From Ignavibacteriota bacterium (GTDB lineage: Bacteria > Bacteroidota > Ignavibacteria > Palsa-1295): a stretch of DNA of 64,000 nucleotides. Position numbers and translations under genes: made by a program. Positions 1 through 64,000 of the stretch are shown here, in pieces. Position 1 is the first letter of the stretch. Every line of letters starts with the position of its first letter. The notes under the pieces were generated by a model. It ran no database searches. It was given only the letters and a program-made list of their open reading frames with translations, and had not been told where the DNA came from. The DNA lies in contig CAWBEI010000006.1 of assembly GCA_963787835.1 (NCBI GenBank), positions 165,577-229,576 on the forward strand, read 5' to 3'.

Positions 1-193
1 CAGAATTCAGTCTCAATTCATCATGACTCCTAGGGTTTATATCGTCTGGGAGTTTCCCATGGGGAAATTCTGCTATTTTTACATAGCAGTGAATGAATCT
101 AATATCCGAGTTATGGGGATTCGAAAATGACCGAATGAATTCGGCCGGGACGGAAATGCGAGTAATACCCGCATCGGTAGTTGCTTGTGTCAT
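1..193 (-). CDS. 5' part of a protein running off the window edge; possibly AIPR-like (abortive infection phage resistance family)
   Basis: Not in the ORF track. ATG at 193-191 with AAGGAG RBS at ~203-208. Open to base 1: MTQATTDAGITRISVPAEFIRSFSNPHNSDIRFIHCYVKIAEFPHGKLPDDINPRSHDELRLNS. LPxDxNPR resembles the N-terminal motif of short AIPR proteins. Confidence 0.45.
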   Translation of the reverse strand, partial: MTQATTDAGITRISVPAEFIRSFSNPHNSDIRFIHCYVKIAEFPHGKLPDDINPRSHDELRLNS

Positions 194-371
194 TATATTT
201 TCTCCTTGAGCGGGCGCTAGCTCCTAATTTAGTATTTCGATTCTCAGTAGCCTTGAGGGATTATCCTGCAAGTTGCCCTAGCTGAGATCGTGACGCATCA
301 AACGATGAATCGAAAATGAAAACGGATATCCTTCGGATAAGTTTCAGCTAATGAAAAGATTTATGCAAAAT

Positions 372-403
372 AAAAAACCCGCTATTGCAAAGCAATAGCG
401 GGT
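372..403 (-). terminator. Rho-independent terminator of the 23S-5S transcript
   Basis: Perfect stem acccgctattgc-aaa-gcaatagcgggt followed on the minus strand by a T6 tract, directly after 5S. Confidence 0.9.
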
Positions 404-416
404 CAATATAAAAAAC

Positions 417-535
<119 letters not shown>

Positions 536-550
536 TACACTCTGTGTTCA

Positions 551-584
551 GTAACGAGTACCGGGTAACGAGTACCGAGTAATG
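551..584. repeat. Short heptamer-type tandem repeat in the 23S-5S spacer
   Basis: gtaacgagtaccgg gtaacgagtaccga gtaatg. Confidence 0.7.
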
Positions 585-844
585 CGTTTAGAAGAATGCT
601 GCCTTTTAGAGCGGAGCTCTATTAGCAATGAACAAATCATGACAATGTGAGCGGTGACGGGCATTACCGCAGTAAGAAAGAACAATAGTTCAAGTATCAC
701 CAAACACTATAGTGTGCACTCAGTAACAAGCTCCATCATTGCTGATGGATCATACTGCGCACTCTATCATAGAGTCGAGTTCATTCGGGAACGCAAACTA
801 AACGCATGATCGCTCATGCTGTTTGCGTTACAAAATAAATTTAA

Positions 845-3797
<2,953 letters not shown>

Positions 3798-4177
3798 ATT
3801 AAACCTATGATACAGTTAGCAGGTTGCTCTGATTCACATCAGAACTTGTTACTATTGGTGCATCACTACAGTGTTTGATGATCGAGAACGATTCACATCG
3901 TTCATCGACATGTACGGATGGCTCCGTACATCCTGACAACGTCTTGCGACGCTATCAGCCAACTGCATTATTTCAGACGTTTCCGCATGATCGCTCATGC
4001 TTCAACGTCTAAACCTTAGCTCGATACTTGTGTGTATTCGTGTAAAATAATTACACGATTACCCATTTTTTCGCATTTTGATCTTTCTATGTGCACTCTT
4101 TGAACGTCGTTGGCGCGTGGCACGAGGCGTCTCCGCCCGTGACCCGTTTTGATCGCTTACTAAGCCATTCATCGAAT

Positions 4178-4201
4178 GTCACCGCTCAGTTGTCATTGAA
4201 C
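4178..4201 (-). promoter_or_regulatory. boxA-like element and 5' arm of the 23S processing stem
   Basis: gtcaccgctcagttgtcat (4178-4196) is complementary to atgacaatgtgagcggtgac (639-658). A second arm pairs ~3843-3882 with ~696-732. Minus strand reads gttcaatgacaa (boxA-like). Confidence 0.7.
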
Positions 4202-4223
4202 TTTTGGCCCGCCTAAGCAAGCC

Positions 4224-4256
4224 TGTGAACAGTATCGGACTCGAACCGAAAACCTT
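4224..4256 (-). pseudogene. tRNA 3'-half relic (T-arm plus acceptor side), likely the former spacer tRNA-Ala
   Basis: Minus strand tcgg-TTCGAGT-ccga is an intact T-arm; no anticodon or D arm upstream; position just upstream of boxA/23S matches a spacer tRNA. Confidence 0.6.
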
Positions 4257-4678
4257 GTTTTTCTCACATTGAGAAAAATCAATGTCACACCTGTGCTATC
4301 CTATCGTTAAATTATCGTGAAATCCGCCGTTCATGGGCGGGAGGCACATAACGCGCCTTTTATCGCTCGAAGTTCCGCTCTGAGCGACAAATTGAATGAT
4401 TTTCTTGGAATTCTTACTCCGTTTAGGGAGTAAGCCTTGGATCATGGCATGGAGCGGAATGAAAGGCGAATTTCATAATTCATACCTCATCATTCATCCT
4501 TACCCTATGTGAGAGCCCCTCGGCAAAAACCTTCTCGGTACCTATTGGTACGCTCGGGGATGACGTTCAAATTGTGTGGCGTTTAACCTAAGAGCTTCTT
4601 GGTGCGTTCCAAAATTACTGAAATTTTGTAATTATTTCTTTTGTAGCACCGTTCGATTATGTAGAAAGGAACGCGATC

Positions 4679-4918
4679 ATGGAAACATTAAGCCTCATTC
4701 CGTTTAGTCTTGATAACCTTGGAGATGAAATAAAGCCGATGGCTTGGCGTGAACGTCTGCTCGAAATCGTTCGTCGAATAATCGAATTTTTTCAGAATGT
4801 TGCCAATACGCCGATCGAGGGAACCCTAAGGCCGATCGCTATATCCATCCTGACTTTAGCCGTACTCATCTTGGGACTTATTCTGTTTGGGAAGACCCAC
4901 GCCGCTTGCGGGCCGTAA
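4679..4918 (+). CDS. Small hypothetical membrane protein
   Basis: 79 aa, aagga RBS, one C-terminal hydrophobic helix. Confidence 0.55.
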   Translation: METLSLIPFSLDNLGDEIKPMAWRERLLEIVRRIIEFFQNVANTPIEGTLRPIAISILTLAVLILGLILFGKTHAACGP

Positions 4919-4931
4919 TGAATAGAAGTGT

Positions 4932-5622
4932 TTATTTTATTGTAAACCCGATCAGCGTCCATGTTTTTTTGCCCGTCTCCGCACCCGTAACCATATTAGT
5001 GTACCACCCGACATCTATCTCCGTCATTAATTTGATCTGCGGCGCATAATAATAATCGGTATATTGTGTGAACGATGACGACCCACCGTTAGATCCTTTG
5101 ACGGTAGTGGTGTCAATGGCTTGTGCCCATTCGGTAGATAAATTTACGCTGCCCGCATTCAGCGTTGGACCAGGACCGACAAAGTGGGTTTGCATTACAT
5201 CGCTTGAGGATGCGCCAGAATAAAAAGATACATGCGCACCCGCATCACCGCTGAATGGGAATCGCACCCACTCTGGGCCGCCGCCATAGGGCTGTGTTCT
5301 CATTGAGATAAACGCTCACATCCCCGTTCGATGAATACACATAATTATCGCCATTAGAAAATTGCACCACGTTTTGTTGGCCTTCAAACGAGGATTGCGT
5401 TCCCGTAACCGTCGCCGTTACGGTGTCGCTAGATGTCACGTCAAAGCCGCTGATATCGTATTGCCGAACTACGTATGTAAACGAACTTCCGGTCGTCGGC
5501 CCAGAACCTGATGAAGTCGAAGTAGAAGAAGGACTCGTTGATGATGATTTGCAGCCATTCAAACCAAGTGTGATCAAAGCTGCAATCAATAAGTGGAAAC
5601 GAAGATTGTTTTTCATAGACAT
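4932..5622 (-). CDS. Putative lipoprotein, split by a frameshift near 5295
   Basis: ORF 5245..5622 has a signal peptide with lipobox LNG-C and a Ser-rich linker. It continues in ORF 4932..5303 in another frame (QPYGGGPEWVRFPF...). Confidence 0.7.
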
Positions 5623-5639
5623 AGAAAAAATGACGAATC

Positions 5640-6086
5640 ATAAACGTCCGTGAACTTCTATTTTGTTCGAATGGATGTATTCATTTTTCATCGACTCCAA
5701 ATTCCAACTTAATTCGGTCCGGATCTTCAAAATAGATTACAAAATACTTCGGCCCATAATAATCAGCTTCGTAAAGAATCGTAATTCCTTCACGAATTAA
5801 GAAATCCCGAAGTGCAAGCACGTCCTCTTTACTCGAAAGAGCAATTGCAATGTGATCGAGTCCTACCTGCTTTCGATGATACGAAGCTTCTATGAACCGA
5901 GGGTTAACCTCGGTTGAAATAAATATAGAATCCCCCTAATCGCCAGCAAAAACTCTTTTCTTCGCGCTTAATCGTGCTTGCTTCGAAAAAAGAAGAAAGA
6001 AGAGAATAAAAATGATAAGATGTATCGAGATCGCTTACGTTAAGCTCGATATGATGAACGCCGATGACCTTGTTCGATGGTGTCAT
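5640..6086 (-). CDS. VOC/glyoxalase family protein, frameshift near 5910 (3' end approximate)
   Basis: N-terminal GVHHIELNVSDL...FY. After the shift the minus strand reads GLDHIAIA...YFVIYFEDPDRIKLEL, the VOC C-terminal motif. Confidence 0.8.
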
Positions 6087-6163
6087 TATTAAAACCACAC
6101 AACAGCACCTCCACAGCTTTTACTCGTATTAAAGCTGAATCAATAAAATCGAATGTAAATAAG

Positions 6164-6204
6164 AAGCCGTCTTCCATCGCAGTTCTCAGGATGGAAGACG
6201 GCTT
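6164..6204 (-). terminator. Hairpin/terminator after the two orphan genes
   Basis: 15-bp perfect stem aagccgtcttccatc/gatggaagacggctt, 15 nt past the stop at 6219. Confidence 0.75.
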
Positions 6205-6218
6205 AACTTAATAGGTGC

Positions 6219-6602
6219 TCACTTCCCTGTTTCATGCACCGGTGTTCCAATAGCCGACATCAGCGAATTGCAGATGGGCAGGAATGTTCCAAATGTGAGC
6301 GGTCCATCGGGGGTGGCGCTTAGGTTTTTGATCACTTTCGAAAGCGCTTCTAAATGCGCTTTCGTGACCTTCGGATGGCTCTTGATAATGTTCCCAAGCA
6401 GCGCCACCAATCCGTAGAGCGTGGCCGGAGTTCCGTTCGGTACCACCGAGAGCGTGATCTGCATTGCAGTCAGCATCTCCGGCGTCGCGACGATACCGAG
6501 GATTTCGAGGATGTTAATCTCTGCAGTGACCGTCAGCGGCGTGCTCGTTGGTACGACGACTTCAAGCATTGCGAGGAATTTTTTATTTTCTTGCATAAGC
6601 AT
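6219..6602 (-). CDS. Hypothetical protein with internal PxxP(L/A)T-helix repeats
   Basis: 127 aa; co-oriented with the upstream ORF and followed by a terminator. Confidence 0.7.
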   Translation of the reverse strand: MLMQENKKFLAMLEVVVPTSTPLTVTAEINILEILGIVATPEMLTAMQITLSVVPNGTPATLYGLVALLGNIIKSHPKVTKAHLEALSKVIKNLSATPDGPLTFGTFLPICNSLMSAIGTPVHETGK

Positions 6603-6628
6603 GTCCGAGTTTATGGTGAATACTTATT

Positions 6629-6916
6629 TCAAAACAGTGAGCCCAGAATGCTGCCGAGCGGTCCTGCAACATCGTTGATGATCGAGCTGAGTGGATTGCT
6701 CGAAGACTGGCTTGGCTGCTGTGGCTGCGATTGTGCGGGCGTGCCCGTGGAAGTTGGGGTGCTGGGAACCGAAGGCGTTCCCGTTGCGGTACGCATAGGC
6801 GTCCCGCCGCCGGAAGGTCCTTGATATCCATACGGTGGAATAAATCCCATTGTAACCCACCAGGGCGGCGTTGAATACTGACATCCGCAGCAGCATCCGC
6901 TATTGCTTTCGTTCAT
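6629..6916 (-). CDS. Hypothetical Cys-cluster, P/S/T/Q-rich small protein
   Basis: GGAG RBS before ATG at 6916 (MNESNSGCCCGCQY...); low-complexity linker; amphipathic C-terminus. Confidence 0.65.
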   Translation of the reverse strand: MNESNSGCCCGCQYSTPPWWVTMGFIPPYGYQGPSGGGTPMRTATGTPSVPSTPTSTGTPAQSQPQQPSQSSSNPLSSIINDVAGPLGSILGSLF

Positions 6917-7067
6917 TGTTGAGATCTCCATATTATCAGATTATACAAACTAAACTTACGCCCACGCGAGCTATGCTCAAACGTCAAGACGATTGTTGCA
7001 AATTTACAATGAGACCTTCGAAAACCACCCCACAAAAACCCCACGATTTTTGACCGTAACAATTTCA

Positions 7068-7454
7068 TTACAGCCGTGAAAGATGATGGAGAAGTGTTTC
7101 CCCATGCACACACATTTTCCGGCGAGCATTTTCTCGGTGATTTTCTACGGTATCCTCACAAATTCCAAGTAGTTCGGCGATCTTCCAGCTTGGCAACATT
7201 GACTTAACTAAGGCGCACACGCGAAGCTCCATTGGAGTAAGCGTGGGATAGCGATGTGCGATCTCATCCAAATTGTGGGCATAGAACCCGCCGCTTGCAA
7301 GCTCGGCCTGTTCCCATGCAAGATGGCGTTTCCTGCGGCTTCTATGCTTTTTTAGCGATGATGAAGGATGAATAGAGCTTGTAATAGCTATTGACGAGAC
7401 GAGGGTTGAAATAGCACCCTCACCCGATGGCTGATCTATATGTTCGATTTTCAC
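7068..7454 (-). CDS. LuxR/GerE-type HTH transcriptional regulator (start uncertain)
   Basis: YPTLTPMELRVCALVK...SWKIAELLGICEDTVENHRENARRK. Confidence 0.85.
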   Translation of the reverse strand: MKIEHIDQPSGEGAISTLVSSIAITSSIHPSSSLKKHRSRRKRHLAWEQAELASGGFYAHNLDEIAHRYPTLTPMELRVCALVKSMLPSWKIAELLGICEDTVENHRENARRKMCVHGETLLHHLSRL

Positions 7455-7687
7455 ATTTCATTCCCGATTTTCATTAGTGGCAAATGATCCACGTGGGAGA
7501 AGATATCTTATGATGATCACGATCTCCTACATGGCAATAATGTAGTGGGACAGTTGCTTGAAGATCGCCTTGCACTCGAACCGGTGCAACCACTTTCCTT
7601 CCTCAGAGAGAAACCGCTGGATGCGGCCGGAAGGAGCAAACAAAACGATGACTCACAGAAAAGGAGCACCGCTTGTGATCGGATATG

Positions 7688-7697
7688 CAAATATACG
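7688..7697 (-). promoter_or_regulatory. Bacteroidota-type -7 promoter element (TAnnTTTG)
   Basis: cgTATATTTG on the minus strand; the identical 10-mer occurs upstream of genes at 8855-8864 and 49530-49539. Confidence 0.6.
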
Positions 7698-7889
7698 ATT
7701 TAAAAATCGCGAGTTTGAAAAAAGTCAGGCGTTCGGTGGAATGGTGATTTTACGATCAATCACGAGCCGTGTTTACCGACGTTTTTAGTACTCTTCATCC
7801 ACTAGATCATGGCGCGATTGACAACCTCTCTCTTACATGCGTTCGATACGACAAGCATAATAGCGTGGGTAAAGAAATGATTAAATCCA

Positions 7890-8804
7890 TTAAAACTTGA
7901 ATTGATAATTCGTAAGCAGCCCGGTGCTGTTACGATCTTCCAGCGTGGTTGAGGTGGGTATGTTCCAATTGTATTTCAGTCCCAGCGAAAAACTGCCGGT
8001 CGTGGAGCTGTTGGGATATGCGGATAAACTATAACCCGCAGAAACAGTGAACGGAGTAGTTTGCGATAATTGATACTCGCCACGGAAGGAATAGACCTTC
8101 GATGCATCATAATCGGTATAGTCGAAACCGCCGCAGAGATCGAATTCGGGACAAAAGTAATACCCGATGTCGAACCCGGCATAAAATCCATTTTCAGAAT
8201 AGTCATCATTTTCGGTGAACGCATAGCCGAGCTTTCCAGACCCTGTGAAGTTATTCTGTGGAAGCAATTGCCCATATCCTCCAAAATTGAACGCATGGGA
8301 ATTATAGCCTGTCGCCGTATAGTCGGAATAGCTCCAGGTGTCCGTATGGTAGCCTGCTGTAGGCCCAAAACGCCAATTGCATTGGTTCCAAAAATAAATG
8401 GCGTTGAGATCCAGAATGCTTCCATTCAAGGAATAACTGGAAGTCTGACCGGCGTACGAGTAGCTATAGCTATGAGAGTAAGGATGAAAGCCAGCGTCAA
8501 ACTCGAACTGCGATCCTCCGGGGCAAGGACTGCTCAGGATGCCGCCGTTAAAACCATATTGGCTATAGTTCGAACCGAACGAATAATTGGCTCCAACAGC
8601 CGCCGCATTAAAACCGAAATTACCGATACTAAACGCGGGTGTTGCCGCAGGAGCCGGGGCAGCAGCAGGTGCTGGGTATGGCATTCCTGCGCTCGATTGG
8701 GGCGAAATCACATATTGTGCGCAAGCCGGTTGGTTGAGAAGAGCGTTCAAGATCATCATCCAGAAACTCATACTCGCTACTTTCAGTCTTAAATTCTGAA
8801 CCAT
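7890..8804 (-). CDS. Putative outer-membrane beta-barrel protein
   Basis: GGAGG RBS, signal peptide, Pro/Ala linker, alternating Gly/aromatic strands, C-terminal Phe. Confidence 0.7.
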   Translation of the reverse strand: MVQNLRLKVASMSFWMMILNALLNQPACAQYVISPQSSAGMPYPAPAAAPAPAATPAFSIGNFGFNAAAVGANYSFGSNYSQYGFNGGILSSPCPGGSQFEFDAGFHPYSHSYSYSYAGQTSSYSLNGSILDLNAIYFWNQCNWRFGPTAGYHTDTWSYSDYTATGYNSHAFNFGGYGQLLPQNNFTGSGKLGYAFTENDDYSENGFYAGFDIGYYFCPEFDLCGGFDYTDYDASKVYSFRGEYQLSQTTPFTVSAGYSLSAYPNSSTTGSFSLGLKYNWNIPTSTTLEDRNSTGLLTNYQFKF

Positions 8805-8854
8805 TTATTCCTCCTAATTACAAACTCAAGAAAATTACAGTGAATCAACAACCA

Positions 8855-8864
8855 CAAATATACG
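8855..8864 (-). promoter_or_regulatory. Bacteroidota-type -7 promoter element
   Basis: cgTATATTTG about 50 nt upstream of the ATG at 8804. Confidence 0.6.
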
Positions 8865-8876
8865 AAAAAGCTGTCC

Positions 8877-9389
8877 TTAGTGGACAATTTCTACCGGGGT
8901 GCCTATGGGAAGCTCGTCGAAAAGAGCCTTTATATCAGAATTATCGAGCGCAATGCAGCCCCAGGTCCAAGCTCTTCCGGTGCCTCCGCCATGAATCATA
9001 ATTTCACCGCCGAGAGGGGTATTCCATGGCGGCTTTTGGTGGCGTTGCGTAGCATTCAATATCTGGTCGTGTTGGAATTTCGAAATAAGATGCTCGCGCA
9101 ACCCGCGCTCGGCATCGTCGGCATTTGGATAACTCAGTCCTAACGAGAGATAGAAATGGCTGTGGTCGTTCTTCTCGCAGACATAATACTTACCTTCTGG
9201 CGTGCAGCGATCTCCCGCTTTTTGTTTTGTATCTATTGCATTCGTTCCGAGCGCAATACGATAGGCGTGGATATGGGTGTCGTTCGAAAACAGTTCGAGG
9301 ATCCGATCGTGTTTATGGATGATTAATTTCGGATCCTTTAAGAATCCACTACTAAAGTATAGCAAAAGAATTAGAAGGACGCTCGGCAT
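8877..9389 (-). CDS. L,D-transpeptidase (YkuD family)
   Basis: GDRCTPEGKY, LSYPN, IMIHGG...WTWGCIAL catalytic His/Cys motif. Confidence 0.92.
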   Translation of the reverse strand: MPSVLLILLLYFSSGFLKDPKLIIHKHDRILELFSNDTHIHAYRIALGTNAIDTKQKAGDRCTPEGKYYVCEKNDHSHFYLSLGLSYPNADDAERGLREHLISKFQHDQILNATQRHQKPPWNTPLGGEIMIHGGGTGRAWTWGCIALDNSDIKALFDELPIGTPVEIVH

Positions 9390-9402
9390 CAGTTCAACTC
9401 AA

Positions 9403-10182
9403 TTATCGATCTCCTATTTTCCACAAATCAAATCGCTCCGGATATTCAATTCCTTCCAACACTAACCCATGTGCTGGTGCAATATATTTCGCGCGCCAGA
9501 GTTCTTGTGGCGAATGTAAGAGTTTCTCGAATTCTTCAAGCGTGAGAGCCGATTGCCCCACTTGCACCATTGCACCAACCAGCGCGCGCACCATGCCCCG
9601 CACAAAACGGTTGGCTCGAATGGTGAAATATAGATACTTCCCATCCGATTCCCATTTCGCTTCTTCAACAATACAACGGTAATGCTTCACATCGGACGTT
9701 CGCTTACTGAAGCTGGTAAAATCATGTTCGCCGATGAGCAGCGCGGCACATTGTTCGAGTTTTGCAATATCTACATCGCGGCGAATAGCCCAGACGAAAT
9801 TGCGGTCCATCGCTGTTCGTTCGCGCTTAATTGAGTATTGATATTGCCTTGCGACTGCTGAGTGTCGTGCATGGAAATCCTCAGCAACGGGACGAATATC
9901 GAGAATGGCAATATCTTTTGGTGTGGTCGCATTCAATGCCATGATGAGTTTTGGAACGCCCATAGCAATATCGTCGGGAAATTCCAAATGTGCCACCATC
10001 CCCCGCGCGTGAACTCCGGCATCAGTACGTCCAGCACCATGCACCGTAATTGTTCTTGCAAATACTTGAAGAAACGCTTTCTCGATCTCACCCTGAACAG
10101 ATCGCCCTAAAGGGTGGTCACCTTGCGTTTGCCATCCAGCAAATGCGGTTCCATCATACTCAATAAGCAGAGCGAGTTTCAA
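9403..10182 (-). CDS. truA: tRNA pseudouridine(38-40) synthase
   Basis: EYDGTAFAGWQ, GAGRTDAGVHA, FHARHSA, GEHDFTSF. Confidence 0.97.
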   Translation of the reverse strand: MKLALLIEYDGTAFAGWQTQGDHPLGRSVQGEIEKAFLQVFARTITVHGAGRTDAGVHARGMVAHLEFPDDIAMGVPKLIMALNATTPKDIAILDIRPVAEDFHARHSAVARQYQYSIKRERTAMDRNFVWAIRRDVDIAKLEQCAALLIGEHDFTSFSKRTSDVKHYRCIVEEAKWESDGKYLYFTIRANRFVRGMVRALVGAMVQVGQSALTLEEFEKLLHSPQELWRAKYIAPAHGLVLEGIEYPERFDLWKIGDR

Positions 10183-10193
10183 CTCACGATAAT

Positions 10194-10412
10194 CTATGCA
10201 GCCACTGCCATCTTCGATAATGGTAGGGCCGAGGATTCCAATCGAGAAAGATCGACGATCTTACTCGCATCTTCAATATCGATCCCAACCACGTGACCCT
10301 GATCGTCAAAATCAAGAACGATTCCCGGAGCGACCTCTTCGGATTCCGTACTGGGACGATTCGAAAGATCGATATAGAGTGAATCTGTATCAGCGTAGTA
10401 GTCAAACTTCAT
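10194..10412 (-). CDS. DUF2283-family protein, putative antitoxin
   Basis: YYADTDSLYIDL...EEVAPGIVLDFDDQGHVVGIDI. Confidence 0.85.
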   Translation of the reverse strand: MKFDYYADTDSLYIDLSNRPSTESEEVAPGIVLDFDDQGHVVGIDIEDASKIVDLSRLESSALPLSKMAVAA

Positions 10413-10648
10413 TTTATTCTCCTTGCGTACCCTCTGTCGAAGAACGCATTGTGAACCGTCTCACCATCTTCGAGTGTAACGACTCTCAGATATTTGCGCC
10501 ACTCTTCCACGTAAACCCATCTTCGGATACGACCGTTCGGCTGGCTTTCTATTTGTGTCGGCTGAGATAGTGCTAGTTCAACCCATTCCATTTTCAGATA
10601 AGGTCTCTCTTTCAAAACCTTGTCCCGAAAATATGGAGTTGTTTTCAA
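10409..10648 (-). CDS. Putative toxin partner of DUF2283 (RelE/DUF4258-like fold)
   Basis: 79 aa basic protein, GRIRRW...YLRVVTLEDGETVHNAFFDR; 4-nt overlaps with both neighbours. Confidence 0.7.
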   Translation of the reverse strand: MKTTPYFRDKVLKERPYLKMEWVELALSQPTQIESQPNGRIRRWVYVEEWRKYLRVVTLEDGETVHNAFFDRGYARRIK

Positions 10649-11988
10649 TGGGATTCCGTGAGCACTAAATTGCTAACGCCCGCTACATCTTCAACACGCT
10701 CCCGCTCACGGATAAGTCGATACTCCGCTCCATCGACCAGAACTTCAGCAGCGCGTGGGCGAAGATTGTAATTCGATGCAAGGGTGTAACCGTATGCCCC
10801 TGCGCATAGCACAGCAATCGAATCGCCTCGTTTAAGCGCAGGCATTTCACGCGATTGTGCAAGAAAATCGCTTGTCTCACAGATCGGGCCAACCACATCA
10901 ACCTTTTGCGTCGCACCAGCTACAAGTTCCAGCGGTGCAACTTGATGGTACGCTTCATACAGGCATGGGCGAATAAGCTCCGTCATGCCAGTATCTGTTA
11001 TTACGAATTTCTTCTTACTATTTGCTTTCGTATAAAGCACAGTGGCAAGCAGTGCGCACGCATTAGCAACAATGGCCCGACCTGGTTCAAAAATGATTTT
11101 AAGGCCGGTCTGATCGAGGATGGGCAGCACAGCGCCAACGAATTCACTAAGCGATGGCACATACTCCCCTTCTTCCCCCAATTCATCCTTTGGTAACAGC
11201 GGATGACGTACTACATTTCGGTAATGTATCCCCTGACCACCCCCAAAATTTAGATGTTCAAGAACTATTCCGGATTTTACACGAAGCGAGTTTACAAATT
11301 TCACCGTCGAGCGTGCCGCTTTGATGAACGGATCCAAAGAAGTAATCTGTGAACCAATATGAACGTGAATACCTACGACTTCAAGTGCGGGTTGCTTTGA
11401 GGCATAGATAAATGCCTCGCGGGCGTTCTCCATGTCGATCCCGAATTTGTTCTCCTTCAATCCTGTAGAGATATAAGGATGACTTTTTGCATCGACATCG
11501 GGATTGACTCGAATGGATACTTTCGCTCTGATCCTGAACTTTTCTGCAATAGTATTGATCACTGAAAGCTCTTCCATGCTCTCAACATTAAAGGCGTGAA
11601 TGTTAGCCTTCAGTGCAAGCTCGATCTCTGCATCGGTCTTCCCTGTCCCATCGAAGGTAATCTTCTCGGGAGTGAATCCTGCAGCGAGCGATACAAGGAG
11701 TTCACCGGCACTTACCACATCGGCGCCTGAACCTTCAGCCGCTAATATTTTCAAAAGCTCGATATTCGAGTTCGCCTTTAGTGCATAGCTGACATAATGT
11801 TCCTTGCCAGACGACTTGAGTGTTTCATCGAACGCATGAAAGTTTTCAATGATCTGACGCTTGGAATACACATAAAGCGGAGTGCCAAATTCCTTGGCAA
11901 GGTCCGACAATGTGACTTCTTCACAAAGAAGTGACGCTTCCGCGTCGTTTGAATATCTAAATGCTTGTTGATCTAATACGTCGTTCAT
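10645..11988 (-). CDS. lysA: Diaminopimelate decarboxylase
   Basis: GTPLYVYS, YALKANSN, HVHIGSQI, EPGR, GPICETSD, GAYG. Confidence 0.97.
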   Translation of the reverse strand: MNDVLDQQAFRYSNDAEASLLCEEVTLSDLAKEFGTPLYVYSKRQIIENFHAFDETLKSSGKEHYVSYALKANSNIELLKILAAEGSGADVVSAGELLVSLAAGFTPEKITFDGTGKTDAEIELALKANIHAFNVESMEELSVINTIAEKFRIRAKVSIRVNPDVDAKSHPYISTGLKENKFGIDMENAREAFIYASKQPALEVVGIHVHIGSQITSLDPFIKAARSTVKFVNSLRVKSGIVLEHLNFGGGQGIHYRNVVRHPLLPKDELGEEGEYVPSLSEFVGAVLPILDQTGLKIIFEPGRAIVANACALLATVLYTKANSKKKFVITDTGMTELIRPCLYEAYHQVAPLELVAGATQKVDVVGPICETSDFLAQSREMPALKRGDSIAVLCAGAYGYTLASNYNLRPRAAEVLVDGAEYRLIRERERVEDVAGVSNLVLTESH

Positions 11989-13265
11989 GATATTTCTGTA
12001 AAAGGCAGATAAGGATGCAAAACATCTGGGATGCGTATTGTTCCATCTTTATCCTGAAACGTTTCTAAGAATGCAACAATCAGGCGGGACGTTGCAAGTC
12101 CGGAACCATTAATGGTGTGCACGAACTCGGGCTTCGATTTTGCATCCCTGCGGAACCGGATGTTCGCCCGCCGTGCCTGGAAATCCTCGAAGTTCGAACA
12201 GCTCGATGCTTCGAGCCACTTCCCTTCCACGGGAGCCCACACTTCGAGATCGTAGGTTTTGGCACTCGAAAAACTGGTGTCACCACTACAAAGAAGTAAT
12301 CGGCGGTATGGAATACCGAGCAATTCAAGAATACGTTCAGCGTCAGCCGTCAGCTTTTCGTGCTCATCATAAGAGGATTCTGGCGTTGTAAACTTTACCA
12401 GTTCAACCTTATTGAACTCATGCACACGCAAAAAGCCGCGGGTATCCTTCCCATACGAACCGGCTTCACGCCGGAAGCATGCACTAAAAGCGCAATGAAG
12501 AAGCGGCAGGTTCTCTGGCAATAATACTTCGTCGGCATACAAATTGGTCACCGGAACCTCAGCTGTGGGAATAGCGTAGAGCGCATCCTCCGGCATGTGA
12601 TAGACCTGATCGGCAAATTTCGGGAATTGTCCGGTTCCTCGAAGCGATTGCGCATTCACAAAGAATGGCGGGAGCACTTCCGTGTATCCATGAGAACGCG
12701 TGTGAAGATCCAGCATGAAGTTGACGAACGCCCGTTCGAGCTGGGCGCCCTTGCCCATATAGACAGGAAATCCGGCTGCGGTAATTTTTGCGCCACGTTT
12801 GAAATCGAAGAGTTGATGTTTCTCAGCAAGCGCAAGATGATCCAACCCATCCCGTTTCTCGTATGGTCGATCGGCATTGGCAGGAGCCCAGCGCTTCACT
12901 TCTACATTAGCAGTCGCGTCATGTCCTGAAGGAACAGTGTTGTGCGTAATATTTGGGATGGAATCCATCATCAGCCCAAGCGTAAGGTCTTTCTCCCGCT
13001 GCAATGTATCCAGGGAAGCAATTTCATCGCTGACAGATTTCATTTCTGCGATGAGGTTATCCGCAGGTTCCTTAGCGCGCTTTAGTTTTGCGATCTCTTC
13101 AGAAACAGTATTACGCTTGCTTTTGAGTAATTCCACCTCTCCGATGATCGCACGGCGTTCCCGATCGAGTTCGAGTACGTGATCGACCACATCTTCCGAA
13201 TGCTTCGCACGGGTCGCAGCACGAACAAGATCCGGATTATCGCGTATGAGTTTTATATCTAACAT
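11985..13265 (-). CDS. serS: Serine--tRNA ligase
   Basis: MLDIKLIR, PTAEVP, FRREAGSYGKDTRG, EASSCSN, HTINGSGLA. Confidence 0.98.
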   Translation of the reverse strand: MLDIKLIRDNPDLVRAATRAKHSEDVVDHVLELDRERRAIIGEVELLKSKRNTVSEEIAKLKRAKEPADNLIAEMKSVSDEIASLDTLQREKDLTLGLMMDSIPNITHNTVPSGHDATANVEVKRWAPANADRPYEKRDGLDHLALAEKHQLFDFKRGAKITAAGFPVYMGKGAQLERAFVNFMLDLHTRSHGYTEVLPPFFVNAQSLRGTGQFPKFADQVYHMPEDALYAIPTAEVPVTNLYADEVLLPENLPLLHCAFSACFRREAGSYGKDTRGFLRVHEFNKVELVKFTTPESSYDEHEKLTADAERILELLGIPYRRLLLCSGDTSFSSAKTYDLEVWAPVEGKWLEASSCSNFEDFQARRANIRFRRDAKSKPEFVHTINGSGLATSRLIVAFLETFQDKDGTIRIPDVLHPYLPFTEIS

Positions 13266-13309
13266 TATTTTTTGCACCGCGACGAATGCGGCAAAATTTT
13301 GGTGAGATT

Positions 13310-14291
13310 TTATTCGTACAAATATAGATCGCTTTTGCCGAGCAATTCTTCCATGCCACGTTCCATAACGCGAAGCCCGTCATCGACATTCGAAAGCCGA
13401 AGTCCCAGATCGGTTTGCGCCTTGAGCGAAACAAGCCCCGTTCGAGAGGGTCGCTCTGCCCGCCAAATTCCGCTTGATTTGAGTTCTGCCATTGTGGTTG
13501 GCAGGATAAGACCGGCATCCAGCCCAAAGACTTCCGCAACACGATTCGCAAATTCAAACCGTGTGATCATCTCTGGCCCTCCGACATGGTATAAACCGAG
13601 GCGTTTTCGTTCCGTTGCTCGAACGATCGCAAGTGCGAGATCATCAACCAATGTTGGAGCGGAGAGCAGATCGGTCGCAGCATGAACCGGTTGCCCATCT
13701 TCAAGTGCTGTAAGGACGGAAAGAGCATAGTTCGCCTTGGCATGTTCCGCCGCGCCATAGACTACGCACGTTCGAAAAATGGTATGTTCGATGCCCGAAG
13801 TCCTTAAAACGTTCTCGCTTGCTAACTTGGTACGTCCATAATAATTGATCGGATGTGGTGTATCCGTCTCGGTGTAAGGGGCGCGCACGCCATCGAATAC
13901 AAGATCGGAGGAGATATGTACGATGCGGGCATTCGACTTTTCGAGCCATCTCCGACAAATGTTCCACAGCCGAAACGTTCGTATGCCAGGCCGTTTCTCG
14001 CTGTGTTTCGGCTTCATCCACTCTGACAAACACCGCACAATTAACGATCACGTCCGGCTTTTCTGCCATAATGACCTCTTTTACAGAAACGCGCTGTGTG
14101 ACATCCATTGGACGGTAACCCCGAATGCGTTTTTCTTTCGAGAGATCGGCAAACAAAGAATTCGGTTCCCTTGCGGTCAGCACGAGTTCGTAATTCGATT
14201 CCTCAACGAACATACGCACCACATGCTGCCCCACGAATCCATGGCAGCCTGTTATGAGTACCGTTGCTTTAGATTTACCCTGAGGAATCAC
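13310..14291 (-). CDS. rfbD: dTDP-4-dehydrorhamnose reductase-like SDR, frameshift in a homopolymer near 13940
   Basis: ITGCHGFVG and VDEAE in ORF 13701..14291; HISSDLVFDG and YGRTKLASE in ORF 13310..14038. Confidence 0.85.
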
Positions 14292-14356
14292 TCGTAATGA
14301 ATAATATGCGTCTTCGATGGTGAAGCTTTAAGAAAGCATGTACTACTATAAACATG

Positions 14357-14422
14357 AAACAAGCGAGGCACGCATTTACGCATCACAGGTGACGCGGATC
14401 ATGCGTAATGCCTCGCTTGTTT
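14357..14422 (-). terminator. Long hairpin downstream of the secreted-protein array
   Basis: aaacaagcgaggca...tgcctcgcttgttt outer stem with ttacgcat/atgcgtaa inner stem. Confidence 0.6.
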
Positions 14423-14475
14423 GTAACTCTTAGGAGTATCGCGCTAGTTTCAATATGCGCAATTATTTTCGAACA

Positions 14476-17400
14476 TTACCGTTCGATGGCGAGCCGTGCT
14501 GCGGCTACTGCTCCGGCCGAACTCATGACGCGCAGGAAGTAAACTCCGTTTGGAAGCCCCGTTGTCGTCAGTTGCGTTTCATGCTCACCGTTGGAAATCA
14601 TTCCTAGCGGTACATTCCTAACTTCACGGCCGGTCACATCGAATATATGGATCTCCGCAACATCGGCAGAAGCAGCATCGAGTGTTACATCCACAAAATC
14701 ACGAGCAGGATTCGGTGAAAGCTCTATGCCCCAGGTATTTGTAGTCAGGCTCGTACTAACACCCGCACCGTTCACAGTCGCAAATCCAGAGATCGGGAAT
14801 TCAGCTTGTTGATTATCCGAGCCGTAGGTCACCGATAGAGAAGCATCCTGTGCATCCATCGAGTGCGGAGCAAACGTCACAGTTACTGGCAAAGAGTCAC
14901 CAGGCTTAAGGGTGACAGGAAGCGATATGTTACCCAAGGTAAATGCTGTTCCAGCGGGAATGATGTTAATGGCCGTAATGCTGGCTGGCGCCGCTCCTGT
15001 ATTGTGAATTTCCACCTGGATCGTCTTCGTCTTTCCAGTATCAACATTTCCGAATGCAATAACAGAAGGCTGAAGCGTCATTGTTGCAGAGGGAGCTGCA
15101 GCAGGTCCATCGGTTAGCGCAATTTTGATGATCTGGGCCGAGCCGCCAGTATTCAATACGGTCATCCATGCCGTATTTCCTGCACCACGAGGATCATACT
15201 CCATGCCACGAACATTGGTTAATTCCCCACCAACCGCGATGGTGAATGAATTTAGTTCCGCACCGCTCTCCGGATCGAGAAAGAGCAGATAGCTCCCATT
15301 CAGGCTCGTGCCCTGAAAATCAGTGTAAGCCAGCAAATATTCACCAAGTTTCGGATCGTATGTTAAGCCACGCGGGCCATAAGTCGCGTTCCGAGTGAGT
15401 TGAAGATCGCTGAGAGGGTTAAGTACGGTGAAGTCCCAGGTTTCATTTAATGCTCTGCTGATAACTTCCTGCTGGCGATCCACGACAAGCAATGTATCGC
15501 CCTGAAGAAATATACCAGTTCCGTACGTTGCCGGTGAAGGAGCACTCCTTACGATCTGACCGGTGGTATCAACCTCGTAAAGATTAGACGTCCATGACTG
15601 TCCTGCTACATACACCTCCTGCAAAAATAAATGTTGCGACACTGGATCATACTTGATTCCCGTAAATCCCTGGCGATTCGATGGATTCGAAACAGGGATC
15701 TTCACCGAATCGAGGATGGTGCCGGCATCCGGATCGAGCTTGAAAATATAATCTTCTGAGGGATCAAAGTCGGTAGCCCAAAGAACATTGTCATCTTTGT
15801 CATAGGCAATATCGTAAGCATAGAACCGCAGATCGGCAACGGTCCCGATCTGATTTCCGGCCTTTTGCTGCGCGATCGAGAACAATGGGGAGATGACGGT
15901 ATCTGCACCGTCGTTCACACGAACGAGCGAATTCTCGCTTGCAGGATAGTTAACGTCTGAAATTGGATAGATCGTATCCGAAACGCCTGTTGCAATATTC
16001 TGCCAGGAAGTGCCACCATCAAGACTGAGATCAAGCGAAACCGTTGGAGCAAAGCCGTGCCATTGGATGCTTGCGGTATCCCCAAGCGTCCAAACAGATC
16101 GTTGTGCGGGTAACACAATCCCAGTAGCATCATCCTGAAGTGGAACTTGCCAGATCGATCGCCCATGTGTACCGGCACGAATGACTCGATTATTGACATG
16201 CACTTCCATGAAGTCAATACCGGTATTGGGCAATCCGGTGCCGTATGGCATCCATTCTGCACCATCATTTGGCGAGAAAAATACCCCGACATCCGTGCCA
16301 ACATAAAGCACCGAAGTATTCTGTGGATCCATCACAATGGTATTAACAGATATGTCTGGCAACCTCGAACTGATGTCTGTCCAATTTGAACCATTATTAG
16401 TGGTCTTAAATATATGACCGGCCCCAAAACCAGAGAGCGTTACATAGAATGTAGTTTTGGATGATGGGCTAAACTTGACCCATGTAACCGCACGAGCCGG
16501 TAAGCCAGCAGATACATCTGTAAAGGTAACGCCATTATTGGCTGTGATATAAACATTCCCACCACCGGTACCAACAAGAACAGTCTTGCCATCTCCAAAC
16601 GCATCGATCGCTGAAATGGTGGTTCCGGCAGAAGCAGAGCCAAACACTTTTGTGCAGTTGGTCCATGACTGACCTTGATTCTTTGAATAGGCCAGCCGCT
16701 GACACCCCCAATAGATAATATCATTCGTAGCATCGGCTGCAAACGGATCGATCCAAACGGTCGAATCAATATTTGCATTTAGTCCGGTATTATTTGAACC
16801 GTTGGGATACACCGTAGGGAAGCTTTGAGGGGTTTCACAATACACGATTGACGTAGTCTTCGGATCGACTTGCGTCATAGTCCCATCGCCACCTAAGATA
16901 TTACCCCAATCGGTGTTGGCAGAAGAACCGGAGAGCGTGCCGTTATCCTGGGTTCCACCGTACGTTACATTACCTTGCGTTTGGTCGATACCTATGCCAT
17001 AGAATTGGGTGATCGGTAAAAGAAATGTTTGCTGTGTGATGGTCGAACCTCCATCTTTCGAAGAAAAGACACCACCATCGTTGCCTAAAAAGACGAAATT
17101 TGGATCAGACGGCGCGAACGCGGCCGCATGCTGATCGGGATGAATGCCGCCTTTATACGATTGTGCAACATCCGTCCAGGTTTGCCCACCATCGAGCGTC
17201 TGCCATACGGAAAGGCCGCCCACAAGCATGTGATTGAAGTTGGTCGGATCGACCTTTATATAAACATCATACCAACCCTGTGGTGGTGTTCCGACCGAGA
17301 AGAGCGGATTGCCTTGCCATTCCTGATCTATTTCAGTCCAAGTATTGCCGCCATCGGTAGATGACTCGATACCGCCCAGATCATCCGATGTCCCGGAATT

Positions 17401-18366
17401 CACATCCAGAACAACAACATTTTGCCAGTTGGCTGGATCGACATCCAGCGCGATTCGAACCATACTCGTGCCTTCTGGGAATGGGAGTGTCGGCGTCAGC
17501 GCCCAGGTATCACCACCATCGGTTGATAGATAAACGCCATTTCCAGCAACACCGGCGTAGAGAACGGCAGTATCGCCATTCATAGAAAGTGCAAGATCTG
17601 AGACGGATTGGTTTTGAGGAAGGCCACCTGCAAGCCACGTCCATGAATTTCCGCCATCGCTTGATCGAAGCACTCCTCCCCCCGATCGGCCAGCAGCAGC
17701 ATAGACAATATTGGAATGATTTGGATTGACGATCACCCGCGTGTAAGCACCGACGCTGCTCGGACCAACATCGGACCAGGTCGCACCGCCATTGGTTGAG
17801 CGCAAAAGGCCATATCCGCCGTAAGCATCAACTGCTGGGGAAAGCTCACCGGTCCCTGCAAAAACGATATTCGTATCATTTGGATCGATCCCGAGCGCAC
17901 CCATAGAAAGTGATTGCAATTGGTCGGTCAGTGGCGTCCAGTGTGCACCTCCATTCGTTGTTTTCCATACACCACCATTGGCAGCACCGACATAAACCGA
18001 ATTCGGATTGTAAGGATTGATCGCAATCGTGTTTACACGGCCTCCAATGTTGTTCGGGCCAATGAGCGTCCATTGAGGTTGTGTGGATTGAATGGTCATG
18101 CCCTCGCGCATAGCATCCCGTTGTTGTTCTGCCTTTTGGAGCGCACCCTGCGGTATGTATCCTAACCCGAAGGTTCTCTGGTGCCAATACCACTTGAACG
18201 CATCGCCGACACCAGCATCACGGTCACCGGGTGCGAGCTGAGGATCAGAATGGTTTTCAGATTTGTATGATGAACTTTCATCCGCCTTTGTAAGCCACTG
18301 GGCGTGGACGGTTGCGGATGCAAAAAGGACGGCAAAAATAATGACGGAACGGCGCGTAGTGGTCAT
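14476..18366 (-). CDS. Large secreted Asp-box (BNR/Vps10-like) beta-propeller protein with second propeller, ASH/choice-of-anchor-D-like Ig domain and T9SS-type CTD
   Basis: 1296 aa; signal peptide; WTLIGP..GGRV; many S/TxDGGxxW repeats; HPDQH; GGTQDNG; IAFGNV; C-terminal SPNPA...GVYFLRV. Confidence 0.9.
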   Translation of the reverse strand: MTTTRRSVIIFAVLFASATVHAQWLTKADESSSYKSENHSDPQLAPGDRDAGVGDAFKWYWHQRTFGLGYIPQGALQKAEQQRDAMREGMTIQSTQPQWTLIGPNNIGGRVNTIAINPYNPNSVYVGAANGGVWKTTNGGAHWTPLTDQLQSLSMGALGIDPNDTNIVFAGTGELSPAVDAYGGYGLLRSTNGGATWSDVGPSSVGAYTRVIVNPNHSNIVYAAAGRSGGGVLRSSDGGNSWTWLAGGLPQNQSVSDLALSMNGDTAVLYAGVAGNGVYLSTDGGDTWALTPTLPFPEGTSMVRIALDVDPANWQNVVVLDVNSGTSDDLGGIESSTDGGNTWTEIDQEWQGNPLFSVGTPPQGWYDVYIKVDPTNFNHMLVGGLSVWQTLDGGQTWTDVAQSYKGGIHPDQHAAAFAPSDPNFVFLGNDGGVFSSKDGGSTITQQTFLLPITQFYGIGIDQTQGNVTYGGTQDNGTLSGSSANTDWGNILGGDGTMTQVDPKTTSIVYCETPQSFPTVYPNGSNNTGLNANIDSTVWIDPFAADATNDIIYWGCQRLAYSKNQGQSWTNCTKVFGSASAGTTISAIDAFGDGKTVLVGTGGGNVYITANNGVTFTDVSAGLPARAVTWVKFSPSSKTTFYVTLSGFGAGHIFKTTNNGSNWTDISSRLPDISVNTIVMDPQNTSVLYVGTDVGVFFSPNDGAEWMPYGTGLPNTGIDFMEVHVNNRVIRAGTHGRSIWQVPLQDDATGIVLPAQRSVWTLGDTASIQWHGFAPTVSLDLSLDGGTSWQNIATGVSDTIYPISDVNYPASENSLVRVNDGADTVISPLFSIAQQKAGNQIGTVADLRFYAYDIAYDKDDNVLWATDFDPSEDYIFKLDPDAGTILDSVKIPVSNPSNRQGFTGIKYDPVSQHLFLQEVYVAGQSWTSNLYEVDTTGQIVRSAPSPATYGTGIFLQGDTLLVVDRQQEVISRALNETWDFTVLNPLSDLQLTRNATYGPRGLTYDPKLGEYLLAYTDFQGTSLNGSYLLFLDPESGAELNSFTIAVGGELTNVRGMEYDPRGAGNTAWMTVLNTGGSAQIIKIALTDGPAAAPSATMTLQPSVIAFGNVDTGKTKTIQVEIHNTGAAPASITAINIIPAGTAFTLGNISLPVTLKPGDSLPVTVTFAPHSMDAQDASLSVTYGSDNQQAEFPISGFATVNGAGVSTSLTTNTWGIELSPNPARDFVDVTLDAASADVAEIHIFDVTGREVRNVPLGMISNGEHETQLTTTGLPNGVYFLRVMSSAGAVAAARLAIER

Positions 18367-18512
18367 GTCTTTTGAATGAAATTAATGGCGATCCATACCA
18401 ATTCTGACATGTTTCGTCGCGTAAACTCTTTGGAATTTATGAATTAAATACAAACCAAAAAGAGAGGCAAAAGTGCCCAGAGTTAATAAATGTGTAGCCA
18501 AGTCCAAACCGA

Positions 18513-20564
18513 TCAATTATGACGAATAACTCGCAGTGAACCCATTCCTTGAGCAGTTCTGAGAATGACCTGATATACCCCATCGGCATCCGGAAGTGTG
18601 AGTTCCATAGGAATATCCTTTTGCAAACCGGCAACGACCTCGCTCCGCTTCGCACCGAGCATATCGTAGATCTCTAAGGTCCCGTTGCTAATATCGGTTG
18701 AAGAAGAGACCCAAACATTTCCCGACGCCGGATTGGGCCATATCCGAAATAGCGGCGCTTGCCCTAAATGCAATAGATCTGAAAGAATTGTTATCCCACA
18801 CCCGGATAGCGTCGTGATGGTACTTGTGACGGGGGTGGGTGCGGAATACTCGCATACGGGAGCATTCAGAACCACTAAAGAATCAAACGTGGCGTGAGCG
18901 GCGGCAGCTGAATCGTTAAACACATTGAACATCGCGTAGCCCAGCAGTGAATCAGGCGCAGCTTTCAAAACCTGAAGCATGGAGCGACCGGGCCATTGCT
19001 CACCCGGAATATCCAACTTCACTCCCGAAGGGGAGAACGAGCCAAGATAATCTAGCGTAGCATCGTAATTCATGACAAAGTTGACGCTCTCCGGACTGAT
19101 GAGCCCATCCAGTGTGATCGGAACGGCAACCGTCCCACCGAGGGTATCCGTGTGTACGTCCTGCGTTAATAGCGTGAGTGTTCTGGATGTAGTGTTGACA
19201 AATCCTGTGAGTGCTACCGTATCGCTCGATCCATTACTAAGCTGGAGCACTAACTCCGCTTGTTGGCTCCCAAGCGTCAGCCCCTGCATGGTAACTAAAA
19301 CAGAATCTTTCGTAAGGCTAACAACACGATAATTCGCAGCATCCGTACCCGTGATGTTAGCCGCCGTCACAGACAAGGGCGAACATCCTCTCGTTGTGAA
19401 AACGACGGAGCGTGTCAGGCTATCGCAAGACACTGTATCACCGGCGAACAATGCTGCCGGTGAGGCAGAAAACCCAGATGGGAACTGGAGAGGAAATCCT
19501 CCGCTGTTCAGGGTTCGCCATACACTTCCATTTTCATCGAGCACAAGCACGATATTATCATTGATCGCCGCAATGCTTCGTGTGTCGTACACTTCATTTG
19601 GCCCGCCAATGTTCTTCCATGTCAGGCCAGAATCCGTGGAACGATCTACTCCTGCCCCACTACCGTTAACGGTTCCAGCATATAGCACGTTAGGGGTACT
19701 TGCCAAAGAGCCGTTGTAATAGTCAAGCGGCTGAGAACTAACAGTCTGCCACATCGAACCAGCATTGGTAGTCAAGTCAATTCGTCCTTCATTTCCACCC
19801 GATTGTGCACCTACATTTTCATTGATCAGATAGAGCCGTTGATCGTTGCAAGAATCCACAGTGAGGTTATAGGAATCGCCGTGATCATTGAGAACGGTTC
19901 GGTCGCCATTGAGAGCGTTCCAGGTTTGGCCAAGATCAGTAGAAGCATCGATCCAACCTTGAATTCCACCACCGAATCTTGATGATTCATTGATAGAAAA
20001 GACATAGATCGTTCTGTCAGAGGCTATCGCAAAGCACAGCGCACCGATCGATGCGGTGTTTGTAGTGTAAACACCATTCCACGTCGCACCTCCGTCATAG
20101 CTCGTGTAAAGAATGCTCGCGTCAGATTCTAAAGCATGAAGCACAGAGGAAGACCCATTAAAGGCTACCTGATCGTAGGTTGGCTGATTAAAACCGTTAC
20201 CACCTGGTTGAAAATTTTGCCAAGTCTGACCGGCATTTACCGTTAAGAATAGCCCATCATCAATCGTACCAACAAGTACATGCAGCGAATCATAGATGGC
20301 AATGTCCGTAATGCCTGAGTTAGCAGTAAACGAAACTGATTGCTTCCAGGTGATGCCAGAGTCATTCGACGAATAAAGCGAATACGTACCGGCCCATGCC
20401 ACTCCACCGTGAAAACGGATGGCGCCGATGTGTTGTTGCTCGGGAAGAACTAAATTCCGGGAAACCTCCCTCCACTGCGCGCGAACAGAGTGCGTAGTGA
20501 TTACAAGCGCGCATATAGCGATAGCAGATCTGCTTAAACTGAATATCCTCATGCCGTTTAGCAC
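18513..20564 (-). CDS. Secreted Asp-box beta-propeller protein, one Ig-like module, T9SS-type CTD (paralog 1)
   Basis: Signal peptide ending AQW, Asp-boxes, WPNPA...EIYDMLG...GVY. Confidence 0.88.
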   Translation of the reverse strand: MLNGMRIFSLSRSAIAICALVITTHSVRAQWREVSRNLVLPEQQHIGAIRFHGGVAWAGTYSLYSSNDSGITWKQSVSFTANSGITDIAIYDSLHVLVGTIDDGLFLTVNAGQTWQNFQPGGNGFNQPTYDQVAFNGSSSVLHALESDASILYTSYDGGATWNGVYTTNTASIGALCFAIASDRTIYVFSINESSRFGGGIQGWIDASTDLGQTWNALNGDRTVLNDHGDSYNLTVDSCNDQRLYLINENVGAQSGGNEGRIDLTTNAGSMWQTVSSQPLDYYNGSLASTPNVLYAGTVNGSGAGVDRSTDSGLTWKNIGGPNEVYDTRSIAAINDNIVLVLDENGSVWRTLNSGGFPLQFPSGFSASPAALFAGDTVSCDSLTRSVVFTTRGCSPLSVTAANITGTDAANYRVVSLTKDSVLVTMQGLTLGSQQAELVLQLSNGSSDTVALTGFVNTTSRTLTLLTQDVHTDTLGGTVAVPITLDGLISPESVNFVMNYDATLDYLGSFSPSGVKLDIPGEQWPGRSMLQVLKAAPDSLLGYAMFNVFNDSAAAAHATFDSLVVLNAPVCEYSAPTPVTSTITTLSGCGITILSDLLHLGQAPLFRIWPNPASGNVWVSSSTDISNGTLEIYDMLGAKRSEVVAGLQKDIPMELTLPDADGVYQVILRTAQGMGSLRVIRHN

Positions 20565-20565
20565 G

Positions 20566-22860
20566 TTAGTGGTCCAGCACGACGCGAAGCGAACGTGTTC
20601 CGTTGATAGAGGTTACCATGACGGTATAAACCCCACTTCTCGCAGGAAGTAACAACTCTTTCGGATTTTTTTTATCGATCTGGGTAGAAATAGCGCTTTG
20701 CCGAACACCAAGCATGTCGTAGATCTCGATCGTAGCATCACCAACATCCTGTGAGGAAGATAGCCAAACATTCCCATTTGTCGGATTTGGCGTAATACTG
20801 AACTCCGGGAGATCTCCTAAATGAATAGCGTTGGAGATGATGGGGACCGAACACCCGGAAAGCGTGGTCATTGAACTTGTGACTGGCAGCGGCGAGGAAT
20901 ACTCGCACGCAGAAGTAGAAGTCAAAACTATAACGGAATCGAAGGTGGCGTGGGAAGCAGCGTTGGAATCGTTAAACACATCGAAGTAGGCATACCCTGT
21001 CACCGTGTTTGGTAATGCGCCGATTATGGAAAGCACCGACCGTCCCGTAGATTGTTCGCCCGGAACATCCAATTTCGTGCCCGAAGGCGAAAATGATCCA
21101 ACATAGTTCACGGAACCATCATAACTGAGCAACATCTGAACATTTTCCTGCCGATCGAGACCATGAATGGTCAGTGGGATTGCGACCGTTCCCCCAAGCG
21201 TATCGGTTTGGGCATCTTGCGTCGAGAGGCTAAGCTGGAACAACGATGAGTTCACAAATCCCGCAAGATAAACGGTGTCAATGGCATCGTTATCCAAATA
21301 GAGAAGGAGTTGCGCGATTTGATTCCCTTGCTGAACACCATAGAGTGTTATTTCTATCGAATCCTTCGTGAGCTGACTTGCACGGAAGTTTAATGCATCC
21401 GGCCCCACGATTGCATAGGAAGAAACGGAGGGTGGCGTACACCCCGATCTTTTAAACACAACCGTGCGTGCAAGGCTATCGCATGCAATGGTGTCAGTCC
21501 GGAATGCAGTGTCAGGAATGACGCTGAGAACACTGGGCAAAAGGTTAACATATCCGGCAAGCGATACGGTGTCACTCGTTCCATTGTCCAGAGAGAACAC
21601 CAACTGGGCGCGTTGCTGACCCTGCCGAGAGGAAAGAAGCGTCACTGAGATGGAATCCTTCCTGAGATCGCTGACAGCATAGCTGGAGGCATCCGCGCCA
21701 ATAACAGACCATCCAGAGACAGAAGGTGGATCACAATTGCCTTTTTGGAATTGCACCGATCGAGTGATGCTATTGCAGGAGGCTGTATCGGAAGTGAATA
21801 GTGCAGCGGGCGAAACCGAAAACGAAGAAGGCAATGGAGGAATATTAAGAGAATCTCCTCCGCTATTGAATGTGGACCAAATGTTGCCCGCGGAGTCTAA
21901 GGCAAAAATGATATTATCGTTGATCGCAGCGAACTGCCGGCAATCGGCAGAACAACCAGAGCCGCCAATATTTATCCACGAGTTACCTTTATCGACCGAG
22001 CGGAGGATACCGTCGTTTAACGTTCCGACATAAAGCGCTTGGCCAGAATTCGAAATAGAGCCAACTAAATACGGGATCTGATGAGCAAAGGTAATCGTCC
22101 AGGTTTGCCCAGCGTCCGGCGTCATGTAAATCTTGGAATATCCATCCCCAGACCAGTGAAAATCCTCGTTGGAAACGTAGGCGCGGGATGCATCGCAGGA
22201 ATCGACATCGATGGAGTAAGAATCGGCATCGAAGGCCGGTGGTTGCGAGAACCATGTTGCGCCGGTATCATGGCTTACATCGAGATACGCACTGCCGACA
22301 CCTGGTGCGTTGCCGGGAGATGCATTGACGTAAATAGTTCCGTCTATCGCCTCCGCAAAGGTGATCGCGGCGGAGGCAGTCCCAAAATTCGACTGTTTCC
22401 AGGTTGCACCCTCGTCGGAAGAGATCAGAAAGGCCCCGCCATCGTCAACGGCATACAACACATTTGAATGACGCGCGAACGAGATGCGATAGAACCCTCT
22501 GCCGGAAATGCTACTCCATGTTTGCCCACGATCGTGCGTAATGAAGGTTCCATTCCACGTTGTTGACACTACCCCGGTATTTCGATCAAGGAAGGAGATA
22601 TCAAGGATCCCTCCGTAAGGAATATTCCCTGCGGTAAAGTTGGTGGTGTACCAATTTTTTCCGGTGTCCGGGCTGTAGATCAGGTCAGAGCCACCGGCCC
22701 AAATTATTCCATCTTTATACTCCATAGCTCCCCAGGAGTACCGAGGTACGACGACCGGAGCCAAAATGCGCCATTGCCCCCACGCACCCTCGGTTGCAAC
22801 CAAGAGCGCCAGAAGCGCAAACCACATCCGTTTACGAGAGCAAATGAGCATAACTTCCAA
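20566..22860 (-). CDS. Secreted Asp-box beta-propeller protein, two Ig-like modules, T9SS-type CTD (paralog 2)
   Basis: Same architecture; DSYSIDVDSCD, AINDNIIFALDS, TPNPT. Confidence 0.88.
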   Translation of the reverse strand: MEVMLICSRKRMWFALLALLVATEGAWGQWRILAPVVVPRYSWGAMEYKDGIIWAGGSDLIYSPDTGKNWYTTNFTAGNIPYGGILDISFLDRNTGVVSTTWNGTFITHDRGQTWSSISGRGFYRISFARHSNVLYAVDDGGAFLISSDEGATWKQSNFGTASAAITFAEAIDGTIYVNASPGNAPGVGSAYLDVSHDTGATWFSQPPAFDADSYSIDVDSCDASRAYVSNEDFHWSGDGYSKIYMTPDAGQTWTITFAHQIPYLVGSISNSGQALYVGTLNDGILRSVDKGNSWINIGGSGCSADCRQFAAINDNIIFALDSAGNIWSTFNSGGDSLNIPPLPSSFSVSPAALFTSDTASCNSITRSVQFQKGNCDPPSVSGWSVIGADASSYAVSDLRKDSISVTLLSSRQGQQRAQLVFSLDNGTSDTVSLAGYVNLLPSVLSVIPDTAFRTDTIACDSLARTVVFKRSGCTPPSVSSYAIVGPDALNFRASQLTKDSIEITLYGVQQGNQIAQLLLYLDNDAIDTVYLAGFVNSSLFQLSLSTQDAQTDTLGGTVAIPLTIHGLDRQENVQMLLSYDGSVNYVGSFSPSGTKLDVPGEQSTGRSVLSIIGALPNTVTGYAYFDVFNDSNAASHATFDSVIVLTSTSACEYSSPLPVTSSMTTLSGCSVPIISNAIHLGDLPEFSITPNPTNGNVWLSSSQDVGDATIEIYDMLGVRQSAISTQIDKKNPKELLLPARSGVYTVMVTSINGTRSLRVVLDH

Positions 22861-22923
22861 CGAGCAGAGCGAATGCCGAGTGGATCAAACACACATTTTG
22901 GGGGTCTTTTTTGCACAAGCACC

Positions 22924-25188
22924 TTAATGCCGCCGCACCACCCTCAACGAACAAATCCCAGAGGTAGTTTTCACCAAAATGGCATAGACACCATCCGCAT
23001 CCGGAAGCGTTTGCTCAACAGGTGTGTCTTTTTGAAAAGCGGCTGAACCCTCACTTCGTTTTACCCCGAGCATATCATATACTTCGATAGTGGCTGCACC
23101 AATGTCTTCGGATGAGGAAACCCAGACATTCCCATTCGCGGGATTAGGCATTACGCTGAATACAGGATCAACGCCGAAATGAATTAGCTGAGAGAGTATC
23201 GGAACAGCACAACCCGAAAGCGTGGTGATGGTACTTGTTGCTGGCTCAGGCATGGAATACTGGCACGATGAAACTTGTGTCAGCACGGTTACGGAATCGA
23301 ACGTAGCGTGAGCTGCTTCACTGGAATCGTTAAACACATTAAACTTAGCGTAGCCTAATGCTGCGCCGGATGTAGCACCCGTGATGGAAAGCTCCGACCG
23401 TCCCGGCCATTGCTGGCCGGGAACATCCAACAGCACACCCGATGGCGAGAACGAGCCGAGATAATCCACCGTACCATCGTAGTGCAAAATGAGATCGACA
23501 TTTTCCGCACGTTCGAGTCCGTTCAGCGTGATGGGAATCGAGACGGTTGCGCCGAGGGTGTCGGTTTGGACATTGGGGATAGAAAAAGCAAGTGGGCTAT
23601 GAAATAAGTTGACGTATCCGGTGAGTTGAATGGTATCGTTCGAGCCGTTATCAAGAGCGATAATCAAGTCAGCTTGCTCTTTGCCAATCTTATCGCCAGA
23701 AAATGTTAGCGTTATAGAATCGGGAAATAGATTGATCACTCTGAATGCTAATGAATCTTGGCCCACAATCACGTAGCTCCTAACTGACGGCGGAGAACAT
23801 CCACTTCTGATAAATGAAGCAGTCTGCATAAGACTATCGCATGAAATTGTATCGGAAGAAAACAGCGAGGCGGCCGAAAGGGTGAGATTATTAGGTTCAT
23901 TAATGACGTTGCCGGAAAGAGCTATCGTATCTATATAGCCATTGTCAATATACAAGAGTAATTGACCTTGTTTATTTCCATTGGTCTTCGAATAAAGAGT
24001 AACAGAAATTGAATCGTTTGAAAGATTACTTGCATTAAAGCTCGACGAGTCGGCACCAGTTATAGCCCAACCAGTAACATGTGGCAATGGGCAAGCAGTC
24101 GTATTAAATTGAACCGGTGCAGTTGCGCTATCGCATTGAATTGTTCCAAAGTTAAGCAGTGATACTGGATTCGAAGTAACTAACGAAATCGGGAAACCAC
24201 CGCTATTGAAGGTTGCCCATACGTTCCCATTAGAGTCGAGAGCGAAGATCACATTGTCATTGATAGCACATATCGATCTACTGTCAGCAACGTTCCCTGG
24301 GCCACCAATATTCTCCCATGTGAGTCCTCTATCGATCGAACGGATGATGCCGTCAGATCTCGTTGCTGCATATAGAGCGTGTGCTGCAGTCGAAAACGAG
24401 CTCGAAAGATAATCTAGTGGATGAGAAAATGTAGATTGCCATGACTCCCCTTGATTGGTGCTTCTGAATATTTTCGCGTAAGGGGTATTGACGTCACCAT
24501 AAACATTTTCCGATACAACATATAGCGTCGAGTCATTACACGAATCGATTCCAATTGAATAGCTATCATAATCAACAAATCCTGGCATTGTTTTGAACTT
24601 CACGCCAGAGTTATCTCCAATGATAGCACAAGAAGCATCCAAGTATGCAACAACACTTGATAATATTACGGCATGCCCGTCATCTGCGACTCCGAGGTCA
24701 GTGCCTGGAATTGAATCCATAACCTCCCATGAGATCCCTTTATCTCCCGACTCATAACAGTTTCGGAAGTTCACACCGTAAACCTTTGAAGGTGCTGCAT
24801 AGACAAGTTGATTAAAGCCCTGATTTATGGGAGTGCTCCAAGTTTTTCCACCGTCCGTTGTAGTACTAGTAAAAAGGTGTTGTGGAATGTTTGAGGAGAC
24901 TACTCCATCATTCTCATTTAGAAATGAAAGGGCTGTTATCTGTGTGTTTGGTAGATTAGTTGAGGTCCACGTTTTTCCTGAATCAGCACTGAATGAAAGA
25001 TTAGTGAAGCCTGCCCATAAAATTCCGTTCTTAAAAGTAAGAACCCCACCCGGACCTTGACCGACCTTAGCAGTATGTGGTGCAACCACATTCGGTGCCA
25101 CAATCCTCCATTGCCCCCGCACGCCGTCCGCTGCAACCGAGAGGAGCAACAAGGCGAACAACAACAGTTTTGGGGAGCAAAAACGCAT
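22924..25188 (-). CDS. Secreted Asp-box beta-propeller protein, T9SS-type CTD (paralog 3)
   Basis: Likely start MRFCSPK at 25188; GQW after the signal peptide; MPNPA. Confidence 0.88.
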   Translation of the reverse strand: MRFCSPKLLLFALLLLSVAADGVRGQWRIVAPNVVAPHTAKVGQGPGGVLTFKNGILWAGFTNLSFSADSGKTWTSTNLPNTQITALSFLNENDGVVSSNIPQHLFTSTTTDGGKTWSTPINQGFNQLVYAAPSKVYGVNFRNCYESGDKGISWEVMDSIPGTDLGVADDGHAVILSSVVAYLDASCAIIGDNSGVKFKTMPGFVDYDSYSIGIDSCNDSTLYVVSENVYGDVNTPYAKIFRSTNQGESWQSTFSHPLDYLSSSFSTAAHALYAATRSDGIIRSIDRGLTWENIGGPGNVADSRSICAINDNVIFALDSNGNVWATFNSGGFPISLVTSNPVSLLNFGTIQCDSATAPVQFNTTACPLPHVTGWAITGADSSSFNASNLSNDSISVTLYSKTNGNKQGQLLLYIDNGYIDTIALSGNVINEPNNLTLSAASLFSSDTISCDSLMQTASFIRSGCSPPSVRSYVIVGQDSLAFRVINLFPDSITLTFSGDKIGKEQADLIIALDNGSNDTIQLTGYVNLFHSPLAFSIPNVQTDTLGATVSIPITLNGLERAENVDLILHYDGTVDYLGSFSPSGVLLDVPGQQWPGRSELSITGATSGAALGYAKFNVFNDSSEAAHATFDSVTVLTQVSSCQYSMPEPATSTITTLSGCAVPILSQLIHFGVDPVFSVMPNPANGNVWVSSSEDIGAATIEVYDMLGVKRSEGSAAFQKDTPVEQTLPDADGVYAILVKTTSGICSLRVVRRH

Positions 25189-25279
25189 GTAGTTGCAACC
25201 CAAATCTTCCCACAAATATTCATTCAATTTTCATCGTGACCATCAGGCGCTTGCAGCGTATCTTTGCATGAGAGGTTGC

Positions 25280-27577
25280 TCAGTGTTTTTCCACCACGCG
25301 GAGAGAACTCATGCCAGCCGAAGTCTTCACCAAAATAGTATAGACTCCATCGGCATCCGGAAGCGTTTGCAGAAGTGGCTGATCTTTTTGTACGGTGGCC
25401 GACCGCTCGCTGCGCACTTCCCCAAGCATATCAAACACCTGGATCGTTGCGGCACCCAGATCGGAGCCAGAGGTGATCCAGATCGTGCCATTCGATGGAT
25501 TTGGCACAACTCTGAATAGTGGATCAACCCCGAAATGAATAAGTTGTGAAAGCATCGGAATTGCACAACCTGCAACGGTTGTGATCGTGCTGGTTACCGG
25601 TGCGGGCATAGAATACTCGCATGGCGCAATTTGTGTCAGGACATTGACCGAATCGAATGAGGCATGTGCGGCTTCATCTGAATCGTTAAAGACCGTGAAT
25701 TTTGCGTATCCCAATACCGAGTCCGGCATGGCACCATTTATCGCAAGCTCCGACCGTCCCGCCCACTGCTCGCCTTCCATATCCAACTGCACCCCGGATG
25801 GCGAGAACGATCCGAGATAAACCACCGTCCCGTCGTAATGCAGCACAAGATCGATATTCTCCGTACGTTCGAGTCCGTTGATCCTAATGGGAACTTCAAC
25901 CGTAGCGCCGAGCGTGTCGGTATGAACATTCGGGATAGAAAAAGCAAGCGGACTATGAAACAGGCTTACATATCCTGAAAGACTTACGGTATCGACGGAA
26001 CCATCACTAAGCGCAAGCAATAAATTCGCATGCTGATCTCCAAGGCGTGCTCCAAAGAAATTTACGCCCATCGAATTGTACGTAGAATAACTCACTCCGT
26101 AGGAGGCGGAGTCCTGCCCGACAAAGGAATGGCTTGATATTAATGGCGAGTTACAACCTGTTCGAGTAAATACGATGGTTCGAGTAATAGTACCGCACGA
26201 GATCGTGTCCGTCGAAAATAATGAGGCAGATGAAAGGCTTAGAGTATTCTGTTCAATGATAACTTGCCCGGAAAGCGTTACGGTATCGACCTCCCCATTA
26301 TCGACATACACTAATAGCTGCGCGTGCTTACCGCCCGCGGAGTTAGCATACAGTGTTACAGAGATCGAATTCTTAGAAAAATTGCTTCCCTTGAAGCTTG
26401 ATGAATCTTCACCTACGATCGACCACCCCATGGCATGCGCCTGAGCGCATCCGATCACGTTAAACTGGACTGTTCGGGTAAGGCTGTCGCAGTAAACTGT
26501 GTCCCGGTCAAAAAGGGAGTTCGGTGTGGTAGATAACGTGCCAGAGGATCGGATAGAATCGCCACCACTATTTAATGTAACCCAGACGGTACCATTCGAA
26601 TCGATCGCAAATACGACATTATCGTCAATGGCAACAATATCTCGAGAGTCCTGAAGGACGGATGGCCCTCCGATGCTTTTCCAGTTCGCGCCCTGGTCGG
26701 TCGAACGGTACACCCCCTGCGATGTACCAGCAATGGTACCGGCATAGATCGCTTTCGAGAAATTTGAAAGTGTTCCGGAAAAAAATGGAACGGGAATTGA
26801 CTGCTGGATCTGCCAGGAAACGCCTCCATCGGTGCTCATCATTATTTTCGAGAATCCATCGCCATCTTTACTATCCATCCATGCCCAATATTGCTCATCC
26901 GCCAAATAAAGTCTTTTCGAATCGCAAGAATCGACGGCAAGCGTCCAGGCATCGACGTCAACAGGAGTTTTTCGATCGACCCACGACAAGCCGAGGTCCG
27001 TCGAGACCTTGACCGATCCAATTTGAGTTCCCCAATCCCCGGATAGCAGATAGAGTGTCTTATCGGGCGCGACTGCAAAACTGAATGCCGAGCCGGGGTA
27101 GCTCAGGGTACATTGCCATGATGCACCTCCATTCTGGCTCAGATAAAAGCCGTCCCCCACCGCACCCAGCAATTCGGGCGACCCGAGGAACGACACTTTT
27201 GAAAACGATAAGCTTGATTTCAGTGCCCAGGTCTGCCCACCGTTTCTTGTAATATACAATCCCCCATCCGTTGCGATGGCACCGTCCAAGGGATCGATGA
27301 AAGTAATATCATAATATTTCGCAACCGGAGCATTCGAACTGCTGACCCAGGTTCTGCCTGTATCCGACGAAGACCACAGCGACACGGTTCCCATCCAGAG
27401 AATGCCATTCACAAAGCAGCTTGCCCCGCCAGTGCCGCTGTGATATGATGCTAATGCAGCGTTCGCCGTAGCCCGCCATTGCCCATTCGCACGCTCTGCC
27501 ATAATCGAGAGAAACAGCAGCGCTATCCACAACCATTTACGAGAGTAATTGACCATATTACGAGAGTAATTGACCAT
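25280..27577 (-). CDS. Secreted Asp-box beta-propeller protein, T9SS-type CTD (paralog 4)
   Basis: Same architecture; start region duplicated (MVNYSRN-MVNYSRK); VPNPS. Confidence 0.88.
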   Translation of the reverse strand: MVNYSRNMVNYSRKWLWIALLFLSIMAERANGQWRATANAALASYHSGTGGASCFVNGILWMGTVSLWSSSDTGRTWVSSSNAPVAKYYDITFIDPLDGAIATDGGLYITRNGGQTWALKSSLSFSKVSFLGSPELLGAVGDGFYLSQNGGASWQCTLSYPGSAFSFAVAPDKTLYLLSGDWGTQIGSVKVSTDLGLSWVDRKTPVDVDAWTLAVDSCDSKRLYLADEQYWAWMDSKDGDGFSKIMMSTDGGVSWQIQQSIPVPFFSGTLSNFSKAIYAGTIAGTSQGVYRSTDQGANWKSIGGPSVLQDSRDIVAIDDNVVFAIDSNGTVWVTLNSGGDSIRSSGTLSTTPNSLFDRDTVYCDSLTRTVQFNVIGCAQAHAMGWSIVGEDSSSFKGSNFSKNSISVTLYANSAGGKHAQLLVYVDNGEVDTVTLSGQVIIEQNTLSLSSASLFSTDTISCGTITRTIVFTRTGCNSPLISSHSFVGQDSASYGVSYSTYNSMGVNFFGARLGDQHANLLLALSDGSVDTVSLSGYVSLFHSPLAFSIPNVHTDTLGATVEVPIRINGLERTENIDLVLHYDGTVVYLGSFSPSGVQLDMEGEQWAGRSELAINGAMPDSVLGYAKFTVFNDSDEAAHASFDSVNVLTQIAPCEYSMPAPVTSTITTVAGCAIPMLSQLIHFGVDPLFRVVPNPSNGTIWITSGSDLGAATIQVFDMLGEVRSERSATVQKDQPLLQTLPDADGVYTILVKTSAGMSSLRVVEKH

Positions 27578-27578
27578 A
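27537..27578. repeat. Perfect 21-bp tandem duplication over a start codon
   Basis: ttacgagagtaattgaccata x2. Confidence 0.9.
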
Positions 27579-27756
27579 ACTTTGAAGATTAAGTTATAAT
27601 CTATACGGTTTGCTTCGATGAATTGTTCATGCGTTCAAGGGTAATTCTCAATACCCAATTTTTTAAGGAAGCAACAAGTATCTATTGGTGTTAACCGGGC
27701 GATACATTTCAGATTTCTTGCACCCTCCGATTTTTCGCCGTATATTGCTCGTGCTT

Positions 27757-27895
27757 TGATGGGCACCTTGGGCAAATGATGAAGGATGAATTATGAAGTA
27801 TGAAAAAGGGATGCATAAATTCATGAACAATTGAAATAAAGTAACAGGAAGTTCATTAAATGACAATTCAATTGAGAGTAAAAGGCACCTTTGCT
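27757..27895 (+). repeat. Dispersed ~135-bp intergenic element, copy 1
   Basis: Homologous to the reverse complement of 53855-53986; 35 bp identical (27861-27895). Confidence 0.85.
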
Positions 27896-27993
27896 GAAAG
27901 ACAGAATGAAGATATTGGCCCGGAATCGATAGCGATTATGAATTCGAAAAGAACAAACACTCGAAAACGTTTTCTGATAGGCAGATTTGGAAT

Positions 27994-28683
27994 ATGATTT
28001 ATGTAACCCGGCAACCACCCCCTAACTCACTCCTTCCTAAGGAGGGGGAACGACCTCCCGTTCTCGTCGTGCTTCATGGGTATGGGACGGATGAATACGA
28101 TCTTCTTCCTATCGCAGAGCAAATTGGAGGAGAGTTTCTGATCATTAGTCTGCAAGGACCTATCGATCGGCCAAATGGCGGCCATGCTTGGTACGATCTT
28201 ATTCAAACTGAACGGGGTATTATCCCGGATGATCTTACGCGCCACGAAAGCGAAGAAATGCTGGTCGCAGCATTACCGAGGATCATCGAGCAGGAAGGCG
28301 GCGATGCAAATCGCGTAGTCCTGATGGGGTTTAGTCAGGGTGCAGCGGTGATCTATTCTCTGCTCATCGTCTATGACCTGAAGAATTATGGGATTACGCC
28401 GATCGCTTCGATCAATATGTCCGGGTATATTCCACGCGATATTCTGGAGGCTATTTCTGCTAAGCGATTCGATGGATTTCCCTTCTTTATCAGCCATGGT
28501 GAATTCGATGAATTGATCCCCATGCAAGCCTTAGGAGAAGCAGAGAAACTGCTGACACGGCAAGGTGCGGATGTTACGGCGAGGATGTATCCTATGGGAC
28601 ATGGCGTGCTACCTGAGACGGTAGAGGATATTATTTCATGGCTTGGAAAAATTACGAATTTCAAATTACGAATTACGAATTAA
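27994..28683 (+). CDS. Phospholipase/carboxylesterase (alpha/beta hydrolase)
   Basis: LHGYG, GFSQG nucleophile, HGEFD, GH. Confidence 0.92.
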   Translation: MIYVTRQPPPNSLLPKEGERPPVLVVLHGYGTDEYDLLPIAEQIGGEFLIISLQGPIDRPNGGHAWYDLIQTERGIIPDDLTRHESEEMLVAALPRIIEQEGGDANRVVLMGFSQGAAVIYSLLIVYDLKNYGITPIASINMSGYIPRDILEAISAKRFDGFPFFISHGEFDELIPMQALGEAEKLLTRQGADVTARMYPMGHGVLPETVEDIISWLGKITNFKLRITN

Positions 28684-28806
28684 GGTATTTTCAATGTTGA
28701 TCAAATTTATGATTTTGAATGGCGAAACAACGAATTTCATGTGCATCATTGGTGTTTACCGCCTTCCTTCCCCAAATTCGTAATTTGAAATTCGTAATTC
28801 GTAATT
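28650..28806. repeat. Inverted pair of AATTACG heptamer arrays (MITE-like)
   Basis: aattacgaatttcaaattacgaattacgaatt (28650-28681) and aattcgtaatttgaaattcgtaattcgtaatt (28775-28806). Confidence 0.85.
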
Positions 28807-28812
28807 AAATTC

Positions 28813-29880
28813 ATGGCCAATACGATGATCGCCCTGCGCAAGACTGGAAGAATCCGAGGCGCAGAACTCCAGGAAATCCCGATACCTGAAATCAAGCCGA
28901 ACGAGGTACTGATAAAAATTCAGGCCTCCAGCCTTTGTGGGACCGACGTCCATATTTACGAATGGGATCCCTGGGCGCAATCGAGGGTGAAGAACGTTCC
29001 CTACACCGTCGGCCATGAAACGACTGGTATCGTCGTGAAAAAAGGCAGCATGGTGACCCGCGTCGAAGAAGGCGATGCTGTTTCCGTCGAAACGCATATC
29101 CCCTGCATGCACTGCAAGCAATGCCTTACAGGACAAATGCATATCTGCCAGAATCTCAAAATTTTAGGGGTCGATACCAACGGCGCGTTTGCGGAATATC
29201 TCGCAGTTCCCGAGATCGTAGTTTGGAAGAACGATCCATCGGTTCCGCCGGAATATATGAGCATTCAAGAACCGCTTGGGAATGCAGTCCATGCGACGCT
29301 CATCGAACCAGTACATGGCAAGAGCGTTGTGATCTTGGGTGATGGCCCTGTCGGATTATTTTCCGCTGGTGTTGCCCGTGCCTCAGGCGCAACGCAAATT
29401 TTTATGACTGGTATCGAGCCATTCCGGTTGAATATCGGCAAGCAAATGGGCGTGGATCGGATCATCAATGTCGCGAAAGAGAATGCCATCGAGATCGTGA
29501 AGCAGGAAACCAACGGAGTCGGCGCCGATGTGGTCTTAGAAATGTCCGGCGTTGCCAGCGCGATGCAGGATGGGGTGAAAATGCTCCGCAACGGTGGACG
29601 CTATTGCTTCTTCGGAATTTTTAAGGAAAATCTCGTAGCAACTCCACTCAACGACATCATCTTTAATGGCGGACGTTTTTATGGCATCAATGGCCGGCTG
29701 ATGTTCGATACGTGGTTCACTGTTTCGAATTTGCTGGCAAGCAAGCGGTTGGATGTGCGTCCAGTTGTTACTCACAAAATGCCACTTTCTCATTTCGCGG
29801 AAGCGTTCGAACTGATGACCGAATCGCCGAAGAAAGCCGGGAAGATCGTTATGTTTCCGGATTCGGCGATGGCAAAATGA
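28813..29880 (+). CDS. tdh: L-threonine 3-dehydrogenase
   Basis: CGTDVHIYEWDPWA, GHE, CxxCxxC...C, QEPLGNAVH, GINGRLMFDTW. Confidence 0.93.
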   Translation: MANTMIALRKTGRIRGAELQEIPIPEIKPNEVLIKIQASSLCGTDVHIYEWDPWAQSRVKNVPYTVGHETTGIVVKKGSMVTRVEEGDAVSVETHIPCMHCKQCLTGQMHICQNLKILGVDTNGAFAEYLAVPEIVVWKNDPSVPPEYMSIQEPLGNAVHATLIEPVHGKSVVILGDGPVGLFSAGVARASGATQIFMTGIEPFRLNIGKQMGVDRIINVAKENAIEIVKQETNGVGADVVLEMSGVASAMQDGVKMLRNGGRYCFFGIFKENLVATPLNDIIFNGGRFYGINGRLMFDTWFTVSNLLASKRLDVRPVVTHKMPLSHFAEAFELMTESPKKAGKIVMFPDSAMAK

Positions 29881-29895
29881 ATTATCAAACTACGC

Positions 29896-30126
29896 ATGGA
29901 CACTCCGAGCATCATCTTTACACTATGCTTTGTTCTTCTTTGCGCCCTAATTACCCTACGCGTCATTTATGCTATACGTCACAGAAAAGATCCAACTGGT
30001 CAGGATGTTGAACTAAACAAGATTGGACATGATGTGGGCTTTGGATTTGGAGCACGTGGAGACCCAGGTGATCCAGAAATGATAAGTAGAATTGAAATGA
30101 AATTGAAGAATCATTCAAAATCGTAA
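29896..30126 (+). CDS. Small hypothetical membrane protein
   Basis: 76 aa, N-terminal TM helix, fills the gap in the operon. Confidence 0.55.
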   Translation: MDTPSIIFTLCFVLLCALITLRVIYAIRHRKDPTGQDVELNKIGHDVGFGFGARGDPGDPEMISRIEMKLKNHSKS

Positions 30127-30142
30127 AATAATTACTAATAAT

Positions 30143-30982
30143 TTGAAACCTCTAAAAATCGGCCACTCCCCTGACCCTGACGATGCCTTTATGTTCTATG
30201 GCTTCGCATCACAGAAAGTTACCATTCCCGGATATGAGATCGACCATGTGCTCGATGATATTCAATCGCTGAACGTTCGAGCCATGACGGGCGAGCTTCC
30301 GGTAACAGCCATCAGCGCCCATGCCTATCCTTATGTTGCCGATAAATATTGGATCATGAAAACCGGCGCCTCGATGGGCGAAGGCTATGGGCCGATCATC
30401 GTCTCGAAAAAGTATAAGACGATGGCAGAACTTGAAGCTAATCTGAAAGCGGTGATCGCTCAGCCCGGAAAACTTACCACGGCAAATTTATTGCTTCGAT
30501 CGTGGTTCGGGCATATCACTTCGGTTGAAATGCCGTTCGATAAGATCATTGATGCTGTCTTAGCAGACGAAGTTGATGCTGGTTTACTGATTCACGAGGG
30601 CCAGATCACCTGGCAAGATTATGGCCTCAACAAGCTGGCTGATTTCGGCACGATTTGGGAAGAAAGAACGGGTGGGTTGCCACTCCCGCTTGGCCTCGAT
30701 TGCGTCCGAAAAGATCTGGGCGAGGACATGGCAAGAACCGTATCGCAAGCGTTGCGGGATTCGATCAAGGCTGCTTACGATAACGAGAAAGCCTCTGTTG
30801 AATACGCCCTGCAATGGGGACGGGGCATTGATGCCGAAACTGGAGCCAGATTCGTCAAGATGTATGTGAATGATGTCACGATCGACATGGGCGAGCGCGG
30901 CAAAAAGGCATTGGAATATTTGTATCGATTAGGTGCAGACGCAGGGATAACGCCTGAAGTTAGGTCCATTGATCTTTACTGA
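30143..30982 (+). CDS. mqnD: 1,4-dihydroxy-6-naphthoate synthase
   Basis: GHSPDPDDAFMFY, MGEGYGP, IHEGQ, LPLPLG, MYVN. Confidence 0.93.
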   Translation: MKPLKIGHSPDPDDAFMFYGFASQKVTIPGYEIDHVLDDIQSLNVRAMTGELPVTAISAHAYPYVADKYWIMKTGASMGEGYGPIIVSKKYKTMAELEANLKAVIAQPGKLTTANLLLRSWFGHITSVEMPFDKIIDAVLADEVDAGLLIHEGQITWQDYGLNKLADFGTIWEERTGGLPLPLGLDCVRKDLGEDMARTVSQALRDSIKAAYDNEKASVEYALQWGRGIDAETGARFVKMYVNDVTIDMGERGKKALEYLYRLGADAGITPEVRSIDLY

Positions 30983-30986
30983 TCCT

Positions 30987-31733
30987 TTACCTCTGCGCAC
31001 TGGCAGGCATGATCTTAGCTACCGGTTTCTTCTCCTGCATCCAGGGCTTTTGGGGTTCAAGATTTGCAGCAAAGACCTGGGAACGTTGGGCGTCGCTCCA
31101 GGAATCGAAGCGAGTGCTTTGCATAAGCTTACCAGATCGATCACGCAGGAAACCTTGATCGGTCTCGATAAACGCATTGATCGCGGGATCCCACTGGCGA
31201 ACTCTGAGTTTCTCGTAGGTAACAAAAAATCCCTCGAAGTGCGCTTCCTGAGCAGCAATTGAATAAATGGAACCCAGTTTGGAATCGATCGCGGCAAGCG
31301 AATAACGGCCACTTCGAACATTATCGGTATGGCCATGTTCCGTCGCCTCATCCACAACGACGATCTGTCCAATAAGGGAACCGCGTGGTGAAACTTGGTA
31401 TGCTACGGCTCGCGAATCTTTGGGATTCGCTGCATCGCTCACTGCAAAGATCAGCATCGGAAGTTCCGATGAGCCAAAATGCCCGAAAAAGAAATTCTGC
31501 TTCTCCCCATTGACAAGGATCGGAAATATTTCGTGACCATTAACGGTATCGCGCGTTGTTCGCCAGGTCCGGATTCGAATCTCGATCTTATCACTAGGAA
31601 GTTCGGTGAGCCAGATCTTCCCCTTGAAATTTTTCATATTAATCCCTCGCTCAATCGGATGTTTAGCGGAACCAGCAAATGAAGCTGAGACAGAAAGAAG
31701 GAAAAGTAATGTGAAAAGCCTGAGTGTTCTCAT
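30987..31733 (-). CDS. Hypothetical exported protein
   Basis: 248 aa, signal peptide (ASFA). Confidence 0.7.
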   Translation of the reverse strand: MRTLRLFTLLFLLSVSASFAGSAKHPIERGINMKNFKGKIWLTELPSDKIEIRIRTWRTTRDTVNGHEIFPILVNGEKQNFFFGHFGSSELPMLIFAVSDAANPKDSRAVAYQVSPRGSLIGQIVVVDEATEHGHTDNVRSGRYSLAAIDSKLGSIYSIAAQEAHFEGFFVTYEKLRVRQWDPAINAFIETDQGFLRDRSGKLMQSTRFDSWSDAQRSQVFAANLEPQKPWMQEKKPVAKIMPASAQR

Positions 31734-31839
31734 ATCGTAGGGAATAATATTCTGCTAATATCGTGAATTTCACGTCGGAAGTCAAGCGAAATCACGAAAA
31801 GTGGCCAAATCCAACTAAATTGGGCGGTTCTGCCGGATG

Positions 31840-33018
31840 CTAATTCTGGAGTATCGGGAGAGATGTCAGAATTTCACTGGCGCCAATATGTACATCCAGC
31901 CTTGCGGTATCGAGGACAGCCGAAGGATATTCACCGGGGGCATATTCAGCGATAATGTCATAGAGAGTAGTTCGCTCCGCTGGTGTATAGCCGGCACTCC
32001 GAATGAGATCGACCGTTTCTTTAACAGAAGTAGTGTGGACAAAATTGGCAGAAGCATGTACATTCTCCTCTTCAAGCACACCACCGAAATCATCGGCACC
32101 AAAACTTAGCGCGATCTGACCGATCTTCTTTCCCTCCGAGAACCAGCTAGCTTGAATATGTGGGAAATTGTCAAGGAATATTCTGGCAATCGCAATCATT
32201 TGCAAATATCGGGTACCGGTAGCGTACGTCGGAATGATCTTTTCGAGCGGAGTATTTCCCGGCTTGAAGCTCCAGGGAATATAAGCGGTGAAACCATGAT
32301 ATTCATCCTGTAAGTCGCGAATGACTGATAAATGCTCGATGATGTCTTCATCTTTTTCCAGATGCCCATACATCATCGTGGCAGTAGTTTTGTAGCCAAG
32401 CTTGTGAGCTTCTCGCATCACATTCAGCCAATCCGCACTTGTGCCCTTCTTATTTGAAATTTTCTTCTTTACTCTATCACTTAAAATCTCTGCGCCTCCG
32501 CCTGGGATGGAATTTAATCCGGCCACTTTCAAGTCAGATAATACCTGAGGAATTGAGAGACCAGAAACATTGCTCATTCCTATGATCTCACTTGTCGAAA
32601 AAAAGTGAGGATGAATTTCTGGAACCTCCGCACGAGTGCGACGAACCATCTCCGTATAATACTCGAACGGAATCGCTGGATTTACTCCGCCTTGCAACAG
32701 AACGGTCCGAACACCTCTATTCGCTGCTGCTTTAAAACGCTGGATCATCTCATCGACCGTGTATGTGTAAGCATCCTTCTCCCCGTCGTGCCGATAGAAC
32801 GCACAGAAAATGCAATCAATGTTGCAGATGTTTGTGTAATTCGGATTTGAATCAATGACAAAAGTTACGCGACGTTCTGGATTGAAACGAAACCGCAGCG
32901 TCTCGGCCAGTTCCGCAAGATCGAGAAGGGAGGCATTCTGGAGGAGCCAGAGACCCTCTTCTCGTGAGAGGCGCTGTCCGTTATTTATTTTAAGTCTAAT
33001 TTCTTCATTATTCATCAT
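31840..33018 (-). CDS. mqnC: Cyclic dehypoxanthinyl futalosine synthase (radical SAM)
   Basis: NPNYTNICNIDCIFCAFYR, LLQGG, PGGGAEIL, HIQASW. Confidence 0.92.
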   Translation of the reverse strand: MMNNEEIRLKINNGQRLSREEGLWLLQNASLLDLAELAETLRFRFNPERRVTFVIDSNPNYTNICNIDCIFCAFYRHDGEKDAYTYTVDEMIQRFKAAANRGVRTVLLQGGVNPAIPFEYYTEMVRRTRAEVPEIHPHFFSTSEIIGMSNVSGLSIPQVLSDLKVAGLNSIPGGGAEILSDRVKKKISNKKGTSADWLNVMREAHKLGYKTTATMMYGHLEKDEDIIEHLSVIRDLQDEYHGFTAYIPWSFKPGNTPLEKIIPTYATGTRYLQMIAIARIFLDNFPHIQASWFSEGKKIGQIALSFGADDFGGVLEEENVHASANFVHTTSVKETVDLIRSAGYTPAERTTLYDIIAEYAPGEYPSAVLDTARLDVHIGASEILTSLPILQN

Positions 33019-33056
33019 TCGCTTGTCAAACTAATAATCATCAGACAAAATTCTAC

Positions 33057-33791
33057 CTAATCAACACGTAACAATGGTTGTCCAACTTTTAGACCGCTGA
33101 CATAATCTCTAATGCGTTCATTCCTTTTCCGAATAAAACTCATTACTCCTTTTTTGTAGAGTAGATATTCATCGGTGCTGGAAAATTTTGGCCGTGTTTT
33201 GAAATGATCAAAAGGTAAATAGAATCTAACGCTTTGGTTGTCGCCAATTAAATCATCCAGTAAAAAGAAACGAACATAGCCCATAAAATTATCAAACAAC
33301 TCGAAGAAGGTCTTATAACGGACTAAAGTATCAAACAGTGGGCTTGTTTGTCCTAAATAAAAAAGACGGATGCACTCTAAAGTCAGGTCGAAGCGATCAT
33401 CAATCAATGGATTGACGCCACGAGCTTGGTTGATTGTCATTTTTCCAGCAATCCTGTTATTCGGGAAAATGATGTAAGCTCCGATAGTCGAGCCGGTATT
33501 AAATAACTCGTCTACCTCGTCAGGAATCTGGCTCGTGATCCACTCTTTGGCTTTTTGATGTTTATAGGAATGGGTAATAGCATCACTACCAAAGGTGAAT
33601 TGCCCGATTTCCGAATTATGAGATAAATAAGCGCTCTTTGGGGTGTCGCTCAACTCCAAAAGTTTGCCATTATACAATGGTTTGCTCCATAATATTTTGT
33701 GGTAATTGCGGAGCGTTGCACTGGTGCGGTCTGGGTCTCCCCCTCGTGCATCAGAGTAAACGTTATAATTGGCGTCAATTATCAACTGAGA
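33057..33791 (-). CDS. Conserved hypothetical protein (DUF6994-like), start approximate
   Basis: DPD..S.TLR.YH..LWSK, GSD, NQARG...DRFDLTLECIR; AT-richer than neighbours. Confidence 0.7.
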   Translation of the reverse strand, partial: SQLIIDANYNVYSDARGGDPDRTSATLRNYHKILWSKPLYNGKLLELSDTPKSAYLSHNSEIGQFTFGSDAITHSYKHQKAKEWITSQIPDEVDELFNTGSTIGAYIIFPNNRIAGKMTINQARGVNPLIDDRFDLTLECIRLFYLGQTSPLFDTLVRYKTFFELFDNFMGYVRFFLLDDLIGDNQSVRFYLPFDHFKTRPKFSSTDEYLLYKKGVMSFIRKRNERIRDYVSGLKVGQPLLRVD

Positions 33792-35739
33792 CACCAATCC
33801 TATTATATGTTTCCTGGATTCCAGTTTTCTCGGACAAGCCAGATCGCGCAATATGCGAGTCGTGTATCAAGCTTGCATATTCCATCTCGAACTCCGCCAT
33901 CGCAGCATGTTCATCGATCGAGAAACGGTAACGAAATTGTGAAAGATAGTCAGAAACTTCCGCCTCACTCATTCCCAGCTTTGCGCCGTGCTCCCTGCCA
34001 AATTCACCAAAATGATCGGCTGAATTAGTCAATGATGTTTCAAGCGATTCAATAATTTCAAGTCGAGATGCCTCTGGCGTACCCTTACGGATCGCCCACA
34101 CCGCAAATACAAATGGCATTTCCTTCCATGAACACCACTCTTCAGCAAGATCGAACGTATGATCGAATCCTTGAAGTCCGTCACCGTATGCGCGGCGTAA
34201 GGCTTCATCACCGATCAGAAGAATGGCATCGAATTCATCATATCGATCCAGTTTATCAATCCTTTGAATCGAGTAATCTGCTACTCCAAAACGCTTATCC
34301 AAAAGTAATCGAAGTAACTCGATGCTGGTCGAAGTTTCGGCAGTAATTCCGATTCTCTTTCCCGAAAGTTTCGCCCACTCGAATTTGCTGAAAAGCAGAA
34401 CGGAATTCGCTTTACCCTTCACGGCGACACCGTAGTCGAGTCGTTCAAATTCATCGCTTAGCGTCATATAATCACGGAGGGACATTGGCCCAGCAGCAAT
34501 GCTCCCTTGCTCTGCCAGTTTACCAAATGCTCGTGGTGCAAGGGGAGCAAGCTTTACTATATTCGAATAGTGAGGGAAAGCATTATAAAATGGTACAGAA
34601 TTCAAATACGGCATTTTGCTAACAACCGACCATTCCTCTTTCGGACAGATCGTGATAGGATTGTACCAGATATCCCGCTCAACTGGAAGCTTGCCTGCGT
34701 CATGGATGATCGAAATAAGCTTGCCTTTCGCCAATTCCATCGGACTGATCGCACCGGCATCATGCGCGATACGTTCTTCCCCGACCGTGCCATCCATATC
34801 GTCAGCACCGAAATTGAGTGCAATAGTTGCAACTTCTGCTGTCAGCATCACCCAATATGCTTTGACATGGGGAACATTATCAAGCATTAATCGCGAAACG
34901 GCAATGGTCTTTAGATCGTCAATCGCGCTTGTAAAATCATTACGGGTTTTGATGCCTGTATTACCAGGCTGAAATGCCAAAGGAATGAAGGAAAGAAAGC
35001 CATTGGTCTCGTCCTGGCATTCGCGAACTCGCAGCATGTGCTCAATGCGCTCCTCGATTGTCTCAATGTGACCGTAGAGCATTGTCACATTTGATTGAAT
35101 CCCCAAACCATGTGCGGTGCGGTGTACATCAAACCATGTTTTTGCTCCGATCTTCTGTTTGAATAGCTCTTTGCGAACTCGCTCGGAAAAGACCTCTGCT
35201 CCGCCGCCGGGCATAGTGCGAAGACCTGCTTCCTGAAGTTCTCTCAAAACTTGCTCATGAGATTTCTTGAATTTCTTCGAAAAGTAATCGATCTCCACAG
35301 CGGTAAACGCCTTAACATCGACATTCGGAAATTCTTGTTTGATCGTCCGAACCATATTTATGTAAAACTCCCAGGGCCATTTTGGATGTAAACCTCCTGT
35401 AATATGAACCTCATGGAGATCGGGACGAAGTTTTGAAAGCATCTCGGATAGGGTCATCTCATAGGCTTCAGATGAATCAGGCTTGACCGCGAAATCACAG
35501 AACTTACAGGACAGGACGCAAATGTTTGTAGGTTCGAGTTTGCGGTTAAGGACAAAGTAAACAGAATCCCCCGACTTCGCGCGCGCGACTTCATTGGCCA
35601 TACGACCAACTCCGATGAGATCATCCGATGCGAATAGCATTAGCCCATCCTCTTTAGTAAGCCGCTTACCAAAGCGGACCTTATCCCAGATGGATTCAAG
35701 CGATTTGTCACGAAATGAAATTGGCTGTGTAGAGATCAT
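33775..35739 (-). CDS. mqnE: Fused aminofutalosine synthase MqnE (N-terminal radical SAM) and chorismate dehydratase MqnA (C-terminal)
   Basis: PTNICVLSCKFCDF, PGGGAEVF, HVKAYW, then PYLNSVPF, SVLLFS, LLIGDEAL, DLAEEW, PFVFAVW in one frame. Confidence 0.88.
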   Translation of the reverse strand: MISTQPISFRDKSLESIWDKVRFGKRLTKEDGLMLFASDDLIGVGRMANEVARAKSGDSVYFVLNRKLEPTNICVLSCKFCDFAVKPDSSEAYEMTLSEMLSKLRPDLHEVHITGGLHPKWPWEFYINMVRTIKQEFPNVDVKAFTAVEIDYFSKKFKKSHEQVLRELQEAGLRTMPGGGAEVFSERVRKELFKQKIGAKTWFDVHRTAHGLGIQSNVTMLYGHIETIEERIEHMLRVRECQDETNGFLSFIPLAFQPGNTGIKTRNDFTSAIDDLKTIAVSRLMLDNVPHVKAYWVMLTAEVATIALNFGADDMDGTVGEERIAHDAGAISPMELAKGKLISIIHDAGKLPVERDIWYNPITICPKEEWSVVSKMPYLNSVPFYNAFPHYSNIVKLAPLAPRAFGKLAEQGSIAAGPMSLRDYMTLSDEFERLDYGVAVKGKANSVLLFSKFEWAKLSGKRIGITAETSTSIELLRLLLDKRFGVADYSIQRIDKLDRYDEFDAILLIGDEALRRAYGDGLQGFDHTFDLAEEWCSWKEMPFVFAVWAIRKGTPEASRLEIIESLETSLTNSADHFGEFGREHGAKLGMSEAEVSDYLSQFRYRFSIDEHAAMAEFEMEYASLIHDSHIARSGLSEKTGIQETYNRIGVSVDN

Positions 35740-35860
35740 AAAAAAGTGAAAGTCCCGTTTATGGCAACCCTTCAAAACATCGTTTGGGTCTAATCAACTC
35801 CTGGAATCCAAGAACAGATATGAAAGTTGTAGGGTAATCTAAATTGCCCCGAACCACCGA

Positions 35861-37303
35861 ATGCTGTTCAACTCCACGGAATTCGCGATCTTTTTTCCCG
35901 TTGTAACGGCGCTTTATTTCCTCATCCCTCACAGATTCCGATGGATCTTGCTGCTTTCCGCGAGTTGTGTGTTCTACATGGCTTTCGTTCCGAGCTACAT
36001 TTTCATTCTCGCATTTACGATCATTGTTGATTTTATTGCCGGAATACAGATCGAACGTTCGCATGGAGGAAGACGGAAATGGATGCTGATCATAAGTATT
36101 ATTGCCAACGTGGGCGTTCTCGGACTTTTCAAATATTTCAATTTCATCAATGCAAATCTGGCAGCACTTGCTGCGCGATTTGCACTGAACTATCCGGTCC
36201 ATAACCTTGGACTTCTCTTGCCGATCGGCCTATCGTTCCACACATTTCAAGCGATGAGTTATACGATCGAAGTATATCGTGGCAAACAAAAAGCCGAACG
36301 GCACTTCGGTATCTATGCGCTATATGTGATGTTTTATCCTCAGCTTGTAGCAGGACCGATCGAGCGTCCTCAGAATCTTATCCATCAATTCCGCGAACAC
36401 CACTATTTCGAGTATCAGCGAATTACGGCTGGATTAAAATTGATGTTCTGGGGACTTTTTAAGAAAATAGTCATCGCCGATCGGATAGCGGCCATGGTGA
36501 ATCCGATCTATAATAATCCATTTCATTATCATGGAATCCAGTTACTTATCGCTTCCTATCTTTTTGCATTTCAGATTTATTGTGATTTTTCGGGATATTC
36601 AGACATTGCCATCGGTGCTGCTCAGGTCATGGGATTTCGGCTTATGCAAAATTTCAATGCACCGTATTTTGCAAAATCCATTGAAGAGTTTTGGAGACGA
36701 TGGCACATTTCGCTATCGACCTGGTTCCGGGATTACCTTTACATTCCATTAGGTGGGAACAGGGTTTCGGTTCCACGTTGGTATTTCAATTTGTTTTTCG
36801 TCTTTCTCGTCAGCGGAATATGGCACGGCGCCAATTGGACCTTTGTGATATGGGGCGCGCTGCACGGCAGTTACATCATACTTTCAAACCTCACCAAATC
36901 CTCTCGTACTCGAATGGTCTCGCTCGCTGGTTTGAATAAGATTCCAAAGCTTTATAGTGCGATAAGAATGCTTATTTCTTTTCATCTTGTTGTTATAGGC
37001 TGGGTGTTCTTTCGAGCACGATCATTACATGACGCCCAGTATATTTTAACACATTCATTCCAAGGAGTAAGGAACAGCATTTCAACATTTGGCACAGTTT
37101 TCAATACGGAAGACCTTGCTATTGCCCTCTTTTGCATTTTGTTCCTCGAGGTAATCCACGCTTTCCAGCGCCGAAGAGGAGTTCGTTTGTGGATAGCCGG
37201 GAAGCCATGGTATTATCGTTGGTCGATTTACTATGCCATGGCAACGGCGCTGATCCTTTTTGCTCAAAGCGATGCACAGCCATTTATTTATTTTCAATTT
37301 TGA
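35861..37303 (+). CDS. MBOAT O-acyltransferase (AlgI/PatA/DltB family)
   Basis: MLFNS, LPIGLSFHTFQ, QLVAGPIER, FWRRWHISLSTW, WHGA. Confidence 0.95.
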   Translation: MLFNSTEFAIFFPVVTALYFLIPHRFRWILLLSASCVFYMAFVPSYIFILAFTIIVDFIAGIQIERSHGGRRKWMLIISIIANVGVLGLFKYFNFINANLAALAARFALNYPVHNLGLLLPIGLSFHTFQAMSYTIEVYRGKQKAERHFGIYALYVMFYPQLVAGPIERPQNLIHQFREHHYFEYQRITAGLKLMFWGLFKKIVIADRIAAMVNPIYNNPFHYHGIQLLIASYLFAFQIYCDFSGYSDIAIGAAQVMGFRLMQNFNAPYFAKSIEEFWRRWHISLSTWFRDYLYIPLGGNRVSVPRWYFNLFFVFLVSGIWHGANWTFVIWGALHGSYIILSNLTKSSRTRMVSLAGLNKIPKLYSAIRMLISFHLVVIGWVFFRARSLHDAQYILTHSFQGVRNSISTFGTVFNTEDLAIALFCILFLEVIHAFQRRRGVRLWIAGKPWYYRWSIYYAMATALILFAQSDAQPFIYFQF

Positions 37304-38346
37304 ACGATAACAATATTCTTGATCAAGTTGAGAAGCGAAGCACCTTGCGTTCGCTGTTCATTCTGCTGTCCAAGGTAATTTTGCTCTTTGGTTGTGCGGC
37401 GATGACAGTCCATTTTGCTGGAAGGCTTCTCTGGCCATACGAAGCAACGTATTATTTTAATCGTCACGATTCCTGGGTCGAACGATTGAAATCACCACCA
37501 CAAATTGTTTTTATTGGCAGCAGCACTGTCATGTACGGAATTAGTCCATCTGCAGTGCAAAAGAACTTAGACTTACCAGAGGGGTCTGTCATAAATCTCG
37601 GATTCGAAGCTCGCTCAACTAGTATATCGGATGCGCTTTGGGATCGCGAAAGTCGCGTACTCAACAATTCCAAGATTGTCATTTATGGGCTTGATCCTTG
37701 GATCTTGTCAGAAGTATATTACAACTCAGATTATTTTGCTATTCTCCATTTCTCCCTTTGGCAGAACTTTTATCAGGCCATACATCCGTCAGATCTTACT
37801 CACTTGAATTTGTCAGCCTTTGGTGGCCCATCATTTCTCCATGTAATTCATGGTATACTTTCTTATCATGCGAAAGCCGCACAACCAATCGCTGGAATTC
37901 CTTCTGATTATGGATCTGCCATTTTGCAATATAAACCATTTAACTACACAGCTCCCCCTCGTGGATATTTCGATCCGTATCCGACATATGGTTTCTCGGA
38001 GATATATCTTAAACAATTTGCAGAGCTAAAAAATAGAGTTGAGGCATCTGGCGCTACGTTTCTACTCCTCCTGCCGCCGAAGCGAGCGAGGTGGTCGATG
38101 GGCTATCGAAATGATTGCAAGGATATCGATTCAGATCTTGTCTTAAAATTAAATCGTTACCTCGGACCTACGAGAATATTTGGAAGCTTCGATCTCGTCC
38201 CAGACTCGATGCAGACTCAATATTTTCAAGATGATTTTCATTTAGGGGAAACAGGACAGCGATTCTTTAGTGAATGGATCGCTGCACATTTAAACGAAGC
38301 GATGCAGAAAACACCGCAACAACTTCGTTCCCTTTCATCATATTAA
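37300..38346 (+). CDS. SGNH-like (DltD/AlgJ/AlgX-type) periplasmic partner
   Basis: TTG overlapping the MBOAT stop; TM anchor; IGSS, NLG, DDFH motifs. Confidence 0.75.
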   Translation: MNDNNILDQVEKRSTLRSLFILLSKVILLFGCAAMTVHFAGRLLWPYEATYYFNRHDSWVERLKSPPQIVFIGSSTVMYGISPSAVQKNLDLPEGSVINLGFEARSTSISDALWDRESRVLNNSKIVIYGLDPWILSEVYYNSDYFAILHFSLWQNFYQAIHPSDLTHLNLSAFGGPSFLHVIHGILSYHAKAAQPIAGIPSDYGSAILQYKPFNYTAPPRGYFDPYPTYGFSEIYLKQFAELKNRVEASGATFLLLLPPKRARWSMGYRNDCKDIDSDLVLKLNRYLGPTRIFGSFDLVPDSMQTQYFQDDFHLGETGQRFFSEWIAAHLNEAMQKTPQQLRSLSSY

Positions 38347-38347
38347 A

Positions 38348-39553
38348 ATGACAAGTGGAATACGCGAAAAGCATTATCCGGCTCTCGATGGGTTGCGCGG
38401 TATTGCTGCGCTAATGGTTGTTGCGCACCATTCGGCATTTTCCTACGTCTTGATAAACACCTTCGATAAAGCTTGGCACCGTGCAACCAGCTTGCTTTGG
38501 GTGGGTGTAGATCTCTTTTTCGTTCTCTCTGGATTTCTCATAACTAACATCCTTCTTGAAACTCGAGAATCTCCGAACTATTTTCGAGCATTTTATGGGC
38601 GAAGGTTACTTCGTATTTTTCCTCTTTATTATGCTTTCCTGTTTGGACTCTATTATCTGATTCCCGCTTTCGGTATTCAACTCTCACATAATCTGATTAA
38701 CACTCAAATATGGCAGTGGACATACACATCGAACATCTATGTTGCGTTTCATCCGTGGCCAGATATGAATATTAATCACCTTTGGACGCTCGCTATCGAG
38801 GAACAATTTTACCTTCTATGGCCACTTTTCGTCCTTTTTGCGGGAGAACGTTACTTAAAAAAGGGAGTGATTCTAGTACTTGTGCTAATGCCTCTGTTTC
38901 GTTATGCGTGTCTTGCGGCCGGTCTTCCAACGAATTTTATTTTCACATTCACTTTTTGCCGAATGGACGGACTTTTACTTGGCGCTCTGATCTCTATTGC
39001 TCTCCGTGAAGGTGTTTTGGAGAAGATTACCACTTCCTTACAGCTTTCAAGAATAAGACTCCTTGATTGGAGCGTTGGGGGGATAGTAACGGTTTTTGTA
39101 GCGGTGTATTGCTTTTTTCTTCGCAACGATCAATTTCAATTTAATACACTCACATGGCCGCCATTCGCTCAGTGCATTGGCACCACACTTATTTCCCTCC
39201 CACTTGCCTACGCTGTGATGCGTGGAATTAGTCCTACGACGAACTTCTTACAGAGGTCGATGAGTCTAAAGTATTTGAGATCTATAGGAAAATACAGCTA
39301 TGCGCTGTATGTATTACATGCGCCCATTTGCTTGTGGGTTGGGGCGCATATGCCATCGCCAAGTTTTCTTGAACATCTCCCTCCTGAATGGAGCTTTGCG
39401 CATAGCCTCTACATCATTATTATTCAGTTTACACTGTCAATACTAGCTGCCGTGATCTCATGGCATGTTCTGGAAAAGCACTTTCTGAAATTTAAGAAAT
39501 ATTTTCCATATCGCACGAACCAGACCAAGCTAAGGATAATAATGCCTCAATGA
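38348..39553 (+). CDS. Acyltransferase family 3 (OafA-like)
   Basis: LDGLRGIA, GVDLFFVLSGFLIT, RRLLRIFPLYY, HLWTLAIEEQFY. Confidence 0.93.
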   Translation: MTSGIREKHYPALDGLRGIAALMVVAHHSAFSYVLINTFDKAWHRATSLLWVGVDLFFVLSGFLITNILLETRESPNYFRAFYGRRLLRIFPLYYAFLFGLYYLIPAFGIQLSHNLINTQIWQWTYTSNIYVAFHPWPDMNINHLWTLAIEEQFYLLWPLFVLFAGERYLKKGVILVLVLMPLFRYACLAAGLPTNFIFTFTFCRMDGLLLGALISIALREGVLEKITTSLQLSRIRLLDWSVGGIVTVFVAVYCFFLRNDQFQFNTLTWPPFAQCIGTTLISLPLAYAVMRGISPTTNFLQRSMSLKYLRSIGKYSYALYVLHAPICLWVGAHMPSPSFLEHLPPEWSFAHSLYIIIIQFTLSILAAVISWHVLEKHFLKFKKYFPYRTNQTKLRIIMPQ

Positions 39554-39621
39554 GTCATCGCTGGAATTACTAAGACTTTCCAACTTGCTCACAAGTCAAG
39601 TATAACATAACGCGATCATTT

Positions 39622-40752
39622 CTAAGCAGTATAAAAAAAACGTTTCAATTTCAGAAAATGTTTCTCAAATAAGTGCCAGCTCAGAAACGCCGCAATAATG
39701 CAAGTTCCAAAATACATTACAAACAAGAACAAAGACCCCCAAATTGGGACTGATATTGTCGATGCAACCCCTGAGCGAAGTAGCATGTATGCGATCGGAA
39801 CATGCAAAATGTACAGGGCATAACTATATTTCCCGAACCAGCGCAGAGCTTTGTGAGAAAAAATCAAGTATATATTTCCTGATGAGGGAAGAATTGCAGC
39901 ATAGATCAACCAGACGAATAGAATTGACCAGACTGGCAGAGTGATCACATTGCAGAGGGTGAGTAAAATGGGCAGGTTCGTAAATCCATCGAAAGAATCA
40001 CTCTCGTTAAAAATGAAAAGCGCCAACGCCAGTAATCCCATCGCAACCCATTTGTTTGGCCGAAGACCATTTGGTGCTTTCGGGTTCTTACTTCGCAATG
40101 ACAGAGCTAAATACCCACCGAGCAAAAGCGCATCACAGTGGGTTTCAGTGGTAAGATAGAGTGTACCAAATGAAACGCCAAACAGATGTAGTACATAACG
40201 AAGTACGCTCACAGAAAGGAATGCCCAAAGCAAGTCATATCGAAGACGCTCCATATTCCTTGCAAAGAAGATCACAAGCGGCCAAATCAGGTAGAACTGC
40301 TCTTCGATCGCAAGAGTCCATAAATGCGAGAGATAATTGGCGTTCCAGCCGGTAACCGCCATATAAAAGTTACTGGTGTAGGTCCAGTAATAGATCCCAG
40401 CTGAAGGTACAATTCCAGTTCGTACGCCAAACTGAGGTAATATCAAAAGAACTCCAATCAACACAGCATAATAAAGTGGAAAAATTCGAAGAATTCTCCT
40501 GCCATAAAACGCTCGGAAATAATGCTGTTTAAATTTAGCATCCACCAAGATCCCGGTAATGAGAAATCCTGAAAGTACAAAAAAAAGATCGACCCCCACC
40601 CAGGAAAATCCAGTCCAAGTAAACAACAAGGAGAGGATACGACCATGCTCCGGTGCCAACTGTAAAAAATGTCGCCAGAGAATCAGCAGGGCTGCGATCC
40701 CGCGCAGGCCATCGAGAGCAGGGTAGTAACGCGGGGTTAGTGATTCTGACAC
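39622..40752 (-). CDS. Acyltransferase family 3 (OafA-like)
   Basis: Same motif set; convergent paralog. Confidence 0.93.
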   Translation of the reverse strand: MSESLTPRYYPALDGLRGIAALLILWRHFLQLAPEHGRILSLLFTWTGFSWVGVDLFFVLSGFLITGILVDAKFKQHYFRAFYGRRILRIFPLYYAVLIGVLLILPQFGVRTGIVPSAGIYYWTYTSNFYMAVTGWNANYLSHLWTLAIEEQFYLIWPLVIFFARNMERLRYDLLWAFLSVSVLRYVLHLFGVSFGTLYLTTETHCDALLLGGYLALSLRSKNPKAPNGLRPNKWVAMGLLALALFIFNESDSFDGFTNLPILLTLCNVITLPVWSILFVWLIYAAILPSSGNIYLIFSHKALRWFGKYSYALYILHVPIAYMLLRSGVASTISVPIWGSLFLFVMYFGTCIIAAFLSWHLFEKHFLKLKRFFYTA

Positions 40753-40771
40753 AACGCCCTCAATTAAATTA

Positions 40772-41554
40772 TTACTTCGTTAGTATTTCCCCACCGCCTT
40801 TTCGCACTACTATTGTATGCTCAAAGTGGGCGCTGGGCTTACCATCGGCGGTGAGGACAGTCCATTTATCTTTTGCAGTCTTGACTTTCGCGGTTCCCAT
40901 ATTTATCATCGGCTCAATGGCAATCGTCATTCCTTCCATGAGTTCAAGGTTCACGAATCCTTCAGAAGAACTGGGTACATAATTGGGGACTTGCGGGTCC
41001 TCATGTAAATGGTTACCAATCCCATGGCCGACTAACTCACGAACTACTCCGTACCCGTGCATTTCACAATAATCCTGTATCGCCTCGGAAATGTCAAAAA
41101 GTCTTCCGCCGACTCTAGCTCGAGCTACTCCGAGCATGAGAGATTCCCTGGTCACATCCATCAACTTTTGGGTAGCTGGTGCAATTTCTCCAACGGCAAA
41201 TGTCCAAGCGCCATCGCCAAACCATCCATCTTTCTCTGCACCGCAGTCAATAGAAATAATATCACCATTCTTCAGTGGTTCCCGGTCCGGAATTCCATGA
41301 ACCACAGCACTATTCACTGAAACACACGCTGCATATTGAAACGTCTGACGTCCAACTCTATACCCCTTAAACGCTGGATAAGCACCCTGCTCTGTAATAA
41401 ACTTATCGACTGTGACATTCAACTCTAACGGTGTAACACCTGGTCGAATTAACGTCTCCACATAGTTCAGGCATTGTGCCACAATATGCGACGACGCTCG
41501 CATCCTTGCGATCTCAGCCTCAGTCTTAATGAGGTGGGAAGCATGTCTAAACAT
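40772..41554 (-). CDS. map: Methionine aminopeptidase type I
   Basis: VVHGIP, SIDCG...GDG, GHGIG..LHEDP, AIEPM, AHFEHT. Confidence 0.97.
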   Translation of the reverse strand: MFRHASHLIKTEAEIARMRASSHIVAQCLNYVETLIRPGVTPLELNVTVDKFITEQGAYPAFKGYRVGRQTFQYAACVSVNSAVVHGIPDREPLKNGDIISIDCGAEKDGWFGDGAWTFAVGEIAPATQKLMDVTRESLMLGVARARVGGRLFDISEAIQDYCEMHGYGVVRELVGHGIGNHLHEDPQVPNYVPSSSEGFVNLELMEGMTIAIEPMINMGTAKVKTAKDKWTVLTADGKPSAHFEHTIVVRKGGGEILTK

Positions 41555-41566
41555 GGTAATCCCTGT

Positions 41567-42898
41567 TTAATAGCCCGCGACTCCAGTTCGTCCCTTGATG
41601 CGACCCGCTTTCATCAAGCCCTCGTAATTTCGCATCGTGAGATGAGACTCTACCTGCTGAAGTGTATCAAGTGCTACGCCGACCATGATAAGCAAACTGG
41701 TGCCACCAAAGAACTGAGCGAAATCGCTCGTCACGCCAAGGTAGCTGACGAATGCCGGTAAGATTGCCACGATCGCCAAGAATATAGCTCCCGGCAGCGT
41801 GATGTGCGTCAGGATATTATCGATATAATCTGAAGTGTGTTTACCTGGACGAACACCGGGAATGAATCCACCCTGCTTCTTCATCGTGTCTGCAACATCG
41901 CGTGGGTTGAACGCAATGGCCGTGTAGAAATAGGTGAAGAATACGATCATCACAGCAAAGACGATCGAATATCCCATCGAGCGGTAGCTGAAAAAGCTCG
42001 TCAGGAAATCGCCGAAAGCCGTGTTCGGAAAGAACTGCGCCAGCGTCGTCGGAATGAACAGGATCGACTGCGCGAAAATGATCGGCATAACGCCCGCCGT
42101 ATTGATGCGCATCGGAATATGCTGCGTAACGCCACCATAGACTTTCCTGCCAATGACACGCTTCGCATATTGCACTGGTATCTTTCGTATCCCCTGTGTC
42201 ATCAGCACCACGAAGCCAACGATACCGACGAAGAAGGCCCAAAGCACTAATTCCACAATGATATTATGTTGGCCGGATTGCACCATCGTTACTTCCGTAA
42301 AGATAGCATTCGGGAACCGTGCCACAATACCGATAAAGATGATGAGGGAAATTCCATTCCCAATTCCACGCTCCGTGATCTGTTCGCCGATCCACATCAT
42401 CAGCATACATCCTGCGGTTAGGCAGATGACCGTCGAGATCATAAAAAAGATCGGGCTGATCCCCGCCGCAACAAGTTCCGGCTGCTTCTGAAGATACACC
42501 GCCATACCGGACGCCTGACCGATCGAAACCAACACCGTTCCAAGACGCGTCATTTGCGTGATCTTCTTACGGCCATCTTCACCTTCTCGTTGCAACTTCT
42601 GGAAATACGGTACGACCGCGCCCAAAAGCTGAATAATGATCGACGACGAAATGTACGGCATAATGCCGAGTCCGAAGATAGCGGCATTCTTGAATGCGCC
42701 TCCGACGAAAAGATCATATAATCCGAACAGCGAATTGCTCGAGGCGCTCTGTTTATCTAATGACGCATATACGATGCCCGGCAGCGTAATATGCGATCCA
42801 AGGCGAACAGCCATCAGGCAGATGATCGTAAAAATGATCCTGTCTTTCAGCTCTTCGATCTTGAAGATGTTTCTGAAACTATCTGTTAAACGACTCAT
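41567..42898 (-). CDS. secY: Preprotein translocase subunit SecY
   Basis: LGIMPYISSSII, GIGNGISLIIF, GGFIPGVRPG, GGTSLLIMVGV. Confidence 0.98.
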   Translation of the reverse strand: MSRLTDSFRNIFKIEELKDRIIFTIICLMAVRLGSHITLPGIVYASLDKQSASSNSLFGLYDLFVGGAFKNAAIFGLGIMPYISSSIIIQLLGAVVPYFQKLQREGEDGRKKITQMTRLGTVLVSIGQASGMAVYLQKQPELVAAGISPIFFMISTVICLTAGCMLMMWIGEQITERGIGNGISLIIFIGIVARFPNAIFTEVTMVQSGQHNIIVELVLWAFFVGIVGFVVLMTQGIRKIPVQYAKRVIGRKVYGGVTQHIPMRINTAGVMPIIFAQSILFIPTTLAQFFPNTAFGDFLTSFFSYRSMGYSIVFAVMIVFFTYFYTAIAFNPRDVADTMKKQGGFIPGVRPGKHTSDYIDNILTHITLPGAIFLAIVAILPAFVSYLGVTSDFAQFFGGTSLLIMVGVALDTLQQVESHLTMRNYEGLMKAGRIKGRTGVAGY

Positions 42899-42920
42899 TG
42901 TATTTTTCTGGTCTTTACTC

Positions 42921-43004
42921 TTGTAGCCGTGACCTTCAGGTCACGGTGTCAGTGGCAACATTGGTTTGTGCTTCGCAACCGTGACCTGAAGGTCACGGCT
43001 ACAA
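42921..43004. repeat. GTAG-type REP doublet (REPIN-like)
   Basis: ttgtagccgtgaccttcaggtcacggt (42921-42947) and its perfect reverse complement (42978-43004); each unit is itself a hairpin. Confidence 0.88.
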
Positions 43005-43008
43005 TCAT

Positions 43009-43482
43009 TTATTTTGCCACAGCCATTAATTGTTCAGCGCTTCCGCCCGCTTTTTCGATCTTCTCGACTGCGCTCTTCGAAAGCTTGTGCGTCTGAACGC
43101 TCAGCTTCTGCGTCAGCTCGCCATCGCCCAGGATCTTAACCGGCATTCCCTGCCGATTGATAAGCCCTGCCTCCCAAAGCGTATCGGGAGTGATCGTCTC
43201 GCCTTTGGGCAACCGACCATTGGCTACGCACAATTCCAGCGTCTCTACGTTGACGATCTGGTACTCGGTGCGATGGGGGGAGTGAAAACCGAACTTGGGA
43301 AGACGGCGTGCAAGCGGCATTTGACCGCCCTCGAAGCCTGCTCTGTATTTATTACCGGAGCGTGACCCCGCTCCGTTCGACCCGCGTGTCGATGTTTTGC
43401 CGTGACCCGAGCCTTCGCCCCGGCCGACGCGCTTTCTGTTCTTATTCGCCCCGACTGCCGGGCGTGGATTGCTAAATGCCAT
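43009..43482 (-). CDS. rplO: 50S ribosomal protein L15
   Basis: RVGRGEGSGHGKTSTRG, GFEGGQMPL, KILGDGEL, KIEKAGG. Confidence 0.97.
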   Translation of the reverse strand: MAFSNPRPAVGANKNRKRVGRGEGSGHGKTSTRGSNGAGSRSGNKYRAGFEGGQMPLARRLPKFGFHSPHRTEYQIVNVETLELCVANGRLPKGETITPDTLWEAGLINRQGMPVKILGDGELTQKLSVQTHKLSKSAVEKIEKAGGSAEQLMAVAK

Positions 43483-43613
43483 TGTCAAGTATGTTTATTG
43501 TTAACTTTCGCGGAGTTTTCACTCTCCGCTCGCTAATTTTGGCGCATTATCGCTAATGCGGTTGGCTGATAACAGAAATGGGGCCGGTTTGTTCCAAAAT
43601 ATCGTTTTACCTT

Positions 43614-43657
43614 TCCCATCCCATAAATCCCATTCATCCCATAAATCCCGGTTCAGA
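43614..43657. repeat. Single arm of the TCTGAACCnGGAT-terminated repeat family
   Basis: cccataaat-cccattcat-cccataaat followed by cccggttcaga. Confidence 0.65.
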
Positions 43658-43983
43658 CTATTTCCCCCAGAAATAGGTGTCATTTTTCTTTCTTGTGAGT
43701 TCCTGACAATGCATTTCCGACCCTCGAATTCGAGCCAATTTCGACCATTTGTTGCAACAAGTATTCATAATTCGTTTTCCCAAAGAACTCGTTCATTAAG
43801 AAACCTAATCCCAATGCTATTCTTTCTGAAATTGGTGCCTATAATCACACTTACAATATACTACATCCAAAACCCAAATGCAAGGAAATCCAAAATTATT
43901 TTGAGATCCCGCAACCGTAGGGATCCGCCCCGGCGAACGCACGTCCGTTTTGCCGAAGCGATGATCCAAGATCTCGGATAATC

Positions 43984-44072
43984 TCAAACTAGTTGATAAT
44001 CGACTTTGGCGCCTTTCAAGGATGAGAAAGGAAAAGGGGCAAGGACGTGTCACCCGGCTCAAAATCGATCAC
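43984..44072 (-). pseudogene. Truncated, frameshifted PemK/MazF-like toxin
   Basis: GTG overlapping the upstream TGA; reads VIDFEPGD/[shift]/VLAPFPFSSLKGAKV then an early stop. Confidence 0.7.
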
Positions 44073-44326
44073 TGAACGCCGAAATAGGGATTGCGATTTT
44101 CCGGTTTCACGTCATTGATCGAATAAAGGTCTGGCTCCTGCTCTAAGAATGCGAGGGAATGATTATCGCGCAGAGCGGCAAGCTTGAATTCGAGGGTATC
44201 GAGATCGTCGTTCGGGTGAATGTCGTCACCGAAAACGAGAATGGCGCTCCGGGCATCCGGCGGGAGCTTCGAATTTGGAGGAAGCTTCAAAACCCCGTGT
44301 TCGATCGTGATTGGAATGGCGTACAT
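44069..44326 (-). CDS. Putative antitoxin
   Basis: MYAIPITIEHGVLKLP...SLAFLEQEPDLYS acidic tail; coupled to the toxin relic. Confidence 0.65.
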   Translation of the reverse strand: MYAIPITIEHGVLKLPPNSKLPPDARSAILVFGDDIHPNDDLDTLEFKLAALRDNHSLAFLEQEPDLYSINDVKPENRNPYFGVQ

Positions 44327-44535
44327 AATCCATCCAACTAAATGGCTACATTGAAAATTCCGAACAGCTCCGACACCCATCCCCTTCATCTTTCATCTTT
44401 CTCCGCCGCGGCGGATTCATCTTTGCCCGGAAGCACCTCTCCCTCCACGGCTTTTTAACCGGGCAGCATTAAGGTTCCGATCACACCGAACCAAAACAGG
44501 ATGGATAATAGAAATGAGGCGGGGTTTTCAAGAAG

Positions 44536-45504
44536 TTACATCAACCTTCTTCTATCATTAATGCGTTCTCGCTCGAACAAACGCCTTTCATCCTCTGGTA
44601 GAAAGTATTGGTGATCGTTCCAGTATTTGAGATCAGCGAGTTCGAGAAGAGCTAACAATGCTCCATCCTCTCTCCAGCGGTCGTCAGGCAAACCCTGGAG
44701 CTTGAATGTTTCTAGTTCAATCCGTCTGAAGCCATTTTTCCATCGATTCCAATATTTATCAAGCTGCTCTTTGGAATCCACATAGTGAATCACGTTCTGA
44801 AGGAGAGATTGGATATCCGGCTCTTCAATTCGATCACGATCAGGAAATGCACAATTCAAAAGTTGCCTTAAACCCTGCGCGGTTAGCGTTGAGTCTTGTT
44901 TCTTCGGTAGGCTATTTATTAAAGTCTTCGAGTAATCGTCAAAGATTTCCAGAACGCTTGCGAGTCTGTAAAGTCGACGCTTATTATCGTCGTTAAGTGC
45001 GCCCTCCTTATATTCGGTTTTGTGCGATAGATTCGCCCATAAGTGTTCAGAAATAGATGTCACTTGGATTTCTCCGACAATATTCTTTAACATAGTAAGC
45101 TCTCCACGGGTCCATTCATCAGATAACTTCACATTGACGTGATACGCGCCGTATCCGAATGAGTTTATTTCATGCTGTTTTCTTTTATCCTCTTCCTCAA
45201 TTATGACGAGACCACTTGCTCGTATTGCTTCGAGTATGAGTGGCAAATCGGGACTATTATAATAGATTATTCGTACACCGCAAAGATCTTTAGTCTGTTG
45301 AAATGGATATACATAATTTTTTCTTTCTACTTTCGCCTTGAATGATTCGAAGCTTTTAATTCTACTAAAAACGCCTAAAGCGTCAATTCCCCGATGGTCA
45401 ATTATTGCACGGAGCAAAGTCTCAAGCCTACTCAGGAAAATAGTGTACCCATCGTAATGAGCATAGTATTCAGCGCGTAGATCACTAGTTCTTATTGGTC
45501 CCAT
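44536..45504 (-). CDS. RelA/SpoT-domain (small alarmone synthetase-like) protein with C-terminal extension
   Basis: RIKSFESFKAK, DLCGVRII, GYGAYH, EIQV....HLWANLSH; no hydrolase domain. Confidence 0.88.
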   Translation of the reverse strand: MGPIRTSDLRAEYYAHYDGYTIFLSRLETLLRAIIDHRGIDALGVFSRIKSFESFKAKVERKNYVYPFQQTKDLCGVRIIYYNSPDLPLILEAIRASGLVIIEEEDKRKQHEINSFGYGAYHVNVKLSDEWTRGELTMLKNIVGEIQVTSISEHLWANLSHKTEYKEGALNDDNKRRLYRLASVLEIFDDYSKTLINSLPKKQDSTLTAQGLRQLLNCAFPDRDRIEEPDIQSLLQNVIHYVDSKEQLDKYWNRWKNGFRRIELETFKLQGLPDDRWREDGALLALLELADLKYWNDHQYFLPEDERRLFERERINDRRRLM

Positions 45505-45552
45505 GTCTGAACAACAGACACCCGCTCATGAATTAATCCCTGTTGGCTCTAC

Positions 45553-45615
45553 TCGCATTCTGCCAAAATCCCGAAACGATTCGGCTTCGCCGGGAAGCTG
45601 GATGTGCTGAATATC
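45553..45615 (-). repeat. Displaced duplicate of the 3' end of the NTF2-like gene
   Basis: Near-identical direct repeat of 46342-46404. Confidence 0.9.
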
Positions 45616-45627
45616 AACGATTAGTAA

Positions 45628-45915
45628 TTACTGTTGCAGCACCTGCAACGATCTTTTCGGCAGCGATTCCACGAGCGTCAGGAGCGCGGCGGCAGGGCCG
45701 TGCGGGCGGCGGCGACCCTGCTCCCAGTTCCGTACCGTTGCGACGGGCACGCGTATCATCAGCGCGAATTCATCCTGCGACTTCCCAAGCTTTCGCCGAA
45801 TTTCCTTCACGTGCATGGAATAATCGAATACTCGCGAGGGTTTCTGCGACCCTTTGAGAATTCGTCCGCCCTCTTTCACGCTCTCCAATAGTTCCTCGAA
45901 ATCCTGTTTCTTCAT
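45628..45915 (-). CDS. XRE HTH antitoxin (HigA/NadS-like)
   Basis: FEELLESVKE...SQDEFA...TVRNWEQGRRRP.GPA.ALL. Confidence 0.9.
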   Translation of the reverse strand: MKKQDFEELLESVKEGGRILKGSQKPSRVFDYSMHVKEIRRKLGKSQDEFALMIRVPVATVRNWEQGRRRPHGPAAALLTLVESLPKRSLQVLQQ

Positions 45916-46229
45916 GTGTATTCCTCGTCCACGATTTTTTTAAGTGCCTTTTTTTGTTGTTGCGTCAGTTGGTCTGTCGTCCCCTTGGGAAACACGTATA
46001 GCATCAAGATCTGCTCTCGGTGCGCTGCCCAAAAGTAAAGGATTCGTGCGCCTCCTCGTTTACCGTGTCCCTTAGCTGCAATTCGTACTTTTCGGAGACC
46101 GCCCGTTCCCGGTTCTTTCGGCCCGAGTGCCGGGTTGGCCACCAATTCGTTTTGAATGTTGCGATATTCGTCATCCGAAACAAGGGATGTTATCTGCCGC
46201 GTGAACACCGATGTTTCAACAATGACCAT
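45912..46229 (-). CDS. RelE/HigB-family toxin
   Basis: VETSVF, GTGGLRKVR, GKRGGARILY. Confidence 0.92.
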   Translation of the reverse strand: MVIVETSVFTRQITSLVSDDEYRNIQNELVANPALGPKEPGTGGLRKVRIAAKGHGKRGGARILYFWAAHREQILMLYVFPKGTTDQLTQQQKKALKKIVDEEYT

Positions 46230-46321
46230 ACTGCGCCAATGGCGTATAACTACTCCGAGCGATCAGCCGTTCCTTTCTGGATCCACAACGTTGCAATGAA
46301 CAGAAAATTATTCCTCACCGA

Positions 46322-46722
46322 TCATACCACAACCTCTGCCTTCGCACTCTGCCAAAACTCCCGAAACGATTCGGCTTCGCCGGAAGCTGGATGTGCTGAA
46401 TATCGCAGATCACATTATCCTTAAACCCGATCACCTCGTCGAAATGGTTCTCGTGCCAGCGGTCGCCAATACGCGTGGCATCGGTGTAGTGTATCTTGAA
46501 TACGCCGTCCTCCATACACTCCACGTGGGAGGAATATCTCACTTCATTGAACATTTTCTTGCCGAACAAATGGTTCTGCCGGTAAATATTGACAATGTTC
46601 TCGCGTCCGACATAATTTCCTTCCCAATAGTGGTACTCGCAGTCCTCCGCCATGAGCGGCAGGAGGTCATCGTATTTCGTTTGGTCAAGCAGTAATGCGA
46701 AGTTCTGTGCAATTTGAAGCAT
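46322..46722 (-). CDS. NTF2/SnoaL-like protein (1-nt frameshift near 46382)
   Basis: YDDLLPLMAEDCEY...YVGRENI. The duplicate copy has the extra G that restores LPGEAESFREFW...VV*. Confidence 0.75.
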
Positions 46723-46748
46723 ATTAATTCCCTTTCGTAATTACTAAG

Positions 46749-47003
46749 TTACCGGTATGCCTCGCTCCGTTTTAGCACTGCGGCAACCTTAACTTCCTTT
46801 GTGGAATCGAAGATGAAGTAGAGAATCCTGTAATCTCCAACACGAATTCGCCATTTGTTCACATCGCCGTGAAGCTTTTTACATCCGGAAGGTCGGGGGT
46901 TGTCGGCGAGCGCACCCATCTTCTTGATCAATCGCTCAACGAGCGTTGCCGGAAGCTTCTCCATCTCCCTTCGCGCCTCGGACGACACATCCACGCGATA
47001 CAT
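46749..47003 (-). CDS. RelE/ParE-family toxin
   Basis: LADNPRPSGCKKL, WRIRVGDYRILY, RSEAYR. Confidence 0.93.
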   Translation of the reverse strand: MYRVDVSSEARREMEKLPATLVERLIKKMGALADNPRPSGCKKLHGDVNKWRIRVGDYRILYFIFDSTKEVKVAAVLKRSEAYR

Positions 47004-47004
47004 C

Positions 47005-47197
47005 TCAGGCTTTCAGTTTGCCGCGCTGAACGAGCTTTCGCTTTACCGTATCCAGCGACTCGAAGGAGCCTTTTAATCGCTACATCCATCAATTTTGAAT
47101 CGTGAAATTCTTCCCAGAGCTTCGCATATTTGCGAAGATCGATCATGACAGCTACACGCTTACCTCCGTCGTCTGTTACGTATTGAATTCCCTTCAT
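47005..47197 (-). CDS. Antitoxin for the downstream RelE (frameshift near 47065)
   Basis: MKGIQYVTDDGGKRVAVMIDL; alternate frame ends VKRKLVQRGKLKA* one nt before the toxin ATG. Confidence 0.75.
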
Positions 47198-47319
47198 ACC
47201 TGTGATTCGAATAGTTTTATCAATGGGAATAACGCAAAAGTTGAACTATTAGTCCCATGCATCCAATTCCCGCGAACCCCACTGCCCCCTCCTGCTGTTA
47301 GGTGCGCCCGAAAGCATTT

Positions 47320-47395
47320 GGGCGCTTAGTCTCAGCTGGTTTAGAGCGTCTCGTTTACACCGAGAAGGTCGGGGGTTCGAATCCCTCAGCGCCCA
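47320..47395 (+). tRNA. tRNA-Val(TAC), CCA not encoded; one extra T in the D-stem
   Basis: Acceptor gggcgct/agcgccc; anticodon arm tctcg-ttTACac-cgaga; T-arm ggggg-ttcgaat-ccctc. Confidence 0.93.
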
Positions 47396-47404
47396 CAGAA
47401 TCCA

Positions 47405-47562
47405 GAACCTGGATTACGCGGATTATCCGGGGAGATTACGCGGATAGATTGATGTTGTCTGAAAGAGCATCCTCAACCCAAAAATGAATTACGCGAACGA
47501 TTGAAGATTATCCTTCAAATCATCCGCGTAATCCGCTCAAATCCGCGTCATCCCGGTTCAGA
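47405..47562. repeat. Inverted pair of GATTACGCG arrays with GAACCnGGAT termini (MITE-like)
   Basis: gaacctggattacgcggatt...gattacgcggat and atccgcgtaatccgc...atccgcgtcatcccggttcaga. Confidence 0.85.
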
Positions 47563-48900
47563 TCAATATACTTCGAGATACCGATCCAGCTCCCACTGCG
47601 TAACCGACATACGGTACGAATCCCACTCCGCCGTCTTCGCTTCGACGAGTTTTTCTACGCAGAAAAGTCCAAGCGCCTCGCAGATCACAGGATCGTTTTC
47701 GAGTTCCTCAATTGCCTCCATTAAGTTTTTCGAGACAGTCGTGATGCCACGCGCTGCCGCGGTTTCATCCGTGAATTCGAAGATGTTCTCTTCAACGGGC
47801 GCCGGAGCTTTCATCTTGTTCTCGATGCCATCCAATCCCGCCGCAAGCATGACTGCAAATGCGAGATAGGGATTCGCCGATGGATCGGGACAGCGAAGTT
47901 CAGCGCGCACAGCTTTCTCGCGTCCCTTCGTGATACGCGGAATGCGGATCAGCGCAGAACGATTCCGATGTCCCCATGCGACATACACCGGCGCTTCATA
48001 CCCGACCACGAGACGCTTGTACGAATTCACCGTTGGATTTAAGATCGCGTTCATGGCGCGGATATGCTTCAGCTGGCCTGCGATATAGCTTTTTGCGAGA
48101 TCGGAAAGCTGGTACTCGCCTTTCGGGTCCTGCATCAAATTCTTCTTTCCATCGGGCGTGAAAAGCGATTGATGCACATGCATGCCTGACCCATTAATTC
48201 CCGCGATGGGCTTCGGCATGAACGTGCAGTGCAGATCATACTTCATCGCAATGGATTTCAGCGCGTACTTCATGATGATAACGATGTCAGCGCAACGCAA
48301 GGCATTATCATACTTGAAATCAATTTCATGCTGTCCGATAGCGACCTCATGATGCAACGCCTCGACATCAATACCCATTTCATACAGCGCGAAGCTCATC
48401 TCTTTACGGATTTCCGAAGCAATATCCGTCGTCTGATCGAAATACCCTGCGGTATCGTGCGGCAATGCCTTGAGTTCGCCATCCGGGCCGCGTTTGAAAA
48501 GGAAGAATTCCAGTTCCGGACCGGTATTGAACTGATAACCCATATCCGCCGCGCGCTTTAATTGGCGTTTGAGAATGCCGCGTGGGTCACCTTCGAATGG
48601 AGTTCCATCGGGCATGAAGACATCGGCAATGATAAGCGCCGTCACCGCGCGCGTCCCTTTCGACCACGGAATTACGGTGAACGTATCGAGATCGGGCTTC
48701 AGATACATATCTGATTCGGATATGCGCGCAAAGCCTTCGATGGAAGAGCCATCGAACCATACGTTCGAATCGATAGCATCCTCTAATTTAGATACGGGAA
48801 TGGTTAACGCCTTCATGACACCGAGCAGATCGGTGAACATGACGTTGATGAATTCTACTTTTTGTTCTTTTGCGAGCGACAGTACTTCGGATTTGGTCAT
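47563..48900 (-). CDS. glnA: Glutamine synthetase type I
   Basis: FDGSSIEGF, GPELEFF, HHEVA.GQHEI, FMPKP...NGSGMH, NSYKRL, NRSALIR, NPYLA. Confidence 0.96.
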   Translation of the reverse strand: MTKSEVLSLAKEQKVEFINVMFTDLLGVMKALTIPVSKLEDAIDSNVWFDGSSIEGFARISESDMYLKPDLDTFTVIPWSKGTRAVTALIIADVFMPDGTPFEGDPRGILKRQLKRAADMGYQFNTGPELEFFLFKRGPDGELKALPHDTAGYFDQTTDIASEIRKEMSFALYEMGIDVEALHHEVAIGQHEIDFKYDNALRCADIVIIMKYALKSIAMKYDLHCTFMPKPIAGINGSGMHVHQSLFTPDGKKNLMQDPKGEYQLSDLAKSYIAGQLKHIRAMNAILNPTVNSYKRLVVGYEAPVYVAWGHRNRSALIRIPRITKGREKAVRAELRCPDPSANPYLAFAVMLAAGLDGIENKMKAPAPVEENIFEFTDETAAARGITTVSKNLMEAIEELENDPVICEALGLFCVEKLVEAKTAEWDSYRMSVTQWELDRYLEVY

Positions 48901-48966
48901 AGTCGTTGGTTAGGTTTTGGGTGGTTGCTGGAGTGAATAATATCGAAAAATCTTGAGGATCGTTGT

Positions 48967-49491
48967 TCAGGTTTCTAATTCTTCTATCGGCAGCGCCATC
49001 GTCTCTTTATACGTATTGAGAACAACGTTCGTGCGCGTTTGCTTTACGCCCGGCCACTGCTGAATTTGCGAGAGCAGCCGTTCGAGCGTGGAAGTATTCC
49101 ACGTTCGCGCTTTTACAAGATGCGAACCTTCGCCGGTGATCGCGTGAACCTCCATAATTTCCGGATGCTTTTCCGCCGCGCGTAAAAATTCCGGATACTT
49201 GCTGCTCGATTCGACGGTCACCGTGATAAAAACAGCAACGTCAAGCCCCGCCATTTTCGGATTAAGCTTCGCGTAAAAACCTTCAAGGAGTCCGCGCTCT
49301 TCAAGCTTGCGCATGCGTTCGCTCACCGCCGGCAGCGACATCCCCACTTCTTCCGCGATCTCATTCCGCTTCGTGCGACCCTTCAGTTGCAGCCGTCGAA
49401 GCAAAGTAATGTCCGTTTGGTCGAGGCTGAGCGTTTCTATCGCCGGAATATTCGGCTTTTTGCCACGCTCAGTGACATTTTTCTGTTCCAT
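48967..49491 (-). CDS. Lrp/AsnC-family regulator
   Basis: LDQTDITLL...EIAEEVGMSLPAVSERMRKLE, ITGE. Confidence 0.93.
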   Translation of the reverse strand: MEQKNVTERGKKPNIPAIETLSLDQTDITLLRRLQLKGRTKRNEIAEEVGMSLPAVSERMRKLEERGLLEGFYAKLNPKMAGLDVAVFITVTVESSSKYPEFLRAAEKHPEIMEVHAITGEGSHLVKARTWNTSTLERLLSQIQQWPGVKQTRTNVVLNTYKETMALPIEELET

Positions 49492-49529
49492 GTCGTAATT
49501 TTGTATTAGAATGATTGAACATCCGAATA

Positions 49530-49539
49530 CAAATATACG
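49530..49539 (-). promoter_or_regulatory. Bacteroidota-type -7 promoter element for lrp-glnA
   Basis: cgTATATTTG about 40 nt upstream of the ATG. Confidence 0.6.
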
Positions 49540-49586
49540 AACTTTCAAAAGTAAAGTCAAGTGATAATAATTATTTAATAAATAAT

Positions 49587-50625
49587 GTGGATAAGTTTAT
49601 AGACTTACGTTCCGATACCGTTACCAAGCCAAGCATTGCCATGAGAAATGCTATGGCCGAAGCTCCCGTTGGGGATGATGTATTTTCCGAAGATCCAACC
49701 GTCATTGAATTGCAGGAGGAAACGGCACGTCTTCTCGGAAAAGAAGCGGGGCTTTACGCTCCCTCAGGTTGCATGGCAAACCAACTTGCCATCGCTGCGC
49801 ACACCACGGCAGGTGATGAAGTGATTCTCGAAGCCGATGCCCACATCTTTAATTATGAAACGACGGCTGCGAGCTATCTTTCCCGTGTGCAGCTGTATCC
49901 CATCAAAGCTACGGATCGCGGATTGCTTTCCGCTGAGGATATTCAGCCAGCCATTCGTGAGAAGGCATACTATATGCCGATCACCCGTGTCATCGCAATC
50001 GAGAATACTCATAATCGCGCAGGTGGCACAGTCTATCCTCTCGAACGCATTCGCGATGTAGCAGAACTTGCACGCTCCAATGGAATTATCATGCACTTAG
50101 ATGGCGCAAGGCTTTGGAATGCGTGTGCCTATTCCGGAAACTCACCCAAAGATTATGCAGATCATTTCGAAACGGTATCTGTCTGTTTTTCAAAAGGACT
50201 TGGCGCGCCGGTTGGAAGCGTACTTACTGGCCCAAAAGACTTTATCAAGAAAGCGCATCGCTTCCGAAAGATCTGGGGCGGTGGAATGCGGCAAGCGGGA
50301 ATTATTGCTGCCGGCGCTCTTTTCGCATTGCGCAATAATCGTGAACGCCTCACCGAAGATCACGCAAAAGCAAAACGTTTTGCAGATATGATTTGCAATG
50401 ATTCTAAAAATGTCAAGATCGACTTGACGCGCCTTGAAACGAACATCGTTCTGCTCAAGATCGAATGCGTTTCGGATCTAGGCCGCGCCATTGGAATGCT
50501 AAAAGAACGCGGTGTTCTGCTTTCACTCGGTTCGCATGGATCGCTCCGCGCCGTCACCCATCTCGATGTTAGTATGGATGAGCGCTGAGTGCGCCGCGAA
50601 AGCAGTTGTCGCACAATTCGGATGA
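49587..50625 (+). CDS. ltaE: Low-specificity L-threonine aldolase (frameshift near 50585)
   Basis: [39 protein letters not shown]; alternate frame ends [10 protein letters not shown] at 50625. Confidence 0.92.
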
Positions 50626-52283
50626 GAACGAAGTGGACTGAAGAAAGGAACTCCGCGCAACCCGTGGAACGCACCGCGTTCATACTGGTTGCCATTGCTT
50701 CATTCCTTAATGTTCTCCTCGGAGTCCTCAATTATCCTGTCATCGGACATGATGCCTATGTCCATCTAAATTGGCTCGATCAATTTACTCGCATCACCGC
50801 TCAAGGCATTTACTATCCTCGTTGGCTCCCTGATTCTTTCGGCGGTTTCGGCGCTCCCACTTTTTATTTTTATCCACCGCTGGTGTATTGGTTTGCAAGC
50901 GGCTTCCATTTCATTGGAATTGCTGCTGCTTCCTCATTCTATCAATTCATCCAACTTGCATTTTCTTTCTTATCGGTTCTTACAGCATTCTATTTGTTGA
51001 AGCAAATGGGTGGAAGACGCTTGATCTCACTAACAGGTGCATTGCTTTATAGCTTCCTCACCTATCATTTCTGCGATGTTTATGTTCGAGATGCACTCAC
51101 CGAGCATGCCGCCCTCACTTTTCTTCCGATAGTGTTCCTCCGGTTCCCTAATCCGTTGCGCGGAATTGCAATTTATGCGTTCGGATGGACAGGACTTTTT
51201 CTTACAAACCTTCCCATTTCGTACATTGCACTCATTTCAGTACTTGTTGTCCTTTTCGCCCGCGGCTCATTCAAAGAGTTACCAATTCAAGCCGTCTCCT
51301 TGATAATTGCCATCGCCGCAAGCGCCTTCTATCTCTTCCCAGCATTCGGGTTGCGCGGGCTGATCCATCAGCGCCATCTTTTCGATCTCCCAATGCATAC
51401 AAGTCAATTCGGCTTCGCACTGCTGGACATCTTTCAGGGGCATCCCGATTGGCTGCGCACTCTGAGTATAGCAACAATTATCGCAGGAGTAATTTGCTTC
51501 GTTGCAATGCTTAAAAATTCAGATAGTGAATCGAGAGCATGGAAATGGCTTATTGCAGTTGCCATCTTCATTCAAATACCATTTGTCAGTGCGCCGTTAT
51601 GGCACCTTGTCCCCGGAATGCCGTTCGTGCAATTCTCCTGGAGATGGAATGGAATATTGCTCCTTGCAATCGCTGTGATCTTTGCGAAAGACCATACTAA
51701 AATTATCCATTGCGTACTGATCGGCCTTGCGATCATTACGATATTATCGGAGCTCACGCTTTCGCGCAACATCTTCGTGCGTCCGCCATTGCCCATCAAT
51801 TCGTTCCGGATGGATGCACCCGAATACGCACCCAAATGGACTTCGAATGATCCCTACGAAGTCATCGGAATCGCGCAGCGAAGAATGAGCGATCCGATAG
51901 CTATTTTACTCGGCCTTACGCTACCATCAGATAGCATCGGTTTGATTTCAAAATCGCCTGAGGAATGGAAATTCTCCGTTACATTAGATCGCACTGCCTT
52001 TGTCCGATTTCATCAATTTTATTGGCCCTATTGGAAGCTCTATAAAGATTCCTCTGAAATTTCTATGTCTCCCGATCCTAATGGGTTTGCCACAGCCGAA
52101 CTTCCTGCCGGTCAGTATCCGATCTCGATGAAATTAGTAAGATCATCATTCGAAAATGCCGGTTCGGTCACAAGCATATTCGGGTGTTCGATCCTCGGGA
52201 TTCTTCTTACCTTCACGGGCTATCGTTCTATCACAAAACGGCGGGATGTCACTTCCCCGCCAGCCTCGACTCTCAGTACATAA
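50622..52283 (+). CDS. Polytopic membrane protein, '6-pyruvoyl-tetrahydropterin synthase-related'/YfhO-like (putative GT-C)
   Basis: GHDAYVH, YPRW, G.PTFYFYPPL, QFSWRW, FYWPYW. Confidence 0.8.
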   Translation: MRTKWTEERNSAQPVERTAFILVAIASFLNVLLGVLNYPVIGHDAYVHLNWLDQFTRITAQGIYYPRWLPDSFGGFGAPTFYFYPPLVYWFASGFHFIGIAAASSFYQFIQLAFSFLSVLTAFYLLKQMGGRRLISLTGALLYSFLTYHFCDVYVRDALTEHAALTFLPIVFLRFPNPLRGIAIYAFGWTGLFLTNLPISYIALISVLVVLFARGSFKELPIQAVSLIIAIAASAFYLFPAFGLRGLIHQRHLFDLPMHTSQFGFALLDIFQGHPDWLRTLSIATIIAGVICFVAMLKNSDSESRAWKWLIAVAIFIQIPFVSAPLWHLVPGMPFVQFSWRWNGILLLAIAVIFAKDHTKIIHCVLIGLAIITILSELTLSRNIFVRPPLPINSFRMDAPEYAPKWTSNDPYEVIGIAQRRMSDPIAILLGLTLPSDSIGLISKSPEEWKFSVTLDRTAFVRFHQFYWPYWKLYKDSSEISMSPDPNGFATAELPAGQYPISMKLVRSSFENAGSVTSIFGCSILGILLTFTGYRSITKRRDVTSPPASTLST

Positions 52284-53815
52284 GTCCCGGATGCAAGCTT
52301 AGACGCATCGATGCTAATGGAATGCTCCCCAACGCTCATTACTTCATCGAGAATGCTTTGTACTTCGCTCCCGATCTCATCGAACACTCTCGCTTGAACG
52401 GGTTCTGGGATGGGAAGCGTAAGAGCGGCATGAATTTCATTCCCAGCGGGATTCGGTACCGGCGTTGAAAGGTCAAAGCTCATTGCTGCTTGATTCGGAG
52501 CAACGGCGCTCGGTGCGGCAGTGTAAGCAATGCGATAAATACAGCCTTCCTGATCGTCTGATACATAGAGTGCGCTGTCCGCCCCTTCGATGATGGAAAC
52601 AGGGCGACCGAAATAATGGGAAGTATTGGAATCGCCACCCACTCCGAGCACCTCAAATCCATTCACGAAATCGGTCACGCGAGCATTTTTGCCATCGGTA
52701 TCGGCCCACATGACTGTGATGCGCGGGGGAGCAGGCGGCGTTCTATCCCAGGAACCATGATAGCATTGAAAGATTGCATTATGGTACATTGCAGGGAATT
52801 TCGTTCCGCGATAAAAATGTAATCCAAGCGGCGCGGAATGTGCCAGCACTTCGGCCACTGGTCCATCGAACGTCTTTACAATATTCGTGTCAAGATTTAC
52901 CCACGGAGCAATCGGGTTTCTGAGTTGAAATGCATAGCAATAGGGCCAGCCATAATTCGCACCATCACAGATAAGATAGATCGATTCCGATGGATTATTG
53001 TCCGTCAGTTCCGTTCCAGAACCGAACATATCATCCATACCATTATTGTTCACCCACAATGCGCCGGTGCGCGGATCGATGTCCATACCAACGGGATTCC
53101 GGGTTCCATAAGCATAGGTGCGATAACCAGAACCATCCGGATTCATCTCGACGATCTGTGCGCGGTGAGCAAAATCGGTCGTATCCATATTTCCATTTGA
53201 GCCGATCTGGAGATATATTTTATTATTGATCGTATCGATCACAAAATTCCGGCTATGATGACCTCCGGCGGATGGTAACAGCGTGATCGTGTCATTCTTT
53301 ACGGCAACACGGGACGTGCCGTTTGTCTCAATGTGGTAGAGAGCACCATTATTAGAGACATAAAGCTGGCCTTTGTAAAATCCAATTCCATGCGGATCGT
53401 TAAGTCCGGTATCGACAACGATCGTGCTATCGGCGAATCCAGTGTGATGAGGGTCTGGAAATGCATAGACATTGCCATTATACGCAGTTGCATAGATCAC
53501 GCCATCGGGTGAAAGTGCGAGGCCACGACAGGTGGGAATGTTCCGCGCAAAAACCGTCATCGAAAAACCTGCGGGAAGTGAAATATTCTGCTGCGCCTCA
53601 TTAACGGTAATAACCGTATCTCGCAGAAAGGGCGACGGCGCATTCGGCGGCGGCGCTTCAAGCGTCCGGGTGGTATGCGGCTGTTGCTGCATCACCCACG
53701 CTGCAAGCGAGCATCCTTCGGAAGTCTGTGCAAGCACAGTCGTCGTCTCACGCGCGCATCCCGCAAGCACGATGGCAAGTATCAAAAGAGTATGTGTAAA
53801 AGTGTGCTTCATCAT
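52220..53815 (-). CDS. PQQ-dependent sugar/sorbosone dehydrogenase-family protein with T9SS-type CTD
   Basis: LPAGF, PHGI, GTRNPVG, NYGWPYC, AHSAPLGL.FY, HGSW, GRPV, YVSDD; PNPA...GTYVLRV. Confidence 0.9.
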   Translation of the reverse strand: MMKHTFTHTLLILAIVLAGCARETTTVLAQTSEGCSLAAWVMQQQPHTTRTLEAPPPNAPSPFLRDTVITVNEAQQNISLPAGFSMTVFARNIPTCRGLALSPDGVIYATAYNGNVYAFPDPHHTGFADSTIVVDTGLNDPHGIGFYKGQLYVSNNGALYHIETNGTSRVAVKNDTITLLPSAGGHHSRNFVIDTINNKIYLQIGSNGNMDTTDFAHRAQIVEMNPDGSGYRTYAYGTRNPVGMDIDPRTGALWVNNNGMDDMFGSGTELTDNNPSESIYLICDGANYGWPYCYAFQLRNPIAPWVNLDTNIVKTFDGPVAEVLAHSAPLGLHFYRGTKFPAMYHNAIFQCYHGSWDRTPPAPPRITVMWADTDGKNARVTDFVNGFEVLGVGGDSNTSHYFGRPVSIIEGADSALYVSDDQEGCIYRIAYTAAPSAVAPNQAAMSFDLSTPVPNPAGNEIHAALTLPIPEPVQARVFDEIGSEVQSILDEVMSVGEHSISIDASKLASGTYVLRVEAGGEVTSRRFVIER

Positions 53816-53854
53816 TTATGCCCTTTCTTATCCATTATTGACGGCTGTTCATAT

Positions 53855-53986
53855 AGCAAAGGTGCCTTTTACTCTCAATTGAATTGTCAATTAATGAACT
53901 CATCTTAACTTTTCATGAATTAATGCATTCCCAATTTTCATACTTCATAATTCATACTTCATAATTTCCCCGCAGGGTGCTCATCA
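53855..53986 (-). repeat. Dispersed ~135-bp intergenic element, copy 2
   Basis: Reverse-complement homolog of 27757-27895. Confidence 0.85.
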
Positions 53987-54044
53987 TCTCAGACACAATA
54001 TAATACAAAAAATGATGGCCAAGCAAAATCGAAACCGTCCTCAA

Positions 54045-54689
54045 CTATTCCCGCACCACATTCTTCGTCATCACCGAATTTGCCGAAGAGAATCTGATAT
54101 AATACGTACCCGGAGCGAGCTTGGAGAGATCGAGTGTGAAATTGGGAGCCGGAGGAATCTTTTGCTCCAGAACCGTCTCGCCGAGCGAGTTAAAGGCGGA
54201 GACCGTTATATTATCCAAAGGCAATCCCTGAACCGAGAGCATTCCGTCGGTAGGATTCGGTGTAACCGTAAAGGGAACTGATTTTAGATCACTCTTTACT
54301 CCTGACGTGGAATGAGCGGGATTCGGCGGAGCATTGGTATAATCGAAATTCGTAACATTGACTACGCTATCACCTGGCATTGCATAACACCGAGCGCCGG
54401 GCTTTAAATAAATCAGGTTGCGATCGCAGGCACTCACTATCGTACACCCTGGTTCGGCGAAGACTGTAGTTCCGCCAAAAACATCGAAATCGAAGCCTGG
54501 ATTAACCCAGAATATTTGACCTCCGTATTGCAAACTGTTTTGCCCATCCGGTGTGATCACGGTTGCATTCTTCGGAATTGAAGGCATGGAATCCACTACC
54601 GATTGCGCGTCTGCATTACCGGCGATCAAGAAAACGATGAAGGTCAAAAAGATCCGAAATGCACAATGACGGTTTTTCATAAGTTCCAT
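54045..54689 (-). CDS. Small secreted protein with T9SS-type CTD
   Basis: Signal peptide; TPNPT...NSLGE...LDLSKLAPGTYYIR. Confidence 0.82.
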   Translation of the reverse strand: MELMKNRHCAFRIFLTFIVFLIAGNADAQSVVDSMPSIPKNATVITPDGQNSLQYGGQIFWVNPGFDFDVFGGTTVFAEPGCTIVSACDRNLIYLKPGARCYAMPGDSVVNVTNFDYTNAPPNPAHSTSGVKSDLKSVPFTVTPNPTDGMLSVQGLPLDNITVSAFNSLGETVLEQKIPPAPNFTLDLSKLAPGTYYIRFSSANSVMTKNVVRE

Positions 54690-54816
54690 TCTAGATGATA
54701 ATGAATGACAATCAAACGAGGAAACCGGTAATTGGTTGCATCAATTTCAGGGCATTAATTTTGCCCCGGATTTTCGCCTATTCCGCCTTACAAACCCCCA
54801 ATGTTACTCTTTCGTG

Positions 54817-54927
54817 TTAAGCCGCCACTTTCGCCCCGTCCCGCGCCTCGATCCAATGGCGGATGTACTCCACAATAGCGGACATCGGCGCGCCGGGAGT
54901 GAAAAGCTGGCCCACGCCGATCTTTTT
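54817..54927 (-). repeat. Displaced duplicate of the last 37 codons of the B12-binding-domain gene
   Basis: 111-bp direct repeat of 55420-55530; 8 mismatches by manual count. Confidence 0.93.
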
Positions 54928-54937
54928 TTCGCAAAGG

Positions 54938-55147
54938 TTAGGCATAAACCAGTCGTCCCTTTGGCTGTGGAATTTCGCGGCCCAATTCTTTCGCGTAATC
55001 TATCCACTCTCGCATCACTGTTTCGACGTTCAGTAGTGTCTCAGAGTACGTTTTGCCATCAGCCATGCAGCCCGGAAGCTCTGGTACTTCCGCAATAAAG
55101 CGGTCGTCCTGCTCGCTCCAGTAAATAATTATTTCGTATCGATTCAT
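54938..55147 (-). CDS. hicB: HicB-family antitoxin
   Basis: YEIIIYWSEQD..FIAEVPELPGCMADG.T..E. Confidence 0.93.
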   Translation of the reverse strand: MNRYEIIIYWSEQDDRFIAEVPELPGCMADGKTYSETLLNVETVMREWIDYAKELGREIPQPKGRLVYA

Positions 55148-55395
55148 AACGTATCCGATAATTGATATTGCAAAATAATTTTGCGAACCTGCCGAACCTG
55201 ATAGGCTTTCGTCATCCCATTCTCCGGCTGCAAGTCGATGATCTCACGAATTCCTTCCCTTGAATAGAGGTGATGACTTCCACGAATTCGTTCTGAAAAT
55301 CCCATCGATATTAGCATCCCTGTCAGTTCATTGAACCGGATATTGTAATCGGAAGTGCCACGAAGTAAAATATCGAGAGTTTTGCGGGGATTCAT
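55144..55395 (-). CDS. hicA: HicA-family toxin
   Basis: NIRF.EL..L..GF.ERIRGSHH...QP....KAYQVRQV. Confidence 0.93.
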   Translation of the reverse strand: MNPRKTLDILLRGTSDYNIRFNELTGMLISMGFSERIRGSHHLYSREGIREIIDLQPENGMTKAYQVRQVRKIILQYQLSDTL

Positions 55396-55419
55396 TTAGA
55401 CTGAGAAAATTAGTCTGGC

Positions 55420-55836
55420 TCACACCGCCACGTTCGCCCCATCTCGCGCCTCGATCCAATGGCGGATGTACTCCACAATCGCGGACATCGGCGCACCGGG
55501 AGTGAAAAGCTGGCCCACGCCGATCTTTTTCAGTTCCTCGATGTCTTCGTTGGACATAATGCCGCCGCCGGTGAGGAGCACATCGTCCAGGCCGCGCTCG
55601 CGCAGCAATTTCAGGACGCGCGGGAAGATCGTCATGTGCGCGCCGGAGAGCATGGAAATGCCAACGACATCCACGTCCTCCTGCAACGCGGCTTCCGCGA
55701 TCATTTCGGGCGTTTGGCGCAGACCGGTGTAGATCACTTCCATTCCCGCATCGCGCAGAGCTGCAGCAATAACTTTCGCGCCACGATCGTGGCCATCCAA
55801 TCCGGCTTTGGCAATAAGGACTCGTATTTTTCTCAA
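55420..55836 (-). CDS. Cobalamin-binding domain protein (methylmalonyl-CoA mutase small subunit type)
   Basis: [11 protein letters not shown] (DxHxxG), GLRQTPE, SMLSGAH, GGGI, FTPG. Confidence 0.93.
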
Positions 55837-55845
55837 GTTTGGGAA

Positions 55846-55984
55846 AGTGCTAAGTACTGGTAAGTGCTGAGTGCTAAGTTATGAACTGCCTTGTAAACAC
55901 CAAATGGGACAAAATACTTCACAACCTTGTTTCAGCCGCACTCGACTAACTACTTTAGCACTCAGCACTTTAGCACTTAGCACT
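55846..55984. repeat. Inverted pair of AGTGCT(A/G) heptamer arrays
   Basis: aagtgctaagtactggtaagtgctgagtgctaagt and actttagcactcagcactttagcacttagcact. Confidence 0.8.
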
Positions 55985-55987
55985 TCT

Positions 55988-57160
55988 ATGCATCCTGTAA
56001 TCCTCCGCGGCGCACGCACTCCTATCGGTGTTTTTCTCGGCTCTCTCGCAGATGTTTCCGCTCCAAAACTTGGCTCCGTTGCCATTAAAGCTGCGCTTGA
56101 ACGATCTGGCGTTAACCCCAATGATGTCAACGAGACATATATGGGCTGCGTACTCACGGCCGGCGTTGGACAAGCACCTGCTCGGCAAGCCTCCATCGGC
56201 GCAGGAATTCCGGTAAGCGTACCATGTACAACAATCAATAAAGTCTGCGGCTCCGGCATGAAGGCCGTGATGATGGCCGCGCAAAACGTGATGCTCGGAG
56301 ATGCCGGCGTTGTGGTTGCCGGAGGGATGGAATCGATGTCGAACGCGCCCTACTTGCTCAGCCGCGCGCGCACCGGATACAAGATGGGTAACGGCGAACT
56401 CATCGATGAGATGATAAAAGATGGCTTGTGGGATGTCTATAACGATTTCCACATGGGCAATGCCGCAGAGCTTTGCGCTGTCGATTGCAACGTACCCCGC
56501 GAAGCACAGGATGAATTTGCCATCCGTAGTTTCAAGCTTGCAAATGAGTCTATTGATAATGGTGCGTTCAGCACGGAGATCGTGCCTGTCAGCGTCATGC
56601 GAGGAAAAGAAACAGTCGAAGTAACCGAGGACGAGAATCCTCGCAAAGTAAAATACGATAAGATACCAACGTTAAAACCGGTATTCAAGAAGGACGGTAC
56701 CGTCACTGCCGCAAATGCCAGTTCCATCAACGACGGCGCTGCCGCGCTCGTCGTTGCAGGAGATGAAATTGCAAAATCGAACGGCTGGAAACCGACTGCA
56801 CGAATTCTTGCCTACTCTTCTTACGCGCAGGAGCCAGAGAAATTCACAACTGCGCCAGTTTTCTCCATACAATCCGTTTTGAAGCGCGCAAAAATGTCTC
56901 TTTCGGATATTGATCTATTCGAAGTCAACGAAGCTTTCGCCGTTGTAGCGCTTGCTACACAAGGCCAACTTGGAATTCCGCTCGAAAAGTTGAATGTACT
57001 TGGCGGAGCGATCGCACTCGGACACCCCATCGGTGCAAGCGGTACACGCATTATCATCACGCTTTTGAACGCGCTCGAACGGCAGAACAAGCAGATCGGC
57101 CTTGCCTCGATCTGCATCGGCGGCGGCGAAGCAACAAGTATTATTGTAGAAAGAATCTGA
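55988..57160 (+). CDS. Acetyl-CoA C-acetyltransferase (thiolase)
   Basis: RTPIG, NKVCGSG, NEAF, GHPIGASG, CIGGG. Confidence 0.96.
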   Translation: MHPVILRGARTPIGVFLGSLADVSAPKLGSVAIKAALERSGVNPNDVNETYMGCVLTAGVGQAPARQASIGAGIPVSVPCTTINKVCGSGMKAVMMAAQNVMLGDAGVVVAGGMESMSNAPYLLSRARTGYKMGNGELIDEMIKDGLWDVYNDFHMGNAAELCAVDCNVPREAQDEFAIRSFKLANESIDNGAFSTEIVPVSVMRGKETVEVTEDENPRKVKYDKIPTLKPVFKKDGTVTAANASSINDGAAALVVAGDEIAKSNGWKPTARILAYSSYAQEPEKFTTAPVFSIQSVLKRAKMSLSDIDLFEVNEAFAVVALATQGQLGIPLEKLNVLGGAIALGHPIGASGTRIIITLLNALERQNKQIGLASICIGGGEATSIIVERI

Positions 57161-57196
57161 ACCTGGATTACGCGGATTAAGGCGGATTACGCGGAC
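57156..57196. repeat. Single arm of the GATTACGCG repeat family overlapping the thiolase stop
   Basis: tctgaacctggattacgcggattaaggcggattacgcggac. Confidence 0.8.
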
Positions 57197-57224
57197 GATT
57201 TTTCGGATAATCGGTTACAGCAGA

Positions 57225-58301
57225 ATGCAAACATTCGCCATTCGCCGTTCGCCATTCGCCACTCGCAATGTTCTTCTGTTGACGCTGGCTGCGTCGGCAA
57301 TCCTACTTGCACCAACGATCCTTTGGCCGTTCGATTACGATCAGGGAACGTTTGCTTACGGCGGATGGGCCATTCTTCATGGGCAACGACCCTACATTGA
57401 TTTTTGGGACATCAAACCGCCATATATCTTCTATACTTATGCCGCTGCATTTGCGATGTTCGGAAATAGCGTTCGAGCCATCCGCATTTTCGATTATCTG
57501 AATGCGCTCCTAACGATCGGATTGCTGTTCACTCTTGCAACGCGATTATGGAAAGACGCTCCCTGGCGAAATCTTGCTGCTGCGATGGCGTCGCTTGCAT
57601 TTGTAGTGCAATATTATATTTTCGGACATTGGGATACCGCACAAACGGAAACATACAGCCTGCCGCTACTAATTGGAGCAGAGCTGCTTGTAATTCAACG
57701 CAACGAATCAAAACTTTTATTGCGATCTGTTTGTGCAGGTGCATTGATCGGAATTGCATTCTACTTCAAATTTCCCAATGCTTTGTTTCTTGGATTGATC
57801 GCTGCGACGATTTGGCTTTTCACGGCAAAAGAAAGACGCATAAAATCTATCCTTTGGCTATGCGCCGGATTTATTTTTGCGATAGGATTAGAAAGCTTAT
57901 ATCTTGCCTTTAATGGCGAGCTGCTTCCACTCTGGCAGCTTACAACTTTGGAAACGGCATCGTATGTCTCGACTAATTATTCCGGCTCATTTGGATTTAT
58001 CCAGAATCTCCGAACGAGTTCTCAGGCTTTGGATATTTTGTGGATCTTTGTTGGAATACTTGGATGGAGTTATTGGGTCGTTTCCCGACGCCATGAAGAA
58101 AAAGACTCCACTGCGATACTTCGCTCTCTCATGCTCCTCATTCTCGGTTGTCTGATCGCGTTCATTGCGGTCCAATTGCAGAACAAAGGATACAAATATC
58201 ATTATGCTATTCTACTTCCATGGGCCGATCTTAGTATCGGAGCGGGATTTGTGCATGTCGTATTTGCAATTTCAAATTTCATTCGATTGCCGCGACGCTG
58301 A
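57225..58301 (+). CDS. GT-C (ArnT/PMT-like) glycosyltransferase, 3'-truncated at the composition junction
   Basis: DYDQG, PYIDFWDIKPP, AQTE, multiple TM helices; last codons lie in high-GC DNA. Confidence 0.8.
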   Translation: MQTFAIRRSPFATRNVLLLTLAASAILLAPTILWPFDYDQGTFAYGGWAILHGQRPYIDFWDIKPPYIFYTYAAAFAMFGNSVRAIRIFDYLNALLTIGLLFTLATRLWKDAPWRNLAAAMASLAFVVQYYIFGHWDTAQTETYSLPLLIGAELLVIQRNESKLLLRSVCAGALIGIAFYFKFPNALFLGLIAATIWLFTAKERRIKSILWLCAGFIFAIGLESLYLAFNGELLPLWQLTTLETASYVSTNYSGSFGFIQNLRTSSQALDILWIFVGILGWSYWVVSRRHEEKDSTAILRSLMLLILGCLIAFIAVQLQNKGYKYHYAILLPWADLSIGAGFVHVVFAISNFIRLPRR

Positions 58302-58773
58302 CCGCCGGAAACACCAAGCAGATGTAGTCCGCGGGCGTCAGCAGCGGACACGACGGCGAAGGTCCGGGACACGTGATGATCTCGTTCATGTCGAAGCTAC
58401 GCGATTGCGCGACCATCGTCGTGCCATCGGCTTCGAACAGGCGCAGATCGAGGTCGCCGCGATCGGGATCGTCGAACAGGATCGAGAGCGTCACGCTCGC
58501 GGTGTTGGCGGGAACGGTGAACTTGTAATAGTCCAGGTCGTCGGGCTGCCCCGAGCCGTTGGAGCAGATCGCCGCGGGACCGGTCGCTCCGGCGATCACC
58601 GGCGTCGCTTGCGCGGGAGTATCGTTGGGCTCGCCGAACGCGCACGCGGCTGCGGGGAACGGCCCGTCGATCGCCGCGTCTTTCGGGATCTGGCTGTTGT
58701 CGAAGTCGAGCGTCAGCGAGCAACCGGCCACCGCGAGCAGCGCGGTTGTCAGCACGGACGACTCCCGAATCAT
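58279..58773 (-). CDS. Myxobacterial-type lipoprotein with PPC-like domain, C-terminus probably cut at the junction
   Basis: MIRESSVLTTALLAVAG-C lipobox; EPNDT, DDLDYYKF, GDLDLRLF. Confidence 0.75.
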   Translation of the reverse strand: MIRESSVLTTALLAVAGCSLTLDFDNSQIPKDAAIDGPFPAAACAFGEPNDTPAQATPVIAGATGPAAICSNGSGQPDDLDYYKFTVPANTASVTLSILFDDPDRGDLDLRLFEADGTTMVAQSRSFDMNEIITCPGPSPSCPLLTPADYICLVFPAVSVAAIE

Positions 58774-58884
58774 GAGCCACGGTAACGGGCCGATGCGGAG
58801 AACGTCAAGAGATCTGAAGCACTTAGCTCCAGAGCCGCGCTTGACCGTCGAGTCGCCCGGCGCTAGGGTGCGCGCTCCCCGGCC

Positions 58885-59874
58885 ATGTACCTGCAAGACC
58901 TCATCTTCACGCTGCAGAAGTTCTGGGCGGATCGCGGCTGCGTGATCGAGCAACCCGTCGATGTCGAGGTCGGCGCGGGGACATTTCACCCGGCGACGTT
59001 CCTGCGCGTGCTCGGCCCCGAGCCGTGGAACGCGGCGTTCGCGCAGTTCTGCCGGCGACCGTCGGATGGTCGTTACGGCGACAACCCGAATCGCGCGGGC
59101 GCGTACTACCAGTTTCAAGTCGGCCTGAAGCCGTCGCCGCTCCACGTCCAGGACCTCTACCTCGATTCGCTGCGCGCGATCGGCCTCGATCCCGGCGCGC
59201 ACGACGTGCGCTTCGTCGAGGACGATTGGGAATCGCCGACGCTCGGCGCGTGGGGCCTCGGCTGGGAAGTGTGGTGCGATGGCATGGAGGTCACGCAGTT
59301 CACGTACTTCCAGCAAGCCGGCGGCATCGATCTGCTGCCGGTCACCGCCGAGCTGACCTACGGCGTCGAGCGGATCGCGATGTATCTGCAGGACGCGAAG
59401 AGCATGTTCGATCTCAAGTGGGACAAGAACGTGACCTACGGCCAGCTGCGGCACCCGTGGGAGGTCGAGTACTCGCGCTACCACTTCGAGGAGCTCGTCG
59501 CCGACAACGCGTTTCGCGCGTTCGACACGTACGAGGCCGAGTGCAAGCGCTTGCTCGAGCGTGGCCTCGTGCTTCCGGCGTACGAGTTCTGCATGAAGAG
59601 CAGCCATCAGTTCAACTCGCTCGACGCGCGCGGCGCGATCAGCGTGACCGAGCGCCAGCGCTTCATCGGGCGCGTGCGCGGGATGGCGCGTGCATGCGCG
59701 CACGCGTACGTCGGCGCGCGCGCCAAGCTCGAGTTTCCGCTGCTGCCGCCGCACCTGCGCGCGCAGGCGGTCGCCGCGTATCGCGGCGCGGAAGAAGCCG
59801 GCGTCAATGCGGGCGCGCTCGCCGCGGGTCGCGCGATCAGCGCGCACGCGCAGGAGATGGTCCATGCCGGCTGA
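58885..59874 (+). CDS. glyQ: Glycine--tRNA ligase alpha subunit
   Basis: [43 protein letters not shown]. Confidence 0.97.
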
Positions 59875-61938
59875 TCTGCTGTTCGAGATCGGCTGCGAGG
59901 AGATTCCGGCCAAGATGCTGACGCGCGCGCTCGTCGAGCTGCCCGCGCAGATCGAGGCCAAGCTCGCGGCCGCGCGGCTCGGCCATGCCGGCGTGCGCGT
60001 GCTCGGCACGCCGCGCCGGATCGCGCTGATCGTGAGCCAGCTCGCCGAGCGCCAACCGGATCTGCGCGACGAGGTCGTCGGTCCGCCGGTGTCCGCCGCG
60101 TTCGCGCCGGACGGCACGCTGACGAAGGCCGGGCAGGGGTTCGCCGCGAAGAACGGCGTCGACGCGGCCGCGATCGCGAAGAAAGAAGTCGCCGGCAAGA
60201 AGGGCCTGTACGCGGTCGCGACGCGCGAGGTCGCCGGGCAAGATACCCGCGCGCTGTTGCCGGCGCTGCTCGTCGAGCTCGCGACCGGCATCGCGTGGCC
60301 GAAGTCGATGCGCTGGGGCTGGGGCGAGACCGCGTTCGTGCGGCCGGTGCAGTGGCTCGTCGCGCTGCTGGGCGCCGAGGTCATCCCGGTACAATGGGCC
60401 GGGCACACCGCCGGGCGTCACAGCCGCGGTCATCGCTTTCTCGCGAACCACGCGGTGGAGATCTCGTCCGCGGTCGCGTACGAGGCCGCGCTGCACGCGG
60501 CGCACGTGATCGTCGATCCCGACGCGCGCAAGCAGACCGTCACCGACGAGCTCGCGCGGCTCGCGCAGCGCGATGGCCTGCGCGTGCGGCCCGACGACGC
60601 GCTGGTCGCCGAGGTCATCCACCTCGGCGAGTGGCCGGTCGGCGTCAGCGGCGCGTTCGATCCCAAATCGCTCGAAGTGCCCGAGGAGATGATCGTCACC
60701 GCGATGCGCAATCATCAGCGCTACTTCGCGATGGAGACGAGCGACGGCAGGCTCGCGCCGCGGTTCGCGACCGTGATGGCCACGATCGTGCAGATCCGGC
60801 GGTCGTCGCGCGCGGCAACGAGACCGTGCTCGCATCGCGGCTCGCGGATGCGCGGTTCTTCTTCGCGCAGGACTCCGCGAGTCATTCGTTCGATGCGTGG
60901 AACACCAAGCTCGACGCGGTCGTGTTCCAGGCGAAGCTCGGCGATGGCGCGAAGACGATCGGCGACAAGGTCCGCCGGCTCGTCGAGCTGGTGACGCACC
61001 TGACCCCGAGCGCGGTCGCGATTCGCGCGGCGCGGCTGTGCAAGGCGGATCTCGCGTCGCATGCGGTCGGCGAGTTTCCCGAGCTGCAGGGCACGATGGG
61101 CCGGCACTACGCGCGCGTATTCGGCGAGCCAGCGGCGGTCGGCGACGCGATCGAGCAACACTGGTGGCCGAAGGGCCAAGGCGCCGCGCTGCCGGCGAGC
61201 GAAGACGCCGCGTACGTCGGCGTCGCGGATCGCGTGGACACGTTGGTCGGATGCTTCGCGACCGGGCTTGTGCCCAGCGGCAACGCCGATCCGCTGGGCT
61301 TGCGCCGCTCCGCGCTCGGCGTGCTGGAAATCTTCCTGCGCTACGAGCAGCTGTTCCCGAGCCTGAAGCTCGTGCTCGACGCGGCCGAAAACGTCTACGC
61401 CGGTACGCCGGTCAAGCTGTCGCCCGACGCGCGCCAGCAGCTGTTCGACTTCATCCGCCAGCGCCTGCGCGGGTTCCTGATCGATGAAGAGGGCCTCGAC
61501 GCGACGGTCGTCGAGGTCGCGCTCGGCGCCGGCTTCGATAACCCGCACGACGCGCGCCGCCGCGCGAATGCGCTGTCGGTGTTGCCCGCGGACACGAAGG
61601 CCGTGTTCAAGCGCATCGGCAACATCCTCGACGAGGCGACCGCGAAGGGCTTCGGCACGCAGGCCGCGCCGGACGAGGGCAAGCTGGTCGCCGCGGTCGA
61701 GAAGCAGCTGCACGCCGCGCATCGCGCGAGCGCCGCGCGCATCGACAACCTGATCGCGGGCGAGCAGTACGCCGATGCGTTCGGCGTCCTCGCCGAGATC
61801 GGGCCGCAGCTCGCCGCGTTCTTCGACAAGGGCGGCGTGATGGTCATGGATCCGGACGCGTCGCTGCGCGAGAACCGGCTCGCGTTGCTGCGTGCGATTG
61901 ACGCGCCGTTCGCGAAGATCGGCGACTTCCGAAACTGA
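59864..61938 (+). CDS. glyS: Glycine--tRNA ligase beta subunit (frameshift near 60793)
   Basis: [27 protein letters not shown]; then [22 protein letters not shown]. Confidence 0.93.
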
Positions 61939-61954
61939 GCACGGGAGCATCCTC

Positions 61955-64000
<2,046 letters not shown>

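Follow-up and report, generated by a model that had tools for sequence, protein, structure and literature searches.

Toxin-antitoxin cassettes lie between host gene ends and displaced, allele-like copies of those ends in a genus of uncultured soil bacteria

Within the window, the whole 64-kb stretch of DNA analysed here, a toxin-antitoxin (TA) pair of the higBA type follows the 3' end of a SnoaL/NTF2-like gene and is itself followed by a second, displaced copy of that end (Table 1). Judged from its sequence, by which alone it is known here, the pair resembles the type II TA system HigBA-2 (5ja9, 5jaa) in its toxin-first order, RelE-family toxin, XRE antitoxin, overlapping genes and palindrome ahead of the start, and differs from HigBA-2 in lying outside an integron. 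The palindrome ahead of higB, which is common to the genome of the window (G000) and to the related genomes G006, G014 and G005, is likely the antitoxin operator; the sequence farther upstream differs among them. The conserved leader of the cassette reaches to about 46277. A scan for promoters and terminators gave no signal exceeding shuffles, and no mobility gene was found in or beside the insert.

Table 1. Features of the two cassette loci and their surroundings (positions in the window)
Feature	Position	Strand	Basis
tRNA-Val, behind which the variable spot lies	47320-47396		
ParE toxin gene belonging to a further TA pair; lies upstream within this variable spot	46749..47003	-	PF05016
Host gene, SnoaL/NTF2-like, 135 aa as assembled	46315..46722	-	homologues; no Pfam match of its own
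In-gene copy of host gene 3' end	46342..46404	-	alignment; genome copy count
Imperfect palindrome, 15 nt, just ahead of higB start	46232..46246		kept in relatives
HigB-2-like RelE-family toxin gene, 105 aa	45912..46229	-	PF06296; HigB-2 5ja9, E 4e-22 (best solved match)
HigA-2-like XRE antitoxin gene, 95 aa	45628..45915	-	HTH_3 PF01381; HigA-2 5jaa, E 2e-6
Displaced (orphan) copy of host gene end	45553..45624	-	alignment, relatives' alleles; higA side bridged by short-read contigs of runs X1, X3
RelA/SpoT-domain gene, further cassette	44536..45504	-	PF04607
B12-binding-domain host gene; last 111 nt (55420-55530) form the in-gene copy	55420..55836	-	PF02310
hicA-like (55144-55395) and hicB (54938-55147) cassette	54938..55395	-	PF15919 for hicB
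Displaced copy of B12 gene end, own stop included	54817..54927	-	alignment

The aligned copies, 45553-45615 and 46342-46404, agree in 61 of 64 columns (95.3% identity; one substitution and two one-base indels), which confirms the direct repeat of about 63 bp that the first-pass annotation had described around the RelE/HigB and XRE genes. This repeat (63-64 bp, 789 bp apart) has only these two copies in the 3.57-Mb genome, and its alignment score is 105, in a null where 5 of 2,975 random flank pairs reach 36; it is not a chance pair. The gap of 12 nt between the antitoxin stop (45628) and the aligned copy, and that of 10 nt in a second, hicAB case, were also as annotated. The 12-nt gap nevertheless holds for the aligned copy and not for the true start of the orphan, which lies 3 nt past the higA stop, since 45616-45624 comes from another allele: it matches the I-V-D allele of G004, G003, G020 and G012, while G008 has I-V-E and the resident gene I-C-D. 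At this one locus the alleles thus appear to form the reciprocal mosaic expected from a single crossover, with a donor allele at the start of the orphan and the recipient allele in the gene.

The distal copy in G000 ends at 45553, about 20 nt before the host stop codon, and the same copy in G006 and G014 continues through the stop. One base of a CCC run is missing from the in-gene copy; the distal copy has the full run, as do G002, G006, G009 and, in G014, the copy after higA. The missing base shifts the host C-terminus off the conserved P-G-E frame, and the fit of one short-read contig (X1 record 6) ends exactly at 46382. Because the homologues and the orphan keep the P-G-E frame and the X1 contig misfits there, the missing base is probably a sequence error, in which case 46322-46324 would be the probable true stop of the host gene.

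Read evidence came from assembled contigs of four runs of one study. The higA-to-copy junction is spanned by contigs of runs X1 and X3, of which X1 may be the source sample, and is also present in G006 and G014. Therefore, the higBA junction is not an assembly artefact, and the lack of read support against which the first-pass annotation had warned did not appear. No head-to-tail joint for higBA was seen among these contigs, which leave the gene-side junction (46329-46381) without cover.

Relatives hold this locus in several states. A homologue of the host gene in G004, 53% identical, has a weak SnoaL_2 match (E 1e-4), and in G003, G004 and G012 the whole SnoaL gene stands ahead of rplO with neither copy nor TA pair, as an empty site. 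The whole host gene has no match in G002, G006, G009 and G014, where its 3' fragment is retained: G002 and G009 have a single copy of the gene end without this higBA, and in G006 and G014 the fragment comes after higA and runs through its stop. In G000 and G002 the fragment is cut about 20 nt earlier and joined to the RelA/SpoT-domain gene, which is 98% identical between the two genomes and stands in G002 behind the single gene-end copy, with no higBA.

The hicAB case behind the B12-binding gene is real and is common to G002, with hicAB 97% identical. Its orphan ends in TAA and the gene in TGA, and six of the eight differences between the copies are silent. The hicA-like gene has no Pfam match itself; a homologue in G012, 52% identical, matches PF07927. 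Every copy of the B12 gene end differs from most others directly past the stop. In one X1 contig, position 55495 is joined head to tail to 54893, 603 bases back, which is what a tandem copy or an excised circle of hicAB would produce; 35 letters are identical on both sides, the depth is about 4 and an assembly-graph shortcut fits equally, and the joint was set aside as evidence of a circle.

We then asked how often gene ends are duplicated in this way across G000. Genes were called by our own codon-model script (3,058 genes; crude for small genes), and the last 120 nt of every gene of at least 200 nt was aligned to the next 2 kb. Of 2,927 ends, 43 gave a match. We discarded 24 of them because the match lay inside a gene on the same strand and 2 because they had more than three copies; displaced copies within 2 kb thus remain for 17 of the 2,927 gene 3' ends. 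Mid-gene segments gave 1 of 2,224 (p 0.001), 5' ends searched downstream 0 of 2,927 (p 1.5e-5) and 5' ends searched upstream 5 of 2,912. The search missed one real case, an ABC permease with hicAB, because a paralogue scored higher. The labelled hosts include purB, prs, holA, a DEAD helicase, msrB, a Rieske protein, a fadL-like gene, DUF58 and an epimerase.

Among 144 small same-strand gene pairs, 115 were scanned and 53 labelled as TA-type, with the 29 unscanned pairs counted as non-TA. Gene-end duplications enclose 8 of these 53 TA pairs, and the remaining 9 events are spread over some 2,870 other gene ends (odds ratio 57, p 1e-10). The duplications are thus far from equally common around non-TA genes. 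Of the nine other events, two also involve TA genes or fragments, and 7 of the 17 overall carry other or unlabelled cargo. The general route of TA spread proposed by the first-pass annotation is therefore upheld as to the strong enrichment for TA pairs, but it is not specific to them. If any flanking repeat is counted, REP-like ones included, 16 of 53 TA pairs are flanked and 5 of 87 other small pairs. Because 37 of the 53 TA pairs have no flanking repeat, the gene-end scar marks at most one route for TA pairs, or it erodes. Several repeats beside TA pairs in G000 are REP-like and occur in 6-71 copies; they were kept out of the gene-end count. In its 3.57 Mb, this genome contains at least 53 TA-type pairs, as well as several families of multi-copy hairpin repeats of that copy range, some of them beside DUF559 nuclease genes.

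In the genus, over 20 unrelated host genes have cassettes enclosed by the gene end and a copy of it, some 37-111 nt long, that usually ends at or near the stop. Repeats flank 7 of 28 ParE loci of this genus (30 returned, 2 too near a contig end; gene ends 4 by script and 4 by eye, 3 in common) and 0 of 29 glyoxalase loci; related genomes and loci are kin, not independent, and the genus counts are descriptive. In other families of the phylum, 8 of 28 ParE loci, a small sample of the best-scoring ones, are repeat-flanked, two of them flagged automatically; by eye, none of these eight has a gene-end copy, the repeats being attC-like, REP-like or simple. For the family outside the genus, an orphan groEL-end copy occurs in one of the 18 genomes with a groEL match (G020; 20 searched). 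No boundary motif shared across host genes was visible by eye at the repeat starts of 42 repeat pairs, a feature for which the earlier annotation had proposed a test. That the scar exceeds chance, as also claimed there, is borne out by its recurrence through genome and genus and by the near-zero controls. The pattern is real, general in this genus of uncultured soil bacteria, and enriched for but not restricted to TA pairs.

More importantly, the two copies of a gene end do not look like an original and its debris. In 13 G000 pairs (the higBA pair was left out for too few differences and the epimerase pair for poor alignment), 71 differences are silent and 44 change an amino acid, that is, 62% are silent. 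Had an exact duplicate arisen and its orphan decayed neutrally, 36-47% would be expected to be silent, for transition biases of 1 to 8 (p 3e-8 to 8e-4). Across 23 pairs including relatives, pN/pS is 0.25, and in 8 of the 23 the stop lies at the same position with a different codon. Because the differences are mostly at silent sites, the gene-end copies behave, as far as their sequences tell, as two once-functional alleles and not as a gene with a decayed duplicate.

Comparison with sister genomes indicates which end is the older. Past the G000 orphan of fadL lies the sequence that comes after the gene in G002, and past copy 1 of purB in G002 lies the sequence that comes after the gene in G000. 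As the orphan carries the post-gene flank of the sister genome, the old end has been displaced and the new cassette adjoins the gene. Together with the two alleles and their silent differences, this displacement of the old end with its own downstream flank is the signature of the gene-end replacement that had been suggested for the higBA and hicAB loci. At the mazEF site, the next conserved gene comes directly after the stop in G002, G006 and G009, which are empty. Moreover, between G000 and G002, G006 or G014 the core genes secY and glnA are 83-85% and 89% identical, while higBA is 95% identical to that of G006 and 92% to that of G014, and the B12 anchor gene is 94% identical to those of G002 and G006 beside a neighbouring thiolase at 87%. 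Because the cassettes and the B12 anchor exceed the core genes in identity, cassettes and anchors likely cross species lines within the genus.

The cassettes, units of 0.3-1.7 kb, also form arrays, which reach three cassettes behind groEL and purB and whose cargo is mostly of TA families. Three orphan groEL ends occur in each of G013, G005 and G009 and a single one in each of G001, G003 and G006, with short ones in G002 and G014; the cargo there consists of BrnT/CopG, DUF2283 and HicAB pairs and a few unlabelled genes. There are two purB copies in G002 and three in G009, two B12 copies in G002 and two msrB copies in G005, where higA itself serves as a host gene. The same hicAB family occurs at groEL, nuoL, the B12 gene and the ABC permease, so new joints at both ends must have been needed at some time.

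The start points of the copies differ in behaviour from site to site. They vary at three of the five sites compared across genomes, namely purB (51-71 nt to the stop), the DEAD-helicase gene (51-70 nt) and msrB. At groEL, the genus has 13 orphan copies, of which 12 have starts no more than 2 nt from a single position, and at the B12 gene two different cassettes start 2 nt apart, the start being near-fixed in two of three cassette types. Most groEL copies are preceded by Ala-stop and about 7 nt ending in CG, letters that are not the host's, and copy 3 of G009 has kept an earlier antitoxin-end remnant behind an unrelated gene. On these two grounds, our reading is that the fixed groEL start may be one old joint, passed on as cargo was exchanged through short matches; the outcome would look the same with a site-specific enzyme.

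One cassette at the DEAD-helicase gene is common to four genomes, with orphans of 51-65 nt, and there the stop of the inverted cargo lies about 8-11 nt from the host stop. Because inverted cargo is equally tight at its stop, the gap of 10-12 nt after the cargo stop looks like the result of deletion trimming. In G009 (L167:779-3585), a DEAD-helicase 3' part of at least 150 nt is duplicated around a 723-aa gene, ahead of two short-copy cassettes; this long duplication is possibly an untrimmed early stage.

For the layout, the enrichment, the allelic copies, the identity pattern and the array order described above, we consider it fairly probable that DNA from a relative, comprising a gene end and a cassette, circularises and integrates by one homologous crossover that swaps the gene end, that deletion trims the joint, and that the repeat-flanked cassettes then spread and stack. 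In this account, the incoming gene end and cassette would close into a circle, and a single crossover in the host gene end, presumably catalysed by RecA, would leave the gene whole and push its old end behind the cassette. The new joint of cassette end to gene interior would form rarely, through end-joining of the incoming fragment or a one-sided illegitimate joint. Deletion may then remove non-functional DNA up to the last cargo stop codon, where trimming would halt because damage to the antitoxin gene would either be lethal or leave the cassette disarmed. Once flanked, a cassette would need only a gene end as its target and could loop out, re-enter and stack, with newcomers coming to lie next to the gene, and its cargo could be swapped at an inherited joint via short matches at stop codons. 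TA pairs would be enriched likely because addiction retains them once they are in. As to a possible route of uptake, ComEC is present in G000; it is near-universal and weak evidence. For RecA, a homology of 40-110 nt at 80-95% identity is short, which counts against explanation by a single crossover, and the fixed groEL start and the B12 starts 2 nt apart count against it as well, because random joints should vary. A precedent is given in passages of an E. coli study, where partly degraded incoming DNA was re-circularised and integrated by a single crossover, with a gene-end duplication of 109-950 bp, at a frequency 10 times that of homology-facilitated illegitimate recombination (HFIR; PMC3240628).

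The fixed groEL start and the near-fixed B12 start would be explained more readily if the cassettes were CIME-like relics of integrase islands which sat at gene 3' ends and carried a replacement end, or products of a recombinase acting in trans, eroded to a TA pair and accreted in tandem. Published passages describe for integrase islands the same geometry of a restored gene and a displaced fragment (PMC4383910), tandem accretion with CIMEs (PMC5704250) and the erosion of islands to TA-only islets (PMC13617665), and silent differences are expected under this explanation as well. We nevertheless regard such a site-specific origin as unlikely: the targets are more than 20 unrelated genes, among them accessory genes and the antitoxin gene higA (G005), the starts vary at the three sites named above and share no common motif by eye, and no integrase-bearing intermediate was found. 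Four G000 recombinase queries had no match in 86 loci (389 kb) around cassettes, a search that distant enzymes could escape. G000 itself has three tyrosine recombinase genes (XerD, XerC-like and another one), none of them closer than 23 kb to a case. An origin by long target duplication, as for restriction-modification (RM) genes, would have a free cassette joined at both ends during break repair, with an exact copy of the target; gene-sparing insertions would survive, and later exchange or conversion would lend the copies their allelic look. The shared hicAB family at four hosts fits this explanation, as do the TA-flanking repeats that are intergenic or lie past a stop (119 bp in G004, 198 bp in G003 and about 190 bp, three times, in G014) and copies within one genome that share variants absent from a sister, as the B12 copies of G000 do relative to G002. 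The TA toxins of these families are presumably RNases and not DNA cutters, which counts against insertion of the RM type. The repeat length and the absence of mobility genes also fit what passages on RM genes report (PMC2853133). The silent excess lies above the exact-duplication null, although allele exchange after an exact duplication could also yield it; different stop codons stand at the same position, similarity ends at the stop, and the higBA orphan starts with a foreign allele. On balance we find an exact target duplication quite improbable.

Chance, dispersed repeats or assembly error can hardly be credited as the source of the pattern. Several TA-flanking repeats in G000 are indeed REP-like, and the assembly contains indels relative to the short-read contigs and a likely chimeric end, but the higBA repeat is unique in the genome, its junction recurs in two other genomes and in short-read contigs, and the controls are near zero. 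An RNA or retro route was rejected because cargo and host gene point in opposite directions at msrB, fadL, DUF58 and in the purB array of G009.

The architecture of the cassette sites is close to that left by known processes. RM genes lie between unique direct repeats of more than 30 bp and variable length, which often span a start or stop, as passages of Furuta, Abe and Kobayashi (2010; PMC2853133) describe; the word "toxin" is absent from the main text of that paper. The two systems are alike in that selfish addiction genes stand alone between variable repeats of this length with no mobility gene, that relatives have the empty site, and that the repeats are often at a start or stop, the RM cases being mostly in competent species. 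They differ in cargo, which here consists of TA pairs and small genes and not of DNA-cutting enzymes, and in that the copies here are diverged alleles with a silent bias that end at the stop, with stacked arrays and at least 17 sites in one genome. An insertion with long target duplication was reportedly described earlier in H. pylori, by Nobusato et al. in 2000. With the integrase islands of Islander (PMC4383910) and with CIMEs (Guedon et al., PMC5704250), as parts of these sources present them, the cassettes share a restored gene and a displaced 3' fragment in the same orientation, and with CIME accretion they share tandem arrays, a newcomer next to the gene and the existence of integrase-less members; here, however, no site has an integrase or an integrase-bearing relative, the targets are unrelated protein-coding genes and the units are of 0.3-1.7 kb. 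For T6SS effector-immunity arrays, HFIR has been proposed, and in the passages concerned these arrays resemble ours in their repeated events and in having the newest module next to the anchor (PMC5361080). There and in the E. coli assay (PMC3240628), one-sided homology in a shared gene imports foreign DNA, and integration by single crossover leaves part of the gene end, of variable length, in two copies; these are a laboratory plasmid assay and one dedicated type of locus, and true HFIR deletes and does not duplicate, whereas the present cases are natural, genome-wide and anchored by 37-111 nt in housekeeping genes.

Integrons have IntI and arrays of attC cassettes that are rich in TA pairs. 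The cassettes described here are likewise rows of one or two genes, many of them TA, with a repeat after each and the newest first. They differ in that the repeats are host coding sequence and not attC hairpins (judged by translation, which gives host gene C-termini), that the cassettes can be inverted, and that they bring their own promoter region. No integron integrase was found in G000, whose recombinases score 128, 72 and 59 against the integron model TIGR02249 (cut-off 265). In other families of the phylum, ParE genes are flanked by repeats resembling integron attC sites (L266, L273, L274); attC-like arrays there and the integrase-less arrays of G000 are possibly alternative ways to build TA arrays. 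Going further, we tentatively entertain the idea, which is as yet more doubtful than not, that the cassettes are an integrase-free counterpart of the integron. The last 70 or so bases of almost any gene would then be a portable attachment site, and an addictive cassette with a trailing copy would propagate itself, looping out, re-entering relatives and stacking by host recombination alone, as a main source of "bare" chromosomal TA islets in this lineage.

The acquisition of TA pairs that stand alone between core genes, without a mobility gene, was called poorly characterised in a 2026 study (PMC13617665), which invokes Tn3 or integrase relics and two-sided recombination at flanking core genes; the passages concerned do not mention gene-end copies. 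In the literature searched, mostly open-access main texts, no description of the gene-end layout for TA pairs was found. The first-pass annotation had called the route possibly undescribed, which stands for TA pairs but is tempered by its closeness to RM long duplication, CIME accretion and E. coli re-circularisation. The layout adds a third footprint for bare TA islets, present at about one in six labelled TA pairs of one genome, and this footprint is dated by allele differences, repeated at more than 20 host genes and visible as growing arrays. An orphan gene-end copy within 2 kb is a simple criterion for genome-wide searches. Essential genes (groEL, purB, holA, prs) likely have C-terminal codons exchanged as a by-product of selfish-gene traffic, and the cassette layout likely shows selfish genes entering chromosomes via ordinary recombination.

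Several further observations were made along the way. At L034:1408-1810 (G000 C5:66908-67310), a lone GIY-YIG nuclease gene has a tRNA-like sequence on one side and, on the other, an identical 56-bp copy of the 3' part of that sequence, a layout like that of the gene-end cassettes with a tRNA-like host. Possible mirror cases are G000 C6:36264-36691 and C2:1764338-1765112, where small genes, DUF2283 in one case, are enclosed by duplicates of the 5' end of a gene and of the DNA upstream of it. Between its cassettes, G014 has three copies of a unit of some 190 bp (L058:5900-8060; also L056 and L057), which is absent from the window; on the opposite strand, we read it as a short His/Cys-containing ORF followed by a hairpin and a T run, resembling an attenuator leader. 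In the window, the antitoxin ahead of parE (46928-47197) differs in frame from G002 and G006, likely through an indel error or decay, and at position 50585 one base is absent in X1 and X2 short-read contigs, likely a further indel error. At 58283, within a gene, the GC content rises abruptly from about 49% to 70% and remains at that level up to the contig end, so that 58283-64000 is likely DNA of another organism joined to the contig. Finally, positions 18500-27600 hold four tandem paralogous genes, about 2.05-2.36 kb apart and 60-80% identical.

Follow-up and report, generated by a model that had tools for sequence, protein, structure and literature searches.

A hicAB cassette framed by duplicated ends of its host gene, one of many such cassettes in a soil Ignavibacteriota bacterium and its relatives

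The analysis of the 64,000-nucleotide window (the whole stretch of DNA studied) indicated that a hicAB toxin–antitoxin (TA) pair lies between two copies of the end of a B12-binding domain gene, and that this unit is one of many framed cassettes in this soil bacterium (genome G000) and its relatives. The 603-bp unit belongs to a family of cassettes without a recombinase. It probably arrived from a close strain as a 'gene end plus cassette' segment that underwent homologous insertion-duplication, and is predicted to be held by TA addiction; we give this reading a probability of about 0.5. Chromosomal TA pairs are clearly exchanged between genomes, mostly without a surrounding mobile element. The lineage gives many examples of one insertion pattern, in which the host gene's own end serves as the frame and the gene is kept whole; the framed insertions are located at essential genes, form stacks and lack an integrase. 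Among known systems, the nearest is the 'insertion with long target duplication' of restriction-modification units. Our literature search returned no report of type II TA cassettes framed by duplicated gene ends. Pandey and Gerdes in 2005 reportedly mention direct repeats around TA loci.

The repeat search detected a 106-nt direct-repeat family with two copies (54822-54927 and 55425-55530), and a 106-nt match at 95% identity is far beyond chance. The start-to-start distance of the copies is 603 nt. Lengthened to the stop codons, the repeat measures 111 nt (54817-54927 and 55420-55530). The features of the locus are as follows:

55420..55836, minus strand: host gene (ORF; profile matches), a stand-alone B12-binding domain protein (methylmalonyl-CoA mutase C-terminal domain) of 138 aa
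55420..55530, minus strand: working copy (repeat search), the host gene's last 111 nt with stop TGA, tail ...[10 protein letters not shown]
55396..55419, minus strand: spacer of 24 nt from the host stop to the hicA start, 19/24 positions common to the related genome G002
55144..55395, minus strand: hicA-like toxin gene (fold, alignment), 83 aa, with a conserved G-S-H-H stretch
54938..55147, minus strand: hicB-like antitoxin gene (profile matches), 69 aa, with the N-terminal UPF0150/HicB domain alone
54928..54937, minus strand: linker of 10 nt from the hicB stop to the orphan end, like the linkers of G002 and partly of G005
54817..54927, minus strand: orphan copy (repeat search), the host gene's last 111 nt, tail ...EARDGAKVAA followed by its own stop TAA

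These parts add up to the length of the unit (111+24+458+10 = 603). The insert of 492 bp between 111-nt repeats lies within the <20 kb and >30 bp that define insertion with long target duplication in the accessible part of Furuta, Abe & Kobayashi 2010 (PMC2853133). The eight mismatches between the copies (55421, 55423, 55424, 55432, 55441, 55444, 55480, and 55495 in working-copy coordinates) comprise four synonymous differences, one exchange of stop for stop (TGA/TAA) and three that change residues, namely N/K (one base) and V/A (two bases) in the working versus the orphan copy. Two stretches of 35 nt (55445-55479 and 55496-55530) are identical in both copies. The repeat search and the position count thus returned the same 111-bp repeats around hicAB, the same 603-bp unit and the same number of mismatches as the preliminary description. 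The cassette has a GC content of 45% versus 59% for the host gene, whose protein matches Pfam PF02310 (B12-binding; E 3.7e-25) and TIGR00640 (methylmalonyl-CoA mutase C-terminal domain; E 1e-51). The gene order of thiolase, B12-domain gene and GSDH-like gene is retained in six relatives.

The ORF list and the Pfam scan showed the insert and its surroundings to be free of mobility genes, integrases and transposases included; the neighbours are thiolase, glycosyltransferase and T9SS cargo genes. The claim that the cassette is integrase-free therefore stood. The profile search of the genome for tyrosine recombinases (PF00589) found only three, all on other contigs than that of the window and none near groEL; one belongs to a separate 22.6-kb island with 198-nt repeats. 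The same type of search gave zero RVT_1 matches in the genome, and cassettes retro-copied by a reverse transcriptase were dropped as a candidate.

HicA scored 19.4 bits (E 1.2e-3) against Pfam HicA_toxin (PF07927), below the 27-bit cut-off, and had no NCBIfam match and no match among the PDB sequences. Meanwhile, its AF2 model, based on a 20-sequence alignment, reached a pLDDT of 92.9 with the order H-H-E-E-E-H, and this predicted fold agrees with the small alpha-beta-beta-beta-alpha (dsRBD-like) fold of solved HicA proteins. The first six PDB ranks in Foldseek were all HicA toxins (6g26_E, 6g26_F, 5yrz_B, 1whz, 4c26, and 4p78_C), with probabilities of 0.84-1.00, target TM-scores of 0.57-0.72 and E-values of only 0.03-0.19. 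In the alignment of 20 relatives, H41 is invariant and G39 and H42 are ≥90% conserved; the conserved histidine of the G-x-H-H stretch is the predicted catalytic residue. Judged by its modelled fold rather than by its sequence, the 83-aa protein is a predicted toxin of the HicA type.

HicA and HicB are a textbook pair. The hicA gene lies upstream of hicB with a 4-nt overlap, and the order was the same in all seven genome loci read. HicB exceeded the cut-offs of PF21748 (34.9 bits versus 27.3) and PF15919 (29.3 bits versus 27), and matched UPF0150 (E 1.5e-8) and HicB_lk_antitox (E 1e-6), with profile positions 1-59 of 123 covered, as well as PDB 2DSY (TTHA0281; E 2.5e-5). The Pfam scan found no C-terminal DNA-binding domain in the 69-aa protein. 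This domain is an optional feature, present in many HicB proteins and not in the short UPF0150 type.

Additional copies of the B12 gene end were found in four of the 15 genomes of the genus: G000 has the hicAB cassette, G002 has hicAB and a BrnT cassette with two orphans, G005 has an unknown gene with a DUF2283 pair, and G013 has an orphan starting at -150. In G002, a separate genome, the layout is the same (94% identity) and each copy has substitutions peculiar to that genome; the duplicate is therefore not a mis-assembly. The empty sites that the preliminary description expected in relatives were met with in part. A single copy of the end within +/-1.5 kb was indeed present in 8/14 relatives (G001, G003, G006, G008, G009, G011, G012, and G014), but these sites mostly hold other accessory genes straight after the stop codon. 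Those in G006 and G014 are other, Pfam-named genes (in G014, BrnT-CopG begins 3 nt past the stop); G001 has one ORF there and G009 no convincing ORF. The BrnT cassette with a short orphan is common to G002 and, in decayed form, G014, while hicAB lies between BrnT and the gene in G002 only, and this stacking order fits additions next to the gene.

The tails of the working and orphan ends read ANVAV and AKVAA in G000; in G002 the working tail is AKVAA and the orphan tails are ANVAA and ANVTA. Judged from these tails, the alleles are reshuffled between working and orphan ends of the two genomes. At the same time, the two copies within a genome share an allele particular to it (both have the YIRHW codons in G000 and the YIRGW codons in G002), so that either the donors must have been closely related strains or the target itself was duplicated. 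Thus, of the entry from a related strain proposed earlier, the close-kin donor fits the data, but target duplication or gene conversion fits them as well as a very close donor. The third-position differences between G000 and G002 affect 13 of 153 codons in hicAB versus 21 of 139 in the host gene; by this count, hicAB is less diverged than its host gene.

The unit is not an isolated element. It is one case of a lineage-wide habit, and the genome scan for TA pairs flanked by duplicated gene ends that was suggested in the preliminary description yielded many. Seven further coding-sequence ends of G000 (DEAD helicase, prs, purB, holA, msrB, a Rieske protein, and a 135-aa ORF) are duplicated around small cassettes, the repeats being the last 53-111 nt of the genes. 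Most of the cassettes are TA-like and 7/8 are co-oriented with the host gene; the framed units are 0.35-1.3 kb long and the repeat identities reach 98-100%. Flanking repeats with E<1e-8 were present at 10/37 ParE, PIN, and DUF2283 loci of G000. The window itself contains a second framed cassette:

45553..46404, minus strand: second framed cassette, with 62-63-nt direct repeats
45553-45615 and 46342-46404, minus strand: its direct repeats, the upper one inside the end of a 135-aa ORF
45912-46229, minus strand: its RelE-like gene, within the repeats
45628-45915, minus strand: its HTH antitoxin-like gene, within the repeats

Relatives of hicAB stand behind groEL in three genomes (G006, G013, and G014), and G004 has one at a third site; the frame is in every case the end of the gene at that site. 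In metagenome relatives, flanking repeats were found at 10/58 hicAB loci with enough flank, and the framed ends include those of a 559-aa gene and a hemB-like gene. The cassettes behind groEL form stacks of up to three. It should be noted that cassette limits are not mappable across sites, where the copies are 74-83% identical and the homology stops at the ORFs.

The codon positions of the differences between working and orphan ends were then counted. The 83 differences in 15 pairs are distributed over codon positions 1/2/3 as 15/12/56 (67% third), and those in the ungapped pairs as 10/8/48; true orthologues of the B12-domain gene have 81% of their differences at third positions. The share expected for a freely decaying orphan is about 43-46% (P = 6e-5 at p = 0.46, in a sample that is small per locus and non-independent, some pairs sharing one working copy). 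Because of this third-position excess, the orphan ends look like former working alleles. This extends to 15 pairs the silent bias that, in the preliminary description, suggested that both ends once evolved as coding sequence. At the B12 site, frame and stop are kept in all four orphan copies.

Homologous insertion-duplication would start from a cassette already joined to a gene's end. In the donor, the TA pair would stand directly behind the gene stop, a state seen in G014 with BrnT-CopG. A segment that starts tens of bases within the gene and stretches to where the pair ends would reach a related cell, whether circular, as a tandem unit or as an 'ends-in' fragment, and recombine with the resident gene end by RecA-type homology. 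The gene would then end in a hybrid allele followed by the donor trailer and the cassette, and the resident end would be pushed downstream as an orphan. The TA pair would probably be read through from the host gene, since the gap is only 24 nt, no terminator-like site was found in this spacer (55396..55419), and HicB is devoid of a DNA-binding domain. Crossing-over between the copies would excise the cassette cleanly, and the cells losing it would be poisoned by the longer-lived HicA, a predicted RNase. Addiction would also act against the replacement of a resident pair by incoming DNA, so that only additions would survive and cassettes would pile up next to the gene.

In favour of homologous insertion-duplication we count the absent recombinase, the recurrence, the stacks and the coding-like divergence, and against it the local allele found in both copies of each genome, the absence of any clear moving form from the aligned contigs, and the common -70 start and the common 14-17 nt linker at groEL. 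ComEC and DprA are present in the genome, but these competence genes say little because they are also matched in 10-11 of the 14 control genomes. If homologous recombination with addiction is true, the clustering of TA pairs at a few hot spots behind core genes would be accounted for, and 'long target duplication' would extend to a second addictive class whose toxins do not cut DNA. A marked repeat-cassette-repeat unit would then be a concrete system for mechanism tests. More tentatively, TA pairs and other small selfish genes may share a recombinase-free life cycle, in which 'gene end + cassette' units pass from one related strain to another, dock by homology on essential gene ends and, as addiction forbids replacement, stack into integron-like arrays; this would be a general mobility route without a name as yet.

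A less probable, though not negligible, explanation is strict insertion with long target duplication, in which the cassette alone arrives and break-repair or replication duplicates about 50-150 nt of target sequence at either side, the copies being identical at birth. Nobusato et al. in 2000 reportedly dealt with such insertion of restriction-modification units. The accessible parts of PMC2853133 and of Mruk & Kobayashi 2014 (PMC3874152) place restriction-modification units without a mobility gene between direct repeats of tens to hundreds of bases (~100 bp), which occur once in genomes without the unit and sometimes overlap a gene's 3' end, and give the mechanism as unknown. Like them, hicAB is a small and presumably addictive unit without a mobility gene, flanked by direct repeats of which relatives lacking the insert have one. 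The high repeat identities, the presence of one cassette family at several genes, with the end of the respective gene as its frame, and the genome-specific alleles shared by working and orphan copies in G000, G002, and G005 are all in line with copying of the target.

Unlike restriction-modification units, the cassettes described here carry type II TA pairs, and since their predicted toxins are RNases, the DNA-break idea put forward for restriction enzymes is not applicable. As a rule, the repeats terminate at a co-oriented host gene's stop codon, the units stack into arrays, and the copies differ in a coding-like manner. As to whether the copies are derived from the target, both carry the local allele, yet 67-73% of their differences fall at third positions, as against about 45% for one decaying copy. 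The frame and stop kept by the B12-site orphans also speak against target duplication. So does groEL, where the trailer after the working copy differs from the trailers after the orphans, as expected with a donor trailer.

It is improbable that a recombinase acting in trans (Xer-type or other) inserts and swaps the cassettes at fixed points of a standing frame, in an integron-like manner with the host gene end as the docking site. The observations that suggest it come mainly from groEL: the orphans start at the same base (-70) in 9/14 genomes, unrelated cassettes have 14-17 nt before the orphan in common, their last ORF ends on the frame's own TGA, and the arrays are co-oriented, TA-rich and located behind a strongly expressed gene. 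At the B12 gene, the repeats of two unrelated cassettes start at -111 and -109 and part of the linker is common. Yet the boundaries vary at other sites (-150 and about -45 at B12; 53 and 365 nt at DEAD; 70 and 48 nt at prs), and, within the class of recombinases searched for, only three tyrosine recombinases would have to serve at least eight different framed sequences in one genome.

Modules without a recombinase of their own are known elsewhere. In streptococci, cis-mobilisable elements accrete at the fda 3' end with an ICE integrase acting in trans, and the pdif modules of Acinetobacter plasmids depend on XerC/D in trans at short defined sites. The framed cassettes resemble both in being recombinase-less modules, often TA pairs, that are bounded by repeated sites and stacked in tandem, but those systems rely on a known trans recombinase at short defined sites and none was identified for the framed cassettes. 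As in integrons, the cassettes are short, co-oriented, mostly promoter-less and TA-rich and form arrays with similar repeats of about 70-130 nt; unlike in integrons, there is no integrase (PF00589) beside the array and the repeat is the host gene's own end. Four DNA folds of the 136-nt repeat regions gave no attC-like hairpin, being no better than shuffled sequence (z from -0.58 to +0.75). For sedentary chromosomal integrons, the accessible part of PMC12614218 describes integrase-dependent events only.

Very improbably, the unit is a relic of a larger integrase-borne phage or island that targeted the gene's 3' end and was deleted down to the TA pair by one attachment site. The layout matches that of elements which integrate into the ends of coding sequences. 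At icd, e14 and phage 21 bring a replacement gene end that has a stop of its own and differs mostly at silent positions, and the resident end is left orphaned; both kinds of end are present at the B12 gene. The genome also holds one classical island, the one with the integrase and 198-nt repeats mentioned above. However, the icd elements encode an integrase and are tens of kilobases long, whereas the framed cassettes have no integrase, measure 0.35-1.3 kb and occupy many targets in one genome. No large integrase-bearing element stands at the B12 gene end or groEL in the loci read, the deletions would repeatedly have had to halt at 10 nt or less from hicB and from numerous other cassettes, and stacks of three 0.6-kb units are not expected from decay.

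The last explanation, that two strain variants of this gene end were wrongly joined during assembly, finds some ground in the metagenome-type assembly and in the lack of an aligned public contig spanning both copies, but it is hardly credible given the layout of G002 with its own substitutions, the recurrence of the layout at many loci and the mismatch-free cover of both joints. The preliminary description had linked an artefact to the absence of any sequence spanning both repeats; none of the aligned contigs does so, and yet the same arrangement is seen in G002. For this comparison, contigs from four of six soil-metagenome runs were aligned to the locus; all were short and 54642-54869 was left without cover. 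One contig (X3; 55365-55634) runs from hicA through the working copy into the gene body, and a separate one (X1) covers the orphan–hicB joint, both without a mismatch.

A ~0.6-kb circle or an excised allele had also been predicted. The excised allele was in no contig among those of the four runs. One 301-nt contig (run X1) joins 55495 to 54893, i.e. back by 603, with 35 identical bases that fit both sides. Assemblies of such kind use 31-letter words. As the 35 identical bases exceed this word length, the joining contig can be a k-mer (de Bruijn) chimera, and it was rejected as a sign of a circle or tandem copy.

Two minor points concern the repeats themselves. A restriction-site origin of their boundaries was discarded, since GATC occurs near some boundaries and not consistently. 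Translation of the orphan was also dropped as a candidate, the arrangement not being conserved. In G000, a 42-aa frame begins with an ATG that overlaps the stop of hicB. The G002 orphan follows the hicB stop in the reading frame of hicB itself, with only a TTG as a start.

The repeat search yielded one strong direct-repeat family (54822-54927 and 55425-55530; 106 nt, 95% identity, 603 nt apart). Measured to the stop codons, its two copies are 111 nt each (54817-54927 and 55420-55530), differ at eight positions and share two identical runs of 35 nt. They belong to the following features:

55420-55836, minus strand: B12-binding host gene, 138 aa (Pfam B12-binding, E 3.7e-25; TIGR00640, the C-terminal domain of methylmalonyl-CoA mutase, E 1e-51); its end is the upper repeat copy
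54817-54927: orphan end with its own stop codon, the lower repeat copy

The copies enclose, in order, a 24-nt spacer, hicA (83 aa), hicB (69 aa) and a 10-nt linker, the two genes overlapping by 4 nt. No terminator-like site was found between the host stop and hicA. The GC content is 45% in the cassette versus 59% in the host gene. The same order was present at 94% identity in G002, a separate genome of the same genus. As G002 carries this layout with its own substitutions, an assembly artefact is very unlikely. The repeat search and G002 thus confirmed the preliminary description of hicA-hicB between 111-bp copies of the B12 gene end with eight mismatches.

The cargo is a HicAB pair. HicB, which consists of the N-terminal domain alone, scored above the Pfam cut-offs for UPF0150 and HicB_lk_antitox and matched PDB 2DSY. 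HicA stayed below its Pfam threshold (19.4 bits vs 27) and had no match in NCBIfam or among the PDB sequences. Meanwhile, the alignment of 20 HicA relatives showed an invariant His within a common G-S-H-H stretch, the structure was predicted with confidence (pLDDT 92.9), and its six best PDB fold matches were HicA toxins.

Extra copies of the B12 gene end were found in four of the 15 genomes of the genus, including the source genome, G000. The gene order thiolase / B12 gene / GSDH-like gene was conserved.

Occupants of the duplicated B12 gene end
G000: hicAB
G002: hicAB, orphan, BrnT cassette, further, shorter orphan (roughly the final 45 nt)
G005: unknown gene and DUF2283 gene, with the working end on one side and a 105-nt orphan on the other
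G013: orphan starting at -150, on a small contig

The comparison of related genomes had been proposed as a way of finding empty sites with one 3' end. A single copy within 1.5 kb was indeed seen in eight relatives, the copy number in G004, G007 and G010 resting on one sequence match each, but these sites do not stand empty: the G014 stop is followed 3 nt on by a BrnT-CopG pair and then by a weak 17-nt remnant (14/17) resembling the final orphan of G002, and the G006 stop by a Bro-N gene. The region 3' of the B12 gene stop is therefore a hot spot, with or without duplicated ends.

For the examination of hicAB at other sites, seven genome loci were read. Those in G006 and G013 are flanked by copies of groEL's terminal 70 nt, the G014 locus has a 16-nt remnant downstream only, the G004 locus lies inside 119-nt repeats of another sequence, and no repeat was found at the G009 locus. 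Close HicB relatives were encoded at 80 metagenome loci; 22 of these had short flanks and were dropped, and ten of the 58 that extended for 300 nt or more in both directions carried flanking repeats. At nine inspected loci, the repeats included the terminal 110 nt of a gene encoding 559 aa, the terminal 62 nt of one resembling hemB, a gene end of 97 nt and, once more, the groEL end. Because hicAB copies at different sites are just 74-83% identical, the cassette's own limits could not be mapped.

The source genome was then compared with itself. Thirty-three pairs of direct repeats, ~40-150 nt long and separated by 0.3-1.7 kb, were chosen by eye, and 18 of them, together with two in the window, were inspected. 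In eight pairs one copy was the end of a coding sequence, lying within 0-10 nt of the stop in seven; seven of the eight cassettes were co-oriented with the host gene.

Cassettes framed by gene ends in the source genome
DEAD helicase end: ParE and antitoxin
prs end: Gp49/HigB-like and antidote-like genes
purB end: ParE and small ORF
holA end: small ORF and DUF2283
Rieske protein end: DUF2158
msrB end: 239-aa ORF on the opposite strand
B12 gene end: hicAB
135-aa ORF (in the window): RelE and HTH; the repeat stops 27 nt short of the stop codon

Scanning the genome for toxin-antitoxin (TA) pairs with duplicated gene ends, a check suggested earlier, thus revealed TA-type genes in several such frames. 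Flanking repeats with E<1e-8 were present at 3/9 ParE, 3/17 PIN and 4/11 DUF2283 loci, six weaker ones being left uncounted. Non-coding repeats flank further TA pairs (ParE, PIN-RHH, PemK, BrnT-CopG); as some of these repeats may be REP-type elements, they were not counted among the gene-end frames.

In the window's second framed cassette (45553-46404, repeats included), the RelE-like and HTH-antitoxin-like genes are enclosed by 62-63-nt direct repeats (98%, two 1-nt gaps), the upper repeat lying 27-90 nt ahead of the ORF stop; a ParE gene is located just upstream (~46755-46991). Elsewhere in the genome, two tRNA-Met genes identified by ARAGORN, which are identical over a 56-nt 3' part, enclose a 91-aa GIY-YIG gene (C5:66500-67700). 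At C2:1483140-1483848, two ~100-nt GC-rich hairpin repeats flank a DUF559 endonuclease-like gene; these repeats have the look of REP-type elements and not of gene ends.

The DEAD-helicase cassette and its orphan recur in G002 and G014. In G009 the stack at this gene is longer and includes a 365-nt copy, and ten of the 14 relatives show the gene alone. The prs cassette was present in no relative, but in G007 the terminal 48 nt of prs are repeated ~0.6 kb downstream.

Extra copies of the groEL end were found downstream of groEL in nine of the 14 genomes in which this gene was found, and the cassettes include BrnT-CopG, DUF2283 pairs, hicAB and unnamed genes. Two genomes have up to three consecutive cassettes, with a copy of groEL's terminal 70 nt behind each one:

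G013, stretch L013, 400-2440: three-cassette stack
G009, stretches L146 and L148 (C30:33760-37190): three-cassette stack

All groEL orphans start at one common base (-70), and the last ORFs of unrelated cassettes in the stacks terminate on the same TGA. Among the non-hicAB cassettes, the 14-17 nt ahead of the orphan are similar despite different last ORFs; the trailer 3' of the working copy is unlike that 3' of the orphans. This shared frame is hard to explain by independent accidents and points either to a site-directed step or to cassettes being exchanged within a standing frame.

Three tyrosine recombinases were found in the source genome, none of them on the window's contig. One of them sits in a classical island of its own on another contig:

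C4:17605-40371: island with a 423-aa tyrosine integrase (18224-19495) and 198-nt direct repeats (83%, 22.6 kb apart)

No reverse transcriptase was found in the genome, and no attC-like folding was found in the repeat.

The most telling pattern was the kind of difference between copies, analyzed in all 15 collected working/orphan pairs of gene ends, the G004 and metagenome pairs being left out for their unsure reading frame. The 83 differences were distributed 15/12/56 by codon position (10/8/48 in the ten ungapped pairs). A freely decaying copy compared with a constrained one is expected to show a third-position share of ~43-46%, which GC-biased mutation is estimated to raise just slightly; the observed share lies significantly above this (P = 6e-5 at p = 0.46). 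True orthologues of the B12 gene have 81% of their differences at third positions. The excess suggests that the divergence mostly arose while both copies were working gene ends in different genomes. The earlier claim that silent bias reflects two ends evolving as coding sequence is upheld by these counts. In G000 and G002, the tail alleles (K/N; A/V/T) are reshuffled among working and orphan copies, and at third positions hicAB is about half as diverged between these genomes as the host gene.

We infer that a segment comprising a gene end and a TA pair came from a close relative and was added by homology. The donor would have had a TA pair immediately past the stop, a state seen in G014. The segment, from the gene-end interior through the pair, would enter a close relative and recombine homologously with the resident end. 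The product would be a hybrid working end followed by the donor trailer and the cassette, with the resident end displaced beyond them. Since homology beyond the stop would fade quickly in non-coding DNA, the repeats would come to appear to end at the stop. Addiction would keep the unit, as recombination between the repeats would lose the cassette and free HicA. It would also bar replacement of resident pairs, so that only additive events survive and stacks grow beside the gene. Such growth fits G002, where hicAB lies next to the gene and the older BrnT cassette beyond it.

Against this reading, both end copies bear the genome's own allele, as a duplication made from the target would give. Two further features that it does not account for, the first joining of a cassette to a new gene end and the shared groEL frames, also count against it. 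The preliminary proposal is partly supported: the lack of an integrase on this contig and the coding-like divergence stood; neither a circle nor an empty allele of the 603-bp unit was found among the public metagenome contigs compared. A 301-nt public contig of the soil-metagenome set X1 joins 55393-55495 to 54893-55090; it resembles a circle or tandem joint of the unit but may equally be a k-mer chimera.

The nearest described system concerns restriction-modification units, which show 'insertion with long target duplication', for which Nobusato et al. (2000) is cited. As far as the relevant passages of Furuta et al. (2010; PMC2853133) and Mruk and Kobayashi (2014; PMC3874152) go, its mechanism is unknown, with a tentative suggestion that the restriction enzyme is involved by breaking DNA. 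Such a role is ruled out for RNase toxins, the cargo type of the hicAB cassette. The literature searched, subscription papers aside, held no report of long target duplication of type II TA cassettes. The cassettes represent a known but unexplained phenomenon in a new form, which stands out by how often it occurs, by its stacks and by the coding-like way in which its frames diverge.

Two further observations concern the surroundings of the B12 gene. The gap between this gene and the thiolase gene (55845-55985) contains inverted repeats of 14-20 nt made from short-unit runs (AGTGCTAAGT-like). On the other side, the 116 nt after the orphan stop and a 214-aa T9SS-cargo gene (54045-54816) are paralogous to a stretch of contig C4 (83-86% identity), the homology starting exactly one base past the orphan stop. 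Given that this gene is absent from G002 at the B12 site, the stretch may be a further inserted module.
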